A stretch of 64,000 nt of DNA from assembly GCA_963668025.2 (NCBI GenBank), contig CAXXTH010000017.1:224001-288000 (forward strand), written 5' to 3'. This document shows, in pieces, positions 1 through 64,000 of the stretch; within the stretch, counting starts at the first letter, position 1; every line of letters begins with the position of its first letter. Source of the DNA: Candidatus Hydrogenedentota bacterium (GTDB taxonomy: Bacteria > Hydrogenedentota > Hydrogenedentia > Hydrogenedentales > SLHB01). Under the pieces are notes generated by a model that ran no database searches, was not told the origin of the DNA, and worked only from the letters and a program-made list of their open reading frames with translations. Made by a program: the position numbers and the translations under genes.

Positions 1-396
1 TTCCACGAGGAGCTTGTCGCCGTCGCTGAATCCTTTTTGCACGAGGGCGGTGTAGCCGCCGATCACGTCCACGCCCACTTCCGCCGCTGCTTCATCAAGC
101 GTGCGCGCGAGTGGAAGGCATACGCTGGATGTATGCCCCTCGAGCAGGTCACTGATTTTTGAGACCGCCATGCGCTTGTTTACGATGGGAATGCCGTATT
201 TGCCGGAGACGGCATCACAGGCGCTGACGAGATTGCCCGCGGCCGCATGGATGCGGGAGCGTATCTTGCGCAGCATTTTCCCCGAATCGCTATCGGCGCA
301 GCCTAGCAAGTTAATGCCCAGCGTGACGGCGCGCACATCCAGATGCTCGGTCTGTATCATGTCGATGGTATTTAAAATATCTTCCGTGGGAATCAT
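1..396 (-). CDS. UPF0210/PFL-like (DUF711) family protein, 5' part; runs off the window
   Basis: Not in the ORF track because it is open at the edge. Manual translation gives MIPTEDILNTIDMIQTEHLDVRAVTLGINLLGC...KYGIPIVNKRM...GVDVIGGYTALVQKG, typical of UPF0210. RBS AAGGAG upstream; follows an ACT gene as usual. Confidence 0.85.
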   Translation of the reverse strand, partial: MIPTEDILNTIDMIQTEHLDVRAVTLGINLLGCADSDSGKMLRKIRSRIHAAAGNLVSACDAVSGKYGIPIVNKRMAVSKISDLLEGHTSSVCLPLARTLDEAAAEVGVDVIGGYTALVQKGFSDGDKLLVE

Positions 397-416
397 CACA
401 ACACTCCTTGCAGCGC

Positions 417-989
417 TTAGGATTGAAGGCAAGCCCGTGGGGCATGGACGGATAAGGAATTGGTGGCGATAAAGACATCTTGGTGCTGCATGGTCAGTGT
501 CATGCCAAGCGCTTCTGCTACTTGTTCGAGTTCATACCGCACATCTCCGGCGTCGGCGTGGGGCGGCAGCGTGATGCGGAATATGACGATGAACAGCCCA
601 TCGCGCACTTCGTTCCACACATCATCCAGATTAATGCCTTTTGTGGCGAAACAGCGCGTGAGGGCGCGCACGATGCCAGGCTTGTCCTCACCGGAAACCG
701 TCGCGACATAGGGTTCGCCCGCAGATGGCGGCAGTAAGGCCCCACCATTAAAAGGCAGCACGGTCGCTTGAAAATCCCCGGCTTCTTCCACGGTTTTTTT
801 GATGTCCGCAGCCGCTACTTTCTCGGGAAAGGCGGCGCAGATGATCATGGTGAACCATCCCCAGACGACGGTTTGGCTGAGGGCCTCGAGATTCGCGCCA
901 AGCCCATATAGGGCCTCGCTCACATCGGCGATGATGCCCACCCGGTCACGGGCAAGCACATTAATGGTGAATCGGTTGGGCAATTTCAC
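417..989 (-). CDS. Double ACT-domain protein (GcvR-like)
   Basis: Two ACT motifs (ARDRVGII, GEDKPGIV). GTG start at 989 after AAGGAGG. Confidence 0.8.
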   Translation of the reverse strand: MKLPNRFTINVLARDRVGIIADVSEALYGLGANLEALSQTVVWGWFTMIICAAFPEKVAAADIKKTVEEAGDFQATVLPFNGGALLPPSAGEPYVATVSGEDKPGIVRALTRCFATKGINLDDVWNEVRDGLFIVIFRITLPPHADAGDVRYELEQVAEALGMTLTMQHQDVFIATNSLSVHAPRACLQS

Positions 990-1108
990 GGCATCGGCCT
1001 CCTTTTGCGGGCAGTGTATCATAGACGGGGCAGTCCACACATCGGATTCACCGCCTCGCGTTTCCATGCATGCGGGCCATATGCTTATACGAAAAGCATG
1101 CATATTTC

Positions 1109-1144
1109 GTTACACTTTAGCCCAATGGTGAAGAACGACCGGCG
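1109..1144 (+). repeat. GTAA-type (IS66-like) MITE end, inverted relative to 2663-2698
   Basis: gttacactttagcccaatggtgaagaacgaccggcg matches the reverse complement of 2663-2698 at 31/36. Confidence 0.65.
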
Positions 1145-1409
1145 GACGATCATCTCAACCAAGAAGTTGAGCCTGCGCATTCCATGTTACACGATTATGA
1201 GGACTGCTTTTTTGAGCAAATGCGCCTGTTTATCAGAAAATAATAGGTCTTACCCGGCGATTAGGGATTTTCTTGTTTAACGATGCATCGGGCTAATGCT
1301 GTAGCTCCGAAATCAACGGGCGATGACGTGTGTTACAATGGAGAATAAAGTACGCACGAGCGCACCGCTTCGGCGGTGATATCGAGAGGAGGGCGGCGGC
1401 ATGGGCCCC

Positions 1410-1847
1410 ATGAGGACCATCGATATTCTGCGGAAGGCGGAGCAATTTCACCAGCAGCTTAGCGCCTACTATGCTAGCCTTGGCCGTGCGGCCCATCGTG
1501 AGGAAGTCAAGCAGCTTCTTGATTATATGAGCCGGCACGAACTGTATCTTGGCCATTGCATACAGGAATATGAGCGTGGCGGGTCGAAATCGGTCATGGA
1601 AGCCTGGTTCAAAATCTCACCGCAGTTTCCCATGGATAAATGGCTCAGCACGGTTGCTTTTACTCCTGAAATGACTACGGAGGAGGTGGCCGGCATTGCC
1701 ATGCAGCTTGATGCGTACTTGCTCCAGATATATGAAATGCTCATCAACAGGGCTACTTCGCAAGAATTGCGCGCTTCGCTGGCCAATTTATTGGAGATGG
1801 AGAAACGGGAAGAGATCAAAATCATGCGGAGCGCATTGACCAACTAA
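1410..1847 (+). CDS. Ferritin/rubrerythrin-like four-helix protein
   Basis: Helical ORF with YY..L, HE..L and LLEMEKRE patterns of ferritin-like folds. Start 1401 or 1410. Confidence 0.6.
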   Translation: MRTIDILRKAEQFHQQLSAYYASLGRAAHREEVKQLLDYMSRHELYLGHCIQEYERGGSKSVMEAWFKISPQFPMDKWLSTVAFTPEMTTEEVAGIAMQLDAYLLQIYEMLINRATSQELRASLANLLEMEKREEIKIMRSALTN

Positions 1848-1854
1848 AGTTTCC

Positions 1855-1881
1855 GTAACACTTTAGCCATCTGGAGCAAAA
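1855..1881 (+). repeat. GTAACACTTTAGCC MITE end, same as 17454
   Basis: gtaacactttagccatctggagcaaaa is identical at 1855 and 17454, with further similarity downstream. Confidence 0.75.
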
Positions 1882-2115
1882 GCAGTGGGCCGATTTTTGA
1901 ACCGCGAATGGACGCGATAAAGTAAATCGTGTTCTCTCTAAGTCCTTTCTCCCCAATATCTTACGCAACATCTCCCATTTACCTAAAATATTTTTGGGCA
2001 ATTCGTAGACAACTCCATTTTACATGATATTGCGCGATATCTCCATTTCCTCCTTCCAGCGTTTCCAGACAAATGAATATGCACGCATCTTACCGGAAAA
2101 AAAGGAGTCCAAGAA

Positions 2116-2514
2116 ATGAGCTATGATATCACAGCTAACATAAAGAAAAACGGCCAAACCACTTACACTGCAAGAGTGCGAAAGAATGGTGTTGCCAAAA
2201 CGGCAACTTTCAAACGGAAATCAGATTGTAATGAATGGGCGATTATGACAGAACAAAAAATACTGGAATCGATTCATCTTCCACACCGGATGATTGAAGA
2301 AGAAAAGCCAATTGAAAACCATACGCTCATTGAAGCTATCGAACGCTATAAAAAGACGGTCCTTATTCACAAAGCAAAAGCAACACAAATCGCAGCAACA
2401 CAAATCGGGGAAACTTGCCACTTGAACCATTGGATAAACTCCCTTGGAAAAGATCTCGATATTTCAAAAATCACCCCGGCACATTTGAACCAAAAACGCG
2501 ATCAAATTCTGTAA
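2116..2514 (+). pseudogene. Truncated tyrosine integrase (N-terminal arm and core-binding part only)
   Basis: YTARVRKNG..KTATFKRKSDC.EW is a phage-integrase/Rci-like N-terminus. AT-rich, strong RBS, no catalytic domain. The stop codon comes from the MITE end at 2511. Confidence 0.7.
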
Positions 2515-2698
2515 CACTTTAGCCGGCTGAAGTAGCATCTGATATTTGGCAGCCTTGTTTATTGCCTTGCGCCGGTACTGATACATTATTTTGCATCTGA
2601 AGACCGACGAGGGCGTCGGTCCCACACTTTTTAATGTAATCAAATTGTGGGACCGGAGCCCTCGCCGGTCATTCTTCACCACTTGGCTAAAGTATTAC
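2511..2698. mobile_element. 188-bp MITE with GTAA (IS66-like) inverted ends enclosing a REP-like inverted pair
   Basis: Ends gtaacactttagcc and ggctaaagtattac. Internal gagggcgtcggtcccaca / tgtgggaccggagccctc. No intact target duplication. Confidence 0.65.
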
Positions 2699-2743
2699 AA
2701 AAATAGAATCCGTCAGATAGCATAAGGCCGCAAAGACAACGTT

Positions 2744-3832
2744 TCACCTCAAGTTCGTTGGCAGGGGAAGCGGGAACGCGGCTTCGTCCTTGTGCTTGCG
2801 AAAATCAGCAGGAGTGACGCCCGTGGCGCGCTTGAAGCTATGGATGAAATGGGCCGTATCGGAAAAACCTAGATTATGCGCGATCTCCGTAACGCTCTGC
2901 CCTTCTTCCGCCAGCAAGCGCTTGGCGTGTTGGATGCGCCGCCGCTGGTAATAGTCCGTCATGCTTGCCCCTGTCGCGGCCTTGAATGCCTTCGAGATAG
3001 TTTTATAGCACATTCCAGACTCATGCACTAGCAAGTCCATTTTAAGCGCGTTCCCGCTCTCGATGGCTTGTTCAATGATAGACGCGATTTTCCACACTTC
3101 CTTCGGCAGAAATGAGTCCGCCCTTCCATGCCCGTGTATGAAGTTCTGGTTGGCCACAACAATCATCTTGAGAAAGCAAGCAAATAGATAGGTGAGAGAT
3201 GGCTCCCTGTTCAAGGATTCTTTAACCATCGAATCGAATTCATGTTCACATTGTTGGGTTTCAGGCTCATTTAAATGTAAAGTCCATATTCCTTTATCCG
3301 CAGGCAATCCAAAAAGCGAAGAAGACAATAACTGGGTAATCAAACCCTTTTCATTCCATAATGCTTTGAGTGCATACGTGAACCATTGCGGCTGCACAAG
3401 CGCCTCGGTAAGGTAGAGCCCGTAGACGGGACGATAAGCATGCGCCATGCCCGGCGCAAGAATCAGCATGTCTCCGCGCCTTAACGGCGTCTCGCCGTAA
3501 AGCGTGACATGAAGGTTGTCGCTCGATTTGTGAATCAGCACAAATTCGTAGAACTCGTGCGAGTGAAGCGGAACTTCTCTCGCTCTCCCTGTTGAATTCA
3601 GAAACCAGACTAACACCCGCCATCCATCATCAAGCACCGGATCATCACCGGCGGCGATGGTCTGGCCTGTAGTGTCCCAATGCATGGATTTCACTCGAAA
3701 CGGCCGGCTTGTTCGAAGCTGAACATCAGCATTCGACGTGCAAACGATATCCTGAGAGTAATGGGCTTTTTCTTCCAACGATTCTTCCCTCTCAATACAA
3801 TACGCTTTAATCCTTTTTATCATAATATACAT
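2744..3832 (-). CDS. AraC-family transcriptional regulator (cupin + HTH)
   Basis: PLHSHEFYEF cupin motif and C-terminal SVTEIAHNLGFSDTAHFIHSFKRATGVTPADFR. Start uncertain. Confidence 0.9.
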   Translation of the reverse strand: MYIMIKRIKAYCIEREESLEEKAHYSQDIVCTSNADVQLRTSRPFRVKSMHWDTTGQTIAAGDDPVLDDGWRVLVWFLNSTGRAREVPLHSHEFYEFVLIHKSSDNLHVTLYGETPLRRGDMLILAPGMAHAYRPVYGLYLTEALVQPQWFTYALKALWNEKGLITQLLSSSLFGLPADKGIWTLHLNEPETQQCEHEFDSMVKESLNREPSLTYLFACFLKMIVVANQNFIHGHGRADSFLPKEVWKIASIIEQAIESGNALKMDLLVHESGMCYKTISKAFKAATGASMTDYYQRRRIQHAKRLLAEEGQSVTEIAHNLGFSDTAHFIHSFKRATGVTPADFRKHKDEAAFPLPLPTNLR

Positions 3833-3952
3833 TTACACACACGGCCCCGCAAGGGATTTTGCGGCAAAATCAACCCCATTAACAAGGCTCAGGAGGATCG
3901 CGGCCCGCGTAACAAACGTCTACTATTACAGCCAACTTTGGAGGATGAACTA

Positions 3953-6079
3953 ATGAACAATGCACAAAATGTTAAATGGCGCTCTGGATGGGCAATGGCA
4001 GTAGTGGCGGCAGCCATAACGTGGTGTGGTCTGGGGCATACGCTGACGCTTAGTGAATATGCGGTTTCAAGCCAGTATACCGGCTGGGAAGGTTCGAAGG
4101 TCAAAGATGGGCTGACTGGCTGGGGCAATTGCTGGTCAAGCGGCCTGCACGGAGGGGAAAACTACACGGAGTGGGTAGTCGTTAAAGTGGCGAACACTGC
4201 CTCGGGTGAAAATCATGCCGTCTCCAGTATTACGCTCACGCCGCGGCCCGATGGCCACTGCTTCCCGAAAGATTTTCGGATTGATTACACGACCGATCTG
4301 GGAAACACTTGGTACACGATTCCATCCATGCAATTCACCAATTACACCACTCCCACCAGCGACACGCCGATCACGTTCTCGTTTGACACCATAAGCGCGT
4401 ACTTCATCCGCATCTACGCCACGAAAATAACGACGGACGGCGTCGGCAATTGGGCGTTCCAACTGGGGGAAATCGCGGTGAATGGCCAGGACAAAATGTG
4501 GCCGTTCCACACCTCCCTTTCGGATAGCCCGAATTCAACGTATGACTACTCGCATTATATGGACGCCGACGTAAACAACATGTTCAGTGTTTATGGCATT
4601 GCCTACAATGAAACGGGGAGCACATTCGATGCATGGACCCCAAACACATGCGGCGTCTTCTACTGGGGCGAAGCCGTGGCGTCGGCCAACCATGTCCTTG
4701 CGGACAAAGCGGCTTGGCTGGATCATTGGTGGACATCGGGCATTGTACAAGACCATGTCCGCGATATGATCAATTTCCGCGACACCGATGGTTATGTCTG
4801 GATGTCTGAGAGCCAGGCGGACTATATGGGCGAAGGGTATCACTTCGACCAAAACGACAAAGCCTTAATGGGCGTCTCGGCGTTAAATTGTTGGGACGGA
4901 AATCTGACGTGGCTCAATACCAATATCGGAACGCTGCGCACGATCATGAACTACCAGCTCAACCAGTTGCAGGGCGCAAATGGGCTGCTCATCATTAATG
5001 ATCCCTACCGTCCATCCGCCAGCGAACCGGATAACAACGGGCGGTTTTTCAACCCCAGTAATCAGATCTTGGGCGGCGAGGCAAGCAATTACTGGGACGG
5101 CTGGCCTTTTGGCTACTTGAGTGCGCTCGATAATGTGTATTTCTACGCCTCGTTGCTGGCCATGGAAAAGCTGGAGCTCCAGCTCGGTAACACCGCGAAC
5201 GCTGCTTACTATGCCAATCTTGCCGCTACCGTGAAAACCAACTTCAATAACACCTTTTGGGATACCACGAAATTGCGGTACATCGGCTGCATTGACATTG
5301 ATGGCGTATCACATGACTATGGCTTTACATTCTTGAATCTCGAAGCCTTGTATTACGGCCTAGGCGACCAAACGAAAGCGGATTATATCTTTAGCTGGCT
5401 GGATGGCTCCCGCACGATCTCGGGCGACACTTCGACTGGCTCGGATATCTATACCCATGTGTGGGCGCCGCGCAGCAACACCAAATCCGCCGAATCCGTC
5501 TCGTTAGGCGGCAATTATTGGTGGTATTCCAACGACAACGCCTATAACACCTGCGCCGGTACAAACGCTCCATGCACATGGGGAAATTACCATGAGAACG
5601 GCGGGGCCATTTTCTATGTGTCGTTCTATGACATCATGTCCCGCATCAAGTACAAAGGCGCGGACAACGCATACAGCCGCCTCCGGGCGATTACCGATCA
5701 GTTCCACACCGACCAGCTCCGGCGCGACCCGGACAACAACGTAGGCTTGAACTGGAAATATGGCATTTCCGGCGAATATCCCGAATCCGGACTGGTGCCC
5801 TGCGTCTATCTGTACGGCTTCATCGGCGTATCAGTGGATGCAACCCAAATGACCGTGAAACCGGCCTTGCCCACGGGCTACACCTATATGATGGCGCAAA
5901 GCATCAAGTATCGAGGCACGGTCTTGGAGATCACGTCCTATAGCAACCAGGTGCGCATTCGCTGCACGAGCAACACCGTCGGACGCACCTTTGACTTCGA
6001 AGGCGAATCCGTCAGCGGTGCGTTTGACAAAACCAAATCGCTTTCAGGCGGCGATGTCAATCTGATTCCGACCAACTGA
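3953..6079 (+). CDS. Secreted glycoside hydrolase-like protein: discoidin/F5-8C domain plus six-hairpin (alpha/alpha)6 domain
   Basis: GGAGG RBS and signal peptide. LTPR...FPKDFRIDY discoidin motif. NYWD, NVYFYASL..M..LE..LG....A..Y...A..VK..FN..FWD six-hairpin glycosidase pattern. Confidence 0.7.
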   Translation: MNNAQNVKWRSGWAMAVVAAAITWCGLGHTLTLSEYAVSSQYTGWEGSKVKDGLTGWGNCWSSGLHGGENYTEWVVVKVANTASGENHAVSSITLTPRPDGHCFPKDFRIDYTTDLGNTWYTIPSMQFTNYTTPTSDTPITFSFDTISAYFIRIYATKITTDGVGNWAFQLGEIAVNGQDKMWPFHTSLSDSPNSTYDYSHYMDADVNNMFSVYGIAYNETGSTFDAWTPNTCGVFYWGEAVASANHVLADKAAWLDHWWTSGIVQDHVRDMINFRDTDGYVWMSESQADYMGEGYHFDQNDKALMGVSALNCWDGNLTWLNTNIGTLRTIMNYQLNQLQGANGLLIINDPYRPSASEPDNNGRFFNPSNQILGGEASNYWDGWPFGYLSALDNVYFYASLLAMEKLELQLGNTANAAYYANLAATVKTNFNNTFWDTTKLRYIGCIDIDGVSHDYGFTFLNLEALYYGLGDQTKADYIFSWLDGSRTISGDTSTGSDIYTHVWAPRSNTKSAESVSLGGNYWWYSNDNAYNTCAGTNAPCTWGNYHENGGAIFYVSFYDIMSRIKYKGADNAYSRLRAITDQFHTDQLRRDPDNNVGLNWKYGISGEYPESGLVPCVYLYGFIGVSVDATQMTVKPALPTGYTYMMAQSIKYRGTVLEITSYSNQVRIRCTSNTVGRTFDFEGESVSGAFDKTKSLSGGDVNLIPTN

Positions 6080-6166
6080 GAGACATTCCTATGCGTAATG
6101 CCCTGGCCCAATCCTGCTTGGGCCAGGGCAGGCATTATGGGCAAGCACGGAGCCATCGCTCTCAAC

Positions 6167-7258
6167 TCAATCCACCAGCGCCAGGCCAATCTCGTTATTC
6201 AGCTCGAAGCCTTTCCTTGTGGGCTTCATATAATCCCCATCCTCGATTAGCAGGCCGCGTTGGCATAAGACATCCAGCTTCGCGCCAAACTCCTGTTCCG
6301 GCAGTGCGCCAAAGCGTTTGGAAAAATCGGCCTTGGATATCCCCGCCGCCAGGCGAAAATGCTGGATGAGCGTCTCGACTTGAATCTCCTTCGGTGTAAG
6401 CGCCAGGGATTCTGCTTTAGCGCCAGGCTGCGCAAGATAGGCCTCAATATCCGGCGCGTTGCGCATACGCGCGCCGCCGATGAATGCATACGCCCCCGGG
6501 CCAAATCCCGCATATTCGCCGTTATGCCAATAAATGAGGTTATGCGCGCAGGCATAGCCAGGCTGCGTGAAATTAGATATTTCATAATGTGCGTACCCAT
6601 CCAGCAAGGCGTCCGCTAGGCGGTACATATCGAGCGAAACATCGTCATCCGCCGCCTCATGTTTCCGCATCGCGAAGCGAGTGCCCTCCTCATACGTAAG
6701 TGAATACGCCGACACATGGCGCGGGGCGCGCGCGGCGGCTTCGGCCAGTGTGTGCTCCCACGCCTCGATGGGAGGCGCGCCGTAGATCATATCCATGCTC
6801 CAATTATCGAAACGCGACGCAATAATGTCGCAAGCGCGCCGTGCGCCATCCGCATCATGCCGCCTGCCCAGGTAACGCAGCACGCCATCATCAAAACTCT
6901 GGACGCCCAGGCTTACGCGGTTGATCCCAAGAGCGCGCCACGCGTCCGCCAATGCGGGCGTGACATCATCGGGATTCGCTTCAAGCGTGGTCTCGGGATG
7001 CGCCGTAGCGAAACGGAAACGCCGATGCAGCGCCGCCAAAATCTGTTCCAAGGCGCTTGGCCGCAGCAGCGAGGGCGTGCCGCCGCCGAAGAAGATCGTT
7101 TGGGCGGCACCCGGCCCTTCGCATCCGGAGATTTCACGGCATAAGACATCTACGAACGTTTGCGGGACATCGCCGTCAATGGGACAGCTTACAAAGTCGC
7201 AATACGGGCATCGCGTGCGGCAATAGGGAATGTGGATATATAAGCCTAACGATTCCAT
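6167..7258 (-). CDS. hemW: Radical SAM heme chaperone HemW (HemN-like)
   Basis: YIHIPYCRTRCPYCDF, FGGGTPS, EANP, SLGVQSF, YEISNF, HNLIYW. Lies downstream of lepA. Confidence 0.9.
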   Translation of the reverse strand: MESLGLYIHIPYCRTRCPYCDFVSCPIDGDVPQTFVDVLCREISGCEGPGAAQTIFFGGGTPSLLRPSALEQILAALHRRFRFATAHPETTLEANPDDVTPALADAWRALGINRVSLGVQSFDDGVLRYLGRRHDADGARRACDIIASRFDNWSMDMIYGAPPIEAWEHTLAEAAARAPRHVSAYSLTYEEGTRFAMRKHEAADDDVSLDMYRLADALLDGYAHYEISNFTQPGYACAHNLIYWHNGEYAGFGPGAYAFIGGARMRNAPDIEAYLAQPGAKAESLALTPKEIQVETLIQHFRLAAGISKADFSKRFGALPEQEFGAKLDVLCQRGLLIEDGDYMKPTRKGFELNNEIGLALVD

Positions 7259-7289
7259 GATGATCTCGCATCGAGATACGGATTTTGGA

Positions 7290-7342
7290 CCACTAAATAC
7301 ACCAAATACACTAAAATTTGTAGGGTGGGGCTTGCCCCACCG
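7290..7342 (+). repeat. 9-mer tandem repeat (cactaaata/caccaaata) followed by a GTAG-type REP palindrome
   Basis: ccactaaatacaccaaatacactaaa then gtagggtggggcttgccccacc. A similar REP is at 53361. Confidence 0.6.
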
Positions 7343-7570
7343 ATCAGGGCGGTGCGCCCCCACAACGGCACACGAAAAACGAATACCGTATATAGTGGCA
7401 TATCTAGGCTCGTTACATGGCGTTTTGCTTGAGCCTTACTCATCGCATGTGCGAGAAGCCCATGCTACGGGAGTTAAAAACTATTGGCGTTCATTCGCGT
7501 CCATTCGCGGTCAAAAAAGCAGGCCATTTGATTGCGGCCATGCCGCATTGTGTATGTCGTGGTCGTAAAT

Positions 7571-8905
7571 CTACCGCAGCCAGCGCGGGATGGGCCACCA
7601 TGCGCCTTGCACGGGACCGATTAGGTTCTGTTTCGGCGTCCAGCCCAGGGCGCGGCCATCGGGGCCTGCTTCGAGCGTATCGGCCAGGATGAAATAACAC
7701 CCTTCCGGCGCCTCGCTGTATTCACGGCTCTTCGAGCGGGCGTAGGGGCCTGCCTCGTTGGAGGCGGGATACACACGCCCAGCCAGCGGCGCATCCTTCA
7801 CCGGCTCGCCATTGATGGTTAAGCGGCCTTCGTCGAGAAACACCTTCTCGCCTGGCAGCCCCGCGATGCGGCCCAACAGAAAGGCCCTTTCTTTCTCATC
7901 CTTGTCTTCCGCCAGATATAGGACCAATTCGCCCCGGCGCGGCGGACGGCCCGCCGTGAAGCGCCGTCCCGTGAAGGGAATCGGAATTCCATACGCGGCG
8001 CGATGGATGAAGAGATGCTCTTTCGAGCGCAGCGCGGCATCAGGCGAAGGACTTGGCACACGCCAGGAACGCCCGAAAAACAAGCGCCAAATGGTGAGCG
8101 CCGCCGCCATGGCCACAATCACACGCCACCACCAGGTATCCGAAAAACCCGTAAAATCGCGCCAGCGTGTGGGCGGCCACCAGATGCTGAATACCCGGCC
8201 GACAATATGATCGCCCGGCAGCCAGCCCCATACCCGGCCATCGCGGCTGCGTGCGCTGTTATCGCCCAGAACCAAATAGTGGTCCGGCGGCACGATGGAA
8301 TACATATCACTGTCGATGACGCCGTACCGCATATCCGTGAAGCCCGGCATCGGGGAAGTATATTGAACGGGCGGCATGCCGGGCGGCAATTCCAGGGGCT
8401 CGCCATTTACATACACTTTGCCATTCGCGATATGGATGCGCTCGCCGGGCATGCCAACGATGCGTTTGACGAGCGTGTCGGCTTTAGTGTCCTTTTCCAC
8501 CGTTTTGAACACCACGATATCCCATCGCTGCGGCGCTTTCAGCCGGAAAATACGGTTCTCCGTGTAATGGATGGTATAATGGGTGAATGGGATGCGGAAG
8601 TCGTTGAGAGGCCAGCGCAGGCCGTAAATCCATTTGTTGACGAACACGCGGTCGCCCTGCCCCAAGCCTGGCGCGCCATGCAGCGTCGGCTCCATCGAGC
8701 CGGAGGGGATTTTGTACGGTTCAGCGATAGCCCAGCGGATCACGAGCGCCAGGCCGCCCGCGATGAGCAGCGTGCGCCCCCACTCGAGCAGCGAGGCCTT
8801 GCCCAGGCCTATGGCTTCGGCGAATCCCCAAAAACCGCCCATTTCCGTAGGCATCGGGGCGGATTTTCGGTTGTTTTTCTTTGATGGTTTGTTGGTCTGG
8901 GCCAT
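7571..8905 (-). CDS. lepB: Signal peptidase I with a second, degenerate S26 domain
   Basis: IPSGSMEPTL, LVKRIVG, GDNS..SRDGR in domain 1. Domain 2 has VPSPSPD and LLGRIAGLPG. Confidence 0.9.
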   Translation of the reverse strand: MAQTNKPSKKNNRKSAPMPTEMGGFWGFAEAIGLGKASLLEWGRTLLIAGGLALVIRWAIAEPYKIPSGSMEPTLHGAPGLGQGDRVFVNKWIYGLRWPLNDFRIPFTHYTIHYTENRIFRLKAPQRWDIVVFKTVEKDTKADTLVKRIVGMPGERIHIANGKVYVNGEPLELPPGMPPVQYTSPMPGFTDMRYGVIDSDMYSIVPPDHYLVLGDNSARSRDGRVWGWLPGDHIVGRVFSIWWPPTRWRDFTGFSDTWWWRVIVAMAAALTIWRLFFGRSWRVPSPSPDAALRSKEHLFIHRAAYGIPIPFTGRRFTAGRPPRRGELVLYLAEDKDEKERAFLLGRIAGLPGEKVFLDEGRLTINGEPVKDAPLAGRVYPASNEAGPYARSKSREYSEAPEGCYFILADTLEAGPDGRALGWTPKQNLIGPVQGAWWPIPRWLR

Positions 8906-8993
8906 AGTAAACCTCATCTGGAGTTTGCACCTTGCGAAAGACACCGCGTATACAACCTGCCCTCCGCTTATTGTTCATCCAGCCCGGCTTCCA

Positions 8994-9059
8994 CGTCATC
9001 TCCCCGAAAGTGGAGTTCCAGAGGAAACGCCCTGGATTCCCGCGTTCGCGGGAATGACG
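8994..9059. repeat. dRS3-like palindromic repeat (ATTCCC-N8-GGGAAT)
   Basis: attcccgcgttcgcgggaat at 9036-9055, within cgtcat...atgacg ends. Confidence 0.6.
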
Positions 9060-9082
9060 CAGCGATAGTCGCAACTGTTCTT

Positions 9083-10168
9083 TCAACTCGAGGCGGAGCG
9101 CTTGAGTCTGCGCAGCAAGTGCTTGCTCGGTTCGTACAAGAAAAAAGCAACAGGAATGCCATACAACAGCAGCATGCCCCACCAGGTATCCGAGAAGCCT
9201 GTAAAATCCCGCCAGCGCGGAATGGGCCACCATATGGCGAAAGCCCGGCCCAAAATATTTGCATTTGGCACCCAGCCGAACGCACGCCCATCGCGGCTTT
9301 CCTCGCTGTTATCTCCGAGCAGCAAATAATGGTCCAGCGGCACGAGGCTGTATTCGTCGTCCGTCCGGACGCCATACCGCATGAGCCCCATCCGCGCATA
9401 TTCCTCATCCACCAGAAGCCGCATGACATCCATGGATGACGCCGCAAAGGTGCTGGTGAGAGTCTGGGCTTCCGCATCGGAGATGCTGGCGAGTTCCCGT
9501 CCGAGGATTTTTTCCCGCAACGCGGCAAGCTCCTCCATCAGGCGTCGCTGCGCTAGGTCCCGGGAATTGAGTACCTTCGTGTAGCGCCCCGATTGGGCCA
9601 ATTGCAGAATAGCCGTGCGGACGACCTTGTCCGTAGGCACCGTGGTGTAGTGGAGGATGCCGCGCAATTCCTCCGGCGGCTCCACGGGCGCGCCGTTAAT
9701 GAAGATCTTTCCATCTTCGATATGCACCCGTTCGCCAGGCAAGCCCACGACGCGTTTGATTAATGTTTCACCGGCATTATCGTCTTCCGTGGAGCGAAAG
9801 ACGACGATGTCCCAGCGTTGAGGTTCCGCGCCACGGAAGATGCGCGCACCCGCATACCGGATCACATGCTTTGTGAATGGAACGCGCATCTCGTCAAACG
9901 GGAACCGCAAGCCATATATCCACTTATTGACGGACACCCGGTCGCCGCGAAAGAACCCCGGATCGCCATGAAGCGTAGGCTCCATCGAGCCGGAAGGAAT
10001 GACGAATTGATCGATGCCCGCCCAGCGGATGGCAAACACGAGAATAAGAATAAACGCCCAACTGCGTGCGTTGGCCCATGTCGCGGGGCCTAAAAAAAAA
10101 TACGCCAGCCTGCGCAGTGCACCTGCTGTTTTTTGGGGCGCACGTTCTTCATTCGGCTGGCTGTTCAA
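9083..10168 (-). CDS. lepB: Signal peptidase I with a helical insertion
   Basis: IPSGSMEPTL, LIKRVVGLPG, GDNSEESRDGR. Directly follows lepA. Confidence 0.9.
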   Translation of the reverse strand: MNSQPNEERAPQKTAGALRRLAYFFLGPATWANARSWAFILILVFAIRWAGIDQFVIPSGSMEPTLHGDPGFFRGDRVSVNKWIYGLRFPFDEMRVPFTKHVIRYAGARIFRGAEPQRWDIVVFRSTEDDNAGETLIKRVVGLPGERVHIEDGKIFINGAPVEPPEELRGILHYTTVPTDKVVRTAILQLAQSGRYTKVLNSRDLAQRRLMEELAALREKILGRELASISDAEAQTLTSTFAASSMDVMRLLVDEEYARMGLMRYGVRTDDEYSLVPLDHYLLLGDNSEESRDGRAFGWVPNANILGRAFAIWWPIPRWRDFTGFSDTWWGMLLLYGIPVAFFLYEPSKHLLRRLKRSASS

Positions 10169-10171
10169 AAT

Positions 10172-11986
10172 TTAGCGTTCCTCTTCGTTGACGCTCAAGA
10201 GGGCCATGAACGCCTCCTGGGGCACCTCGACGTTGCCGACCTGCTTCATGCGGCGCTTGCCTTCCTTCTGTTTTTCGAGCAATTTGCGCTTGCGCGTGAT
10301 GTCGCCGCCGTAGCATTTCGCCGTAACGTTCTTGCGCACGGCCTTGACCGTTTCGCGCACGAGAATGCGGCTGCCGATGGCGGCTTGGATAGCCACCTCG
10401 AATTGCTGGCGCGGGATCAGCTTGCGCAGGCGCGTAGCCAGCGTCCGGCCCACCCATTCGGCCCGCTCGCGGTGTACGATGCACGACAGCGCGTCCACGG
10501 GATCGCCGTTCAACAAGATATCGAGCTTTACCAGGTGGCCCGGACGGTTGCCGATAATATGGTATTCGAGCGAGCCGTAGCCCCGCGTCAAGGTCTTCAA
10601 CTTGTCGTAAAAATCCAGCACGATCTCCGCCAGCGGCATTTGGTAAACCGCCATGCAGCGCTTGTTGTCGATATAATCCACCCGGACGTGAATGCCGCGT
10701 TTTTTCTTGCACAAGTCGATGACGGAACTCAGATATTCCGTGGGGCAGATGATCTCCGCCTCGATATACGGCTCCTCGATGCGCTCGATCTCGCCCGCGG
10801 GCGGCATCTTCGAGGCGTTCTCGATGACCCGTTCTTCTCCATCCGCCGTATACACCCGGTACGCCACATTCGGAACTGTGGTCACGAGCGTCAAGTTAAA
10901 TTCGCGTTCGAGGCGCTCCTGGATGATCTCCATGTGGAGCAATCCAAGGAAACCCAGGCGGAATCCCAGGCCCAATGCGTCCGAACTGTCGGCCTGGAAG
11001 ATGAATGAAGCATCGTTGAGCTGGAGCCGCTCGAGGGCGTCGCGCAATTCCTGGAAATCCGTCTCGACGGCGGGATACAGCCCGCAGAACACCACCGGCT
11101 GGACTTCCTTATATCCGGAAAGGCGGTCCATGGCGGGCTTGAGGGCGTCCGTGACCGTGTCGCCAACTTTCACGCTTTGAAGTGTGCGGATGCTGCAAAT
11201 CAAATAGCCCACTTCCCCCGCATCGAGCGCGTCCATGGGCCGCGCATCCGGGGTGAACGCCCCCAGCTCGGTCACTTCATATTTATCGCCCGTGGACATG
11301 AACAACACTTTCTGCCCGCGCACGGCGCGCCCTTCGACCACGCGTATATACACCACTACGCCCCGGTACGAGTCATATTTGGCGTCGAAAATGAGCGCGC
11401 GCAGCGGCGCTTCGCGCTCGCCCTTCGGTGGCGGAATGCGCTGCACGATGGCCTCGAGAATGTCTTGCGTGCCAATGCCTTCCTTGGCGCTGGTGAGAAT
11501 GGCGTGTTCGCTATCGAGGCCAATGACATCCTCGATCTGCTGCCGCGCCGAATCAATATCCGCGCCCGGCAGATCGATCTTGTTGATAACCGGAATGATC
11601 TCGAGGTTCTGCTCGATAGCCTTATAGGCATTGGCGAGGGTTTGAGCCTCGACGCCTTGCGCCGCATCCACTAGGAGCAGCGCGCCTTCGCACGCCGCCA
11701 GGCTGCGCGACACCTCGTAAGAGAAATCCACATGGCCGGGCGTATCGATCAAATTCAAGACATATTGCTGGCCATCGCTGGCGGTATAATCAAGGCGTAC
11801 GGCCACCGACTTTATGGTGATGCCGCGCTCGCGCTCGATATCCATGGTATCGAGCGTTTGCTCTTTCATATTCCGCTTGTCCACCGCGCCCGTACATTCC
11901 AGGAGCCGGTCCGCCAGCGTCGACTTGCCATGGTCGATATGGGCGATGATGCAGAAATTACGAATGTGATCTTGGGGCGTTGTCAT
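10172..11986 (-). CDS. lepA: Elongation factor 4 (LepA)
   Basis: [58 protein letters not shown]. Confidence 0.98.
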
Positions 11987-12001
11987 ATTTATGTTGTTCT
12001 C

Positions 12002-12709
12002 TCAGCCGAATATTTGGTCAATGACGCGAAGGCTCCGAAATTCCGTATCAAGCTGGCGCGCGGCGAATCTCCGCACCATGGCGAACACGCGCCCAATATC
12101 GCCCGTATCGAGCGTGGGGCAGCCCCCACGGGCTTGCGCCAGCGCGCGCAGCGCCTCGTATTCACCGGGCCGGAACCGCACATCGCATGGCTCGCCTGCC
12201 GCCGTGGAGCCGTGGCTATACGCGAATCCGGCTGGCTCGCCGCCACATTCCATGGACGGCTCATATCCCGCCGTGGACAGAACCTGAAGGGCCATCCAGG
12301 CCGCATGGATTTGGACGCAACCGGTCCAGTTTTCCATGCCTTCCAAACCCGACGCCACGGCTTCATACAGTTCGTAGGCCGGTTCATTCTCCTGGGCCGC
12401 CTTATACGCCAGCTCCAGCGGAAACGCGGCGTACACCGCCTTCGCCAGCTCGCGCTTGACGCCCGGATACCCATCCAGCAGCGACGCCTCGCCAAGCTTT
12501 TGCACATTCCGCCCATCTTTCCAATAATAGATGATTTCCAGGCGGTTGAACGTGTCCAGCAGTGCAGCCATCGGGCTTTTCGGCTGCCGCGCGCCGAGGG
12601 CCATGCATGCCAATTTGCCGCGATCCGGGCAAAGAAACGTGACAATGCGGCTCGTTTCACTAAAATCCACGCCGCGCAGCACTACGGCCTCGGTCCGTTC
12701 TTGCGACAA
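12002..12709 (-). CDS. recO: DNA repair protein RecO
   Basis: TEAVVLRGVDFSETSRIVTF...GKL..MALGAR. TTG start at 12709 after AGGAGG. Confidence 0.88.
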   Translation of the reverse strand: MSQERTEAVVLRGVDFSETSRIVTFLCPDRGKLACMALGARQPKSPMAALLDTFNRLEIIYYWKDGRNVQKLGEASLLDGYPGVKRELAKAVYAAFPLELAYKAAQENEPAYELYEAVASGLEGMENWTGCVQIHAAWMALQVLSTAGYEPSMECGGEPAGFAYSHGSTAAGEPCDVRFRPGEYEALRALAQARGGCPTLDTGDIGRVFAMVRRFAARQLDTEFRSLRVIDQIFG

Positions 12710-12854
12710 TCCTGCCTCCTGCCGCTGGCGGCTGCTAAAAGCCGCTAAAGCATACCATTCCACGGCATATCAAGCAAGCGGAGCATCCAAGCAGGGCTTA
12801 CGCATCTAATAGTGCTCAAGAGTCGATTTATCCTGTTGTGCATGATTTTTTCTG

Positions 12855-13154
12855 TCAACGTGGCCTGGGATTTTTCGCTTGGGGGAAGGTCTTTGCGCGC
12901 TCACGGCGGGTTTGCTTGACGACTTCGTCCACGTAGCGTTCAGCCAGCTTCATGAAAGCCTGGTAGCCATTGATGGCCTCTTTTAGGAACTCGGTTTCGC
13001 GCGCCGGCACATAGCGAACCACGTTCTTCTCGTTCTCCCAGCTCTGGTGGTTAAAGTGGGGACGCCCGCCCATTTGACAGAGCTTTCCGCGCTCCATCCG
13101 CTCAATCTGCGCCATGCGCTCCAGCAATGCTTGCATCTTTTTGGTGTGCTTCAT
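12855..13154 (-). CDS. IS-internal small basic protein, DUF6788-like, divergent from the transposase
   Basis: IERMERGKL...HQSWENEKNVVRYVP...INGYQAFMKL..RYVD. Identical protein in copy 2. Confidence 0.7.
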   Translation of the reverse strand: MKHTKKMQALLERMAQIERMERGKLCQMGGRPHFNHQSWENEKNVVRYVPARETEFLKEAINGYQAFMKLAERYVDEVVKQTRRERAKTFPQAKNPRPR

Positions 13155-13191
13155 GGATTTTAATATATAGAATTCTATATACTAGAGTCAA
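13155..13191 (-). promoter_or_regulatory. Leaderless sigma70-type promoter with palindromic operator
   Basis: On the minus strand: TTGACT-18 nt-TATATT-7 nt-ATG. Perfect 18-bp palindrome tatatagaattctatata at 13164-13181. Confidence 0.6.
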
Positions 13192-13225
13192 CAGTGCTTC
13201 GGCGCATGAATGAAAGGAGCACCCC

Positions 13226-14383
13226 ATGACCGCTGAAAAGAAATCCCTGCCCAAGCCCAAGCCTATTATCGAGTGTTTCGCGGGCCTGCCTGATCCCCGC
13301 ATGGACCGGACCCGCAGGCACAACTTCATTGACATCTTGGTGATTGGGCTATGCTCAGCCCTCGTGGGCGGAGAGAGCTTTTCGGATATGGAGCGCTTCG
13401 GCCGGCTCCGGGAGGATTGGCTGAAGGGCTTCCTGGAATTGCCCGGCGGCATCCCCTCGCACGACACCTTCAACCGGGTCTTTTCCGCCCTCGACCCCCA
13501 TGCCTTTCTGGAATGCTTCGGCCAATGGGTGCAGGGCATTTGCCCCAATCTGAGCGATGAGGTCGCCGCCATTGACGGCAAAGCCCTGCGGCGCGCCTTG
13601 AATCAGGGGGAGGCCATCCCCTACATCGTCAGCGCATGGGCTTGCGAGCACGGCCTGGCGCTGGGGCAGGTCAAGGTGGACGAGAAATCCAACGAAATCA
13701 CCGCCGTCCCCAAACTCCTCAACGCCTTAAAGCTCAAGGGAGCCATCGTCACCCTGGACGCCATGGGCTGCCAGAAGGATATCGCCTCCCACATTATCCA
13801 ACGGCAGGCCGACTACGTGCTGGCCCTCAAAGGCAACCACGCCACCGCCCTAGAAGAAGTGAAGGCCTTTTTCAAGGACGCCGTTCCCCCTTGCGCCACC
13901 CAGTGCGCGCCAACAGCCGACGCCACACGGATGGATTTCCACCAGACCATCGACAAGGGGCATGGCCGCATCGAAACCCGCCGATACTGGCAATCCACCG
14001 ACTTGGGCTGGTTCGAGGACAAAGGACTTTGGAAGGGCCTCAAGAGTTTCGGCATGGTCGAGTCCATCCGCAAGGAAAAAGGGAAGAACACCATCGAGCG
14101 GCGCTACTACTTGAGCAGCCTGCTCCTCGACGCACGACGATTCGCCCACGCCGTGCGTGGACACTGGGGCGTGGAAAACAATTTGCACTGGTGCCTAGAC
14201 ATTATCTTTCGCGAAGACGACAACCGCGCCCGAACAAGAAACGCCGCCCAGAATCTCGCCTCCTTGAGGAGAATTACACTCAACCTCCTCAAGAAAGACA
14301 AGACCAACAAAGATTTCCTCAGGGGCAAGCGCTTCGCTGCTGCACTCGACCCCGAATACCTTCTACGTTTACTGGGAATTTAG
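13226..14383 (+). CDS. ISAs1-family transposase
   Basis: LPDPR, GIPSHDTF, AIDGK, KSNEI, TLDAMGCQ, YVLALKGN, GHGRIETR, RGHWGVEN. Confidence 0.97.
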   Translation: MTAEKKSLPKPKPIIECFAGLPDPRMDRTRRHNFIDILVIGLCSALVGGESFSDMERFGRLREDWLKGFLELPGGIPSHDTFNRVFSALDPHAFLECFGQWVQGICPNLSDEVAAIDGKALRRALNQGEAIPYIVSAWACEHGLALGQVKVDEKSNEITAVPKLLNALKLKGAIVTLDAMGCQKDIASHIIQRQADYVLALKGNHATALEEVKAFFKDAVPPCATQCAPTADATRMDFHQTIDKGHGRIETRRYWQSTDLGWFEDKGLWKGLKSFGMVESIRKEKGKNTIERRYYLSSLLLDARRFAHAVRGHWGVENNLHWCLDIIFREDDNRARTRNAAQNLASLRRITLNLLKKDKTNKDFLRGKRFAAALDPEYLLRLLGI

Positions 14384-14579
14384 ATGCGTAAGCCCTGAGC
14401 ATCCAAGGTGCAGCGGTGAAGAATAGCGGCGCCCCAGGGTCAGGCGTTGAGGTGATGCGGGTTAGACGGGGGGTGGCGAGGCCGACAGGCGACAGGAGGG
14501 GCAGCGGCTGTGCGTAAAGCCGGTGAATGGATGGGCGAGACGTGTAGGGCGGCGGCGCAACCGGGAACGCGCGGGCGCC

Positions 14580-16016
14580 CTATGCGGAACTGAAGCGGAT
14601 CTGGATGGCCTCGGTGCAGAGGGCGTCATATTGTTCGCGGGACAGGGTGGCGTTGCGCAGGGCTTCGAGGAGGCGATGGGCAAGGTTTCTGGCGGAGCCA
14701 AAGCCTTTTGGAAAGTGGGCGGCCAGAAGGCTGCCATCCTCCAGGAGTTGCATGAGCAGATGGGCTATCTGCATCAAGAGGTAGTAGATCTTGCTGGCCT
14801 GTTCGTTTTGGGTATAGGCGTGTTCGAGGTTGTAGCCGCCGTTTTTCTGCACGTTGAATGCTTCATTTTCAATCTTCCAGCGTAAGCGTCCTCCTTCATT
14901 GGCCAAGGCGGCCGCATTGTGCGCGGATACGGATACGTTGGTCACCCATTTGAACTTGGTTTTCTTTATCATGCCTTCCGCGTCCGGGCGGGTGTCCACG
15001 CATTCGAGCACGGACAGGATGTGTTCACGCCGCTCGGAATCGCGGTAGGGGATGTCGTTGACCCAGCGAAACTGCTGGTGGATTTCCTTCTTGTTGCCGC
15101 AACGCCACGTAAGCTGGTTTTCGGGCGTCGCGGCCGCGAGGCTCTCGAATTCTTCGTTCACGGTGGCCAATTGGCCGTCCGTGAGCGTAATCATGAACTT
15201 CCAGCCATATTGCTGGCACAGCCGAAACACCGGTCCCGTGGCGTACAGGCCGTCCATCGCCAACAGCAGCGGCAAGCGGGGGAATCGGGCATGCAGGCGT
15301 GGGGCCAGCCGGTAGAAGGCTTTGGTCTCGCAATCCTGCTTGCGTTGTTGCTCGCTTTTCGCCAGGTCTTTCTCTGGATTCTCAATGAACTCCGTCATGA
15401 GCGAAAAGACCCACCCGTTTGGCGTGACGATCTTGGACTCCAGCACGGGATGGTAGTAGGTGATCTTGCCGCTCTTGTGCTTGCGCGTGAGGCAATGGGC
15501 GCAGTGGCGATGATCATAACTGCGTGTCCCCGTGGCGTCGATGGCCGCCACGTAGTAGCGCCCGAACAGGCGGTGGGGGTACAACACCTTCTTGTCGATG
15601 AGCGTCTGCGTCATGCCGGAAACGAGTTCCTGGACCGCCTCGAACGGCAAACCGCGAAATACCCCGTTCATCGTATCGCCATGCGGCACGCTGTCCACGT
15701 CAAACAAGACCTTGTACAGATGGACCATGAACGTCGTGTACAACTGCAGGCGGACTTGCCGGCGCGCCCCGAGCCGGCATGCGAACATCAGCACTCCCAA
15801 GAACACCAGCGACGCGACACTGTAGTCCACGTCGCCGGCTTGCTCGGGTTTGCGGGGATCGGGCAAGCCCGCAAAGCGCTTGCGCACCGGGCCAAAGAAG
15901 TGGGTGAACGTCCTCAAGAAGGCCCGGATGATTTCCGGATGCTCTTCTTGCGGGTTTGCAGGAACTGCCGTTGGGCCGCGCCCATGGCCTCGACGAGCTT
16001 CTTGAGCTTTTTCCAT
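14580..16016 (-). CDS. DDE transposase
   Basis: LPDPR, PHGDT, AIDATG, KQDCE.KA, DGLYA, GRLRWKIENE.FN.QK motifs. Start uncertain. Confidence 0.88.
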   Translation of the reverse strand: MEKAQEARRGHGRGPTAVPANPQEEHPEIIRAFLRTFTHFFGPVRKRFAGLPDPRKPEQAGDVDYSVASLVFLGVLMFACRLGARRQVRLQLYTTFMVHLYKVLFDVDSVPHGDTMNGVFRGLPFEAVQELVSGMTQTLIDKKVLYPHRLFGRYYVAAIDATGTRSYDHRHCAHCLTRKHKSGKITYYHPVLESKIVTPNGWVFSLMTEFIENPEKDLAKSEQQRKQDCETKAFYRLAPRLHARFPRLPLLLAMDGLYATGPVFRLCQQYGWKFMITLTDGQLATVNEEFESLAAATPENQLTWRCGNKKEIHQQFRWVNDIPYRDSERREHILSVLECVDTRPDAEGMIKKTKFKWVTNVSVSAHNAAALANEGGRLRWKIENEAFNVQKNGGYNLEHAYTQNEQASKIYYLLMQIAHLLMQLLEDGSLLAAHFPKGFGSARNLAHRLLEALRNATLSREQYDALCTEAIQIRFSSA

Positions 16017-16261
16017 TCCTCAATCCATTGCGCCACTTCGCGGCGCAATTCACGGGGCACGTGGAGGGTGCGGGTCTTCCCGCCCTCCTTCCACGTCAGC
16101 AGGGCCGTTTCATGGATCGGCCCTTCCTGGACGCACCGGCAGCGCGGGTTCCCGCAGCGGCTGCGGGTGATGGTGAGCGTGGCGGGAAGAAAGGGCCCCA
16201 GACGCGCCAGGCGCGCCTGGACCTTGCGTCCCGCCGAGTTCGTGACAGGTTTCCCTTCCAT
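15914..16261 (-). CDS. DUF6788-like small protein overlapping the transposase 5' end
   Basis: RCGNPRCRC...H...LTWKEGGKTRTLHVP followed by a coiled-coil tail. Confidence 0.8.
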   Translation of the reverse strand: MEGKPVTNSAGRKVQARLARLGPFLPATLTITRSRCGNPRCRCVQEGPIHETALLTWKEGGKTRTLHVPRELRREVAQWIEEWKKLKKLVEAMGAAQRQFLQTRKKSIRKSSGPS

Positions 16262-16297
16262 GTACGGAAGTATATATACTTCCGTACCAGAAGTCAA
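16262..16297 (-). promoter_or_regulatory. Leaderless sigma70-type promoter with 26-bp perfect palindrome
   Basis: On the minus strand: TTGACT-17 nt-TATACT-7 nt-ATG. Palindrome gtacggaagtatatatacttccgtac at 16262-16287. Confidence 0.7.
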
Positions 16298-16551
16298 CAA
16301 AAAAAAGCGCCGATGCGAAGAAAAAACTCCCCGCACCGGCGCATCCTCAACTCATTCAACTGCTTCTACGCGAAAAAAAAGCGGTTCTTCACCGCTGTCC
16401 AAGGTGGGGGAACCGCAGCAACTATTTTGGGCATGGTTCGTGGATGCGCCCATTCGAGATAGTGGTTAGGATATCTGGTTAGGATATAATCATTAGCCAT
16501 GTCATGCGCGTTTATTGATGATTTTCGGCCGAACTTGCTTTGCTGAAGCTC

Positions 16552-16627
16552 TCTCTGTGGTCCTCCGTGGCCTCTGTGGTGAAGAATCCGGAATTTTCAC
16601 CACAGAGGCCACAGAGGACCACGGAGA
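16552..16627. repeat. Inverted pair of 9/10-mer tandem repeats (ccacagagg)
   Basis: 32-bp arms with 2 mismatches around a 12-bp spacer. Confidence 0.8.
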
Positions 16628-16704
16628 AATCCGTACCAACGTTTTTCCGTTCCTCAAAACATGCTGTACCGAAGTGGCAAATCATCTGGTTTTTCCACCA
16701 CTAA

Positions 16705-16826
16705 GGAGGCGCGTCAAAATAACTTGACTATTTTTTCGCATTCAACGCAATTTTCATGGCGATAGGAATTACCGCTTCCTTTCCGAGTGGTGGGAGAAAA
16801 TCGGTAAGTTATTTTGACGCGACTCC
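16705..16826. mobile_element. 122-bp MITE (ISAzo13-like ends)
   Basis: Inverted ends ggaggcgcgtcaaaataactt / aagttattttgacgcgactcc (20/21). TAA duplicated on both sides. Family label is tentative. Confidence 0.8.
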
Positions 16827-16967
16827 TAAGACACAAGGGGTGAACTGCGCGTTGCTCGCTTCCACCTTCAGATTACCCTATACAATGAATTCCCGTGAGC
16901 TTCTTCGCGCCCTCGCGCCTTCGCGTGAATAATTGCTTAACCTCATGGGCCGCTTCAGACGGAGTTC

Positions 16968-17438
16968 TTACGTTTGCCGCTGACGCTCACGTAGCGCGTT
17001 CTGATGTTCGATATACCGCGCCCCGGGGCGCAGGAGGCCTTCCGCCAATACAATCGCATAGAGCACGGTCAGGATGTCGCACGCTATGCCCGCACGGACC
17101 GAGGACAGGTCTTTCAGCGTCGCCAGCATCTGCATCATTCCAATGATGGTTCCCAGCGCGCCCGCCGCGTAAGCCGGCGGAATGAGGCCGCGCAAAACCC
17201 GGGCCTGCCTGCCGCCGAGGGTCTCATCCGGCACACGCACCACGAAAACCCGGAGCGCCCACAGTCCGTCCCAGAGATCCTTGAAACCGAAGGCCATCAA
17301 TCCCGCGCCGAGGGTCAGCCCGGCGACGATGATGGCGGAAGGCATATCGACGAATGTATCGGGCGCCCCTCCCATGATCGCCGCAAGAACGAGAAGGCCA
17401 AAGAAACACCCCAAACCGATAATTCCGGAAATGTTCAT
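16968..17438 (-). CDS. Short MotA/TolQ/ExbB-like membrane protein
   Basis: FVDMPSAIIV.G.T and AGALGTIIGMMQML..L.D motifs of MotA transmembrane segments. Confidence 0.7.
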   Translation of the reverse strand: MNISGIIGLGCFFGLLVLAAIMGGAPDTFVDMPSAIIVAGLTLGAGLMAFGFKDLWDGLWALRVFVVRVPDETLGGRQARVLRGLIPPAYAAGALGTIIGMMQMLATLKDLSSVRAGIACDILTVLYAIVLAEGLLRPGARYIEHQNALRERQRQT

Positions 17439-17453
17439 CGCTTTCCCCTTTCT

Positions 17454-17505
17454 GTAACACTTTAGCCATCTGGAGCAAAAACATTGGGCAGATTTTTTAA
17501 ACCGC
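17454..17505 (+). repeat. GTAACACTTTAGCC MITE end
   Basis: First 27 bp identical to 1855-1881. Confidence 0.75.
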
Positions 17506-17664
17506 GCATACGCATAGATGTGAATCAAAAAAAACAGCCGGGCGAGCATTTGCTCAGCGGAGCGCGTCGGCAGTTCTCCCAAGCGCACCTATATAGTGCC
17601 ATAAAATGGCCAGCTCATTAATTGATGCCGTCATCCGCACTAAACACGCATGTGCCAGGCGAAC

Positions 17665-18081
17665 TCAATCGCATCGCGGACAGGGGCCGCAGGGCTGAAT
17701 ATGCCCGGGAGTGATTTGGATTGAGATATGGCCTTCGATGCGGGTCGCATCGCCCTCTAGCGCGATGCTGGCGGCGAGGCAAGGGTCATCCGGGCCTCCC
17801 GGCTCGCGCCCCATATACACGCGCAACGCGGACTGGACCGCCGCGAAGTGTTTCTGGACCAGGAATTCTTCGAGAGGCGAACACGGGGAATGGGCCTCGA
17901 TATACGCATCCGGGCGCATGCCGAGAATGTCTTCGAGGGTGCGCCCGGCAAGGTGCGCCTGCAACAGGGAAGGCTCTCCCACGCTGCGCCCGCATGTTTG
18001 TTTATGCAAGGCATACCGCATGAGCCGTTCTTCCGCGTCGAGCCAGATTTCAACTATTTCTGTAACATCCATGCAAGGCAT
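17665..18081 (-). CDS. Hypothetical Cys-rich protein
   Basis: MPCMDVTE start after GAGG. Cys residues in TCG and a terminal CGPCPRC. Confidence 0.6.
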   Translation of the reverse strand: MPCMDVTEIVEIWLDAEERLMRYALHKQTCGRSVGEPSLLQAHLAGRTLEDILGMRPDAYIEAHSPCSPLEEFLVQKHFAAVQSALRVYMGREPGGPDDPCLAASIALEGDATRIEGHISIQITPGHIQPCGPCPRCD

Positions 18082-18457
18082 GGCCACCTCTTGCGTGTGA
18101 GGATTTTGCCCAGTAAAAAAACTTGCCCACTTCGATGGCCGCCCCGCTTCGCTCCCTATCATGGCGGCAACCACATCCCGATACTACTAGCTGTTGTGAT
18201 GCCCAAGCAAATGAAAATCAATCCAATGAGGTAATGCGTACATATCATAAAATGCGCGCACAGCGTATACGTGATGAACAATAATTAAAATGCGATGTAT
18301 TCTATTTTAGCCAAATACGCGAATAAAGGCAAAATGGGATTACTCCGCTAAATATCCTGTTTTTATAATTTAATGATGGATATTTTGCGGTCTCTTCGGA
18401 TATAATTAATATGAGAAGTTAACGAGCGCCGTATAATACGGAGCAAGAGACAGAACC

Positions 18458-18829
18458 GTGAACGCGAAACAGAAGCCAAAAATCCTCGTGGTGGATGATG
18501 AAGAAAACATCCGTACCGCCGTCAGCCGCTGGTTTGACACAAATGGATTTGAGGTGGATGCCGCCGAAGATGGCTTGGCCGCGCTGGAGAAATGCCAGCA
18601 TGCCGACTACGATATGTTGCTCATGGACCTCGAGATGCCGCGAATGGGCGGCAAAGACGCCCTCAAGGCCATTCGAAACAAAAAGCCCAGCCAGCGATTC
18701 ATTGTGGTGACAGGTTTTTCGAGCGAAGTGGATGATCCAGTCATGCGGGATGCTTCTGTCGTGCTTCTCAAGCCGATAAGCCTTGCATTGCTGGAAAAAG
18801 AAGTCCGAAAAGCCTTGAGCTTGCGGTAG
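18458..18829 (+). CDS. Single-domain response regulator (CheY-like)
   Basis: ILVVDDE, MDLEMPRMGG, VTG, LLKP. Confidence 0.92.
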   Translation: MNAKQKPKILVVDDEENIRTAVSRWFDTNGFEVDAAEDGLAALEKCQHADYDMLLMDLEMPRMGGKDALKAIRNKKPSQRFIVVTGFSSEVDDPVMRDASVVLLKPISLALLEKEVRKALSLR

Positions 18830-18938
18830 CCTCCATTAATAACGTGTGTATGATACGGCCAATCGCACGCGCGCAGCAGCCAGGGGCAATTACGTGAGAT
18901 CAGCAGGCGCTCCCCAAACAAAGGATACCCCTGCCGTA

Positions 18939-20846
18939 ATGGCCCGCCTGTTTTATATCCCCAGGTGGGTGTGGGCCGCCGCCCTTGGCCTGGCCGCTCT
19001 TGAACCCGCAGCCTATCTGTGCTTCGAATACGCCATCCCACAAGGCAGCGCCCCGACGGGCATGCGCATCCAAGATGACGCCCTATTCCGAGTGTCCATG
19101 CGCATGGCCGAATCGGGATTTTATTCGCCCTATGCCCCTCCAGATGCGCCGTTGGGCCCTCATTCCATTCACTATTTTCGCACCCCCTATTATTGGCTGT
19201 ATGGAGCCGTGGGCCTTGCGCGCTGGGCGCTTGGACTGGATGAGTTCATTGCACTGGGCATCGCCAATGGCATCGGCGCGCTGCTTTATTTATTGGCGGT
19301 ATTTATCTTTTTTCGAGAAGCCGCGCCTCGCCTAGCGAACTCCGCGTTCTTGCTGTTTATCCTGGCGGGCGGATGCGGCGGCGTCCTGTATGGCCTTTCC
19401 CTGGCCATGGGCTGGACCAGCGCGCCAGGCTTCGAAGACGCATTCCGCCGGTTCGCGGTCTACCAGCTTATCGAAGGAGCCTATATCTATCCCTACCTGC
19501 AAATATCTAGGCTCTATTACACCATTCCCCTTGCCATGGGATTCCTGGGATTAACACTTTTCTGGCGCTGGCTTAAAGGAAACGGCTCCCAGCGCGGCCT
19601 ATGGGCGTCTGGCCTCCTGCTGTTCGCCGCATGCTGGATCAACCAGCGATTAGGCCCGCTGTTTTGGGCGGCGGCAATATGCTACTCCCTCAGCCGCAAT
19701 GGACGGCCTTGGCGGCAGGCGTGGACCGGCCATGCGGCCTGGGGAATGGCCATAGGAGCCTCGAGCCTGGCGAGCTGGGCCATGATGACGCCCCAATTCA
19801 AGGCCTCCACTGAGCATTCGAACGCCGCTACGATTTGGCTGACTCCATTTGTTTGCGCGGCATGCCTGCATCTCCTGCTGATTCCCCGCGCCATCCAGCG
19901 CGGCATAGCCGCCATACCCCTGCCTGCGCGATTATGCGCGGGAGCCGGCCTCGGCTATATCACCGCTTACACGGCCCTGTTTGCCTGCTACCAGCTCTAT
20001 TACGGAAATCTAACCATTTTGAGAGACGCCCCAGCGGCGGTGGCCGTGTCGGATTGGGCGCTCCTCGGGGCCTTGGCGGGAGGTATTCTCCTGTACTTCC
20101 GGCGGCGTGCTCCCGCGCTTCCATCAGATTCCATCGATGGCGAAGACTGGGCCAGCCTATGGTTTCTGGCATTCCTGGCGGGCGGCCTTGGCGCGTTCAT
20201 CGGCGGATGGACCCTTCGCTTCTCGCCATATAAACTGTTGGTGTTAATGGGTGCGCCGCTATGCCTGTTAGCGGCGTCCACATTGACGGATATACGCCGC
20301 GGCCATCCCCGGGGGGCCTATGCGTTGTGGACCGCATTGCTCACCTCAGGCGTCCTATCCATCCTGATGGCGTGGCTGTTTTTCCAGGGGCCTTTCGGGT
20401 GGCGCACGGGCGAAGGGGCCTTCGCTCCGCTTCATGTAGGCGCGATGACGGAAGCGGATGCCCGCGTGCTCGAGCAGCTTCCGGAAGGCCGCGTGCTCGC
20501 TCCCGCCACCATGCCGCTATTCGGCGATATCGCCGTGGTGCGGTATAATCGCCGGGCCGTCTTTGGCGAGGGCATGCTTGGAATCCCATGGCCCGCGCTC
20601 GATGAAATCCGCCGCGATGTAGACCGGTTTTTCGCTCCGGATACGCCCGATGCCGAGAGGCAGGCAATCGCCATGCAATGGCATGTGGGCAGTGTGTTTT
20701 GTCCCGATTCGACGCCCGTGGACGCGCGCACCATGGCCGCATTGCGCGCCGCGCCATGGCTTCATGAAACGGCCCATGCGGAACGGGCGGCGTTGTTTGT
20801 TGTGCATCCATACACACCGGCAGAAACAGAAAGGACATCCCCGTGA
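18939..20846 (+). CDS. Polytopic membrane protein (possible GT-C-fold glycosyltransferase), paralog 1
   Basis: Many TM helices and an acidic QDD motif after TM1. Shares GFYSPY, LGIANG, RLYYT, YQLYYGN, FQGP with the next gene. Confidence 0.6.
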   Translation: MARLFYIPRWVWAAALGLAALEPAAYLCFEYAIPQGSAPTGMRIQDDALFRVSMRMAESGFYSPYAPPDAPLGPHSIHYFRTPYYWLYGAVGLARWALGLDEFIALGIANGIGALLYLLAVFIFFREAAPRLANSAFLLFILAGGCGGVLYGLSLAMGWTSAPGFEDAFRRFAVYQLIEGAYIYPYLQISRLYYTIPLAMGFLGLTLFWRWLKGNGSQRGLWASGLLLFAACWINQRLGPLFWAAAICYSLSRNGRPWRQAWTGHAAWGMAIGASSLASWAMMTPQFKASTEHSNAATIWLTPFVCAACLHLLLIPRAIQRGIAAIPLPARLCAGAGLGYITAYTALFACYQLYYGNLTILRDAPAAVAVSDWALLGALAGGILLYFRRRAPALPSDSIDGEDWASLWFLAFLAGGLGAFIGGWTLRFSPYKLLVLMGAPLCLLAASTLTDIRRGHPRGAYALWTALLTSGVLSILMAWLFFQGPFGWRTGEGAFAPLHVGAMTEADARVLEQLPEGRVLAPATMPLFGDIAVVRYNRRAVFGEGMLGIPWPALDEIRRDVDRFFAPDTPDAERQAIAMQWHVGSVFCPDSTPVDARTMAALRAAPWLHETAHAERAALFVVHPYTPAETERTSP

Positions 20847-22720
20847 TTCGTGCGCATGCCGCGCGGCGGCATCGGACCCCGTTCCGGATATGGGCCATCA
20901 TCGCCGCCCTCGCCGCCATCACACCGGCGCAACACATCTGGCTCGCCTATTTCCCGCCAGCGGGAACAGCGCCCACGGGGCTTCATATCCTCGATTCGCT
21001 TTTTTTCTTGCAGACCATGCGCACGGTCGAAAACGGCTTCTTTTCGGCCTACGCCACATGCCAATCCACCTACGGCAGCCAAAGCTTTCATTTCTATAAT
21101 CTACCGAGTACGTGGTTATACTACGCAATCGGAGCAGCGGCGCGCGCTACAGGCATAAGCGACTTCATGGCTTTGGGCATTGCAAACGGCCTGGGCCTGT
21201 TCGCGTATCTGTGGGCGTCTTACAGGCTGTTTTTATGCATTGTCCCGCGTTTCGCTGGACTCGCCTTCACGTTTTTCAGCCTGGGCGGCGGACCCGGCGG
21301 GATACTCTACCTGCTCACCGGCGCACTGGGCCTTCATCAATCCCCGCAGTTTGACGCCTATTTCTTGCGTTACGCCATGTATGGCTTGATGGAAGGGCCG
21401 TTTTTATCCCCTATTCTCATGGCGCCCCGGCTCTACTATACCGTGACGCTTGCGCTGGGTTTTGCCAGCTTCACGCTGATCATTCGATATGTCCGGGGAG
21501 CGTCCTATGGCGCATTGCTCGGTTCCGCATGCTGCCTGGTTTTAGGCGCGTTTTTGTACGTACGCCACGGGCCCATGTTTTGGATGGTGATCATAGGCTA
21601 TGTGTTATCCGGAAAATTGTCCCGCCGCAGAATACATGCCGCAGCTACGGCGACGGCAGCCGTCGCCCTCGGCACGCTCCTGGTCTTTTTCCATATGCGC
21701 CTGGGTTCCGTGGACGCCCATCTCGCTTTTGACCGCACCGCCATGTGGTGGTCCCCGTTTCTGGGCGCGGCCATATTCCTGCTAATCCCCGCCATTCCCG
21801 CCGCCATCGCCTCCGCGAAGCCTCTTCCCCTTCTGCCTCGCTTGGCGTCGTTCGCATGTATGGGGTACATCGGGCTGTATGCGATTTTATATGTGCTCTA
21901 CCAAGTCTATTATGGTAATTTCTGGCTTTGCCTTGACGCCACGGTGGCTATCCGGATGTGCGATTGGGCGCTGTTGGGCGCGCCCATCGGCGCGGCGTAT
22001 GGATGGCGATGCAAGCCCAGCGCGTTGAAACCGGCCATGCCCGGCTGGGTGGCGCTGTGGTTTGTCCTGTTTTGCAGCGCCGCGTTTTCCGCTCTCGGCC
22101 AAGGCTGGACCTTGATATTTTTACCCCAGCGCGCCATGGCCATGTTGGGCGCGCCCCTCGCATTGCTCGCGGCGGCGGGTGTGTATCGCTGGCGTACGGC
22201 ACACCCTGGCTGGGTGAAAATGGCTGCCTTCTGCATTGTTGGCTGCGGCATATGCTCGATAGCCGTAGGGGCCCTTTGCTTTCAAGGCCCCCTGGGCCAC
22301 CGGCCCGGCCAGGGGCCATACGCGCGCATTCATCACGAACTGATGACGCCCATTGATGCGGAAATGCTGGCCCGCCTCGAGCCTGGCTATGTGCTGATAC
22401 CCCCCGAAGGCGCGCCCCGCTTGGGTGACATCGCCGCCCTCCGGCCTGGAATCCAAACCGTAGTCGGCGTCGGCACGTGGGGTTTGTCCGATCAGCCCAT
22501 TTTCAAGATGCTCGAACGGACGCAAGAATTCTTTACGCCCGGCCAACAAGCGGAAAATAGAGCCACATTCCTGCGCGAGTGGTGTGTGAACCATGTGTAT
22601 TGCCCCGAAGTTCCCGCCGTGAATCCAGAAGTCGTGGAAGAATTGCGCGCACTCCCGATGCTGGAAGTCCTCGCGGAATCCGGCCATGCCGTGCTGTTCC
22701 GCGTCCGCCATGAAGAGTAA
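20843..22720 (+). CDS. Polytopic membrane protein, paralog 2
   Basis: GTGA overlap with the previous gene and the same motif order. Confidence 0.6.
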   Translation: MIRAHAARRHRTPFRIWAIIAALAAITPAQHIWLAYFPPAGTAPTGLHILDSLFFLQTMRTVENGFFSAYATCQSTYGSQSFHFYNLPSTWLYYAIGAAARATGISDFMALGIANGLGLFAYLWASYRLFLCIVPRFAGLAFTFFSLGGGPGGILYLLTGALGLHQSPQFDAYFLRYAMYGLMEGPFLSPILMAPRLYYTVTLALGFASFTLIIRYVRGASYGALLGSACCLVLGAFLYVRHGPMFWMVIIGYVLSGKLSRRRIHAAATATAAVALGTLLVFFHMRLGSVDAHLAFDRTAMWWSPFLGAAIFLLIPAIPAAIASAKPLPLLPRLASFACMGYIGLYAILYVLYQVYYGNFWLCLDATVAIRMCDWALLGAPIGAAYGWRCKPSALKPAMPGWVALWFVLFCSAAFSALGQGWTLIFLPQRAMAMLGAPLALLAAAGVYRWRTAHPGWVKMAAFCIVGCGICSIAVGALCFQGPLGHRPGQGPYARIHHELMTPIDAEMLARLEPGYVLIPPEGAPRLGDIAALRPGIQTVVGVGTWGLSDQPIFKMLERTQEFFTPGQQAENRATFLREWCVNHVYCPEVPAVNPEVVEELRALPMLEVLAESGHAVLFRVRHEE

Positions 22721-22730
22721 TGGGCTTCGG

Positions 22731-23843
22731 CTATATAGTTCGATTAGTACAGTTAAGCCTTCGAATATGCTGTATTCCCCACCACGAGAGCGCCGCCAGC
22801 AATCCGTAATATTTCAGGCCAAGCCGGGCTGGATGATCCGCTGGATCATTGGGATCATATCCTTGCAAGGCCTCCTCGCCATCGCCCCAGCCGTCCCCGT
22901 CGCTATCCCATCGCATGGGATCGGTGCCGGTATGCGATATGCCTTGAAAAACGCCATCATTCGATTCCACATGATTATAGAGTCCATCGCCATCGCTGTC
23001 GGTGGCAATCCCCGCTTCGGACCAATAGTCCGTTTTCCAATAGGGCGTATTCTGTATGCCCCGGTTGTCCACGGCGGGAACAGCAGGCCAAATGGCGGCA
23101 GGCTCCGAGCCCCACCAGCCTAACTGGAAAACCGTGAGGCTGCCTGGATCAAAATCGTTGAACGCAAGGCAGAACCGGAATGACTCGTGGCCGCCGTCCG
23201 TGAGCGCCAATCCCGGGGCGATCCCTCGTAGGCGTATTTCATAAAAGGTCCGCTGTAGCATCTCATCGCGGAGATAGGCGAAAGCGGCATGTGATTCGGG
23301 AATGGGCTCGCGTGTGCCATATTGTCCGAGCGCCACCGTATGTCCGGTGGCCTTATCAAGCACATTGCCCACGAAACGCGCCTGGATAGGCCCGGCCGAT
23401 TCAGTCCAAAACTGGACTTGGCTTGGGCTGGAAATCCCCAATTCAACGTTTTCCCGGCCCGAGAGATCGACAAAAACCTCGATGCCGTCTTCAGCGGCCA
23501 AATCGGCCATTGGATTCGCCGTCACATCGTCAACGGGGGGATGAGTCTGGAAATCATCGTATGCTTCCGCCAGAAAATACAGATCATTTCCATGGCAGGC
23601 GGCTTTAAAACGGCCCGCCCAGTCCGCTGTCGAGCCGGGTGGCGTAGCGCCCCACATAAGGTCATTGCAAGCCACCCACTCGATTGCCGCCCAGCAGGGA
23701 TCCTCGGCGCCGTCGATAACGGGAGCGGCCTCGAGCGGCAAGAACCACACTTTATACTGGCCATTGTGGGGCCACGAGGCGCAAGCGTCCATCGCGGCCC
23801 ACACGGTCCATATCGCAACGAACCATCCGCTCATAGCGCGCAT
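22731..23843 (-). CDS. Secreted CBM9-like sugar-binding protein with TSP3-like Ca-binding repeats and C-terminal anchor
   Basis: APVIDG..D..W, LYFLAEAYDD, DGIEVFVD. DSDGDGL / GTDP..WDSDGDG repeats. Hydrophobic tail followed by RR. Confidence 0.7.
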   Translation of the reverse strand: MRAMSGWFVAIWTVWAAMDACASWPHNGQYKVWFLPLEAAPVIDGAEDPCWAAIEWVACNDLMWGATPPGSTADWAGRFKAACHGNDLYFLAEAYDDFQTHPPVDDVTANPMADLAAEDGIEVFVDLSGRENVELGISSPSQVQFWTESAGPIQARFVGNVLDKATGHTVALGQYGTREPIPESHAAFAYLRDEMLQRTFYEIRLRGIAPGLALTDGGHESFRFCLAFNDFDPGSLTVFQLGWWGSEPAAIWPAVPAVDNRGIQNTPYWKTDYWSEAGIATDSDGDGLYNHVESNDGVFQGISHTGTDPMRWDSDGDGWGDGEEALQGYDPNDPADHPARLGLKYYGLLAALSWWGIQHIRRLNCTNRTI

Positions 23844-23858
23844 GGCGTGTCCTTCCGG

Positions 23859-24989
23859 CTATTTGGGCTTTTGCACGAAATCGAGGTAACTGGACACCAT
23901 CTTCGTTTTGGCCTTATCCCGCGCGGCCTTAAGGGCGGCGGCCTCGTCCGCACCCGTCACGGGGCCGAATTCGAGGTGGAATGTTCTGCTCTCGCCGGGC
24001 TTGAGCGAGTGCAACAGGCCATGCTGTTTATCCACGGCCCATCCTTGGACGCCGCAGGTGCAAGGCTCGAAACCAGTTACATATGCCTGTTCGCCCATCT
24101 GCTTCCAATGCGTGAAACGGGGCAGTTCATTCTTGTTGAACTTCACATACACGCCAAAGCCATTACCCTCTTCGAAACCATTATTGAGAATGGCGCAGGT
24201 GACGGAGCCGTCTTTGGCTGCCTGCATATCATGATAATACACCTTTTCGGCGTAGTTTGAAGTGGGCGCATCACATTTCCACCAGTTCTCCTGGCCATTA
24301 ACAGCCTCGCCGTCGCGCGGTGCAATCGAGGCGCTCGGCGACGCCATCTCGGAGCCTTCATCGAGCGCGGGCCATCCGATATTGCAATGATAGAGAAGCT
24401 GGAATGGCTGGGGCGCGAAACTGTCATTCGTCAACACGTCTTCGATGGAAAAGCTGCGGCTGCCCAGTTTTGTGGAGACCGTGCGAGTAAGCACTAAATT
24501 CTCGCCGAAAAGCCGTGTTTCACGCATCGAGCCAGATACGCTCAACACATAGTCATTGCCTTGCCATTCTTGCGTAACCTTGATATTGCGCGCCGGGATA
24601 TTGCCGATCCGGCCATGAAGGCCATTCCCGTTTAGCTCACTGCCTTCGGCGGGAGAGCCCACATTGATCAGCCCGCACGTGGTTACAAGCCCTCCCGTAA
24701 AAGAGCGCAGCGGCCTCAAGCCTTCCGTTTCAAAATACTGCGGAGCCACATCGCCCGTCGAGGAGCGCCAGCCCATCGCTTTGCCTTGGAACGACGCGGC
24801 GGCGATATCCAGGCAGCGGTCCAGCATCACCGTGAATTCCAGCCCGCTCCCCGTGTGGAATAGGGCGGCGCGCACGGGCCGCTCATTGCCATCGTCAAAC
24901 TGGACCAGCCGAATCCCCGCGATTTGGTCCATATTCCCTACGCGCTTGCGCAAGGCATTCGTAGTCGCTTTTTTACCATAGAGTTCCAT
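23859..24989 (-). CDS. Aldose 1-epimerase-like protein (DUF4432)
   Basis: GSGLEFTV..DR.LDI, GGLVTTCGL, LHGRI, LLYHCNIGWP, GFEP. Confidence 0.88.
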   Translation of the reverse strand: MELYGKKATTNALRKRVGNMDQIAGIRLVQFDDGNERPVRAALFHTGSGLEFTVMLDRCLDIAAASFQGKAMGWRSSTGDVAPQYFETEGLRPLRSFTGGLVTTCGLINVGSPAEGSELNGNGLHGRIGNIPARNIKVTQEWQGNDYVLSVSGSMRETRLFGENLVLTRTVSTKLGSRSFSIEDVLTNDSFAPQPFQLLYHCNIGWPALDEGSEMASPSASIAPRDGEAVNGQENWWKCDAPTSNYAEKVYYHDMQAAKDGSVTCAILNNGFEEGNGFGVYVKFNKNELPRFTHWKQMGEQAYVTGFEPCTCGVQGWAVDKQHGLLHSLKPGESRTFHLEFGPVTGADEAAALKAARDKAKTKMVSSYLDFVQKPK

Positions 24990-25313
24990 GACTGTATCTC
25001 CTTCCGCTTACAGAACAAGAGCCTATCATTTCAGAATAGGCGGGCTGTTGCAAGGCTGCGCCAAATCCAGAGAAAACCCGTGAAAAATATCCCCGGCGCC
25101 GCACAATAACACAACTGTCCGCAGCCTTGCCAACAAAGGCACATGCAGATAGGGCGGTCGCATTTAAAATAATCCCAAATTGGCCTCAAGAAGCACAAGG
25201 GACACAAAAATAAACGAGGGTGCCTCTGCGCGGCGGGGGGACCACGCAGAGGCTGGGGGTAGGAGGAAGAGCAGGGGTAGAAACGCCGCTGGGTGTCAGC
25301 GGCGGAATCAGCA

Positions 25314-25748
25314 TTAATTAAACTGGATCGCGATATGCTTCGGCTTATCTTCTTCTTGCTTAGGCACTTCGAGCGTCAGCACGCCATCCGCATACGTGGC
25401 GCGCACTTCACCGCCGCCTACGCCTTTCGGAAACGCCAACGTCCGCTTGAAGAGGCCTTTGCGCCGTTCGGAGCGGAGCATTTTAGCGCCGCCTTCTTCC
25501 TGTTTCCGCTCGGCGCTTATCGTAAGGGTGTCTTGTTCGAGCGCCACTGCAATCTCGTCTTTCTTAACGCCGGGCAGATCGATTTGGATGACATAGCCGG
25601 ATTCTGTTTCTCGCGCATCCATCGGGGGAATCCATTCTTGTTTCGTGGCGGCGCTTTCTCCGAAAGCCCGATTAAAGGCCTCTTGCATGCCTTGCCATGC
25701 CGTAGCCGAGGGTGAACACGTTGCGTTGTGGCAGTCCATATATCGCAT
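25314..25748 (-). CDS. Hsp20/alpha-crystallin small heat-shock protein
   Basis: WIPPMD..ET, DLPGV.KDEI, ERR.G.F.R, ATYADGVLTLEVPK. Confidence 0.93.
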   Translation of the reverse strand: MRYMDCHNATCSPSATAWQGMQEAFNRAFGESAATKQEWIPPMDARETESGYVIQIDLPGVKKDEIAVALEQDTLTISAERKQEEGGAKMLRSERRKGLFKRTLAFPKGVGGGEVRATYADGVLTLEVPKQEEDKPKHIAIQFN

Positions 25749-25821
25749 TGCTTGCTCCTTTTCTAGCTCGTTGCACCGGTGTATCCCCGGCTCCGAGTGT
25801 TTTACCGTTCGGCATGGCAAG

Positions 25822-25838
25822 AGCAATGGGTGTGCCAA
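25822..25838 (-). promoter_or_regulatory. Sigma54 -24/-12 promoter of the hsp20 gene
   Basis: Minus strand TTGGCAC-ACCCA-TTGCT matches TGGCAC-N5-TTGC, about 75 bp upstream of the ATG. Confidence 0.75.
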
Positions 25839-25985
25839 GAAAAGAAAAGGCGCAAAAAGGCCCGTTTTTCAACGAAATGGGGCGGAAAAGAGGAAAGGGG
25901 CTTTTTGTGGACGTTTCAATTTGCCATACCAGTGTTTCAGGATGAAGCGTCCCCGGGGCAGGCATGTCGCCATTCATAAATAACA

Positions 25986-26013
25986 CGGGCGCTCCCACCG
26001 AGGGGAGCGCCCG
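25986..26013 (-). terminator. Probable terminator hairpin after rpsI
   Basis: cgggcgctccc ... gggagcgcccg stem followed on the minus strand by TGTTATTT. Confidence 0.7.
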
Positions 26014-26041
26014 CGAAATGGCACAAGTAAAAAATCGTGTT

Positions 26042-26440
26042 CTAGCGCTTGGAAAACTGGAAGCGTTTGCGTGCGCCCGGCTGGCCGTACTTTTTACGCT
26101 CCACTTCACGCGCATCACGCGTAAGCAGGCCTGCACGCCTTAACACGGGGTGCATGCCCTCATCCGTTTCCGCCAAGGCCCGGGCGATGCCCAGCCGAAG
26201 CGCTCCCGCTTGGCCGGATAAGCCGCCGCCAGCACAACGGGCGCGGACATCAAATTTATCCACCGTATCCGTTGCCAGGAACGGCTGCTTGGCCAGCATG
26301 ACCAACACCTCGCGCGCCAAATACTGCTCGACGGGCCGCCCATTGACGATAAGCTTCCCCGTGCCTGGGCTGAGGCGCACACGCGCACTTGCGGCCTTGC
26401 GGCGTCCGATAGTTACGACTTCCTTAATGGGTGCTGCCAC
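26042..26440 (-). CDS. rpsI: 30S ribosomal protein S9
   Basis: GRRK.A.ARV, GGGLSGQAGA, LTRD.R.VERKKYG..GARK.FQFSKR. Confidence 0.98.
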   Translation of the reverse strand: MAAPIKEVVTIGRRKAASARVRLSPGTGKLIVNGRPVEQYLAREVLVMLAKQPFLATDTVDKFDVRARCAGGGLSGQAGALRLGIARALAETDEGMHPVLRRAGLLTRDAREVERKKYGQPGARKRFQFSKR

Positions 26441-26465
26441 GGTCTACATTCTCCTTGCTGTGCGT

Positions 26466-26900
26466 CTATTTGCCCATGGGGTGGATGTTGGGGAGCTGCG
26501 CGTCATGGGGGTGGTCCGCCCCTGCATAAACTCGTACGCCCCGAAGGAGTTTCCGGCCCATGCGGTTATGGGGCAACATGCCCTTCACCGCCAACATCAT
26601 GGCCCGAGTTGGATGCTTTTCCATAAGGCCGCTATACGTCCATTCCCGCATGCCGCCTTTATACCCCGAGTGGGAGTAATACTTTTTCTGCTCTTCTTTA
26701 GCGCCCGTAACACGCGCTTTCGCGGCATTAATAATAATGACGTGGTCGCCGCAATCGAGATAGGGCGTAAACTGAGGTTTGTGTTTGCCGCGCAGCAATT
26801 TCGCCGCTTCAGCAGCAACGCGCCCGAGCACTAAGCCTTCCGCATCCAGGATCAACCACTTTTTTGTTATATCTCCCTCTTTGGGGACGTATGTCTTCAC
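26466..26900 (-). CDS. rplM: 50S ribosomal protein L13
   Basis: W.ILDA.G..LGR.A, LRGKHKP.FTP.LDCGD, AVKGMLP. Confidence 0.98.
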   Translation of the reverse strand: MKTYVPKEGDITKKWLILDAEGLVLGRVAAEAAKLLRGKHKPQFTPYLDCGDHVIIINAAKARVTGAKEEQKKYYSHSGYKGGMREWTYSGLMEKHPTRAMMLAVKGMLPHNRMGRKLLRGVRVYAGADHPHDAQLPNIHPMGK

Positions 26901-27191
26901 CGTTTCCTACCTCCGGCACGCAGTTTCGCGGGCGCAATAAACACTTCTTCCTAGAGATGAGCCGCGAAAGGATACCAAACGCCTGCAAGAATGTCAAGCG
27001 CGCTAGATTCATAAAAACTAGCCTGTCTTTTCCCTCAAACCGCCCAAAAGATAACAACTACGGAAATTATACATCCAAATGAGGCATAATAAAAACCATG
27101 AGGCCGGAGCCATGCCTCCCGGATTGTAGCGCATGGGTGCAACAGCCCTTTGAGCATGGCTGCCCGAGCCGATGAGGAATGCGGGCGTTTC

Positions 27192-28397
27192 ATGGATGCC
27201 GTTCAGGGAAAACAAGCGCCAATGCCGTCAAACGCGCATGGGTTGCCAGATAGGATTGCCGTCGCTGGCGGTTGGGGCTACATTGGCCGGAAAGTAGTGA
27301 ATGCCGCTCTCGAGCTGGGCATCGAAGTCTGCGTGCTGGACCCTGCCCCTTTTCCCGAGGAATTGCATGGCGTATATGGCTTGCGCATATACAAAGACCC
27401 AGAAGCCTTCTATGCGCTTCCCGCTGGATTTTTTCATCTGGCCTTGCATCCGCACATGCGCGCGGCCGCTCTCGAGCATCTATTCAAGCGGGCTGCTCGA
27501 GGCGAGGCGGTTTATGTACTCAACGAAAAACCAATGACGGCCCCAGAGACGCCGTGGGAATGCCATGAACTCATCAAGCTGGCCGAAGCGTCCCGCATAT
27601 ACATGGCGTTTGATTTTCTCGAACTCTTTGATCCGATGACGCAACACATCATGGATTACTTGTCCGGCTTTAATCAGGTGCAGTTTACCCGCATCTCGCT
27701 GCACCGCTCGAAAGACCGGGAGAATCCAGATAATCCCCGAAATTATAAAGTCATCACCCCCATCCCATATCAAGAAACGGTCCACGACTTTGCATTCCTA
27801 TTGGCCATTCTGGGCCATACGCATCCAGGCGGCCTCCCGGCGGTGCTTGAGCAGCCGCTCTCGCTGCAAGGAAAATCCGAACCGTACATCCCGCCTAATC
27901 CCGCTGATTATCCCTACATGGTGGATGGGCGCACGGAGGGATGCATGGCCCTGGGCAAGGCCAAGGCCCATTTCTACACCGATTTTAAGGCGGGCGCTCC
28001 GTTCCAAAAAACAAAAATACTCGAAGGCATGGCCGACAACACGCCGTTCCGCATCGAAGCGAATTATCTAGAAGGCGCCAAATACCTTCGCATCAACAGC
28101 GAAGACCAAGGCTTCGCCCCGGATAGCAATACATACCAAGCCATCATTCGCCAGCTCTGGCGCTGGCGGAACCGGCTCCAGTGGGAAACATTCACCCATG
28201 GGCTATATCCCAATATGGCTTTCGCGCGCTGGACTTATCTGCTCTCCGCCGCACTTTGGGACGCCTGCCATTCGCATCAAACCGTGCTGATACCTGGCAA
28301 AAACGCACTCTTGTCTTATGCGCCGTCCTTTCCCGCCGCTGTACGGAAACTGCCCGCCTACGCCGCAAGAACGCGCCAGGAGATGCCCGCGGGCTGA
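27192..28397 (+). CDS. Gfo/Idh/MocA-like NAD(P)-dependent oxidoreductase
   Basis: IAVAGGWGYIG Rossmann motif and the EKP motif. Start uncertain. Confidence 0.6.
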   Translation: MDAVQGKQAPMPSNAHGLPDRIAVAGGWGYIGRKVVNAALELGIEVCVLDPAPFPEELHGVYGLRIYKDPEAFYALPAGFFHLALHPHMRAAALEHLFKRAARGEAVYVLNEKPMTAPETPWECHELIKLAEASRIYMAFDFLELFDPMTQHIMDYLSGFNQVQFTRISLHRSKDRENPDNPRNYKVITPIPYQETVHDFAFLLAILGHTHPGGLPAVLEQPLSLQGKSEPYIPPNPADYPYMVDGRTEGCMALGKAKAHFYTDFKAGAPFQKTKILEGMADNTPFRIEANYLEGAKYLRINSEDQGFAPDSNTYQAIIRQLWRWRNRLQWETFTHGLYPNMAFARWTYLLSAALWDACHSHQTVLIPGKNALLSYAPSFPAAVRKLPAYAARTRQEMPAG

Positions 28398-28406
28398 AAG
28401 CGCCCG

Positions 28407-29357
28407 TTATGCCTTGCGCTTATCCCGCCGATCAGCAGGCGCGCCGCCTTCCCCCCGCACGCCAGCCAGAAAATCCCATATCCCGCGGATAAATGCCTTG
28501 TGGGCGGGCCAATTGGCGAATCCATATGCGCGCACTTGCCAGTACAGCGTGCGCATGTAATGCAGCGAATGCCGGAGAATGCCTAGCGGTTTTCCATAAC
28601 GGAAAAGGCAGATCAAACGGTTGCGGGTGAAAAAATAAGTGATGAAGGGGGAAATATGCCCTGTGGTCTGGCCGTGGGCATGAATGACCTCGGCTTGCCC
28701 CACCGTGAGCAATTTATAACCCTTCCGCAAGAACCGGCAGCATAAGTCGTAGTCCTCCCAATTCGTGAACAGGCGTTCGTCAAAAAGCCCCACTTCCCGA
28801 AGCGCCTCGGGCCGGAACATCACCGCGCACGCGGGGGCGAAACCCGTTTCTACCGTGGCCCGGTATTCCTCCGTGAGCAGTTCGCCTTCGTGCAAGTGGG
28901 AATGATAGGCGCAATCCGGGACGATCACGCCCGAGTGGAAATCCATGCGCTTTTCCTCACCCGGACGCAACAGCACGGCGGAGGCCATCGCGGCATCGGG
29001 CCTTTGTTCCATGGCATCCGTGAGATGCTGGATGGCGTCCGCATGCACGATGGTGTCGTTATTCAGCAGGAAGACATAATCCGCTCCCATATCGAGGGCG
29101 CGCTCGATGCCGCGATTGCATCCGCCGGTAAAGCCATAATTGCGGTCGAGCTGGACCGTCTCGATATGCGGAAACCGTTTTTTAAGCATTTGGCAAGAAG
29201 GCGGATTGGTGCCATTGTCCACCACCACGATATCGGCGGCGGGATAATTGCCGGATTCGATGGATTCTATACAGCGGGATGTCATTTCCGTATCATTCCA
29301 GGTGAGAATCACCGCAATGACATAAGGCGCTGTATGGGAAGCCGTATTATCGCGCAT
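28407..29357 (-). CDS. Family 2 glycosyltransferase
   Basis: VVVDNG, NYGFTGGCN.GI, LLNND, VGLFDE..F...EDYDLC.R. Confidence 0.93.
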   Translation of the reverse strand: MRDNTASHTAPYVIAVILTWNDTEMTSRCIESIESGNYPAADIVVVDNGTNPPSCQMLKKRFPHIETVQLDRNYGFTGGCNRGIERALDMGADYVFLLNNDTIVHADAIQHLTDAMEQRPDAAMASAVLLRPGEEKRMDFHSGVIVPDCAYHSHLHEGELLTEEYRATVETGFAPACAVMFRPEALREVGLFDERLFTNWEDYDLCCRFLRKGYKLLTVGQAEVIHAHGQTTGHISPFITYFFTRNRLICLFRYGKPLGILRHSLHYMRTLYWQVRAYGFANWPAHKAFIRGIWDFLAGVRGEGGAPADRRDKRKA

Positions 29358-29457
29358 GTGGCGAACTCCTACGAGTAATCCTTGCGTAAATGGAAAACCG
29401 CACCAGACATCGCCATAATACCGGCCTCGGCGAAGGCCTGCAAATCCGCCCCGTTTC

Positions 29458-29505
29458 GTAGCATGGGCGTCTCGTCCATGCGCATGGCCGGGACGGCCAT
29501 GCTAC
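29458..29505. repeat. GTAG-type REP doublet
   Basis: gtagcatgggcgtctcgtccatg-cg-catggccgggacggccatgctac, near-identical to 47300-47347. Confidence 0.75.
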
Positions 29506-29530
29506 GGGATCACCCCCAGGGCTTACGCAT

Positions 29531-30688
29531 CTAAATTCCCAGTAAACGTAGAAGGTATTCGGGGTCGAGTGCAGCAGCGAAGCGCTTGCCCCTGAGGAAA
29601 TCTTTGTTGGTCTTGTCTTTCTTGAGGAGGTTGAGTGTAATTCTCCTCAAGGAGGCGAGATTCTGGGCGGCGTTTCTTGTTCGGGCGCGGTTGTCGTCTT
29701 CGCGAAAGATAATGTCTAGGCACCAGTGCAAATTGTTTTCCACGCCCCAGTGTCCACGCACGGCGTGGGCGAATCGTCGTGCGTCGAGGGGCAGGCTGCT
29801 CAAGTAGTAGCGCCGCTCGATGGTGTTCTTCCCTTTTTCCTTGCGGATGGACTCGACCATGCCGAAACTCTTGAGGCCCTTCCAAAGTCCTTTGTCCTCG
29901 AACCAGCCCAAGTCGGTGGATTGCCAGTATCGGCGGGTTTCGATGCGGCCATGCCCCTTGTCGATGGTCTGGTGGAAATCCATCCGTGTGGCGTCGGCTG
30001 TTGGCGCGCACTGGGTGGCGCAAGGGGGAACGGCGTCCTTGAAAAAGGCCTTCACTTCTTCTAGGGCGGTGGCGTGGTTGCCTTTGAGGGCCAGCACGTA
30101 GTCGGCCTGCCGTTGGATAATGTGGGAGGCGATATCCTTCTGGCAGCCCATGGCGTCCAGGGTGACGATGGCTCCCTTGAGCTTTAAGGCGTTGAGGAGT
30201 TTGGGGACGGCGGTGATTTCGTTGGATTTCTCGTCCACCTTGACCTGCCCCAGCGCCAGGCCGTGCTCGCAAGCCCATGCGCTGACGATGTAGGGGATGG
30301 CCTCCCCCTGATTCAAGGCGCGCCGCAGGGCTTTGCCGTCAATGGCGGCGACCTCATCGCTTAGATTGGGGCAAATGCCCTGCACCCATTGGCCGAAGCA
30401 TTCCAGAAAGGCATGGGGGTCGAGGGCGGAAAAGACCCGGTTGAAGGTGTCGTGCGAGGGGATGCCGCCGGGCAATTCCAGGAAGCCCTTCAGCCAATCC
30501 TCCCGGAGCCAGCCGAAGCGCTCCATATCCGAAAAGCTCTCTCCGCCCACGAGGGCTGAGCATAGCCCAATCACCAAGATGTCAATGAAGTTGTGCCTGC
30601 GGGTTCGGTCCATGCGGGGATCGGGCAGGCCCGCGAAACACTCGATGATAGGCTTGGGCTTGGGCAGGGATTTCTTTTCAGCGGTCAT
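29531..30688 (-). CDS. ISAs1-family transposase
   Basis: Same as copy 1 except GRLRE>GWLRE and SLLLD>SLPLD. Confidence 0.97.
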   Translation of the reverse strand: MTAEKKSLPKPKPIIECFAGLPDPRMDRTRRHNFIDILVIGLCSALVGGESFSDMERFGWLREDWLKGFLELPGGIPSHDTFNRVFSALDPHAFLECFGQWVQGICPNLSDEVAAIDGKALRRALNQGEAIPYIVSAWACEHGLALGQVKVDEKSNEITAVPKLLNALKLKGAIVTLDAMGCQKDIASHIIQRQADYVLALKGNHATALEEVKAFFKDAVPPCATQCAPTADATRMDFHQTIDKGHGRIETRRYWQSTDLGWFEDKGLWKGLKSFGMVESIRKEKGKNTIERRYYLSSLPLDARRFAHAVRGHWGVENNLHWCLDIIFREDDNRARTRNAAQNLASLRRITLNLLKKDKTNKDFLRGKRFAAALDPEYLLRLLGI

Positions 30689-30759
30689 GGGGTGCTCCTT
30701 TCATTCATGCGCCGAAGCACTGTTGACTCTAGTATATAGAATTCTATATATTAAAATCC

Positions 30760-31059
30760 ATGAAGCACACCAAAAAGATGCAAGCATTGCTGGAGCGCAT
30801 GGCGCAGATTGAGCGGATGGAGCGCGGAAAGCTCTGTCAAATGGGCGGGCGTCCCCACTTTAACCACCAGAGCTGGGAGAACGAGAAGAACGTGGTTCGC
30901 TATGTGCCGGCGCGCGAAACCGAGTTCCTAAAAGAGGCCATCAATGGCTACCAGGCTTTCATGAAGCTGGCTGAACGCTACGTGGACGAAGTCGTCAAGC
31001 AAACCCGCCGTGAGCGCGCAAAGACCTTCCCCCAAGCGAAAAATCCCAGGCCACGTTGA
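30760..31059 (+). CDS. IS-internal DUF6788-like protein
   Basis: Identical to 12855..13154. TTGACT at 30723, TATATT at 30747, ATG at 30760. Confidence 0.7.
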   Translation: MKHTKKMQALLERMAQIERMERGKLCQMGGRPHFNHQSWENEKNVVRYVPARETEFLKEAINGYQAFMKLAERYVDEVVKQTRRERAKTFPQAKNPRPR

Positions 31060-31175
31060 CAGAAAAAATCATGCACAACAGGATAAATCGACTCTTGAGC
31101 ACTATTAGATGCGTAAGCCCTGGGATTCAAGAGATGATGCTTCACTTTGCTTCGTTTATTGCTTATACTGCACGT

Positions 31176-32156
31176 ATGGATACTTTGCAAATACTACGCC
31201 AAACGCTTGCCGCGGAGCGGGAAGCCATAGAAATCATCGAGCAAAAAGTAGGCGGGGAGGCGGTTCGCGCCGTCGAGTTGTTTTTGCAATGCCAAGGCCA
31301 TGTGGTCATCACCGGCATTGGGAAAACGGGCTTGATAGGCCGCAAAATCGCCGCCACGCTAACGAGCACCGGAACGCCAGCCGTTTTTCTGCATGCGGCG
31401 GAAGCGATTCACGGCGACCTGGGCGTTATCGGCGAGCGGGACGTCATAGTCGTGTTATCCAATAGCGGCGAGTCCGGTGAAATCGTTGCATTACTTCCGC
31501 ATTTACGGAGTTTTGGCGTGCCGATTATCGCCATGACGGGGCACACCGAGTCGACGCTGGCGCGCCAGAGCGATGTGGTGCTGGATGTGGGCGTGCCGAG
31601 CGAGGCGGGGCCTTTGGGCATGGCGCCGACCACCAGCACTACGGCAGCCCTTGCCATGGGTGACGCCCTTGCCATGGCGGCCAAGATCCTCCGGGGATTT
31701 AGCAAAGCCGCCTATGGCCGGTTTCATCCTGGCGGCAGCCTGGGCCGGGCGCTGTTGCGTGTCCGCGATCTCATGCATTCAGGCGGGGCGGTTCCTTTGG
31801 TGCAGCCGGATATGCCATTGCGGGAAGCCATTGTCGTTATGTCAGCCAAACGGCTTGGAGCCGTTTTTGTTGCGGACGACGGCGGGCCTCTGCTAGGGAT
31901 TATCACCGACGGCGATCTGCGCCGGATTTTGCAGCGTGAGGCCGACCCCTTAAACCAATGCGTCTCGGAAGTTATGGTAAGCCAGCCGCAAACCGTTCTA
32001 GAAGAATCCTTTGCGAAAGATGCCTTGGACCTGATGGAATCACGCAGCATCACCATTTTGCCGGTAGTTAACACTGCGGACGAGCCTATCGCGGCGCTGC
32101 ATATGCATGATCTCGTGCGCGCGGGCTTAGCCACATGGACCGATCTGGGCGACTAA
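31176..32156 (+). CDS. kdsD: Arabinose-5-phosphate isomerase (KpsF/GutQ; SIS + 2 CBS)
   Basis: TGIGKTG.IGRKIAATLTSTGTPA.FLH, HGDLG, APTTST, FHPGGSLG, GIITDGDLRR. Confidence 0.93.
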   Translation: MDTLQILRQTLAAEREAIEIIEQKVGGEAVRAVELFLQCQGHVVITGIGKTGLIGRKIAATLTSTGTPAVFLHAAEAIHGDLGVIGERDVIVVLSNSGESGEIVALLPHLRSFGVPIIAMTGHTESTLARQSDVVLDVGVPSEAGPLGMAPTTSTTAALAMGDALAMAAKILRGFSKAAYGRFHPGGSLGRALLRVRDLMHSGGAVPLVQPDMPLREAIVVMSAKRLGAVFVADDGGPLLGIITDGDLRRILQREADPLNQCVSEVMVSQPQTVLEESFAKDALDLMESRSITILPVVNTADEPIAALHMHDLVRAGLATWTDLGD

Positions 32157-32189
32157 ACGATAATATAGAAACGAAGGAAGTGTCTTGAC

Positions 32190-32963
32190 ATGAAAAAACT
32201 GCTCTTTATTGCCGGGCCATGTGTCATCGAAGACAAGGATATGGCGTTCGCCATCGCCCAGCGGCTGCGCGATATCACCGCCCGCCATGACGTGGATTTC
32301 GTTTTCAAAGCCAGTTTTGATAAGGCCAACCGCACTTCCGTGGGCGCGTTCCGTGGGCCGGGCCTCAAAGAGGGCCTGCGTATTTTGGGCGATATACGTG
32401 AACGGCTAGGCGTCCGCGTGCTCAGCGACATCCATACCCCCGAGCAGGCCGCTCCTGCTGGCGAAGTGCTGGATATGCTCCAGATACCCGCCTTTTTGTG
32501 CCGCCAGACCGATCTGCTGGTGGCGGCAGGGAACACCGGCAAGCCCATTAACGTGAAAAAAGCCCAATTCATGGCCCCGGAGGATATGCAATACGCCGCG
32601 GCGAAGGTGGCGAGCACCGGCAACACGCAGATATATCTCTGTGAACGCGGTGCGACGTTCGGCTACAACAATTTGGTGGTGGATTTCCGCTCGTTCAGCA
32701 TCATGGCGGGCCTCGGATACCCGGTCATCTTCGACGCCACGCATTCGGTGCAGATTCCCTCACAAGGCGGGAAATCCTCTGGCAGGCGGGAATTCGTCTT
32801 GCCATTGGTGCGCGCCGCCGCCGCATACGGCATCGACGGCCTATTCTGCGAAGCACACCCCGAACCGGATAAGGCCAAGTCGGATGCGGCGAATTGCCTG
32901 CCTCTGGACAGTATCGATGGAATGCTCGAGCAAGTGCTGCGCATCCGGGCGTGCCTGGCGTAA
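32190..32963 (+). CDS. kdsA: KDO 8-phosphate synthase
   Basis: IAGPCVIE, KASFDKANRTS, QIPAFLCRQTDL, ERG.TFGYNNLVVD, FDATHSVQ. Confidence 0.97.
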   Translation: MKKLLFIAGPCVIEDKDMAFAIAQRLRDITARHDVDFVFKASFDKANRTSVGAFRGPGLKEGLRILGDIRERLGVRVLSDIHTPEQAAPAGEVLDMLQIPAFLCRQTDLLVAAGNTGKPINVKKAQFMAPEDMQYAAAKVASTGNTQIYLCERGATFGYNNLVVDFRSFSIMAGLGYPVIFDATHSVQIPSQGGKSSGRREFVLPLVRAAAAYGIDGLFCEAHPEPDKAKSDAANCLPLDSIDGMLEQVLRIRACLA

Positions 32964-32966
32964 GCG

Positions 32967-34070
32967 TTAGCGTTGTGGGGTGATTCGTTCCACGAACTCG
33001 AATCCCCAAAACGACCGCAGGCTGATGCGGAGCCGGTTGGGCTTGGGCGGCAGTTTGGTCCAGGCGGAAGGCTTTACGTTCAAGCCAAAGGCATCCAGTA
33101 CGCGTAGCCAGAATTCGGGCGTGGCGAAGGGATTCTCCATCGGCACAAACCGGCCTACATCTTGTCCTACACTATCCGGCTCCACAAAGAGGAATGGATA
33201 CGTGTGCAAATGATGGCCTGCCTTGCCCAGCGCCCGCGCCTCAATGGAGGTGCTGGAAGAGATGCTATACACCGCTTCGACATTTTCATGGGACATCAGA
33301 TAATAGAAATTCTCGTTGCGCACCGAACAGCGCGGCGAAAGGCTGCGCAAGACGGCGATATCGTTCGAATCCGGCAGGTTGGGATGCGGCTTGATGATCA
33401 GGTGGTCCACCTGCCGCAGCGCATCCTCCAGCGGGCCGGTAAAATCTTCCATGGAGAGAAAGCGGCCCTTGTGCATTAAGACGCGATCCCGGTCGTATTG
33501 CAGGGCGGCGATAGCGGTTTTGCCTTCGAGCGGCAGCCGGGGCAGGCGGTTCATGGCGGCCATTACCAAACCCGCCGCCACGGGGATGACATCGGGCGGC
33601 AGCATGAACGCGCGCAAGCGCTCATATGCGCCTGCGTGGCTGGTTTGCGCGCCGATAAACAAGTCATCCGCGAAACGAATCGGATGCAGGATAAAGTCCA
33701 GGTATGGAATATCCAAGGCGTCCATGGCACGCTTCATCACGGGCGGCAGCTCGAATCCAATCACCAGCGCATGCCGCAGGTGCAGCCAGCAGTATTGCAA
33801 GAGCGTCTCGGGGAGCGTGTCCGGGTCATACACGTGCGCCCACCCATCGAATCCTATGCGCTCGCCCATCGATTGGTATAGGCCCATGGCAAGGCTGCCG
33901 GTTTCCCGGGAAAAATCGATGCGGGTAACATCTAGCCCAGTGGCGAGTTGAACAGGCTGGCGCACGACGTGATGAAGCCAATGGATGCCCACATTGCGCC
34001 AGTTGTCCCGTGCGGAACGCGGGCGCAAGATGTCGCCGGTGATGATGACTTTTTTCACGGGGCGTGGCAT
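32967..34070 (-). CDS. Capsule-synthesis-like protein (KpsS/KpsC or GT99-like Kdo transferase candidate), paralog A
   Basis: GFELPP, HPIRF.DDL, LQ...D, IKPHP, YSISSSTSIEARALGK. Confidence 0.6.
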   Translation of the reverse strand: MPRPVKKVIITGDILRPRSARDNWRNVGIHWLHHVVRQPVQLATGLDVTRIDFSRETGSLAMGLYQSMGERIGFDGWAHVYDPDTLPETLLQYCWLHLRHALVIGFELPPVMKRAMDALDIPYLDFILHPIRFADDLFIGAQTSHAGAYERLRAFMLPPDVIPVAAGLVMAAMNRLPRLPLEGKTAIAALQYDRDRVLMHKGRFLSMEDFTGPLEDALRQVDHLIIKPHPNLPDSNDIAVLRSLSPRCSVRNENFYYLMSHENVEAVYSISSSTSIEARALGKAGHHLHTYPFLFVEPDSVGQDVGRFVPMENPFATPEFWLRVLDAFGLNVKPSAWTKLPPKPNRLRISLRSFWGFEFVERITPQR

Positions 34071-34078
34071 GTAAGGCC

Positions 34079-35206
34079 TTATCCTGTCGTGTGCGGAACC
34101 GAGCCATGGGAGAAGAGGGAATCCACAAATCGGTATTCCCCATCCATCCCGAGGCTGATGCGCGCCCGGTTCGGCTTGGGAGCGAACAAGTATCCGGTAT
34201 AAGGGGAAACAGTTAAACCCATGGCCCCCAGCGTTGTACGCCAGAAATCGGGCTCGTAAAAGATAAAGGGGATGGGCAGATAGGCGGCGCCATCATCTTG
34301 CGCGTCCGGGTTGTCCATAAAACGGAAGGGATATGCCTCGATGTGGACGCCTTGTTTCCCGAAGTAAGGCGCTTCGACGCATGCGCTTGATGTAATGCTG
34401 TATACGGCTTCGACTGCTTCGTGCGACAGCAGATAGTAGAAATTCTCGTTGCATACGGTGCAGCGCGGCTCGATGCTCGCGAGGCGGTCCGCTTCGGGCG
34501 CGTGCGGGTCCATGGGATGCGGCTTCACTAGCACGGCGTCATACGCCTGCATGATCTGGGCGAATGGCTCCGCATAATCAGCAAAAGATGCGAACGCGCC
34601 CTGGCGGATAAGCGTTCTTTCATGTACTGGCTGCAGGGCCGCAACGGCGGTCCTCCCTTTCAAGGGCAGACGGGGCAGGCGGCTCATGGCGGCTTGCACC
34701 CACCCGGCGGATAGGGCGATTTGCTCGATGGATATTCTTTCGCCGCCTATCGCGCTGAACGCTTCCGCTGAACTGCATCGGAATCCGAAAAGCAGGTCAT
34801 CGAGAAAACGCGCCGGATGCATGATGAACTCGATGTATGGGATGTCGAGCTGCTCGAAAGCATGGCGCATGAGGGGCGGCAGTTCGAAGCCCACCACTAG
34901 GCTTCCGCGAAACTGTTTCTCTAAATGCGCCAGCAACGCATCTGGCGGCTCCATCGCATATAGGCGCGCCCAGGAATCGATGTGCAATGGCAGGCCGAGC
35001 AGCTCATACACCGTTTGGGTGAACGAACCAGGCGATAGGTCAAATTCGAGCTTGTGGACTTCTAGATGCGCCGCGAGAGCGATGGGGCGCTGGATTAACG
35101 CATGCAGCCAGCGGGCATCTTTATTGCTTCCAGCATCGCCTCCGCAGGGAGGCTGGAATACATCCGCCATGGCGTAGGCGCGTTGTATGGATTTCGGCAT
35201 TTCCAC
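34079..35206 (-). CDS. Capsule-synthesis-like protein, paralog B
   Basis: Same motifs: GFELPP, HPARFLDDL, VKPHP, NENFYYL.SHE.VEAVYSITSS..VEA.YFGK. Confidence 0.6.
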   Translation of the reverse strand: MEMPKSIQRAYAMADVFQPPCGGDAGSNKDARWLHALIQRPIALAAHLEVHKLEFDLSPGSFTQTVYELLGLPLHIDSWARLYAMEPPDALLAHLEKQFRGSLVVGFELPPLMRHAFEQLDIPYIEFIMHPARFLDDLLFGFRCSSAEAFSAIGGERISIEQIALSAGWVQAAMSRLPRLPLKGRTAVAALQPVHERTLIRQGAFASFADYAEPFAQIMQAYDAVLVKPHPMDPHAPEADRLASIEPRCTVCNENFYYLLSHEAVEAVYSITSSACVEAPYFGKQGVHIEAYPFRFMDNPDAQDDGAAYLPIPFIFYEPDFWRTTLGAMGLTVSPYTGYLFAPKPNRARISLGMDGEYRFVDSLFSHGSVPHTTG

Positions 35207-35221
35207 GGAATCTCCGCTCGT

Positions 35222-35974
35222 TCAAGGAGCTGGTTCGGACGCCACCTCGGGGAAGATGGATATATGGGATACTTTGACGCCTAAAAGCCGGCTGTCTCGC
35301 GAATCTCTGAGTTCAGAGGGGCGTACGGTTTTCGGCGCAATCAGATCCAGCGTGAGAAAAGGCGCGGCGCATTCTTCAGCCAGGATGAACGAACCGCTGA
35401 ACACGTGCTTGTATTGTTGCTTCTGGCATGCCAGCGCGCATTCCAGATCATTCACATATAAGCGAAGTCCATCCGCCAGGCCAGGGGAAGCCTCGCCTAT
35501 CGTGGTGAATTCCACGGCATATGCCCCCTGGGGAAGCGGCGGCAGTACGAGCGAGGACACTCGGGCCGGGCCTGTCCACCTGCCTTCTTGTTCCGCATGA
35601 TGCCATCCCGTGCCCACAATGGGATTGCGCAGATTCAGCGATATAATCTGGCGGTTTGCGCCACAGAGAGCAGCGTTTGAGGCCTGCGCGCTTAAAGGAA
35701 AAGGAGGGCCCGCCACATGCGCGGAAGAGGTGGATACTGAAATCGCATAAAGCTGGGCACGCAATTCCGCCAGCAACTGGACCGTGGCTTTTATATCTAG
35801 CCCATTGACGCCATCTTTTTCCCGGACAATTTGCGCATACGCCAGGCGTTCGTATTCGGACAGCAATGCGGCGTATTCGGATGAGTCCAATTTATGGGGG
35901 GGCAATGCGGATGGCCTTTCCGGTAAAGAACAGCCATCGGTTTTACTTGGGCTGGTTGTTTCTTCAGAAGCCAC
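35222..35974 (-). CDS. Hypothetical protein with C-terminal beta-sandwich domain seen in polysaccharide loci
   Basis: GTGWH..E..GRWTG and D.R.LGV motifs. GTG start after AAGGAG. Confidence 0.55.
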   Translation of the reverse strand: MASEETTSPSKTDGCSLPERPSALPPHKLDSSEYAALLSEYERLAYAQIVREKDGVNGLDIKATVQLLAELRAQLYAISVSTSSAHVAGPPFPLSAQASNAALCGANRQIISLNLRNPIVGTGWHHAEQEGRWTGPARVSSLVLPPLPQGAYAVEFTTIGEASPGLADGLRLYVNDLECALACQKQQYKHVFSGSFILAEECAAPFLTLDLIAPKTVRPSELRDSRDSRLLGVKVSHISIFPEVASEPAP

Positions 35975-36113
35975 TATGCGCTCCTTGTTATGCCAGATAG
36001 AGCGGCCTTTTTGCCGCCGCTGGAACTTGGAAAAGCAGAGCGAGGGCAAGCCCTCGCTCTGTTGTCATATTGGGTATTGTAATGCAGATGCGGCCTGCGC
36101 CGCCATCAAAACC

Positions 36114-37406
36114 TTAGCGGCGGCGGAACAGTCCGCGGCCTCGATGGCGGGGCGCATGCTTGGATTTTTGCTTATCCAGTTCATGTTCATGGAAAAGCGA
36201 CAACACCGGCACGGCCCCATCCCATTCCGTGCGGGGCAAATTGCGGCCTAACGCCTTTTCGATGGACTCGAGAGGCACGGCATCCTGCGGCGAAACGAAG
36301 GTGATCGCGTCTCCTTCCGTGTTGGCGCGGGCCGTACGACCGATGCGGTGAATGTAATCATCGGAATTCACCGGGATATCGAAGTTGATGACATGGCTGA
36401 TGCCATCCACATCGAGTCCTCGCGCCGCTACATCCGTCGCCACCAATATGGGGTATTTCCCGCTGCGGAACCCATCAAGGGCTTGCTGGCGTTGCTTTTG
36501 CGAACGGTCGCCGTGGATGGCCTGGGCCTTGAATCCCGCATGGTGCAGCGCTTTCGCGACGCGCTCCGTGCGGCTCTTGGTTCGCATGAACACCAGGGCC
36601 GAGGTAAAGGCGTTTTCTTCCAACAGCTTGACCAGCAGTTCATTTTTCTTATCCGCTTGGACGGTGTAGAGCACTTGCCGGACCATATCCACCGGTTTGG
36701 CGATGGAGCCTACTTCGATGCGTTCCGGGTCGTGAAGCATATCCTGGGCTAAGCGTTCGATTTCCGTGGGGAATGTCGCCGAATACATGAGGGTCTGGCG
36801 GCTCTCGGGGATGTCGTGCATGATCTTGCGGATATCCGGCAGGAAACCCATATCCAGCATGCGGTCCGCTTCGTCAAGGACCAGAATCTCCGTCTGCTTA
36901 AACGCGACGTTTCCACGGCCCATATGATCGAGCAAACGGCCTGGCGTGGCCACAATGACGTTGCAGCCCCGGCGTAACGCCCGCGCCTGCTGTTCCAGCC
37001 CCACGCCGCCGTAAATGCAGATGCTTCGGACGCCAAGCGCACGCCCGATCTCTTCAAACACCGAGTTGACTTGCAGTGCCAGTTCACGCGTCGGGACAAG
37101 CACCAGCATGGCGTTCCTCCCTTTGCGGCCCGCCGCGAGGCGAGTGAGAGCAGGCAAGACAAACGCAAGAGTCTTTCCCGTTCCCGTTTGTGCGATGCCA
37201 ACCACATCGCGGCCCTCGAGGGCCAGCGGAATAGTTTGCGCCTGCACGGGAGTAGGTACAGTGATTTTCTTTTTGCGCAGCACGCTCATGCAGCGCGGGT
37301 CGAGTTCGAATTGTTCAAAGGTAATCTCAGGCGCAGGTTCGCCGTTTGATTCAGCGGCGATGACTTCATCTTCTTGTTCTTGGACTAATGGTTTCTTTGG
37401 TTTCAT
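36114..37406 (-). CDS. DEAD-box RNA helicase (RhlE-like)
   Basis: PTPVQ, AQTGTGKT, PTRELA, TPGRL, DEAD, SAT, HRIGRT.R. Confidence 0.96.
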   Translation of the reverse strand: MKPKKPLVQEQEDEVIAAESNGEPAPEITFEQFELDPRCMSVLRKKKITVPTPVQAQTIPLALEGRDVVGIAQTGTGKTLAFVLPALTRLAAGRKGRNAMLVLVPTRELALQVNSVFEEIGRALGVRSICIYGGVGLEQQARALRRGCNVIVATPGRLLDHMGRGNVAFKQTEILVLDEADRMLDMGFLPDIRKIMHDIPESRQTLMYSATFPTEIERLAQDMLHDPERIEVGSIAKPVDMVRQVLYTVQADKKNELLVKLLEENAFTSALVFMRTKSRTERVAKALHHAGFKAQAIHGDRSQKQRQQALDGFRSGKYPILVATDVAARGLDVDGISHVINFDIPVNSDDYIHRIGRTARANTEGDAITFVSPQDAVPLESIEKALGRNLPRTEWDGAVPVLSLFHEHELDKQKSKHAPRHRGRGLFRRR

Positions 37407-37652
37407 TGTGTTTGGTTATCTCGATTTTCCATAAAAATATGGTGAGGCGCTATCGCAATGCCACGCGGAGGAAGCAGATCGTGGAGGCCGGCGCCCGGAT
37501 GGCCAAGCGTTCAAGGTTACATCACCCTGTGCTCTTTCCATTTATCATCCTATGAGATTATAATGCCTTACCCCAAAATAGTCAAATGGGCCTAAAGTAG
37601 CCGAATGTGGCGCTTGCCCCACCGCTCAAGGAATACGCTTATATAGTCCAGG

Positions 37653-37668
37653 CATAACTATTTGATAT
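37653..37668. promoter_or_regulatory. IHF-like site
   Basis: cataactatttgatat contains YAANNNNTTGATW. An identical 16-mer is at 53718-53733. Confidence 0.5.
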
Positions 37669-37703
37669 GCAATAGTTCACCTTCTTGGTGAAGCTGAGTC
37701 ATG

Positions 37704-37838
37704 TTCAACGCAGAGGCGCGGAGAACGCAACGTATCGCAGAGAATCCACTGTTCTCTATTCACGAATATGCGAATAAATGGTTCGAGAGTATTTTTCCTA
37801 CTTTGCGGATCTCTGCGTTCTCCGCGCCTTGCGTTGAA
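37704..37838. repeat. Inverted pair of 9-mer tandem repeats (acgcagagg/cgcggagaa)
   Basis: ttcaacgcagaggcgcggagaacgca ... tgcgttctccgcgccttgcgttgaa. Confidence 0.75.
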
Positions 37839-38002
37839 AATGACCGTCAATATCAAGTTGTAAAAATATCAACTATAATACAACAATCTTATCCGGCGAG
37901 TTGAGGACTCCGTGAAGGCTGGTATTGGCAATAGGCTGCGGATTTATGCCAGAATGAAGCGAATCTTGAGGCTGGTTTTATCCATCAAAGGAGGGCGTAC
38001 AC

Positions 38003-40267
38003 ATGCAGGCAGTGATTATGGCGGGATTGCTGGTATTTTTTTCGGGCGTAAAGGTAAGCGATTTCCCTGGCCCCGTGGCGGAGGTGCAAGCAATCGGCGG
38101 CGTGCCCACGTTCACCGTCGACGGAAAGCCGTTTACGTCGCCTTGCTTCGAGACGTATGCGCCGGAGACGCATTATTTCGAGCAATTCGCCCAGGCCGGA
38201 ACGAAAATCTACAGTTTCAATATTGACGCCGGGGGGCATCCGTATAGCGGTGAGGAAGTATGGAAAGCGCCGGATACGTGGGATTTCTCGCTCATTGATG
38301 AGCGGATGAAGCGTGTGCTGGACGCCGATCCGGATGCGCTTATTATTCCGCGCATTTATATTGGGCTGCCCCAATGGTGGAACGAGGCGAATCCAGATGA
38401 ACTCATGGTGTTGAACACCGGCAAGACCACCTACGAGGAGCCGAATCCCAATCCCTCGGTGCCCAAAGGGAAGACGTTCCCGAGCATTGTCTCCGAGAAA
38501 TGGCGCGCCGGCCTCGATATGAGCCTGCGGAAAGTGCTCGAACACATTCACACCGGCCCGTATAAAGACCATATTTTCGGCTATCTCATCGCGGGCCTGG
38601 ATACGGAGGAGTGGTACCATTGGAGCAGCGGCTCGAACCAGCTCGAGGGATACTGCAAGCCCATGGAGCTGGCGTTCCAGAAATGGCTGCGCGCCCGGTA
38701 TAAGACGGATGAGGCGTTGCAACAGGCGTGGCGGCGGCCAGGGGCGGTGTTTGATGCCGTGAAGGTTCCCAGCTACGAATCACGCTATGACCGCGACAAG
38801 GCGACTTTCCGTAACCCTGAAACGCAGATGGATGTCATTGATTTTTATACGTTTTACAACGATATTGTGCCCGATACGATCGATTTCGCCGCGAAAATCA
38901 TAAAGGACTACACCAAAGGCACGAAAGTATGCGGGGCTTTTTACGGGTTTATGTTTGCCTTCCGTGGCGATCCCGAGTATGGCCATAATGGGCTCGAACG
39001 GTATCTGCAATCAGATAACCTCGATTTCATTTTCGTGACGGCCACCTACATCAACCGCAACTTCGCCACGGGCGGCACGTTCCAGCGCGGCCCGGCGCGT
39101 AGCATCATGCTCAACGGGAAGCTGTATTACCACGACTCAGACAGCATGTCGTTTGTGTCGCCCGAAGTGCTCAAGCGGATGAACTGGACAAAAGAAGTGC
39201 TGGATGAATGCCTGTTTTATCATGTCGAGATCACGGATTCAGCCCAGAAGAGCCGGTGGGTGTATCAGCGGGACGCGGGCTTCGCTTTGGCGAACGGATT
39301 CTATACCAGCTTCTTTGATCTGCATGGCGGCCATTTTGATCATCCGGAGTTAATGGATGAAATCGGGCGCTTAAACCGCATCATGGAGGCTTCCACGGAG
39401 TATCCGAGGGGATCAGCGGCGGAAATCCTCGTCGTATCCGACGAGCGTTCCTGTAATTATGCGACGATGATGAGCAAGTTGTTAGGCCAGGCCCTCACGG
39501 AACCCCAGTATGCGTTCATGCAACTCGGTGCGCCGGTGGACCAAATCCTGCTCCACGACCTGGAGAAGGTGGATACTTCGCCCTACAAGATGGCGGTGTT
39601 CCTCAATACGTACAATCTTACAGACCAGGACCGTGCGCTCATCCAGGAGAAACTGGCCAATAATGGCCGGCACTTGGTCTGGTGTTACACATCCGGCTTG
39701 TTCAACCAGGCCGATTCATCCGAATCGCTGATGTCCGATATCATGGGCATTCGGATGAAAGCCGCGGACGACCCGGCGTATATCGCGCCCCGTATCGAGC
39801 TTGCGGCCTCGGGAAAACAAGCATACGCGGACGCCTTGCGGCGTGCGGGCGATGTGATTGGACATCAAGACGCCTCGTGCCAAATGTATTACGCGGATGA
39901 TCCGGGCGCGGCGGTGATGGGCGTATTGACCGGAACGGATAAGCCCGCCTTCGTCGTAAAGGAGCAGGGCGATTGGACTTCGGTATATTCACTGACCGCC
40001 GCGCTGCCTGCTACAGCCTACCGGGAAATGGCGCGCATGGCGGGGGTTCATATTTATAACAACCATGACGACACCTTCTACGCTAACCAATCATTCATTA
40101 CCCTTCATGCGCGTGACGCTGGCGTACGGACAATCACCCTGCCTGGAAAACATACCGTGTATGACTTGATTTCAGGCCGTGAAGTGGCCCAGAACACTGC
40201 GGCGTTCACCCGCACGCTGGCGCAAGGCGAAACGCTGTTGCTGCGCGTGACGCCGCCGTTGCGCTAA
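38003..40267 (+). CDS. GH42-like (beta-galactosidase-related) TIM-barrel glycoside hydrolase
   Basis: GVPTFTVDGKP, WDFS.ID, P.WW..ANPDEL, T.EW, FQKWLRARY.T..AL..AW, and a C-terminal trimerisation-like region. Confidence 0.75.
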   Translation: MQAVIMAGLLVFFSGVKVSDFPGPVAEVQAIGGVPTFTVDGKPFTSPCFETYAPETHYFEQFAQAGTKIYSFNIDAGGHPYSGEEVWKAPDTWDFSLIDERMKRVLDADPDALIIPRIYIGLPQWWNEANPDELMVLNTGKTTYEEPNPNPSVPKGKTFPSIVSEKWRAGLDMSLRKVLEHIHTGPYKDHIFGYLIAGLDTEEWYHWSSGSNQLEGYCKPMELAFQKWLRARYKTDEALQQAWRRPGAVFDAVKVPSYESRYDRDKATFRNPETQMDVIDFYTFYNDIVPDTIDFAAKIIKDYTKGTKVCGAFYGFMFAFRGDPEYGHNGLERYLQSDNLDFIFVTATYINRNFATGGTFQRGPARSIMLNGKLYYHDSDSMSFVSPEVLKRMNWTKEVLDECLFYHVEITDSAQKSRWVYQRDAGFALANGFYTSFFDLHGGHFDHPELMDEIGRLNRIMEASTEYPRGSAAEILVVSDERSCNYATMMSKLLGQALTEPQYAFMQLGAPVDQILLHDLEKVDTSPYKMAVFLNTYNLTDQDRALIQEKLANNGRHLVWCYTSGLFNQADSSESLMSDIMGIRMKAADDPAYIAPRIELAASGKQAYADALRRAGDVIGHQDASCQMYYADDPGAAVMGVLTGTDKPAFVVKEQGDWTSVYSLTAALPATAYREMARMAGVHIYNNHDDTFYANQSFITLHARDAGVRTITLPGKHTVYDLISGREVAQNTAAFTRTLAQGETLLLRVTPPLR

Positions 40268-40308
40268 AAGGTTCAGGCATATAAGGGAAGCGCTTTACAT
40301 GAAAGCCT

Positions 40309-40352
40309 GGTTGAGCGCTGAATTTGGAGTGAAACCAAAACAGCGCTCAACC
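40309..40352 (+). terminator. Hairpin after the glycoside hydrolase gene
   Basis: 12-bp perfect stem ggttgagcgctg / cagcgctcaacc. Confidence 0.5.
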
Positions 40353-40442
40353 GGATGATTTTTGTAACGCTTTTGTTTATACTATGTTGTAGAGTATGGA
40401 GAGGTGGAGCCGGGTATGGTGAGGGAAAGCAAAAATAAAGGA

Positions 40443-40472
40443 TTGACAAAAGAAAACGCTTTCCTTTATACT
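40443..40472 (+). promoter_or_regulatory. Sigma70 promoter with a LacI-type operator in the spacer
   Basis: TTGACA-18 nt-TATACT. GAAAACGCTTTC lies between the boxes. Confidence 0.7.
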
Positions 40473-40630
40473 TTTAGTAGAACAACGGGCGTTTCCCATT
40501 CGACGCGCAAGGCCGCCGCGTCCAAGAAGGCCCGCGCAATCCATCCAGGCGAAATTGCCAAGGGGACGGTTGCTATTCATTACGTCATTTTTAGAGATGG
40601 AAAGAGAATCACATCACAGGAGGAGCAAAC

Positions 40631-41758
40631 ATGAGAACGCCAGCAAAGGACAAAGGGTTCACCCTCATTGAACTGCTTGTCGTCATCGCCATCATCGCTA
40701 TTTTAGCTGCCATCTTGCTTCCGGCGTTGGCGCGGGCGCGTGAAGCCGCGCGCCGTGCATCCTGCGCGAGCAACCTCAAGCAGTGGGGCATCATTTTTAA
40801 GATGTTCGCCGGTGAAAACAAGTCGCAAAAATTTCCGCAGAACAACCTATGGTGTATCGGGAATCAATGGGACACGTTTGGCGTGAACTCAATAGAGTTA
40901 TATCCCGATTACTGGAACGATCCGGCGATCATGGTGTGTCCATCGGATTCGCGCACTGTTGAAGCCGGGCAGGACTTCCCGGGGGGGTGGAAGCTGAGTG
41001 ATAGCATCATCGACGATATCAAGCAGATCAAGGAAAACAATGTGGAGGTTGGCGGCGGCTTCACGATGGCGGAAGCGTTGACAGCCGGTATTCTGTCTTG
41101 GCCGGTTTCCTACGTGTATATGGGGCACGCCTGCCGTTCGACGCAAGACATGGTTATGCTGTACTTCCAACTGCTGTCGGGCGGCGACTCTCTTGTAGAC
41201 TCGACCAAATCGATTGACTTCGGCAGCTATGCGATTGCCGGGCCAAGCCTGAAAAACGTTAATGCGCCCAGTGCATTTTGCGTCGCTTGGCCTACCGGCA
41301 TCGCGCTTAAGCTCCAACCCAATATGAATCGCGACACAGACTACAAACTGAATGACAGCGATTGGGCGGTGAGCTGGGATTATTGCGATGAAGATGGCAC
41401 GAAGTACAAGGGGTCCAGCCGGACGTTGAATCGGTTGAGGGAAGGTGTGGAACGCTTCTTCATTACCGATATTAATAATCCCGCTGCAGGCGCAGTGGGC
41501 CAGTCGACATTGATTACCATGTTTGATGCGTACGCATACAGCAATTCCACCATTATGGCGTTCAACAACCACGCTGATGCGGCGGGCGGCGCGACCATAC
41601 GTACGAACCATGTGCCGGGCGGCTCGAATGTGTTGTTCATGGATGGCCATGTGGAATTCCGGCGCTTCAAGCAGGGGCATCCGCTCGAGTTCAATGCATG
41701 GCCGGATGCGTCGTACGTTGCGCCGTTGGTGCAGGCTTGCATGGGTGGCGCTGGCTGA
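40631..41758 (+). CDS. Prepilin-type N-terminal cleavage protein, DUF1559 / H-X9-DG family
   Basis: [43 protein letters not shown] and [18 protein letters not shown]. Confidence 0.95.
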
Positions 41759-41785
41759 GTTCTTCTACCTGCTCCAATGAACATG

Positions 41786-41820
41786 AAAGGGCCAAGCGCG
41801 CATATGCGCTTGGCCCCTTT
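41786..41820. terminator. Bidirectional terminator between convergent genes
   Basis: aaagggccaagcgc ... gcgcttggccccttt. Confidence 0.7.
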
Positions 41821-41834
41821 CGTAAACAAGAAAC

Positions 41835-42458
41835 TCAATCGGGAAATATCTCAGCATACGCATCAATGGAAACAACCGCATCCAGACTCACTTTGCTGGT
41901 GGGGAGGCTGCGTGGAGTGGCTTCGATTTCGAGTGTGGGGCATCCTTCGCCCGTATTGGCATCATTGGCCTGGATGAGGTCGAGGAAGTCCACGGTTCCG
42001 ACAGGCAGCAGCTCGATCACGGTTCCGAACCCATCATTATCCGAGGCCGCGCCAAGAATCACCGCCTGTTGTTCTACGCCGTTCACCGGCTTGGGGATAT
42101 AGCGCAGGGTGATGGCTGATAGAAACGAGAAATCGCCCTGCGTAGCGGTGAGCGCCGCGCCCGCAAGCTCAAACCGGCTCATACGCACCAGGCTGCTGAG
42201 ATCCACTCCCGCCGCCTCGGTGAATAGGGTGTTGATGTCCTCTTCGGAAAGGAGATTGCACAGCTCCTTGTCGAAGGTATAGCTTAGGCTGAGTTGCTTG
42301 CCGGATATCAGGTCTTGCGGGATGTCCATGGAACCTAAAGGGATATCGAGCCGGAAAGGCCCGATCTCGATGGGAGGCGCGGGGCATCCTGTCCACGCCA
42401 TGGTTAACATGACAACTAAACTCGAATATATCCAGGATTTTGTGGCATGCATATGCAA
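41835..42458 (-). CDS. Hypothetical lipoprotein
   Basis: Hydrophobic leader ending AWTGCP (lipobox-like). Confidence 0.6.
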   Translation of the reverse strand: MHMHATKSWIYSSLVVMLTMAWTGCPAPPIEIGPFRLDIPLGSMDIPQDLISGKQLSLSYTFDKELCNLLSEEDINTLFTEAAGVDLSSLVRMSRFELAGAALTATQGDFSFLSAITLRYIPKPVNGVEQQAVILGAASDNDGFGTVIELLPVGTVDFLDLIQANDANTGEGCPTLEIEATPRSLPTSKVSLDAVVSIDAYAEIFPD

Positions 42459-42636
42459 TCTCCTACGTTTACGCCATACCTAAACTGTCCCCGGTAACAG
42501 TCTGAAAAGTCAAGGGTATTCCGGGGACAGAGAATTGCTAAAAAGAAACCAACAAACCTAAGGCAGAAAAAAGGCTGTATATGCGAAAGAGAACATGAGT
42601 GCGGCAGCTTGCTGCCGCTTTGGAGGATGTATCCCA

Positions 42637-43911
42637 ATGAAAAAAAAGCTGTGTCTGCTCATCTTGTTTTCACTGATTGGTATTAGTTTGATGCCGCTTG
42701 CGGAAGCGGAAGACGCCACCTGTCCATGTCCAGGCGGTATAGATACGGATTTGTGGATTTTGGCGGGGCAATCCAACATGTATGGCTGGGCCCCGCTTCC
42801 GTTGGAACCTGATAAGCCCAATCCACATGTCTGGATGTTCGGACTGGACAATCGCTGGATGCTCGCCCAAGATCCGCTCCATCGCGGCTACGAAGCAGAA
42901 GCCCCCATTTACCACGAGTTCATGTTAGGCATGTGCAAGACCGAAGAGCAGTATCTCGAATACCGCGCCCAGAGCAAAAAAACGCCCATTGGCGGCGTAG
43001 GGCCGGGATTGTTTTTTGCGAAGCAACTCGAACGCGTGCTGGACAAACCTATCGGGCTTATCCCCAGCTCTCCCGGGGGCTGCCGCATCGAGCATTATTC
43101 GCCCGCCCTGAAAGACAAACAAGGCGGCTCCGTCTATGGCGCACTGATGGAGCGCATCGCCATGGCGGGCGGGCGCGTGAAGGGCGTGCTCTGGTATCAG
43201 GGAGAAGGAGACGTGCCGAATCCGGAGACCGCCCAAGGCTACGGCAAGGCCCTGCTGGAGCTCATCGATGCATTGCGCCGCGACACGGGCAATCCGGAAC
43301 TGCCGTTCTTGTGCGTCCAAATAGGGCATTATACGCGGGCGAATAATCCCGCTCTCGACCATAATTGGGACACCATCCGCGAGGCGCAGCGGCAAGTGCA
43401 AAACCTGCGGGAACATGTGTACGTAGTGAGCGCCATCGATCTCCCCCTCACGGACCACATCCATCTTTCGTATGAGGGCCAGGAACGCATGGGGAAACGG
43501 CTGGCGGAAATCGCGCTGTCGAAGGTCTATCATGTGCAAGGGCACGGCGAATCCATTGATTTCACGGGCGCGGAACTCATCGAGCCAGATAGCGCCACGC
43601 CTAGCATACGCGTCCATTTCACCGGCGTAACGGGAAAACTGCTCGCGCAGGGGCGGCCCACGGGGTTCATGGCGCGTTTCCCGAATGAGACGGGCGAGAT
43701 CCCCGAGCCTTACCAGGTAGACTTCGATCCCAATGATCCGGCAACGGTCATCCTGCGGTTCTGCAACCCACTGCCGAAAGGGCCCGTGGAATTGTTCTAC
43801 GCCGAAGGTATGAATCCCTATGCCAATATCACGGACGAGAAAGACATGCCCCTTCCCGCCTTCGGCCCCATCGAGCTGGCGCGTCCGGAGAGCGAAAACA
43901 AACAACCTTAA
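42637..43911 (+). CDS. Sialate O-acetylesterase / SASA (DUF303) SGNH esterase
   Basis: Signal peptide, LAGQSNM, GVLWYQGE.D, IREAQ, D.IHL. Confidence 0.9.
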   Translation: MKKKLCLLILFSLIGISLMPLAEAEDATCPCPGGIDTDLWILAGQSNMYGWAPLPLEPDKPNPHVWMFGLDNRWMLAQDPLHRGYEAEAPIYHEFMLGMCKTEEQYLEYRAQSKKTPIGGVGPGLFFAKQLERVLDKPIGLIPSSPGGCRIEHYSPALKDKQGGSVYGALMERIAMAGGRVKGVLWYQGEGDVPNPETAQGYGKALLELIDALRRDTGNPELPFLCVQIGHYTRANNPALDHNWDTIREAQRQVQNLREHVYVVSAIDLPLTDHIHLSYEGQERMGKRLAEIALSKVYHVQGHGESIDFTGAELIEPDSATPSIRVHFTGVTGKLLAQGRPTGFMARFPNETGEIPEPYQVDFDPNDPATVILRFCNPLPKGPVELFYAEGMNPYANITDEKDMPLPAFGPIELARPESENKQP

Positions 43912-43930
43912 TCGTCAATTGGGCTCTTCC

Positions 43931-44000
43931 ATAGCATGGGCGTCTCGCCCATGAAGCATGTGGTATTGCCATCGCTTCATGGGCGAGACGCCCATGCTAC
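43931..44000. repeat. Inverted GTAG-type REP doublet
   Basis: tagcatgggcgtctcgcccatgaagc ... gcttcatgggcgagacgcccatgcta. Confidence 0.8.
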
Positions 44001-44078
44001 GGTTTGGTAAGGTTGCATTCCAGACACGGCGCTTTTATGCTGGCTATGAACCAATGATGAATAGTATCCAATAGGAGA

Positions 44079-45395
44079 ATGCTCATGCCTACGCAGGAAC
44101 AAGTGCTGGATTCCATGCGGCACATCATCGATCCCGATATCGGGCGCGACATCGTGTCCCTCGGGTTTATAAAGGATCTTGAGATCACGGGCGGGAACGT
44201 GCGGTTCCGCCTTGAATTGACTACGCCCGCCTGCCCGATGAAGCAGCGATTCGTCGAGCAATGCGAGGCGGCTGTGAAGGCTGTGCCTGGCGTCGAGTCG
44301 GTGAAGGTCACATTGAGCGCCATGCAGCCGAAGGCGCGCCCCGAGGCCCAGATCAACACCCTCGAAAAAGTCGGAGCGGTGCTGGCGGTGTCGTCGTGCA
44401 AAGGCGGTGTCGGCAAGTCCACCGTGGCCGCCCAACTGGCGCTGGCCATGCGGCGCGAGGGCCTCGCCGTGGGGCTGCTCGATGCGGATGTCTATGGCCC
44501 TTCCGTGCCCACGCTGTTCAACCTGCACCATCCGCCTGTCACGGCGCGCGATAACCTTCTCCAGCCCGTCGAGGCGGACGGTTTGAAGATTATGTCGCTC
44601 GGTTTCCTGCTGGGCGAAGCGCCCGCCGTCCTGCGCGGGCCTATCGTGTCCAACTACATCCAGCAGATCCTCCGCCAGACCGAATGGGGCGTGCTCGATT
44701 ATCTCATTATCGACCTGCCCCCCGGCACGGGCGACATCCAGCTCACTATCGTCCAGCAGGCCGCGCTCGACGGGGCGATCATCGTCACCACGCCCCAGGC
44801 CCTCTCGCTGGTCGATGTGGCGCGGGGCATCCTCATGTTCGAGAAGGTGAATGTGCCCGTCCTCGGCGTCGTCGAGAACATGTGCTCGTTCACCTGTAGC
44901 GACTGCGGCGCGGTCCACTATCCCTTCGGGCGCAGCCAGGGCAAACTGCAAGAGAGGTTCGGCCTGCCAACGCTGGCCGAATTGCCCATCTCGAACGGGG
45001 CCGCCGACATCCACGCGAAGAATGCCCAGGACATTCGCACCTCAATGGCCGCCATGGCCGAACAGGTCCACCGCGCCGTGGGCAAGAGCCGTGTCGCGGC
45101 GGTAGCGCTGCCCGAACTCGACCCCATGCCCGAGGCGCTCCTGATTCATTGGCCCGACGGGACCGATACGGCCCTCGACAACCACGCCCTTCGTTGCGCA
45201 TGCCCTTGCGCTGTCTGCGTGGACGAATATACCGGCGCGCAACTGCTCGACCCGCTCCAAGTGCCGCCCGATGTCTCGATTGACGGCATCGAACGCCTCG
45301 GCAACTACGCCGTGGCCTTCACCTGGAGCGACGGCCACACCACGGGCATCTATTCATGGGAGTATCTCAAGAAGCTCGCGGCAAGCGGGGAATAG
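44079..45395 (+). CDS. mrp: Fe-S carrier Mrp/ApbC (NBP35) with N-terminal DUF59 and C-terminal DUF971-like domain
   Basis: DPDIGRDIVSLG/TTPACP, SCKGGVGKST, DLPPGTGD, ENM...C..C, then LRCACPCA.C...GNYAV.F.WSDGH.TGIYSW.YL. Confidence 0.9.
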   Translation: MLMPTQEQVLDSMRHIIDPDIGRDIVSLGFIKDLEITGGNVRFRLELTTPACPMKQRFVEQCEAAVKAVPGVESVKVTLSAMQPKARPEAQINTLEKVGAVLAVSSCKGGVGKSTVAAQLALAMRREGLAVGLLDADVYGPSVPTLFNLHHPPVTARDNLLQPVEADGLKIMSLGFLLGEAPAVLRGPIVSNYIQQILRQTEWGVLDYLIIDLPPGTGDIQLTIVQQAALDGAIIVTTPQALSLVDVARGILMFEKVNVPVLGVVENMCSFTCSDCGAVHYPFGRSQGKLQERFGLPTLAELPISNGAADIHAKNAQDIRTSMAAMAEQVHRAVGKSRVAAVALPELDPMPEALLIHWPDGTDTALDNHALRCACPCAVCVDEYTGAQLLDPLQVPPDVSIDGIERLGNYAVAFTWSDGHTTGIYSWEYLKKLAASGE

Positions 45396-45410
45396 GTGAG
45401 GATAAAAGCC

Positions 45411-45543
45411 GGGGACAACCTTTTTAAAAAAAGGTTTTCCCCGAACCCCTTTCCAAAAACTTTCTATTCGCTTCGCGAAGCGAACATGGCGTTCTTTGGG
45501 AGGGGTCTGGGGAACCCTTTCTGCAAAAGAAAGGGTTCCCCAG
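45411..45543. repeat. Palindromic intergenic repeat pair
   Basis: ggggacaacctttt..aaaaggttttcccc and ggggaaccctttc..gaaagggttcccc between convergent genes. Confidence 0.65.
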
Positions 45544-45565
45544 AAAACCGCTACATCGGACGGCT

Positions 45566-46012
45566 TTATCCTTTCAAACCATCCGGCTTCTTCTTAATGT
45601 CCTCATAGCGTTGGAACCACTCGGGGAATGCTTTTTTAAAGGGGACAGGCTTGAAATCATCTTTGCGTACGACAATATGCGTGGTCGCTCCTTCGGCGCA
45701 TAGGTCGCCATCTCCGTTGATGATGTGGTAGCCATAGGTGGTCCGCAGGCCCTGGTTCGCCTCCACCCATGTTTTAACAAAGACCCGCTCGCCGTAACGC
45801 ACCGGTTTTCTATACGTCACCTCCGCTTTATATACCGGCGCATAATATCCTTCCTTCTCCATATCTAGATAATCATATCCCGCATCATACACCAACTGGG
45901 TCCGGCCCAGCTCGAGCCATTTCAGGTAATTGGCATGATAAATGACACCCATCATGTCCGTATCGGCATAGGATAACTGTATTTCAACGGTCGAGACCAG
46001 ATGTTCGCTCAT
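45566..46012 (-). CDS. Acyl-CoA thioesterase (YbgC/FadM/YneP-like)
   Basis: YADTDMMGVIYHANYLKWLELGRT. Confidence 0.92.
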   Translation of the reverse strand: MSEHLVSTVEIQLSYADTDMMGVIYHANYLKWLELGRTQLVYDAGYDYLDMEKEGYYAPVYKAEVTYRKPVRYGERVFVKTWVEANQGLRTTYGYHIINGDGDLCAEGATTHIVVRKDDFKPVPFKKAFPEWFQRYEDIKKKPDGLKG

Positions 46013-46178
46013 CGAGCTTTCTCCTGCGATAAAGCACTTCTCAAATCATGGAACAATAACGGTATAATGTACAGATATCCCTTCTCTTCACGCAAAGGCA
46101 TTTTCTTGGATTGCATCAAGCAACCTTTTTTTCAATGCCGTGTATTCCATCAACTGTCTACTTGTACTAAAAAAGTTC

Positions 46179-46207
46179 TTGACGGATTTCTAAAACAGGT
46201 ACATACT
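46179..46207 (+). promoter_or_regulatory. Sigma70-like promoter of the TPR gene, conserved in the inverted copy
   Basis: TTGACG-17 nt-CATACT. The same layout occurs on the minus strand at about 61658-61686. Confidence 0.6.
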
Positions 46208-46248
46208 GCATCTAATAAGTGATACAGCCAAAGAAGGAGGATAGGGCA

Positions 46249-47124
46249 ATGAATCGCCATGGGTTTTCATTAAAGCTTGTTTTCCTCGCTATCACCGTCC
46301 TGCTAATGGCCGGGCTTCCGGCCATCGCACAGTCTCCAAAAGAGTCGGAATGTGAATCCCAACAACAAATAGACAAATGGGCCGATGAACTGTCCAAAAC
46401 ATCAAAACTCCGGTATGATAAAAAATATGATGAGGCGATCGCGTGCTACGACCGCGCCATCGAAATCTCCCCCAACGCCGAATACAAGGCCGAGACGTAT
46501 TTCCATAAGGCGCAAGGCCTGGAAACCTGGGATCGATATGAAGCCATCGCCAATTACCAAAAAGTATTAAGTGAAAAACCGACTGCCGCCCTGCGCGCGG
46601 AAACTTGCTTCCGGCTGGGCTCGTTGCATCGCAATATTTCGCTGGGGAAGAGCGAAGAGGAGGCAACGCAGATCGTCGAGACGGAATTCAGCAATGAAAA
46701 TTGCCTGCCCTATTTCGAGATGGGGGCCGCCGCCGCGGGCGAATATGACAAGTATGCGATGTCATGCCGTGTTTATGTAGCCTTTGTATATCAAGATACC
46801 GGCCGCACGCAAGAGGCGGAAGCCATACTCGCCAAACTAGCGGCGCTAGACCCATCCAAAGCAGAGCTTTTTCCCGATCAATTTCTAGTGTCCTGCCAGT
46901 CTCCTAGGCTTTTCTTTGTTCGCAAGGAAGAAACCCTTCAGCATGTCCAGATGACTCGCGAGATTGCCGCCGAGACTTTAGTGGAGTCTTGTATTGTCCA
47001 GCGGGATGATGAATCAACGATAGCTCGCCTGCAAGAACTCTGCGCAAGGTATCCCAAAACCCTGATTGCTCAAGAAGCAGAAAATAAAATCGCAACGATT
47101 GCTTCTACAACAAATCAATCGTAA
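46249..47124 (+). CDS. Secreted TPR-repeat protein, copy A
   Basis: AGGAGG RBS, signal peptide, YDEAIACYDRAIEISPN. Paralog of 60747..61616. Confidence 0.85.
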   Translation: MNRHGFSLKLVFLAITVLLMAGLPAIAQSPKESECESQQQIDKWADELSKTSKLRYDKKYDEAIACYDRAIEISPNAEYKAETYFHKAQGLETWDRYEAIANYQKVLSEKPTAALRAETCFRLGSLHRNISLGKSEEEATQIVETEFSNENCLPYFEMGAAAAGEYDKYAMSCRVYVAFVYQDTGRTQEAEAILAKLAALDPSKAELFPDQFLVSCQSPRLFFVRKEETLQHVQMTREIAAETLVESCIVQRDDESTIARLQELCARYPKTLIAQEAENKIATIASTTNQS

Positions 47125-47296
47125 TCACAAGATCCAGTTATAATATAGACAGGGCGGGCATCATGCATGCAATCCATCTGTATTTACCTCGATCGCCGAA
47201 TAAATGGGGCGTTTTTAAGCGAGTGGATGCAAATACTACTTTTATTCACGATCATTCCATACACCGTCATGATCCATCGTACTTATTTGGTGAGAT

Positions 47297-47350
47297 CCCG
47301 TAGCATGGGCGTCTCGCCCATGCGCATGGCCGGGACGGCCATGCCACGGG
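47297..47350. repeat. GTAG-type REP doublet
   Basis: cccgtagcatgggcgtctcgcccatgcgcatggccgggacggccatgccacggg. Confidence 0.75.
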
Positions 47351-47538
47351 AAATGCATATCTATTTTACCTTTTCCGCGATTCAGTTTTTTATTCGTGCC
47401 CATTGGTGTCAATTCGTGGTCAAAAAACGTTTCCCTGAAACTTCCCGGGCAATGCTAGTATTATATATTCTATTAATCATATTTCCCCAATATGTGCGCA
47501 GGCAATGTCCGCCACAAGTGGACAGGAGGGAAAGGCAA

Positions 47539-48591
47539 ATGAAGCGGCTGATGGTGTTGCTCATGGGATGTGCTTCGGTCTGGGCGTATTCGGATGAATC
47601 TACCGTTTCACTCAAGAGCATTTGGCAAGAGAAGACGGATATGTGCTTCTTTTCCCGGTTCAATCTGCCGTTCTCTCCTGCTGGAAGCTCAATGTCCGCT
47701 GCGCTAGTCAGCCAAATCAAAAAGAAACCCGGTTTGGCCTTATGGCAAATCAACAAATCAGGTTTTCAGCGCCTTGCTGAAATGGCTGAAGATTTCTATC
47801 CTAATGGGGCTGCATACGGTGACATTGATCAGGATAGCAAGCCCGAGTTTGTTTTTATTGGTTATCTCCCCGGTATAAATAGTCATGTAATTCTTGCTAT
47901 TAGGTATGTTAGCGAAATACTCGCGAGCACCTTTTATCCCATTCAAGAAAAAACAGAATTCCAGGGTCTTGCAATAGATGATATGGATGGAGACGGCAAA
48001 AATGAGATTGTCTACTACCGTGTAGACAAAGGCGCAGAGGAATACTGGGAAGGCTCTCTGGTGATGGCGCGCGTCGAGGGCGGCGAATTGAAAACCTTGG
48101 GTGAGTCAGGCGGACATCCCATGTCGGGGAGCATAGCGATTGCCGATTTCGACGGCGACAGTCTGCCGGAAGTGGCAGTGCTGGAAGGCCATGGAATGCG
48201 GACGAATGAAAAACTGCGTGAACGCGCCCCCCACTTGGCGGCCTATTCTTGGACGAATGGCCAATGGGTCAAGGAACCGAAAGCGTTGCTTCCGCTCGAC
48301 CCAGCAATGGAGTTGTTGGATTCCCCGAGTCTCGTGGCATGGAAAGACGGTGGCAAACAGAAGGCGCTGGTGGGATACTATCGGACCATATCCACCTACG
48401 AGATGTCGGACGGCAAATGGTCTGCCGGGGAAGTGGTCGTTACGCTCGATAAAAGCAGTATAGGCTGCCTCGGAACCGTGGACTTGGAAGGTAAAGGCAA
48501 GGAATCTATTTTGGCGTGGGGGAGTTTGCCTAGCGATGATCCTGAGAAGCCCGGTCCGCCTGCCATGTATGTCTACCAGCGCGAGAAGTAA
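47539..48591 (+). CDS. Secreted FG-GAP/VCBS beta-propeller protein, orphan paralog
   Basis: Start MKRL after AGGAGG. GDIDQDSKPE, DMDGDGKNE, ADFDGD..PE repeats, EEYWEGSL and C-terminal MYVYQREK. Confidence 0.85.
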   Translation: MKRLMVLLMGCASVWAYSDESTVSLKSIWQEKTDMCFFSRFNLPFSPAGSSMSAALVSQIKKKPGLALWQINKSGFQRLAEMAEDFYPNGAAYGDIDQDSKPEFVFIGYLPGINSHVILAIRYVSEILASTFYPIQEKTEFQGLAIDDMDGDGKNEIVYYRVDKGAEEYWEGSLVMARVEGGELKTLGESGGHPMSGSIAIADFDGDSLPEVAVLEGHGMRTNEKLRERAPHLAAYSWTNGQWVKEPKALLPLDPAMELLDSPSLVAWKDGGKQKALVGYYRTISTYEMSDGKWSAGEVVVTLDKSSIGCLGTVDLEGKGKESILAWGSLPSDDPEKPGPPAMYVYQREK

Positions 48592-48626
48592 ATAATCTCA
48601 CCTCGCGTTTGCGGGCAAACGCATAT

Positions 48627-51600
48627 CTACACTTCGCTCAATGCTTTGAGCAGGTTTTTCGTGGCGATGAGCATGCGGTCTGGGGTGTCCGCGTCTGGGG
48701 TGTAGGTGATGCAGGGGTCGCCCTGGAATGCGTATTGGATGCGCGGGCCGAAGTGTTGGCTGAGGGCCGTCCTCGAGGCGCGATTCAAGAAGCGGGCGGA
48801 CTCGAATTCGACGGCGATGGCGGTCTTGGCGGCGGCGATGCGTTTGACGCCGAGGTCCGCCGCTTGCGCGCGAATACGCATGATGTCGATGAGCCGCTTG
48901 ACGGGCGCAGGGATCGGCCCGAAGCGATCGGCGATTTCTGCGTTCATCTCATCCACTTCTTCGACGGTCATGGCGCTGGCGATGCGCTTATAGAGCGTGA
49001 GCTTCTGCGCCTCGGAGGGCACATACGCCTCGGGGATATGGGCGTCCACGGCCATGTCGAAGGCGGGCAGCACACGGTGGACCACCGGTTCGCCCTTGAG
49101 TTCGGCGATGGTCTCCTGGAGGAGCTGGCTATAGGTTTCAAGGCCGACGGTGGCGATGTGTCCGTGCTGTTCGCCGCCGAGGATGTTGCCGCAGCCTCGG
49201 ATTTCCATGTCGGCCATGGCGATGCGGAAGCCCGCGCCCAAGGTCGAGAAATCCTCCAACGCCTTGAGGCGTTTCTGGGCCACTTCCGTCAAGGCTTTGT
49301 CACCATTTACGAGCAAGTAGGCGAAGGCGCGGTGTTTGTAGCGTCCGACGCGCCCGCGCAACTGGTATAGCTCGGATAAGCCGAAACGGTCAGCGTCGTT
49401 GATGATAATGGTGTTGGCGTTCGGGATATCGATGCCGGAGCCGATGATGGTCGTGCAGACCAGCACATCGATCTCGTGGCGGATGAAGCGCGTCATGACG
49501 TGTTCGAGGTCGCCCTCGCGCATTTGCCCGTGGCCGATGGCGACCCGCGCCCGGGGTGCGAGCTTCTCGACAAGCGTGGCGAACAGCTCGATGGTCTGCA
49601 CGCGGTTATGAACAAAGAAGACCTGCCCTTGGCGCGAAAGCTCGCGTTCGAGCGCCTCGCGGATCAGGTCTTCACCGAATGGCTCGATACACGTATGGAC
49701 CGGCAGCCGGTCATTGGGGGCCGTGTTGATCAGGCTCATGTCGCGTACGCCCAACATCGAAAGGTTCAGCGTGCGCGGGATGGGCGTGGCCGTCATCGTC
49801 AGGACATCCACGATATTGCGGACTTGCTTGAGGCGCTCTTTTTGCGCCACGCCGAACCGGTGCTCCTCGTCGATGATGAGGAGGCCCAGATCCTTGAATT
49901 CGATGTCCTTCGAGATGAGGCGGTGCGTTCCGACCACGATATCCACGTCGCCGGACTTGAGTTTCTCGATGGTCTCTTTCTGCTCTTTGGGGCCTCGGAA
50001 CCGGCATAACAGGTCAACGCGCACGGGGAAATCGGCCAGGCGCTCGACGAAGTTCAAATAATGCTGTTCGGCCAAAACCGTCGTGGGCACGAGCAATGCG
50101 GCTTGCTTGCCGTCCTGCACGGTCTTGAATGCGGCGCGCAGGGCGACCTCGGTTTTTCCGTAGCCCACATCGCCACAGACGAGGCGGTCCATGGGTTTTA
50201 TCGATTCCATGTCGCGCTTAACATCCGTGATGGCGCGGGCCTGGTCGGGCGTCTCCTCGTAGGGGAAGGCGTCCTCGAATTCGATCTGCCAAGGCGAATC
50301 CGGTGCGAAGGCATGGCCCTCCTGGCTCTCGCGGGCGGCGTAAAGCTGGAGGAGTTCATTCGCCATATCTTTCACGGCTTTTTTAACGCGGGCCTTCGTG
50401 CGCGCCCATGTCGCCCCGCCGAGGCGGTCGATCTTGGGCATGGCCCCGTCGCCGCCGCTGAATTTCTGGATGGCGTCGATCTGGGTGACGGGCAAGTACA
50501 GCGTGTCGCCTTTGGCGTATTGGACCACCAGGAAATCGCCGGTTTTATCCGGGAAGCGCCGCATGCCGAGGTAGCGCCCGACGCCATGGCTGGCGTGGAC
50601 GACGAAGTCGCCGGACTTCAGATCACCCAGCGCGGTGATCGTCGAGCCGGCCTCGAAGCGGCGGCGGGAGCGCCGGATGTAATGGCGTCCGAACACCTCG
50701 CGTTCGCTCAGGATGGCCAGATTATCTTCATAGGAATCAAAACCCGCATGAATGCGCCCGATGTAGATGCGCAGATCGAAGCTGCTTTTGTCCGGCTGGT
50801 AACCATGCTCATCGAGTAATTCGAGCAGGCGCGTGCGCTCGCCCGTATTGTTGCAAATGAGCGCCACGGTATATTTTTTGCGGTCCCATTGTTCGAGCTG
50901 CTGCCAAAAATCCGTGGCGGGCGGCTCCCAGTTGCTCATCGAGCGCACGGGCGCGGCAATGCGCTCCGCCCCGGCGTCTTGCGCCACGTGCATCAGCCGG
51001 AGCTGGCGGAATGCTTCGAGCCGGGCGTAGGCGTCTTCCCACGGCATGATGTACTCGGAAACGCCGAACTGCTCCTCGAGTTTACGCGCTTCTTCTGCAA
51101 TCGCCAGCGGTTCATCGAGCGCCACGAGGGTGTTGGGCGGGAAATAATCCGCCAACGTAGCGAGTGCGTCTTTCCGTTCGTGGAGCAAGTGTTTTTCCGA
51201 ACGCGGCAGGAGCGCCACGCTGTCGGCGGGGCCAATGCTTCGCTGGGTCTCCGGTTCGAAACGGCGAATGGACTCGATCTCGTCACCAAAGAATTCGATG
51301 CGAAACGGCAGTTCGCTCGATATGGGGAACACATCAAAAATGCCGCCGCGCACGCTCATCTGGCCGCGTTGTTCGACCATGAGCTCCCGCTCATAGCCCA
51401 ATTTCGTGAGGCGCAGCAGGAGATCATCGAGATCATATTCCTCGCCCACGGCCAGCCGCACGGTGCGGCGTTCGAGATCCTCGCGGGGCGCGACATATTG
51501 CAGCATCGAGCGCAACGGAACCGCCGCGCACATGAGAGCGTCCTCGAAGGCCGACGCCAGATGCTGCAAGGTGTTCATACGTTCGGCGACGATATCGTCC

Positions 51601-51881
51601 GAGGGGTCCATGGCGTCGGAAGGAAGCACCTCCCAGGAAGGCAGCAGCAGCGCGCGGTCCGGCCCGGCGAATGCCGTCAGATCATCGAAAATGGATTCGG
51701 CTTCGATGCGCCCCGCCGTGAGGATGAGCAGCGGCGCGCCCAAGGCCTCCGCCGCCTGCACCGCCGCCAGCGTTTTGGCGGAACCCCACAGGCCGGTAAC
51801 ATCCATGGCGCGCCGCCCTTGTTCCGACAGGCGGTTGGCGATGAACCGGACGCAATTCAATTGAGGCAGCGTGATGTGCAT
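48627..51881 (-). CDS. mfd: Transcription-repair coupling factor
   Basis: RGGIFDVFP, HGVGRY.G, FPYEETPDQ, CGDVGYGKTEV, DEEHRFGV, TATPIPRTL, QLRGRVGR. Confidence 0.97.
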   Translation of the reverse strand: MHITLPQLNCVRFIANRLSEQGRRAMDVTGLWGSAKTLAAVQAAEALGAPLLILTAGRIEAESIFDDLTAFAGPDRALLLPSWEVLPSDAMDPSDDIVAERMNTLQHLASAFEDALMCAAVPLRSMLQYVAPREDLERRTVRLAVGEEYDLDDLLLRLTKLGYERELMVEQRGQMSVRGGIFDVFPISSELPFRIEFFGDEIESIRRFEPETQRSIGPADSVALLPRSEKHLLHERKDALATLADYFPPNTLVALDEPLAIAEEARKLEEQFGVSEYIMPWEDAYARLEAFRQLRLMHVAQDAGAERIAAPVRSMSNWEPPATDFWQQLEQWDRKKYTVALICNNTGERTRLLELLDEHGYQPDKSSFDLRIYIGRIHAGFDSYEDNLAILSEREVFGRHYIRRSRRRFEAGSTITALGDLKSGDFVVHASHGVGRYLGMRRFPDKTGDFLVVQYAKGDTLYLPVTQIDAIQKFSGGDGAMPKIDRLGGATWARTKARVKKAVKDMANELLQLYAARESQEGHAFAPDSPWQIEFEDAFPYEETPDQARAITDVKRDMESIKPMDRLVCGDVGYGKTEVALRAAFKTVQDGKQAALLVPTTVLAEQHYLNFVERLADFPVRVDLLCRFRGPKEQKETIEKLKSGDVDIVVGTHRLISKDIEFKDLGLLIIDEEHRFGVAQKERLKQVRNIVDVLTMTATPIPRTLNLSMLGVRDMSLINTAPNDRLPVHTCIEPFGEDLIREALERELSRQGQVFFVHNRVQTIELFATLVEKLAPRARVAIGHGQMREGDLEHVMTRFIRHEIDVLVCTTIIGSGIDIPNANTIIINDADRFGLSELYQLRGRVGRYKHRAFAYLLVNGDKALTEVAQKRLKALEDFSTLGAGFRIAMADMEIRGCGNILGGEQHGHIATVGLETYSQLLQETIAELKGEPVVHRVLPAFDMAVDAHIPEAYVPSEAQKLTLYKRIASAMTVEEVDEMNAEIADRFGPIPAPVKRLIDIMRIRAQAADLGVKRIAAAKTAIAVEFESARFLNRASRTALSQHFGPRIQYAFQGDPCITYTPDADTPDRMLIATKNLLKALSEV

Positions 51882-52151
51882 GGCGTGCTTCGCGGCTTCC
51901 GTGTTTGGGCTTTCAGGTAGGACTTGGAACGACAGGCCAAGACCTCTTATCATTGTACTCATGCATACATGGGCATTCCAAACGAGCCATGGTATTTGGG
52001 AATATCAGGATTATGTTCATCCATGGAACGTGGCATGGCCGTCCCAGCCATGTTTTGAGATGCATTTCTGAAATTAAGTGGGATGAGGTGGTGTGGGACC
52101 GGCGCCCTCGCCGGTCATCTGGGCCGATATACTGATTGCAATAGGTAAAAA

Positions 52152-53297
52152 ATGCCAACAAATAAACCGAAATCACTCCGCATGCGTGTGGTGTCTGGCG
52201 GGCCGTTTCAACGGCCCGCGGAACCCTACGAGCCTTGTTTCCGCCCGCCAGACGCTTCGAGGGCCGTGCAATTGCGGGCGTGTTTTCCGATTGCCGAGGC
52301 TGCGGGGCCAGGTACGGATTTCACGCGGATGCGGCGGCTTATGAATTGGGTGCGCAGCCGCTGGAATCATGGCTTCTCGACGGATGTGGGCGGCGCGGAC
52401 GCCCACATCTTGCTCGAAGCGGCGGCACAGGGCGCATCGTTTTGCTGCGGCCATTACGCCCACACGCTGGTCCAATGCGCCGTTTCGCTTGGCATCCCCG
52501 CGCGGGTGGTGAATTTATCCCGAAAAACCGCCGATTTCCCCTATGGATGCAAAGGCAATTTCGGCCATGTTGCAGCGGAAGCGTACTGCCGCGAAGCGGG
52601 GAAGTGGGTGCTGTTTGACGCCGATTTGAATTGCCATTTCGCACGCGGCGGCGAACCGCTCCATGCGCTGGATTTGCATCGGGCGTGGCATGGCGGCCAA
52701 GTGGACGGGATCGAGCAAGTCTTGGATGAGCCTTTTTTTGTGCAACCCCAGCCTTGCCAAGGCTATACCGCCGCGGACGTGCGCGGATTCTGGCGCGATT
52801 TTACGCGGCATCGCTCCATTGATTTCTACCACCATATTCAGACCTCGCTGGCGCAAGGCTTTACAGAGCAGGAGACGCCGGGAATGCCGGATCGCGTCCT
52901 GTGGTTTTCAGGCGAAGCGCACCCGCTCATGGCCATAAATTTCAGCGGCGACCTTGATCTCGACGCCCATGTGCTTACGGCTCGGGAAGAGCAGTTTAAC
53001 TGGCCTATCCAGCGCACCTATATCTTGGCGCATATGCTCGGAGAAACGCCCTCGCGCCGTGTTGAAGTGCGGCTGCAACACACCATGCCATTCTTCAGCT
53101 ATTTCGAGCTGGCGGTGAACAATGGCCCCTTTCGGCGCATGCCAGGGAATTACCACGTGTTGAATCTGCCCGATGGCCGTACGAAGGTGCGCGCCCGGTG
53201 TGTGGATGTTCTCGGGCTTCCTGGACATGAGGCGCATCTGGTGATTGAAGTGAAGGCGCTTGAGAGAAAGCCCCAGCGCCCAAAGAACCGAGGGTGA
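52152..53297 (+). CDS. Transglutaminase-like domain protein
   Basis: C-H-D triad in FCCGHYA, GIPAR, GHVAAE, KWVLFD. Confidence 0.8.
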   Translation: MPTNKPKSLRMRVVSGGPFQRPAEPYEPCFRPPDASRAVQLRACFPIAEAAGPGTDFTRMRRLMNWVRSRWNHGFSTDVGGADAHILLEAAAQGASFCCGHYAHTLVQCAVSLGIPARVVNLSRKTADFPYGCKGNFGHVAAEAYCREAGKWVLFDADLNCHFARGGEPLHALDLHRAWHGGQVDGIEQVLDEPFFVQPQPCQGYTAADVRGFWRDFTRHRSIDFYHHIQTSLAQGFTEQETPGMPDRVLWFSGEAHPLMAINFSGDLDLDAHVLTAREEQFNWPIQRTYILAHMLGETPSRRVEVRLQHTMPFFSYFELAVNNGPFRRMPGNYHVLNLPDGRTKVRARCVDVLGLPGHEAHLVIEVKALERKPQRPKNRG

Positions 53298-53823
53298 ATC
53301 CAGATGCCCGCCAGCAGTGATGCTTTACCCTTTTCTCCAAAACGTTCGAATCCAAGATTTGTAGGGTTGGGCTTACCCCACCGCTGCCTGCAATATAGTT
53401 ACACGCAGTTCTTTTTCCATATGTCATCCTCCTGTCCTAGCATAACAGAATTAAAGCATAAACGCACCAATATGTCTACTAAAATCTACTCTACCTACTT
53501 AAAAAGAAACACACGCTCACTACCAACTCAGTGTAAAATGGAGAAACCCCAGGCGGCAGTTTGATGCCGTTTTGGGGGTGCGGATTTCATGTGAATGCGA
53601 TTTTTCGACTCTGGGGAGATATAAAGCCGGGCATGGGGCATTTGGGGAAGACCCTCTCAAGAAATGCGCCCGTTAATGCAGAGGTATATACAACATGCAA
53701 AACGGTCGAATCTAGAACATAACTATTTGATATACATTGGTTAAAAATATAACTTTGGCAACTATGCAATGAATGTCGTTTGAGGGAATGCGGTTCGTAA
53801 CTATTAACAAGGAGAAAAAAAAC

Positions 53824-54024
53824 ATGGCGAATACTTTCAGGATTTCCCTTTGGTCGGGCGGCAAGGCCGTCATGGTCCACTACATCAACGAAACCCCAAA
53901 AATGAGCGAAGGCATCTGCGCGTTCCGGCTTGATGACGGCACTATCATCCGCATCATGGGCACCGTGTCCATCGAAGAAGGCACGTTCGCGGAACGTCCT
54001 ATCAGCGGACGGATCGGGCGGTAG
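53824..54024 (+). CDS. Small hypothetical protein (66 aa)
   Basis: AAGGAG RBS and host-like codon usage. Its 3' end is duplicated at 55626-55672. Confidence 0.65.
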   Translation: MANTFRISLWSGGKAVMVHYINETPKMSEGICAFRLDDGTIIRIMGTVSIEEGTFAERPISGRIGR

Positions 54025-54335
54025 AAAGTATGCCAATCCGCGTGGCATGGGTGCCTTGCCCATGCCACGCAGAGTATATTTCTTGGCATCCGGAAGTACA
54101 CGGTTTTGCCATATTTGGTCTCTGTGAGGCTTGTTCATGACTTGCGTGATTGGCATCAATCAAGTAAATTCATACAGAATAGGCCCCCTTTTGAAGCTTT
54201 CATCATGCCGCCAGTTCTCTAGACTGTTGATGATATATGGCTGTACGTCAATAACACTATTCGCTACACAACCGACAAAAGACGTGGCAAGATCGTAAAA
54301 TACGTGGCCCTGTGCGCTACGAAAGGAAAAGAAAA

Positions 54336-54455
54336 ATGATTAAAGGAATCCTTTATAAACTTGCATTGACTATCGGTTTGCTTTATTTGGTTATGATGGC
54401 ACTTGGCTTACTCGCAGTTGGGTTCGCTTGGCTACACAATATTTTGCATCCATAA
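54336..54455 (+). CDS. 39-aa single-TM small protein
   Basis: Below the ORF-track cutoff. MIKGILYKLALTIGLLYLVMMALGLLAVGFAWLHNILHP, preceded by AAAGGA. Confidence 0.4.
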   Translation: MIKGILYKLALTIGLLYLVMMALGLLAVGFAWLHNILHP

Positions 54456-54523
54456 GTGAAAGATGAAGAAGATTTATTAATCAGATTGTATCTTGATTAG
54501 TTGCATGGAGATCACTCTTCCCA

Positions 54524-55618
54524 ATGGATGCATTAACGAAGAATAGCGGCGTTCTTAACGGAGAACCTAGAAAATTAGACTATCGGGTGAGCGACCCCAA
54601 GAACAGTCCGCAACTTGACGTTTGGCAACAAAAATGGCTCGGTGCGCTCCCTCAAGTGCTGAACAGTTACAATCTATCTGCATACTCGGCCGAGTTTCTG
54701 CGCGCCAATGAGAACATCGTCTTTGGCGTGACGGAGAAGGAATCCGGCAACCGGTACGCCTTACGCCTGCACGACTCGAAGAACGGCGCATTCAGTCAAC
54801 TCCGCCGCGATGCCGCCTCCATCACCTCCGAACTGTTGTGGCTCGAAGCCCTTGCAAAAGAAACCGATGTTATTGCGCCACAACCGGTACGCACCATAGA
54901 CGGCGAACTGACGGTGGAAATCCTCCTCGACTCCTCGGACGGATGTATTAATGGTTCGCTCTTACGTTGGGTTGATGGCTCCAATTTCGACAAGGCCGTT
55001 CCCAACGCCGCATGGCTCGTGCGCGAAATCGGACGCACGCTTGCCCGCCTAGAGGAGCATGGCCGCTCATGGAATAAACCCGAAGGCTTCACCCGCCCCA
55101 CTTACGATCGGAGATACTTGGAGGAATCACTGCGCGTCATCTCCGATGGCATTCCTCTAAATGTCTTGAACGAAGCAGATTACGATATCATCAGCCGAAC
55201 CGCCCAGCATGTAGCTTCGGTCATGGACGAGCTTGGCGCGGGCAGCGAGGTATGGGGGCTTGGCCACTTTGACTTGGGAAGCAGCAATTGCCTCGTATTC
55301 GGAGAAGCCATTCGGCCGATTGACTTTTCCCTCTGTGGTTTCGGACATTATCTTTTCGATCTTGCCACCGCGATGGGCGATCTCCCGGTTGCGCATCGCG
55401 GGCCTTGCCTGGCGGGATATCGGGAAGCCACCGGCATGCCTAACGGCTATGTCCCATTGCTCGACGTATTTCTGATGATGAGCATCTTCAACTGCTGGGC
55501 GTTCCACATCCGCGACGAAAACCAACACCACTGGCTGAAACCACATATCGCGAAAGTGGTGCGGAATAAGTGCCCACTGGTATTGAACGGCGAGTCGTTT
55601 ATCCTGCGGATTCCATAA
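54524..55618 (+). CDS. APH/homoserine kinase type II-like phosphotransferase
   Basis: EN.VF, YALRLH, SELLWL.AL, HFDL..SN, IDF..CGFG.Y.FDLA. Confidence 0.85.
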   Translation: MDALTKNSGVLNGEPRKLDYRVSDPKNSPQLDVWQQKWLGALPQVLNSYNLSAYSAEFLRANENIVFGVTEKESGNRYALRLHDSKNGAFSQLRRDAASITSELLWLEALAKETDVIAPQPVRTIDGELTVEILLDSSDGCINGSLLRWVDGSNFDKAVPNAAWLVREIGRTLARLEEHGRSWNKPEGFTRPTYDRRYLEESLRVISDGIPLNVLNEADYDIISRTAQHVASVMDELGAGSEVWGLGHFDLGSSNCLVFGEAIRPIDFSLCGFGHYLFDLATAMGDLPVAHRGPCLAGYREATGMPNGYVPLLDVFLMMSIFNCWAFHIRDENQHHWLKPHIAKVVRNKCPLVLNGESFILRIP

Positions 55619-55625
55619 CGCGATA

Positions 55626-55672
55626 AAGGCGCCTTCGTGGAATGTCCTATCAGCGGACGGCTCGGGGGATAG
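55626..55672 (+). repeat. 47-bp imperfect direct repeat of 53978-54024
   Basis: 40/47 identical, and both copies end in TAG. Confidence 0.8.
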
Positions 55673-55722
55673 CGCTTAAGGCTAAAGCACTCACCGTTCA
55701 GGGGATGCTATTCCGAGGCTGT

Positions 55723-56796
55723 TCATTTCTCTCGCTGGTAGACATGGATAGTGCTCCGGAATCGATCATAGGGGCCTTCCGGTTTTTCTTTCGGAAACAG
55801 CACCCACGCTAAAATGGACTCTTGGCCTTTCCCATCGAGGTCCACCGCACCAATGCTGCGTATGCTACCCTTTTCAAGTGAAACCAGCGCTTCTCCTGGC
55901 GACCAATTTCCGTTCGACAACTCATATACAACAATCTTTCTTGATTGCTCCATCAACAGGTTGCTCTTTCCTCTATCTTTCCAGACCGCAAGGCCCGGCG
56001 CCGCGTCCAGTTCAATGTTCGGATCCAGAGCAAGCCACGCCTCCGGCTCCTTGGCCCATTGATTATCTACCCAGGTGTACGCGGACAAATAGGGAGCACG
56101 CATAGTCGGGCTTTCATGTTCCCGTATTCCTCGTCCTTCCAGCACGGCTGCTTTCTGCCGGTGGTCCCCGTCAAAGTCGGCTATCACGACACTGCCCACC
56201 AGAGGATGGCCGCCTGACTCGCCGAGCACCTTCAGTTCGCCGCCTTCCACGCGCGCCATCACCAAAGAGCCTTCCCAATACTCCTCAGCTGCTTCCTCGA
56301 CACGATAGTAGACGATCTCGCTTTTGCCATCGCCATCCATGTCACCTACCGCAAGGCCCCGAAAATCGTCCCCGTTTGGAATGGGATACAGCGTCGTTTC
56401 CAGTGCGCTATCTTTCAATCTTGCGGAAAGAAGTACATGATGTTGCTGCGACGCAGGCAAATAACCCATGAAGGCAAATTCTGGGATTTGATCGTGATCA
56501 ATGTCCCCATATGCCGCTCCGCTGGGAGAAAAACTATCGGAGGTTTCCGTGATACGACTCAGACCAGTCCTATTCAGGTGCGATATCGCTATATGCGGGA
56601 AAGATGCATCGATACGCACGATGCTTGCCAACATTGCAGGCTCATTTTTGTTGGCAGAGACAGTAGGCATATTCCCGTCCGGAAAATAAAATACGCTTTT
56701 TTCACCTTCCCATATATATTTGAGTGAAACGGTTGATTCTTCCGTATATGCCCACACAGGTAAACACAGCATGAAAAGCAGCGCCAGCCGGTTCAT
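55723..56796 (-). CDS. Secreted FG-GAP beta-propeller protein, array member 3
   Basis: Signal peptide, GDIDHD, GDMDGDGKSE, EEYWEGSL, HVYQREK. Confidence 0.88.
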   Translation of the reverse strand: MNRLALLFMLCLPVWAYTEESTVSLKYIWEGEKSVFYFPDGNMPTVSANKNEPAMLASIVRIDASFPHIAISHLNRTGLSRITETSDSFSPSGAAYGDIDHDQIPEFAFMGYLPASQQHHVLLSARLKDSALETTLYPIPNGDDFRGLAVGDMDGDGKSEIVYYRVEEAAEEYWEGSLVMARVEGGELKVLGESGGHPLVGSVVIADFDGDHRQKAAVLEGRGIREHESPTMRAPYLSAYTWVDNQWAKEPEAWLALDPNIELDAAPGLAVWKDRGKSNLLMEQSRKIVVYELSNGNWSPGEALVSLEKGSIRSIGAVDLDGKGQESILAWVLFPKEKPEGPYDRFRSTIHVYQREK

Positions 56797-56969
56797 CGCC
56801 GTTCCCTCCTGCCCACACGCAGTGGGCCATCCCTTCGCTTCGACGGGGAAAATGGTTTACTGCATATACTATACGAACAATAATTGGAAAGTTGCGGAGA
56901 AACGTGTCTATGTCTTTACCACGAATGGACGCCAATGGGCACGAATGCCTTTCCCTTTGACACGCAAGT

Positions 56970-57008
56970 AAAACGCCAGAGGCCTTCCTATGGAAAAGCC
57001 CCTGGCGT
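56970..57008 (-). terminator. Terminator repeated between array members
   Basis: acgccagaggccttcctatggaaaagcccctggcgt, identical at 58265-58300. Confidence 0.75.
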
Positions 57009-57038
57009 ATTCTCTCTAGTTTTTTTATAAAAACCGGT

Positions 57039-58091
57039 TCAGTTCTCTCGCTGGTAGACATACATGGCAGGTTGGCCAAGATTGTCAGGTTCATTACCAG
57101 GCAAATGCACCCATGCCAATATGGATTCCTTGCCTTTGCCTTCCAGATCAGTGGCTCCGAGGCATCTGATGCTCCCCTTATCGATTGTGGCGACCACTTC
57201 CCCGTCAGACCATTTGCCTTCCGACATCTCGTAGGCCTTAATGGTCTGGTAAGACGCCACCAGCGCCTTCGGTTTGCCGCCGTCTTTCCATGCGACAAGA
57301 CTCGGTGACTCGCACAAATCTATACTTGGATCTACCGGAAGCATCGCCTTTGGTTCTTTGGCCCATTGGCCATCCACCCAGGAATAGGCCGCCAAGTGGG
57401 GGGCGCGCTCATAAATTTCCTCATTCTTCCCCAAACCATGCCCCTCCAGCACGGCCACTTCCCGCTGGTTGTCGCCATCAAAATCGGCAATCGCAATGCT
57501 TCCCACCATACGGTGCCCGTTTGATTCGCCCAGGGTCTTCAATTCACCGCCCTCGACGCGCGCCATCACCAAGGAACCTTCCCAATACTCTTCTCCAACT
57601 TTATCTTTTCGATAGTAGACAACTTCATTGTTACCATCGCCGTCCATGTCGCCCACCGCAATGCCCCGGTAACTAGATCCCTTCTCGATAGGATAGACAG
57701 TACTCGCGAGTTCGTCGCCCTCAAGTCTAGCAGCAACAATCACACGGGCATTTGAATCGCGTATAAATCCGATGAATATGAACTCGGATTTGCCATCATG
57801 GTCAATGTCGCCGTAGGCGGCTCCATTAGGGTAGAAATCTTCGGCTTTTTCAGCAAGACGCTGCATCCCTGAATTGCTTATTCGCCATAGAGATAAGACG
57901 CGGGTCACGGTGTTGCAATCGGCCAGCATGGAAGGTCTATCGATTCCGGCAGGGGACAGCGGTATATTGAGTACAAGAGACGGAGATATATCCGTTTTCT
58001 CTCGCCATATGCTTTTGAGCGGAACTGTTGATTCGTCTGCATATGCACAAGCGGCCAAACACACCAAGAGCAACCATATGAGCCGGTTCAT
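57039..58091 (-). CDS. Secreted FG-GAP beta-propeller protein, array member 2
   Basis: Start MNRL after AGGAGG. Same motifs; ends MYVYQREN. Confidence 0.88.
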   Translation of the reverse strand: MNRLIWLLLVCLAACAYADESTVPLKSIWREKTDISPSLVLNIPLSPAGIDRPSMLADCNTVTRVLSLWRISNSGMQRLAEKAEDFYPNGAAYGDIDHDGKSEFIFIGFIRDSNARVIVAARLEGDELASTVYPIEKGSSYRGIAVGDMDGDGNNEVVYYRKDKVGEEYWEGSLVMARVEGGELKTLGESNGHRMVGSIAIADFDGDNQREVAVLEGHGLGKNEEIYERAPHLAAYSWVDGQWAKEPKAMLPVDPSIDLCESPSLVAWKDGGKPKALVASYQTIKAYEMSEGKWSDGEVVATIDKGSIRCLGATDLEGKGKESILAWVHLPGNEPDNLGQPAMYVYQREN

Positions 58092-58264
58092 CGTCGTTCC
58101 CTCCTGTCCATATGTAATGGACAATATCTCTACATCAACGGGCAAAAATTCTCATGAGATATATGATACTAGCAATACTCGGGAAGTTTCACGAAACCAA
58201 AGTTTTTCGATCACCAATACACGCCAATGGGCACGAATGCCTAGCTATTCGCCATACAAGCAGA

Positions 58265-58300
58265 ACGCCAGAGGCCTTCCTATGGAAAAGCCCCTGGCGT
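58265..58300 (-). terminator. Terminator repeated between array members
   Basis: Identical to 56973-57008. Confidence 0.7.
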
Positions 58301-58327
58301 ATTGCCTATTAGCAAAGCCGAAGCCGG

Positions 58328-59394
58328 TCAATTTTCTCGCTGATAGACATACATGGCGTATTGATTTCGGCTAGGCTTGCCATCCTTTTCCTTGTTTGGA
58401 ACCTGAATCCACGCTAAGATAGAATCGCTTCCATCGCCTTTGAGGTCCACCGCTCCAATATTCTTCACATCGCCTGCTCCAATAGTGAAAAGCGCGGTTG
58501 GAGCCGTCCATGCGCCGCTTTGCATGTCATCGGCATATATGGTTTGCCCGTGAAGCAATATGATTTTCTGATTACCGCGATCATTCCATCGGGCAAGCAT
58601 GGGCGGGGGCATGAAATCCCAAGTGGTATCGAGAGGCAGCGCCGCTTTGGGCTCCGTGTTCCATTTGCCATCGCTCCAGGAATATGCAGCCAAGAATGGC
58701 GCATAGCTACGATGGGTTTGCCCAACGTCTCGACCCTGCACTACGGCTGCTTCCGGCCGGTTGTCGCCATCGAAATCTCCAACCACCACACTGTCAACCA
58801 ACGGAAGCTTGGGCAGTTCCCCGAGTATGTTCACCTCGCCTCCCTCGATGCGCGCCATGACCAGTGTCCCCTCCCAGTATTCATCCATGAGGCTATCGAC
58901 TCGGTAATAGACGATTTCGTCACGTCCATCGCCATCCATGTCGCCAACGGAAATGCCTCGGAAGCTATGGCTCTTCGGAATGGGATATAACGTTGATTTG
59001 GATGTTTCTCCATCCATTCTTACAGCAAGAATCACTTGCTGCCCGGTGCCCACTGGAATGCCAATGAAGATGAACTCCGGAATGCTATCGCCGTTTATAT
59101 CGCCATACGCTGACCCGTTTATAATGAACTGGCTCGGGATGCTTTTTGAGCGGTTTAAGCCGGTTTCACTCATATTCCAGAACGTTAGTTCGGATGGTTT
59201 TGGGAAGAGATGGTCTCAGCCATGAAGATCGCCGGGGCATCGCCTTTTGCGGGAACAGTCGATATCGCCTTAAACGGCGGCAAAGTGCATCCTTCTTCCG
59301 CTTTCCATGTATGTTTCAAGATAATGTTAGGTTCTTCGGCAAAGAGTGACAAGGAAAAGGTTAAGTACACCAAAAGTGCTACCTTCATTTTCAT
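58328..59394 (-). pseudogene. FG-GAP beta-propeller protein, array member 1, frameshifted near 59185-59215
   Basis: The 69-aa ORF 59185..59394 supplies the signal peptide and LKHTW. An alternative frame continues LTFWNMSETGLNR, aligning with LSLWRISNSGMQR of the paralog. Confidence 0.8.
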
Positions 59395-59472
59395 ATTACA
59401 TTCCTCCTTACTTAGAAAAAATATTACATTTTATCTAGAGTGACCCACAAAACGATTGGAATAGGCTAATTT

Positions 59473-60696
59473 TTAAAATGGAAGATTGTCGTAGTCCATC
59501 CAGTCTACATGCAAAGCATTGTGTGGATCTAGACCTCCGCACCAATAAAAGTAGTGTTCATTCAGCACGCCGAGAATTACATCCTCGATGTAGTCAACAT
59601 CATCAGTTCTTCCCGGATTATTGCTATCTGGTATAGGCGATAAATCAATAGCATAACCATATTGGTGTACACTTTCCCAAGATGATCCTTGTAGTGTTTC
59701 ATTATATTCAGGATTTCGATATCCTTCATTAATAGGTAAGTTTGCGCTAGGATTATTTGCCCATGTTCTGTACATTTGGACAAAGGTATCATATTCAGAA
59801 AGTACAATTGTTCGAAGCAGAATAACAGCTCCGCTAAACCAGTCCCGTGGGGGCACCTTTATGTCGTGATCGACGTACATTTGCCGTATCTTATCTGTTG
59901 CACTCTGAGTAGAAGTGCTTGCTAATGATATGTTTGCAACGGTCGCTTGTACGCGAATCGTCCAATTTTCGGGCCGGTTTGTCGCTCTAGGATCGTGATC
60001 TGGCACGGTCGCCGAGGCGGTGAACGTATCTGTATCGCTTGCGCTGGTGGCGCTTATATTGGTCCAAGTTGGCGGGTAGGCCTGTAAAATCCAATCAGCG
60101 GCGTAATTGGTCTTAACAGTTATGACGCAAGAGGTTTCGGTGCTCGTGATAAACGAGGTGTATGTATTTGGACTCCCTGTTGTTACGAGTGTTGGATAAG
60201 GCGAGCGCCCCACTTCAACTGAAGTGATGTTGAAAACTTTGTATTCTCTCCATGCTTGCAATTGTCCATAGCCGTCTATATCTAGTAGACTTCCGACAAC
60301 ATCATCTCCCTTGACCGGAACATCATCCTCAAAAAGTGATGCTCGAAGTGTGGACAAGCTATGATCCATAGGCACATAGTACCTCACAGAAACGCCGGTA
60401 TCTCCATTGATGAAATAGCCGCCTGGGCAATACCATCTCGGCCATCCTGATTTGAGCTGGTCCATCTCCAGTGCATAGGTGTCAAGATTAATATCCAAAT
60501 CCCCGGTTGCCCTAGTTCCCGTAAAAGTAATTATGGAACCCGGGCATATATATTCACAATTTGGGCCTGTTATCGTGCCTGCAAGCAAATCTTGTCCTTG
60601 CCAATTCCCTGTGCCAATTCGAGGAAAGGGGGAATAAGCACCCATGGATGCCGCACAAAACAGCACTATAAGTAGCGTAGAGCATATAGCCTTCAT
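59473..60696 (-). CDS. Secreted protein with C-terminal peptidase M15-like (D-Ala-D-Ala Zn-peptidase) domain
   Basis: Signal peptide. GYRNPEYN...S.HQYGYAIDL (SxHxxGxAxD) and a final HVD. AT-rich relative to flanks. Confidence 0.75.
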   Translation of the reverse strand: MKAICSTLLIVLFCAASMGAYSPFPRIGTGNWQGQDLLAGTITGPNCEYICPGSIITFTGTRATGDLDINLDTYALEMDQLKSGWPRWYCPGGYFINGDTGVSVRYYVPMDHSLSTLRASLFEDDVPVKGDDVVGSLLDIDGYGQLQAWREYKVFNITSVEVGRSPYPTLVTTGSPNTYTSFITSTETSCVITVKTNYAADWILQAYPPTWTNISATSASDTDTFTASATVPDHDPRATNRPENWTIRVQATVANISLASTSTQSATDKIRQMYVDHDIKVPPRDWFSGAVILLRTIVLSEYDTFVQMYRTWANNPSANLPINEGYRNPEYNETLQGSSWESVHQYGYAIDLSPIPDSNNPGRTDDVDYIEDVILGVLNEHYFYWCGGLDPHNALHVDWMDYDNLPF

Positions 60697-60746
60697 GATT
60701 TCGCCTCCCGTATAAGCGCCCATTTACCCCGCTGGTTTAAAAGACA

Positions 60747-61616
60747 TCAGTGTTGGATGGAATTGATCTCATCGATTTTCGCCTGCGCTTCTTCGGCGAT
60801 CAGCGTATGGGGATACCCCGCGCAGAATTCTTGCATCCGCTTGAGTGTCAATTCGTCTTCGCCCGGGATGGCATTGAAGTTGATCAACTGCTTGGCGGCT
60901 CCTTCTCGAATATACTGGACATATTGTAGGGTTTCCCCTTTGCGTTCGAAGAAGGATTTGGGCGACAGGAAGGAATATAGAAATTTTTCCGGGAAAAGCT
61001 CCGCCTTGGAGGGGTCTAGATACGCCAGTTTGATGAGAATGGCGTCCGCTTCTTCTTTTCGCCCCAGATCATAGTACACCAGCGCCACATAGATGCGGCA
61101 TGACATGGCGCATCTATCGTATTCGCCCGCGGCGGCGGCCCCCATCTCGAAATAGGGCAGGCAATTCGCACTGCAGAATTCCGTCTCGACGATCTGCTTC
61201 TCTTCTTCCAAGCTCTTCCCCAGCGAGATGTTGCGATGCAGCGAGCCAAGCCGGAAGCAGGTTTCGGCGCGCAGGGCGGGCGTCGGTTCTTCGTTCAATA
61301 CTTGCTGGTAAGCAGCGATGGATTCCTGGCGATCCCAGGTTTCCAGCCTTTCCGCTTTATGGAAATACGTTTCGGCCTTGTATTGGGGATTGGGGGCGAT
61401 CTCGGCGGCGCAGTCATAACACGCCTTCGCTTCTTCGGTTTTTTTGTCGAGCAGAAGCTGCTCCGCCTTTGCGAGCTCATCGGCCCATTTCGTTATTTGT
61501 TGCGGAGATACACATTCCGGCTCTTTTGGAGACTGTGCGCTGGCCGGAAGCCCGGCCATGAGCAGGACAGCGATAGCGAGGAAAACAAGCATTAATGAAA
61601 ACCCATGGCGATTCAT
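60747..61616 (-). CDS. Secreted TPR-repeat protein, copy B
   Basis: Paralog of 46249..47124 with a shared upstream region. Confidence 0.85.
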   Translation of the reverse strand: MNRHGFSLMLVFLAIAVLLMAGLPASAQSPKEPECVSPQQITKWADELAKAEQLLLDKKTEEAKACYDCAAEIAPNPQYKAETYFHKAERLETWDRQESIAAYQQVLNEEPTPALRAETCFRLGSLHRNISLGKSLEEEKQIVETEFCSANCLPYFEMGAAAAGEYDRCAMSCRIYVALVYYDLGRKEEADAILIKLAYLDPSKAELFPEKFLYSFLSPKSFFERKGETLQYVQYIREGAAKQLINFNAIPGEDELTLKRMQEFCAGYPHTLIAEEAQAKIDEINSIQH

Positions 61617-61753
61617 TGCCCTATCCTCCTTCTTTGGCTGTACCACTTACTAGATGCAGTATGTGCCTGTTTTGGAAATCCGTCAAGAACTTTTTTAGCA
61701 CAGGTAGCAGTTGACACATCGGATAAAATTGGAAAAATAGCCGCGTGTTACAT

Positions 61754-61864
61754 GGGTTTGGGATCTAGGGTCTAGGGTATAGGGTCTAAGATTCCGAATG
61801 CCGAATCTCAGACCCAGACCCCAGACCCCAAACCCCAGACCCTAAACCCTAGACCCCAAACCCT
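61754..61864. repeat. Inverted heptamer tandem repeats (GGGTCTA / AGACCCC-type)
   Basis: About 5 units gggtcta facing about 8 units agacccc/aaaccct. Confidence 0.85.
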
Positions 61865-63330
61865 CAGAATCCCGCCACGAGCGGCGGCAGCGGCGCGGGG
61901 CCGCCGGCGTAGCGCGTCGTGTCGAGATAATGGCCCAGCAGGGCGCAGCGGTCGGCGTCGATGATGTGGTCGTTTCCCTTTTCGTAAATGATTTGCCCCG
62001 ATATGCCCACGGAATAGGTGTGCGAGGCGTATTGCGATTCCCGGGCAGGCAGGGGCGGAAACACGAGGGTGTGTTCGGCCAGGCGGCGCTCGATGAGGCC
62101 CGTCATGAATTGCTTCACGGGACGCCGGTCCGGGCTGCCATCGGGCAAGGGTTCGAGGTCGATGCTGCTTCCGAATTCGACAGAGACGATCTTCGCGCAC
62201 CATTCCTCGCCCTGCGCCATGAGGCCGTGGGCGATGGCGCGGCCGTTGTTGCCCGCGTCGATGGCGATGGCGCGGAAGGCGTACACGGCGTCGAGGCACG
62301 TGATCACCTCCTGCTGCCGGGCGTAGTTGACGCCGTGAAGATGCGCCCGCAACACGTTCACCAGATGCGGCCCTTCGGCGCGGTAGACCACCAACTCCGA
62401 CGGATCCCGCGCGTAGCCTAAGTCACACCCCATATAGTACGCGCCCGGCGCAACGCCCGAGGGCGCGTCGAACGGCTCCTGCTCGCCCAATTCGATGTTC
62501 TGGAAGTCCAGCCCTCCCTGCACGCACGCCAGGTAGTCATCGAGTTTGAAGACCGCGAAGGCGGGCGAACCGTGGCGGCCCAGGACGCGGTGAATATAGC
62601 CCGGCGAATCCTTGCCGCCGTAGAGGTTCGCCAGTTCGGCGTCCTTCTCGGGCGTGAACTCCGGATTCAACGAGGAGGGCCAGTTGTATTGCTCGATGTC
62701 GCGCATGCGTGTCATGCGATGGAACGTGTTGCGCAAGCCGTTGGGCACGCCATAGACCCAGCGCCAGCCGCCGCCGTTCAGGGCTTGATAGAGTTCGCCC
62801 CACGCAGTCTCGGTCATTTCCTGGGCCTCGTCCACGACCTGCCAGTCCACGTGCATGCCCTGGAAATTCACGCCGCCCGGCCCCGCGATACGCCCCCACA
62901 GCACAAAACCGTTCGTGAAGCGCAGATGCCACGAGGGCGTGCGCTTCACTTCGGCGAGGCAGGCCGCAAGTTCGGGCGTGGTTTGGAAACGGCGCACGAG
63001 GCGGTCCATAAGCGGATAGAGATGGTTTTCGCAGGGTGTGGCGATGAGCATCTCGGCGTCGGGCCGCGCCACGGAGGCCCATGCGGCGATAAGCTCGATC
63101 TCGGTCGTCTTGCCCACATCACGCCCGTCGCAATGCACCTTGCGCGGCGCGTAGGACTCGAGCGAATCCATTTGGTAGCCACGCGCCGCCCATGGCTGTC
63201 CTTCCCGGTCTTTCAGATAGGCGGCGGCGAACCGGGTCCGGCGATGCACGAGGAGCCACGCCCGAATCTCCGCTTCACCGAGGCCCCGCTTCTTGAGTTG
63301 GTTGCGCGCGCGGCGCTCGTTAAACGTCAT
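61864..63330 (-). CDS. Phage terminase large subunit-like protein
   Basis: Q motif (RGYQ), Walker A GRDVGKT, Walker B QVVDEAQ, nuclease YMGCDLG, AIDAGNNG, NDHIIDA.R. Confidence 0.82.
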   Translation of the reverse strand: MTFNERRARNQLKKRGLGEAEIRAWLLVHRRTRFAAAYLKDREGQPWAARGYQMDSLESYAPRKVHCDGRDVGKTTEIELIAAWASVARPDAEMLIATPCENHLYPLMDRLVRRFQTTPELAACLAEVKRTPSWHLRFTNGFVLWGRIAGPGGVNFQGMHVDWQVVDEAQEMTETAWGELYQALNGGGWRWVYGVPNGLRNTFHRMTRMRDIEQYNWPSSLNPEFTPEKDAELANLYGGKDSPGYIHRVLGRHGSPAFAVFKLDDYLACVQGGLDFQNIELGEQEPFDAPSGVAPGAYYMGCDLGYARDPSELVVYRAEGPHLVNVLRAHLHGVNYARQQEVITCLDAVYAFRAIAIDAGNNGRAIAHGLMAQGEEWCAKIVSVEFGSSIDLEPLPDGSPDRRPVKQFMTGLIERRLAEHTLVFPPLPARESQYASHTYSVGISGQIIYEKGNDHIIDADRCALLGHYLDTTRYAGGPAPLPPLVAGF

Positions 63331-63352
63331 AACAACTCCTGCCCGATTAATC

Positions 63353-63407
63353 GCCACAAAAAGCACAAGAGACACAGAGATTTTGCACCTTTTGTGCTTC
63401 TTGTGGC
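63353..63407. repeat. Inverted 9-mer repeat hairpin between the terminase genes
   Basis: gccacaaaaagcacaa ... ttgtgcttcttgtggc. Confidence 0.7.
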
Positions 63408-63411
63408 CAAA

Positions 63412-63870
63412 TCATTCATCCTTCTTCTGTTCCTTCGCGGAACTGGCCGTGCGCTTGGCTTCATACGCCAGGGCGTCTTCGAGCACGCCTTCCGACGCCT
63501 TGAGTATGGGCTTCATAGCGTCAGCCAACCCTTTGCCGATAGGCGACCCTAGCCGTTCACAGGATTCTTCGAGTTCCTTCATCGCTTTGCGCAGCCTTTC
63601 CCTTGCCTTGGCCGCCGACTCGACGGCGGCGGTTTTGGGTTCGTCCGTGGCGGCCAGCGTTTCCTCCGCGCCGAGCACATCCAGAAACGACGCCAGCACA
63701 TCATGGACCCGCAACACCACGAGCGGCGTCTGGCGGACGCCATGGCTTTTCAGAAACGCCGCCATGTCCTCCACTAGGCATGCGGCAAGCGCCCGGTGCG
63801 TATCCCTGCACGCATATTCGCTCAAGCGCTCGATGAGCAGCAGCCGCCACAAATCTTGCTCCACGGGCAT
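63412..63870 (-). CDS. Helical hypothetical protein, positional candidate for small terminase
   Basis: GGGAGG RBS, coiled-coil region, directly upstream of the terL-like gene. Confidence 0.55.
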   Translation of the reverse strand: MPVEQDLWRLLLIERLSEYACRDTHRALAACLVEDMAAFLKSHGVRQTPLVVLRVHDVLASFLDVLGAEETLAATDEPKTAAVESAAKARERLRKAMKELEESCERLGSPIGKGLADAMKPILKASEGVLEDALAYEAKRTASSAKEQKKDE

Positions 63871-64000
63871 TGATGGCCTCCCTCTTCACGCCACTCCCCT
63901 ATCTCTCGGGCGTTTTTGTTGCACTTGGAAAGACCATGATTGCTGCGGTATAGTTTTTTCATGGAAATTCCTCTGTATAACAAAGACATGCAAGTGCGCC

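What the first reader, a model, noticed from the sequence alone, without database searches (positions are those of the whole stretch)
55723..61713. Candidate new toxin-immunity system: TPR protein, secreted M15 peptidase, tandem FG-GAP propeller array
Seen: one co-oriented cluster where every gene has a Sec-type signal peptide: a TPR protein, an AT-rich 407-aa protein with a beta-rich N-terminus and a C-terminal GYR..SxHxxGxAxD..HxD motif, then three diverged FG-GAP paralogs. Known: that motif marks M15 Zn peptidases acting on peptidoglycan peptides. Effector genes followed by several diverged immunity paralogs are the typical polymorphic-toxin layout, and Tsi1/Tsi3 are beta-propeller inhibitors of cell-wall effectors. 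Inference: a Sec-exported antibacterial effector, a TPR chaperone or adaptor and a propeller immunity array, with no T6SS, CDI or Rhs marker in the window.
Basis: partly seen in the sequence, partly recalled or inferred. Interest (0 to 1): 0.85.

Follow-up and report, generated by a model that had tools for sequence, protein, structure and literature searches.

The report
Secreted zinc peptidase with propeller partners
A horizontally acquired, exported zinc peptidase of the cell-wall-cutting (LAS/M15) type is always followed by a secreted FG-GAP propeller gene in distant bacteria, which makes it a plausible but untested new enzyme-inhibitor (toxin-immunity) pair.

Summary
The cluster is real. 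On the minus strand lie a TPR gene, a 416-aa exported protein and three FG-GAP paralogs. The exported protein has two Ig-like domains and a divergent LAS/M15 zinc-peptidase domain. The first paralog is frame-interrupted in this assembly.

New here: the peptidase-then-FG-GAP pairing recurs in 11 of 12 related loci from other lineages, in at least six genomic contexts. In one order, peptidase and partner occur in the same 3 of 24 genomes. All three families are absent from 60 relatives of this genome and have lower GC than the flanks.

A second TPR+propeller locus lies 8 kb away with no peptidase, and no other locus has a TPR. The TPR therefore goes with the propellers and is not an effector chaperone.

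The peptidase N-domain also occurs on two proteins with other C-termini. No T6SS sheath gene was found in the genome, but seven secretins were.

Best reading (about 0.5): a mobile two-gene cassette encoding a Sec-exported cell-wall peptidase and its periplasmic propeller inhibitor, with spare propeller copies. Toxicity, binding and substrate are untested.

The parts
60747..61646 (-). TPR1: exported TPR protein (299 aa from GTG; likely start is the ATG at 61616)
   Evidence: ORF. Pfam TPR_8 25.8 bits, just over the cut-off. 71% identical to TPR2. No relatives in 60 related genomes or in the 5.8-billion-protein search.
59473..60723 (-). Exported three-domain LAS/M15-like zinc peptidase (416 aa): signal peptide; Ig-like domain aa 46-135 (60588..60319); Ig-like domain aa 150-272 (60276..59908); helix-extended LAS domain aa 273-416 (59907..59476)
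   Evidence: AF2 model of the whole protein has pLDDT 82; the C-domain alone has pLDDT 93. Ig-like matches. LAS matches: ShhN Z 8.6, LysB4 8.3, Ply500 8.2, VldE 7.6, VanXYg 6.7. Foldseek best is Ply500, E 0.01, prob 0.99. Family invariants include R336, S351, H353, D360, D374, D375, H405. Single copy in the genome.
58328..59394 (-). FG-GAP propeller A, directly behind the peptidase (78-nt gap with a strong RBS); frame interrupted in the window near the C3/A4 run at 59198-59204
   Evidence: Searches show the two frames. FG-GAP_3 50.5 bits. A Logan contig of run X1 (depth 3.3) has +G behind 59201, which gives a continuous frame; contigs of X2 break at 59157-59234.
57039..58091 (-). FG-GAP propeller B (350 aa with signal peptide)
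   Evidence: FG-GAP_3 45.3 bits. BLASTP against the partner gene of locus L017: E 3e-19, 29% over 204 aa. 65% identical to D.
55723..56796 (-). FG-GAP propeller C (357 aa with signal peptide)
   Evidence: FG-GAP_3 48.4 bits. 49% identical to B.
56920..57011 (-). Repeated intergenic element behind B and in front of C: 16-bp hairpin with T tail, plus the conserved box TTCGTGCCCATTGGCGT
   Evidence: Direct repeat D2, 86% identical to 58212-58303. Terminator-like hairpin 57008-56973. Sequences.
58212..58303 (-). Second copy of the same intergenic element, behind A and in front of B
   Evidence: Part of it is also found in front of D (inverted repeats I6, I7, I9).
46219..47124 (+). TPR2: paralog of TPR1 in an inverted second locus
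   Evidence: BLASTP 71% over 299 aa, E 1e-154. The promoter and 5' region are 91% identical over 234 nt (I3).
47539..48591 (+). FG-GAP propeller D, behind TPR2 with no peptidase between them
   Evidence: 65% identical to B. Start located.

Best explanation
This is a horizontally acquired two-gene cassette. Gene 1 encodes a Sec-exported modular enzyme: two Ig-like beta-sandwich domains carry a divergent LAS (M15/hedgehog-type) zinc peptidase domain, which most likely cuts peptidoglycan peptides. Gene 2 encodes an exported FG-GAP beta-propeller that binds and blocks the enzyme in the producer's periplasm, so it acts as an immunity protein or inhibitor. In this genome the propeller gene has multiplied. 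A is cotranscribed with the peptidase. B, C and D each have their own conserved upstream element, and B and C are separated by hairpins; these extra copies act as spare or orphan immunity genes. The enzyme would reach competitors through one of the cell's secretin-based systems or by release from the cell. The TPR protein is a lineage-specific periplasmic partner of the propellers, not of the peptidase.

Shown: the domain folds, the conserved zinc triad, the conserved and strictly co-occurring gene pair, the patchy distribution and foreign composition, and the propeller expansion.

Inferred: the peptidoglycan substrate, inhibition by the propeller, antagonistic use, and the export route beyond the periplasm.
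For: (1) Fold and motif. The LAS fold tops the all-against-all structure search for aa 288-416 and fills the Foldseek list for the domain alone. The family profile's only PDB sequence match at the motif is the Streptomyces albus Zn DD-carboxypeptidase 1lbu, E 0.031. Homologs P0005, P0007, P0008 and P0014 pass the Pfam Peptidase_M15_3 cut-off. H353, D360 and H405 are invariant in the 11-sequence alignment.

(2) Pairing. In 11 of 12 related loci an FG-GAP-like ORF directly follows the peptidase. All 9 partner ORFs tested hit FG-GAP_3, with E from 4e-18 to 6.5e-4 and 4 at or over the cut-off. L039 has two tandem partners, like the array here. There are at least six different genomic contexts, including insertion between rplK and rplA in L034 and L071.

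(3) Co-occurrence. In the order of the L018 genome, the peptidase is in 3 of 24 genomes and the partner is in the same 3 of 24.

(4) Accessory and foreign. Peptidase, propeller family and TPR were not found in 60 related genomes. GC3 is 0.40-0.64 against about 0.8 in flanking genes.

(5) Modularity. The N-domain occurs on P0011 (which has an HExxH motif in another C-terminus) and on P0029. The mid+LAS unit occurs behind InlB-B-repeat and PKD modules and on a 1213-aa protein.

(6) Location. All partners carry signal peptides, and the L017 partner adds a C-terminal membrane anchor. This places them where a wall peptidase would act.

(7) Precedent. A more distant peptidase subfamily (L040, L047) is followed by a different, HEAT-like repeat protein. 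Effector families likewise swap immunity families. Hhip blocks the zinc site of the LAS-fold ShhN with a loop (passages of PMC6027127).
Against: No toxicity, binding or substrate data exist.

The acid residue that VanX, LdcB and Ply500-type enzymes have three residues before the last His (recalled) is Asn in 9 of 11 family members. The H-x-H form named in PMC6027127 is missing in the window's protein, though it is present in the Ignavibacteria-type members. Catalysis is therefore not assured.

The window's own Pfam hit is below the cut-off (Peptidase_M15_4, 20.0 against 25 bits). Foldseek gives no match at E <= 0.001, and Z of 8.2-8.6 is at the level where chance folds also appear.

Strict co-occurrence with no orphan partners in the other order fits an obligate enzyme-cofactor pair just as well.

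The partner next to the peptidase (A) is frame-interrupted in the assembly.

Many of the 12 loci come from related Ignavibacteria-like organisms and are not independent.

No dedicated delivery system lies nearby.
Confidence: 0.5

Rival explanations
1. Enzyme plus obligate partner for the cell's own envelope. The LAS peptidase remodels the producer's peptidoglycan or processes a surface protein. The FG-GAP propeller is its activator, scaffold or membrane anchor. There is no antagonism.
For: Peptidase and partner are present in exactly the same 3 of 24 genomes, with no orphan partners. In L034 and L071 the pair sits inside the rplK-rplA ribosomal operon, and in L018, L036 and L039 it sits beside tgt, among housekeeping genes. 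No secretion or killing system is nearby, and no T6SS sheath gene was found in the genome.
Against: The pair is patchy (3 of 24; 0 of 60 relatives of this genome) and of foreign composition, which is unlike a housekeeping function. Partner genes are multiplied with their own upstream elements, and one stands without a peptidase. The peptidase has swappable N-terminal modules.
Confidence: 0.25
2. Secreted hydrolase with a binding subunit for feeding or adhesion. The propellers are calcium-dependent binding modules that target the enzyme to prey walls, detritus or a surface, and their diversity reflects different targets.
For: FG-GAP repeats with D-x-D-x-DG loops are present. Ig-like domains typical of surface and adhesin proteins top the whole-model Foldseek list, for example intimin and S-layer proteins. 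Seven secretins in the genome allow export.
Against: The L017 partner has a C-terminal membrane anchor, which would keep it on the producer. Partners are separate genes with their own hairpins and upstream elements, not fused targeting domains.
Confidence: 0.15
3. Remnant of a prophage lysis module. The peptidase is an endolysin next to a terminase gene.
For: A large-terminase-like gene lies directly upstream (phrog_2, E 3e-19). The closest solved LAS enzymes include the phage endolysins Ply500, LysB4 and LysECD7.
Against: No other phage family was found in the 16 kb beyond the terminase; Mla, SpoIIE and DUF2961 genes follow. The peptidase matched no PHROG family. Only 4 weak core-motif matches were found in 2.9 million viral contigs. 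The protein has a Sec signal peptide and two Ig-like domains. The related loci lie among housekeeping genes.
Confidence: 0.04

Closest known systems
LAS / peptidase M15 enzymes acting on peptidoglycan peptides (Streptomyces albus Zn DD-carboxypeptidase 1lbu, LdcB, VanXY, VldE, phage endolysins Ply500 and LysB4, ChiX)
   Same: Same fold by structure search. Same S-x-H-x-x-G-x-A-x-D plus distal His zinc triad, and the Arg of G-Y-R.
   Different: Only about 14-17% identity. A family-specific N-terminal helix carries invariant Q273, D277, R280, D285 and K289, and there is an invariant D374-D375 pair. Asn stands where those enzymes have Glu or Asp before the last His (the positions in the known enzymes are recalled). 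The domain is carried on two Ig-like domains with a signal peptide.
Tse1/Tsi1-type peptidoglycan effector-immunity pairs of type VI secretion
   Same: A wall-cutting enzyme is encoded next to an exported all-beta immunity protein that neutralises it in the periplasm (abstract of PMC3391265 seen in the listing). Spare immunity genes are also a feature.
   Different: No T6SS sheath gene was found in the genome. The effector fold is LAS, not the Tse1 amidase fold (recalled). The partner is an FG-GAP repeat protein. Nothing has been tested.
Polymorphic toxin systems exported by Sec (Zhang et al. 2012, PMC3482391)
   Same: Signal peptide, swappable modules, and downstream protective genes present in several copies. 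TPR and beta-propeller repeats are listed there among Sec-type toxin architectures (passages).
   Different: That survey states that beta-propeller domains had not been found among immunity proteins (passage). There are no Rhs, HINT or pre-toxin domains. Only 2 proteins with an alternative C-terminus are known.
Hedgehog N-domain with Hhip
   Same: A LAS-fold zinc site is blocked by a loop of a partner protein (passages of PMC6027127). ShhN is the top structural match of the C-domain (Z 8.6). That the Hhip binding domain is a beta-propeller is recalled, not from a call.
   Different: This is an analogy only. No sequence relation of the partners was tested, and the bacterial pair is untested.

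Membership tests
LAS / peptidase M15 superfamily | Zinc triad H-x6-D plus a distal His | tested here: met
   H353, D360 and H405 are invariant in the 11-sequence alignment. S351, H353 and D360 are invariant, and H405 nearly so, in 45 sequences.
LAS / peptidase M15 superfamily | LAS alpha/beta fold | tested here: met
   The top five rows of the all-representatives search are LAS proteins covering aa 288-416 (Z 8.2-8.6). The Foldseek list for the domain alone is dominated by LAS enzymes, but the best E is 0.01.
LAS / peptidase M15 superfamily | Catalytic acid three residues before the last His (E/D-x-x-H), or the H-x-H form | tested here: not met
   The window protein reads H-N-A-L-H. Asn is at position -3 in 9 of 11 sequences. 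H-x-H is present in the Ignavibacteria-type and L040/L047 members only. The reference positions are recalled; H-x-H is from PMC6027127.
Pfam Peptidase_M15_3 / Peptidase_M15_4 | Score over the curated cut-off | tested here: not met
   The window protein scores 20.0 bits for M15_4 against 25. Homologs P0005, P0007, P0008 and P0014 pass M15_3 with 26.4-33.8 bits against 23.2. It is therefore filed as a divergent new subfamily of the superfamily, not as a member of these Pfam families.
FG-GAP / VCBS beta-propeller repeat proteins | FG-GAP_3 or FG-GAP repeats over the cut-off | tested here: met
   A scores 50.5, B 45.3 and C 48.4 bits against 26.9. The nearest Atlas clusters are all FG-GAP (score 0.95). 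Blade number and closure of the propeller were not modelled.
Effector-immunity (toxin-immunity) pair | Immunity gene directly adjacent to the toxin gene and co-occurring with it | tested here: met
   11 of 12 loci. The same 3 of 24 genomes hold both genes.
Effector-immunity (toxin-immunity) pair | Toxicity of the effector and neutralisation by direct binding of the immunity protein | not testable with these tools
   This needs expression and binding assays.
Polymorphic toxin system | Constant N-terminal region with varied C-terminal toxin domains | tested here: inconclusive
   Five N-domain relatives were found among 1.84 billion representatives. P0004 has the same architecture, P0011 and P0029 have other C-termini, and P0023 and P0038 are short. 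The other C-termini have no named family.
Polymorphic toxin system | Dedicated delivery marker (T5SS, T6SS, T7SS, Rhs, etc.) | tested here: not met
   None is present in the window ORFs examined. TssC/VipB was not found in the genome, which is 93.75% complete. Only Sec signal peptides and seven secretins were found.
Phage endolysin module | Phage genomic context | tested here: not met
   Only a terminase-like gene is present. There are no further PHROG hits and no close relatives in viral contigs.

The most novel reading that the evidence does not exclude
FG-GAP beta-propellers are a new class of protein inhibitors of LAS zinc peptidases. Together with a modular Sec-exported peptidase they would form a previously undescribed, mobile effector-immunity cassette. 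It is used by PVC-type and Ignavibacteria-type bacteria without any contact-dependent secretion machine, and it would be a bacterial counterpart of the way Hhip blocks the zinc site of Hedgehog.
Probability: 0.35. Interest if true: 0.75.

Novelty: new variant of a known kind. Interest (0 to 1): 0.58.

Why it matters
If the propellers inhibit the peptidase, three things follow. First, this adds a new effector family and a new immunity fold to bacterial antagonism; a major survey had noted that beta-propellers were missing among immunity proteins (PMC3482391, passage). Second, it does so in poorly studied phyla that lack T6SS. Third, it gives a natural protein inhibitor for LAS/M15 enzymes, the family that includes VanX/VanY-type enzymes and many endolysins. 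Such an inhibitor would be useful as a structural probe. Even under the rival reading, the strictly coupled peptidase-propeller pair is a defined new module of envelope biology that can be tested with two genes.

Tried and rejected
- Complex prediction of peptidase aa 162-416 with mature propeller B gave ipSAE 0.00 in both runs, so there is no verdict.
- phmmer of the peptidase against PDB sequences found nothing.
- NCBIfam and PHROGs gave no family for the peptidase, TPR or propeller.
- The first alignment (A1) was too diverse for the search for related loci. A tighter one (A2) was used instead.
- The word-indexed search of 5.8 billion proteins found only the window's own propeller copies (3) and TPR copies (2).
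- Rfam on 45500-64000 gave only sub-threshold miRNA-like hits on a hairpin. Promoter and terminator counts do not exceed shuffles.
- No tRNA was found in 40000-64000.
- Atlas searches gave generic FG-GAP neighbours for propeller B and only scores under 0.9 for the alternative C-terminus of P0011.
- No RNA holder was listed among sequencing runs. In run X4 (another study, 90-95% alike) contigs covered parts of propellers B and C and of TPR1 but not the peptidase, and a part without cover is not evidence. A contig joint 58263>56972 in X2 lies in the repeated intergenic element and was not interpreted.
- Paper searches linking FG-GAP or beta-propeller immunity to M15 or peptidoglycan effectors found no such pair: 0 papers, and none of the 15 papers listed. 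In one search the listing of 10 of 964 papers was seen, and nothing relevant was in it.
- Earlier-findings look-ups returned nothing.
- The prophage reading was rejected (see the rival explanations).
Full report
OBSERVATION

The minus strand of 55723-61713 holds five co-oriented ORFs.
- TPR1 (61646..60747) has one TPR_8 repeat just over the Pfam cut-off. Its paralog carries several precomputed TPR families.
- The next ORF (60723..59473, 416 aa) is the most AT-rich gene of the region. Its GC is 0.45 and GC3 0.40, against GC3 0.79-0.81 in Mfd and the terminase-like gene.
- Three FG-GAP genes follow. Their FG-GAP_3 scores are 45-50 bits against a cut-off of 26.9, and they are 46-49% identical to each other.
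- All ORFs start with a charged, then hydrophobic, then A-x-A-like leader. This was read by eye; no predictor was run.
- The first FG-GAP gene (A) is split over two frames in the window. The break lies at a C3/A4 run. One low-depth contig of a public run from the likely source sample has one base more there, which makes the frame continuous. A second run's contigs break at that spot. The interruption may therefore be an assembly error or a variable homopolymer.

An inverted second locus lies 8 kb away. TPR2 (46219..47124, +) is 71% identical to TPR1. It is followed after 414 nt by propeller D (47539..48591), which is 65% identical to B, with no peptidase between.

The TPR promoter and 5' regions are 91% identical over 234 nt. 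Propellers B, C and D share an upstream element: a conserved box and an identical RBS region. A 16-bp hairpin follows A and B. A instead follows the peptidase after 78 nt with its own strong RBS.

THE PEPTIDASE

With a 43-sequence alignment, AlphaFold2 gives pLDDT 82. The model shows a signal helix, two beta-sandwich domains (about aa 46-135 and 150-272) and an alpha/beta domain (aa 273-416).

The whole-model Foldseek list is filled by tandem Ig-like proteins such as intimin D00-D0, E 3.6e-6.

For the C-domain:
- The search against 48,161 representative chains puts LAS proteins on top: ShhN Z 8.6, Hh 8.4, LysB4 8.3, Ply500 8.2, VldE 7.6 and VanXYg 6.7. The tool warns that Z near 8 is borderline.
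- Folded alone (pLDDT 93), Foldseek again lists Ply500, LdcB, 1lbu, LysB4, LysECD7, VldE, ChiX and hedgehogs. The best E is only 0.01.
- A family profile matches 1lbu at the motif with E 0.031.
- The window protein itself is below the Pfam cut-off, but four homologs pass Peptidase_M15_3.

Invariant residues in the 11 closest sequences include R336, S351, H353, D360, D374, D375 and H405, plus a family-specific N-terminal helix with Q273, D277, R280, D285 and K289.

One caution applies. The position three residues before the last His is Glu or Asp in VanX, LdcB and Ply500-type enzymes (recalled), but it is Asn in 9 of 11 family members. The H-x-H form (PMC6027127) is present only in the Ignavibacteria-type and L040/L047 members. 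I therefore file the protein as a divergent new subfamily of the LAS superfamily. Catalysis is likely but not assured.

RARITY AND MODULARITY

An exhaustive phmmer over 1.84 billion representatives found 43 proteins at E <= 0.001, and 15 at E <= 1e-10.
- One (P0004, 49% identity) has the same architecture.
- The mid-domain plus LAS unit also sits behind an InlB-B-repeat module, a PKD-like module, and on a 1213-aa protein.
- The N-domain alone matches five proteins. P0011 and P0029 continue with unrelated C-termini; P0011 has an HExxH motif, and no Pfam family was found for either. Two of the five are short.

THE KEY RESULT: A CONSERVED PAIR

Scans of 185,579 species genomes and of metagenome contigs, plus a search of one order's genomes, gave 12 loci of the family.
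- In 11 of them an ORF with FG-GAP-type D-x-D-x-DG loops starts right behind the peptidase, often overlapping it. L033's partner is cut by the contig end.
- All 9 partner ORFs tested hit FG-GAP_3, with E from 4e-18 to 6.5e-4 and four at or over the cut-off.
- L039 has two tandem partners.
- The L017 partner aligns with propeller B over 204 residues (29%, E 3e-19), including non-repeat stretches. It ends in a membrane anchor.
- Contexts differ: beside tgt (L018, L036, L039), between rplK and rplA (L034, L071), beside leuS (L017), and others.
- The twelfth locus (L040) and a still more distant one (L047) belong to another subfamily. They are followed by a shared HEAT-like ORF instead.
- In the order of the L018 genome, the peptidase is in 3 of 24 genomes and the partner in the same 3.
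- Many of these loci come from related organisms, so the number of independent cases is smaller than 12.

DISTRIBUTION AROUND THIS GENOME

None of peptidase, propeller family or TPR was found in 60 genomes of the same family and order; only weak generic FG-GAP hits appeared. The word-indexed 5.8-billion-protein search returned only the window's own copies of propeller and TPR.

The genome has 66 DUF1559-type genes, which by recall is typical of the PVC group. It has seven secretins and no TssC/VipB at 93.75% completeness.

The gene upstream of TPR1 is terminase-like (phrog_2, E 3e-19). Nothing phage-like follows in the next 16 kb. Viral contigs hold only four weak core-motif matches.

INTERPRETATION

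The peptidase and an FG-GAP propeller form a mobile, strictly coupled two-gene cassette. The following features fit an exported wall-cutting enzyme with a periplasmic inhibitor best:
- Both products are exported.
- The enzyme belongs to a fold that cuts peptidoglycan peptides.
- The partner is multiplied, with separate upstream elements.
- One partner stands without an enzyme.
- The cassette is patchy and compositionally foreign.
- A related subfamily uses another repeat protein in the same position.

I put the effector-immunity reading at about 0.5. The same coupling would also arise if the propeller were an obligate activator or anchor for self-remodelling (0.25) or a binding subunit of a secreted hydrolase (0.15). 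The prophage-lysis reading is unlikely (0.04).

The TPR is not part of the conserved cassette. It is unique to this genome. It precedes a propeller in both loci, with or without the peptidase, so its partner, if any, is the propeller.

COMPARISON WITH KNOWN SYSTEMS

It works like Tse1/Tsi1-type pairs (PMC3391265, abstract in the listing) and like Sec-type polymorphic toxins (PMC3482391, passages). It fails their membership tests: there is no T6SS, a different effector fold, and no Rhs or HINT domains. That survey noted beta-propellers had not been seen among immunity proteins.

The blocking of the ShhN zinc site by a loop of Hhip (PMC6027127, passages) is a structural precedent for inhibiting a LAS domain. 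That Hhip's binding domain is a propeller is recalled, not from a call.

My paper searches found no described LAS/M15 plus FG-GAP pair. Supplementary files were not consulted.

VERDICT

This is a new variant of a known kind, and its function is untested. Interest is 0.58.

Noticed in passing
window 61752-61870: A long imperfect hairpin built of GGGTYT-type short repeats and their complement. It overlaps the 3' end of the terminase-like gene and lies just upstream of TPR1. Rfam gives only sub-threshold miRNA-like hits.
   Followed up: partly
window 61864-63375 (-) and L063 (G000:C17:286001-304000): An orphan large-terminase-like gene (phrog_2, E 3e-19) with host-like GC (GC3 0.81). No other recognisable phage genes lie within 16 kb; Mla transporter, SpoIIE-FHA-GAF phosphatase and DUF2961 genes follow.
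   Followed up: partly
window 53973-54024 and 55621-55672: 52-nt direct repeats (83% identical) flank the APH-family phosphotransferase gene (54524..55618). A low-GC stretch (0.43-0.47 at 53500-54500) with no recognisable gene lies beside it.
   Followed up: no
L034 1528-3930 and L071 371-2832: In two Ignavibacteria-type genomes or contigs the peptidase-propeller pair is inserted between rplK and rplA in the nusG-rplKAJL-rpoB cluster. This is an unusual place for an accessory cassette.
   Followed up: partly
L040 2972-5165 and L047 5293-7555: A more distant peptidase subfamily (473-490 aa, ending H-V-H-x-D-W-R-G) is followed in both loci by a shared 277-290-aa ORF with a weak HEAT_2 hit instead of an FG-GAP protein.
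   Followed up: partly
L041 3667-9163: A 984-aa protein with seven D-x-D-x-DG loops contains a weak match to the peptidase core (E 2e-7). It is followed by an 857-aa ORF with four such loops. This may be a fused repeat-peptidase form.
   Followed up: no
window 46158-46391 vs 61474-61707: The upstream region and first codons of the two TPR genes are 91% identical, against 77% for the rest of the genes. This suggests conversion or a constrained regulatory region.
   Followed up: no
window 52152-53297 (+): A transglutaminase-core protein (Pfam E 1e-9) lies between the two inverted TPR-propeller loci, next to Mfd.
   Followed up: no
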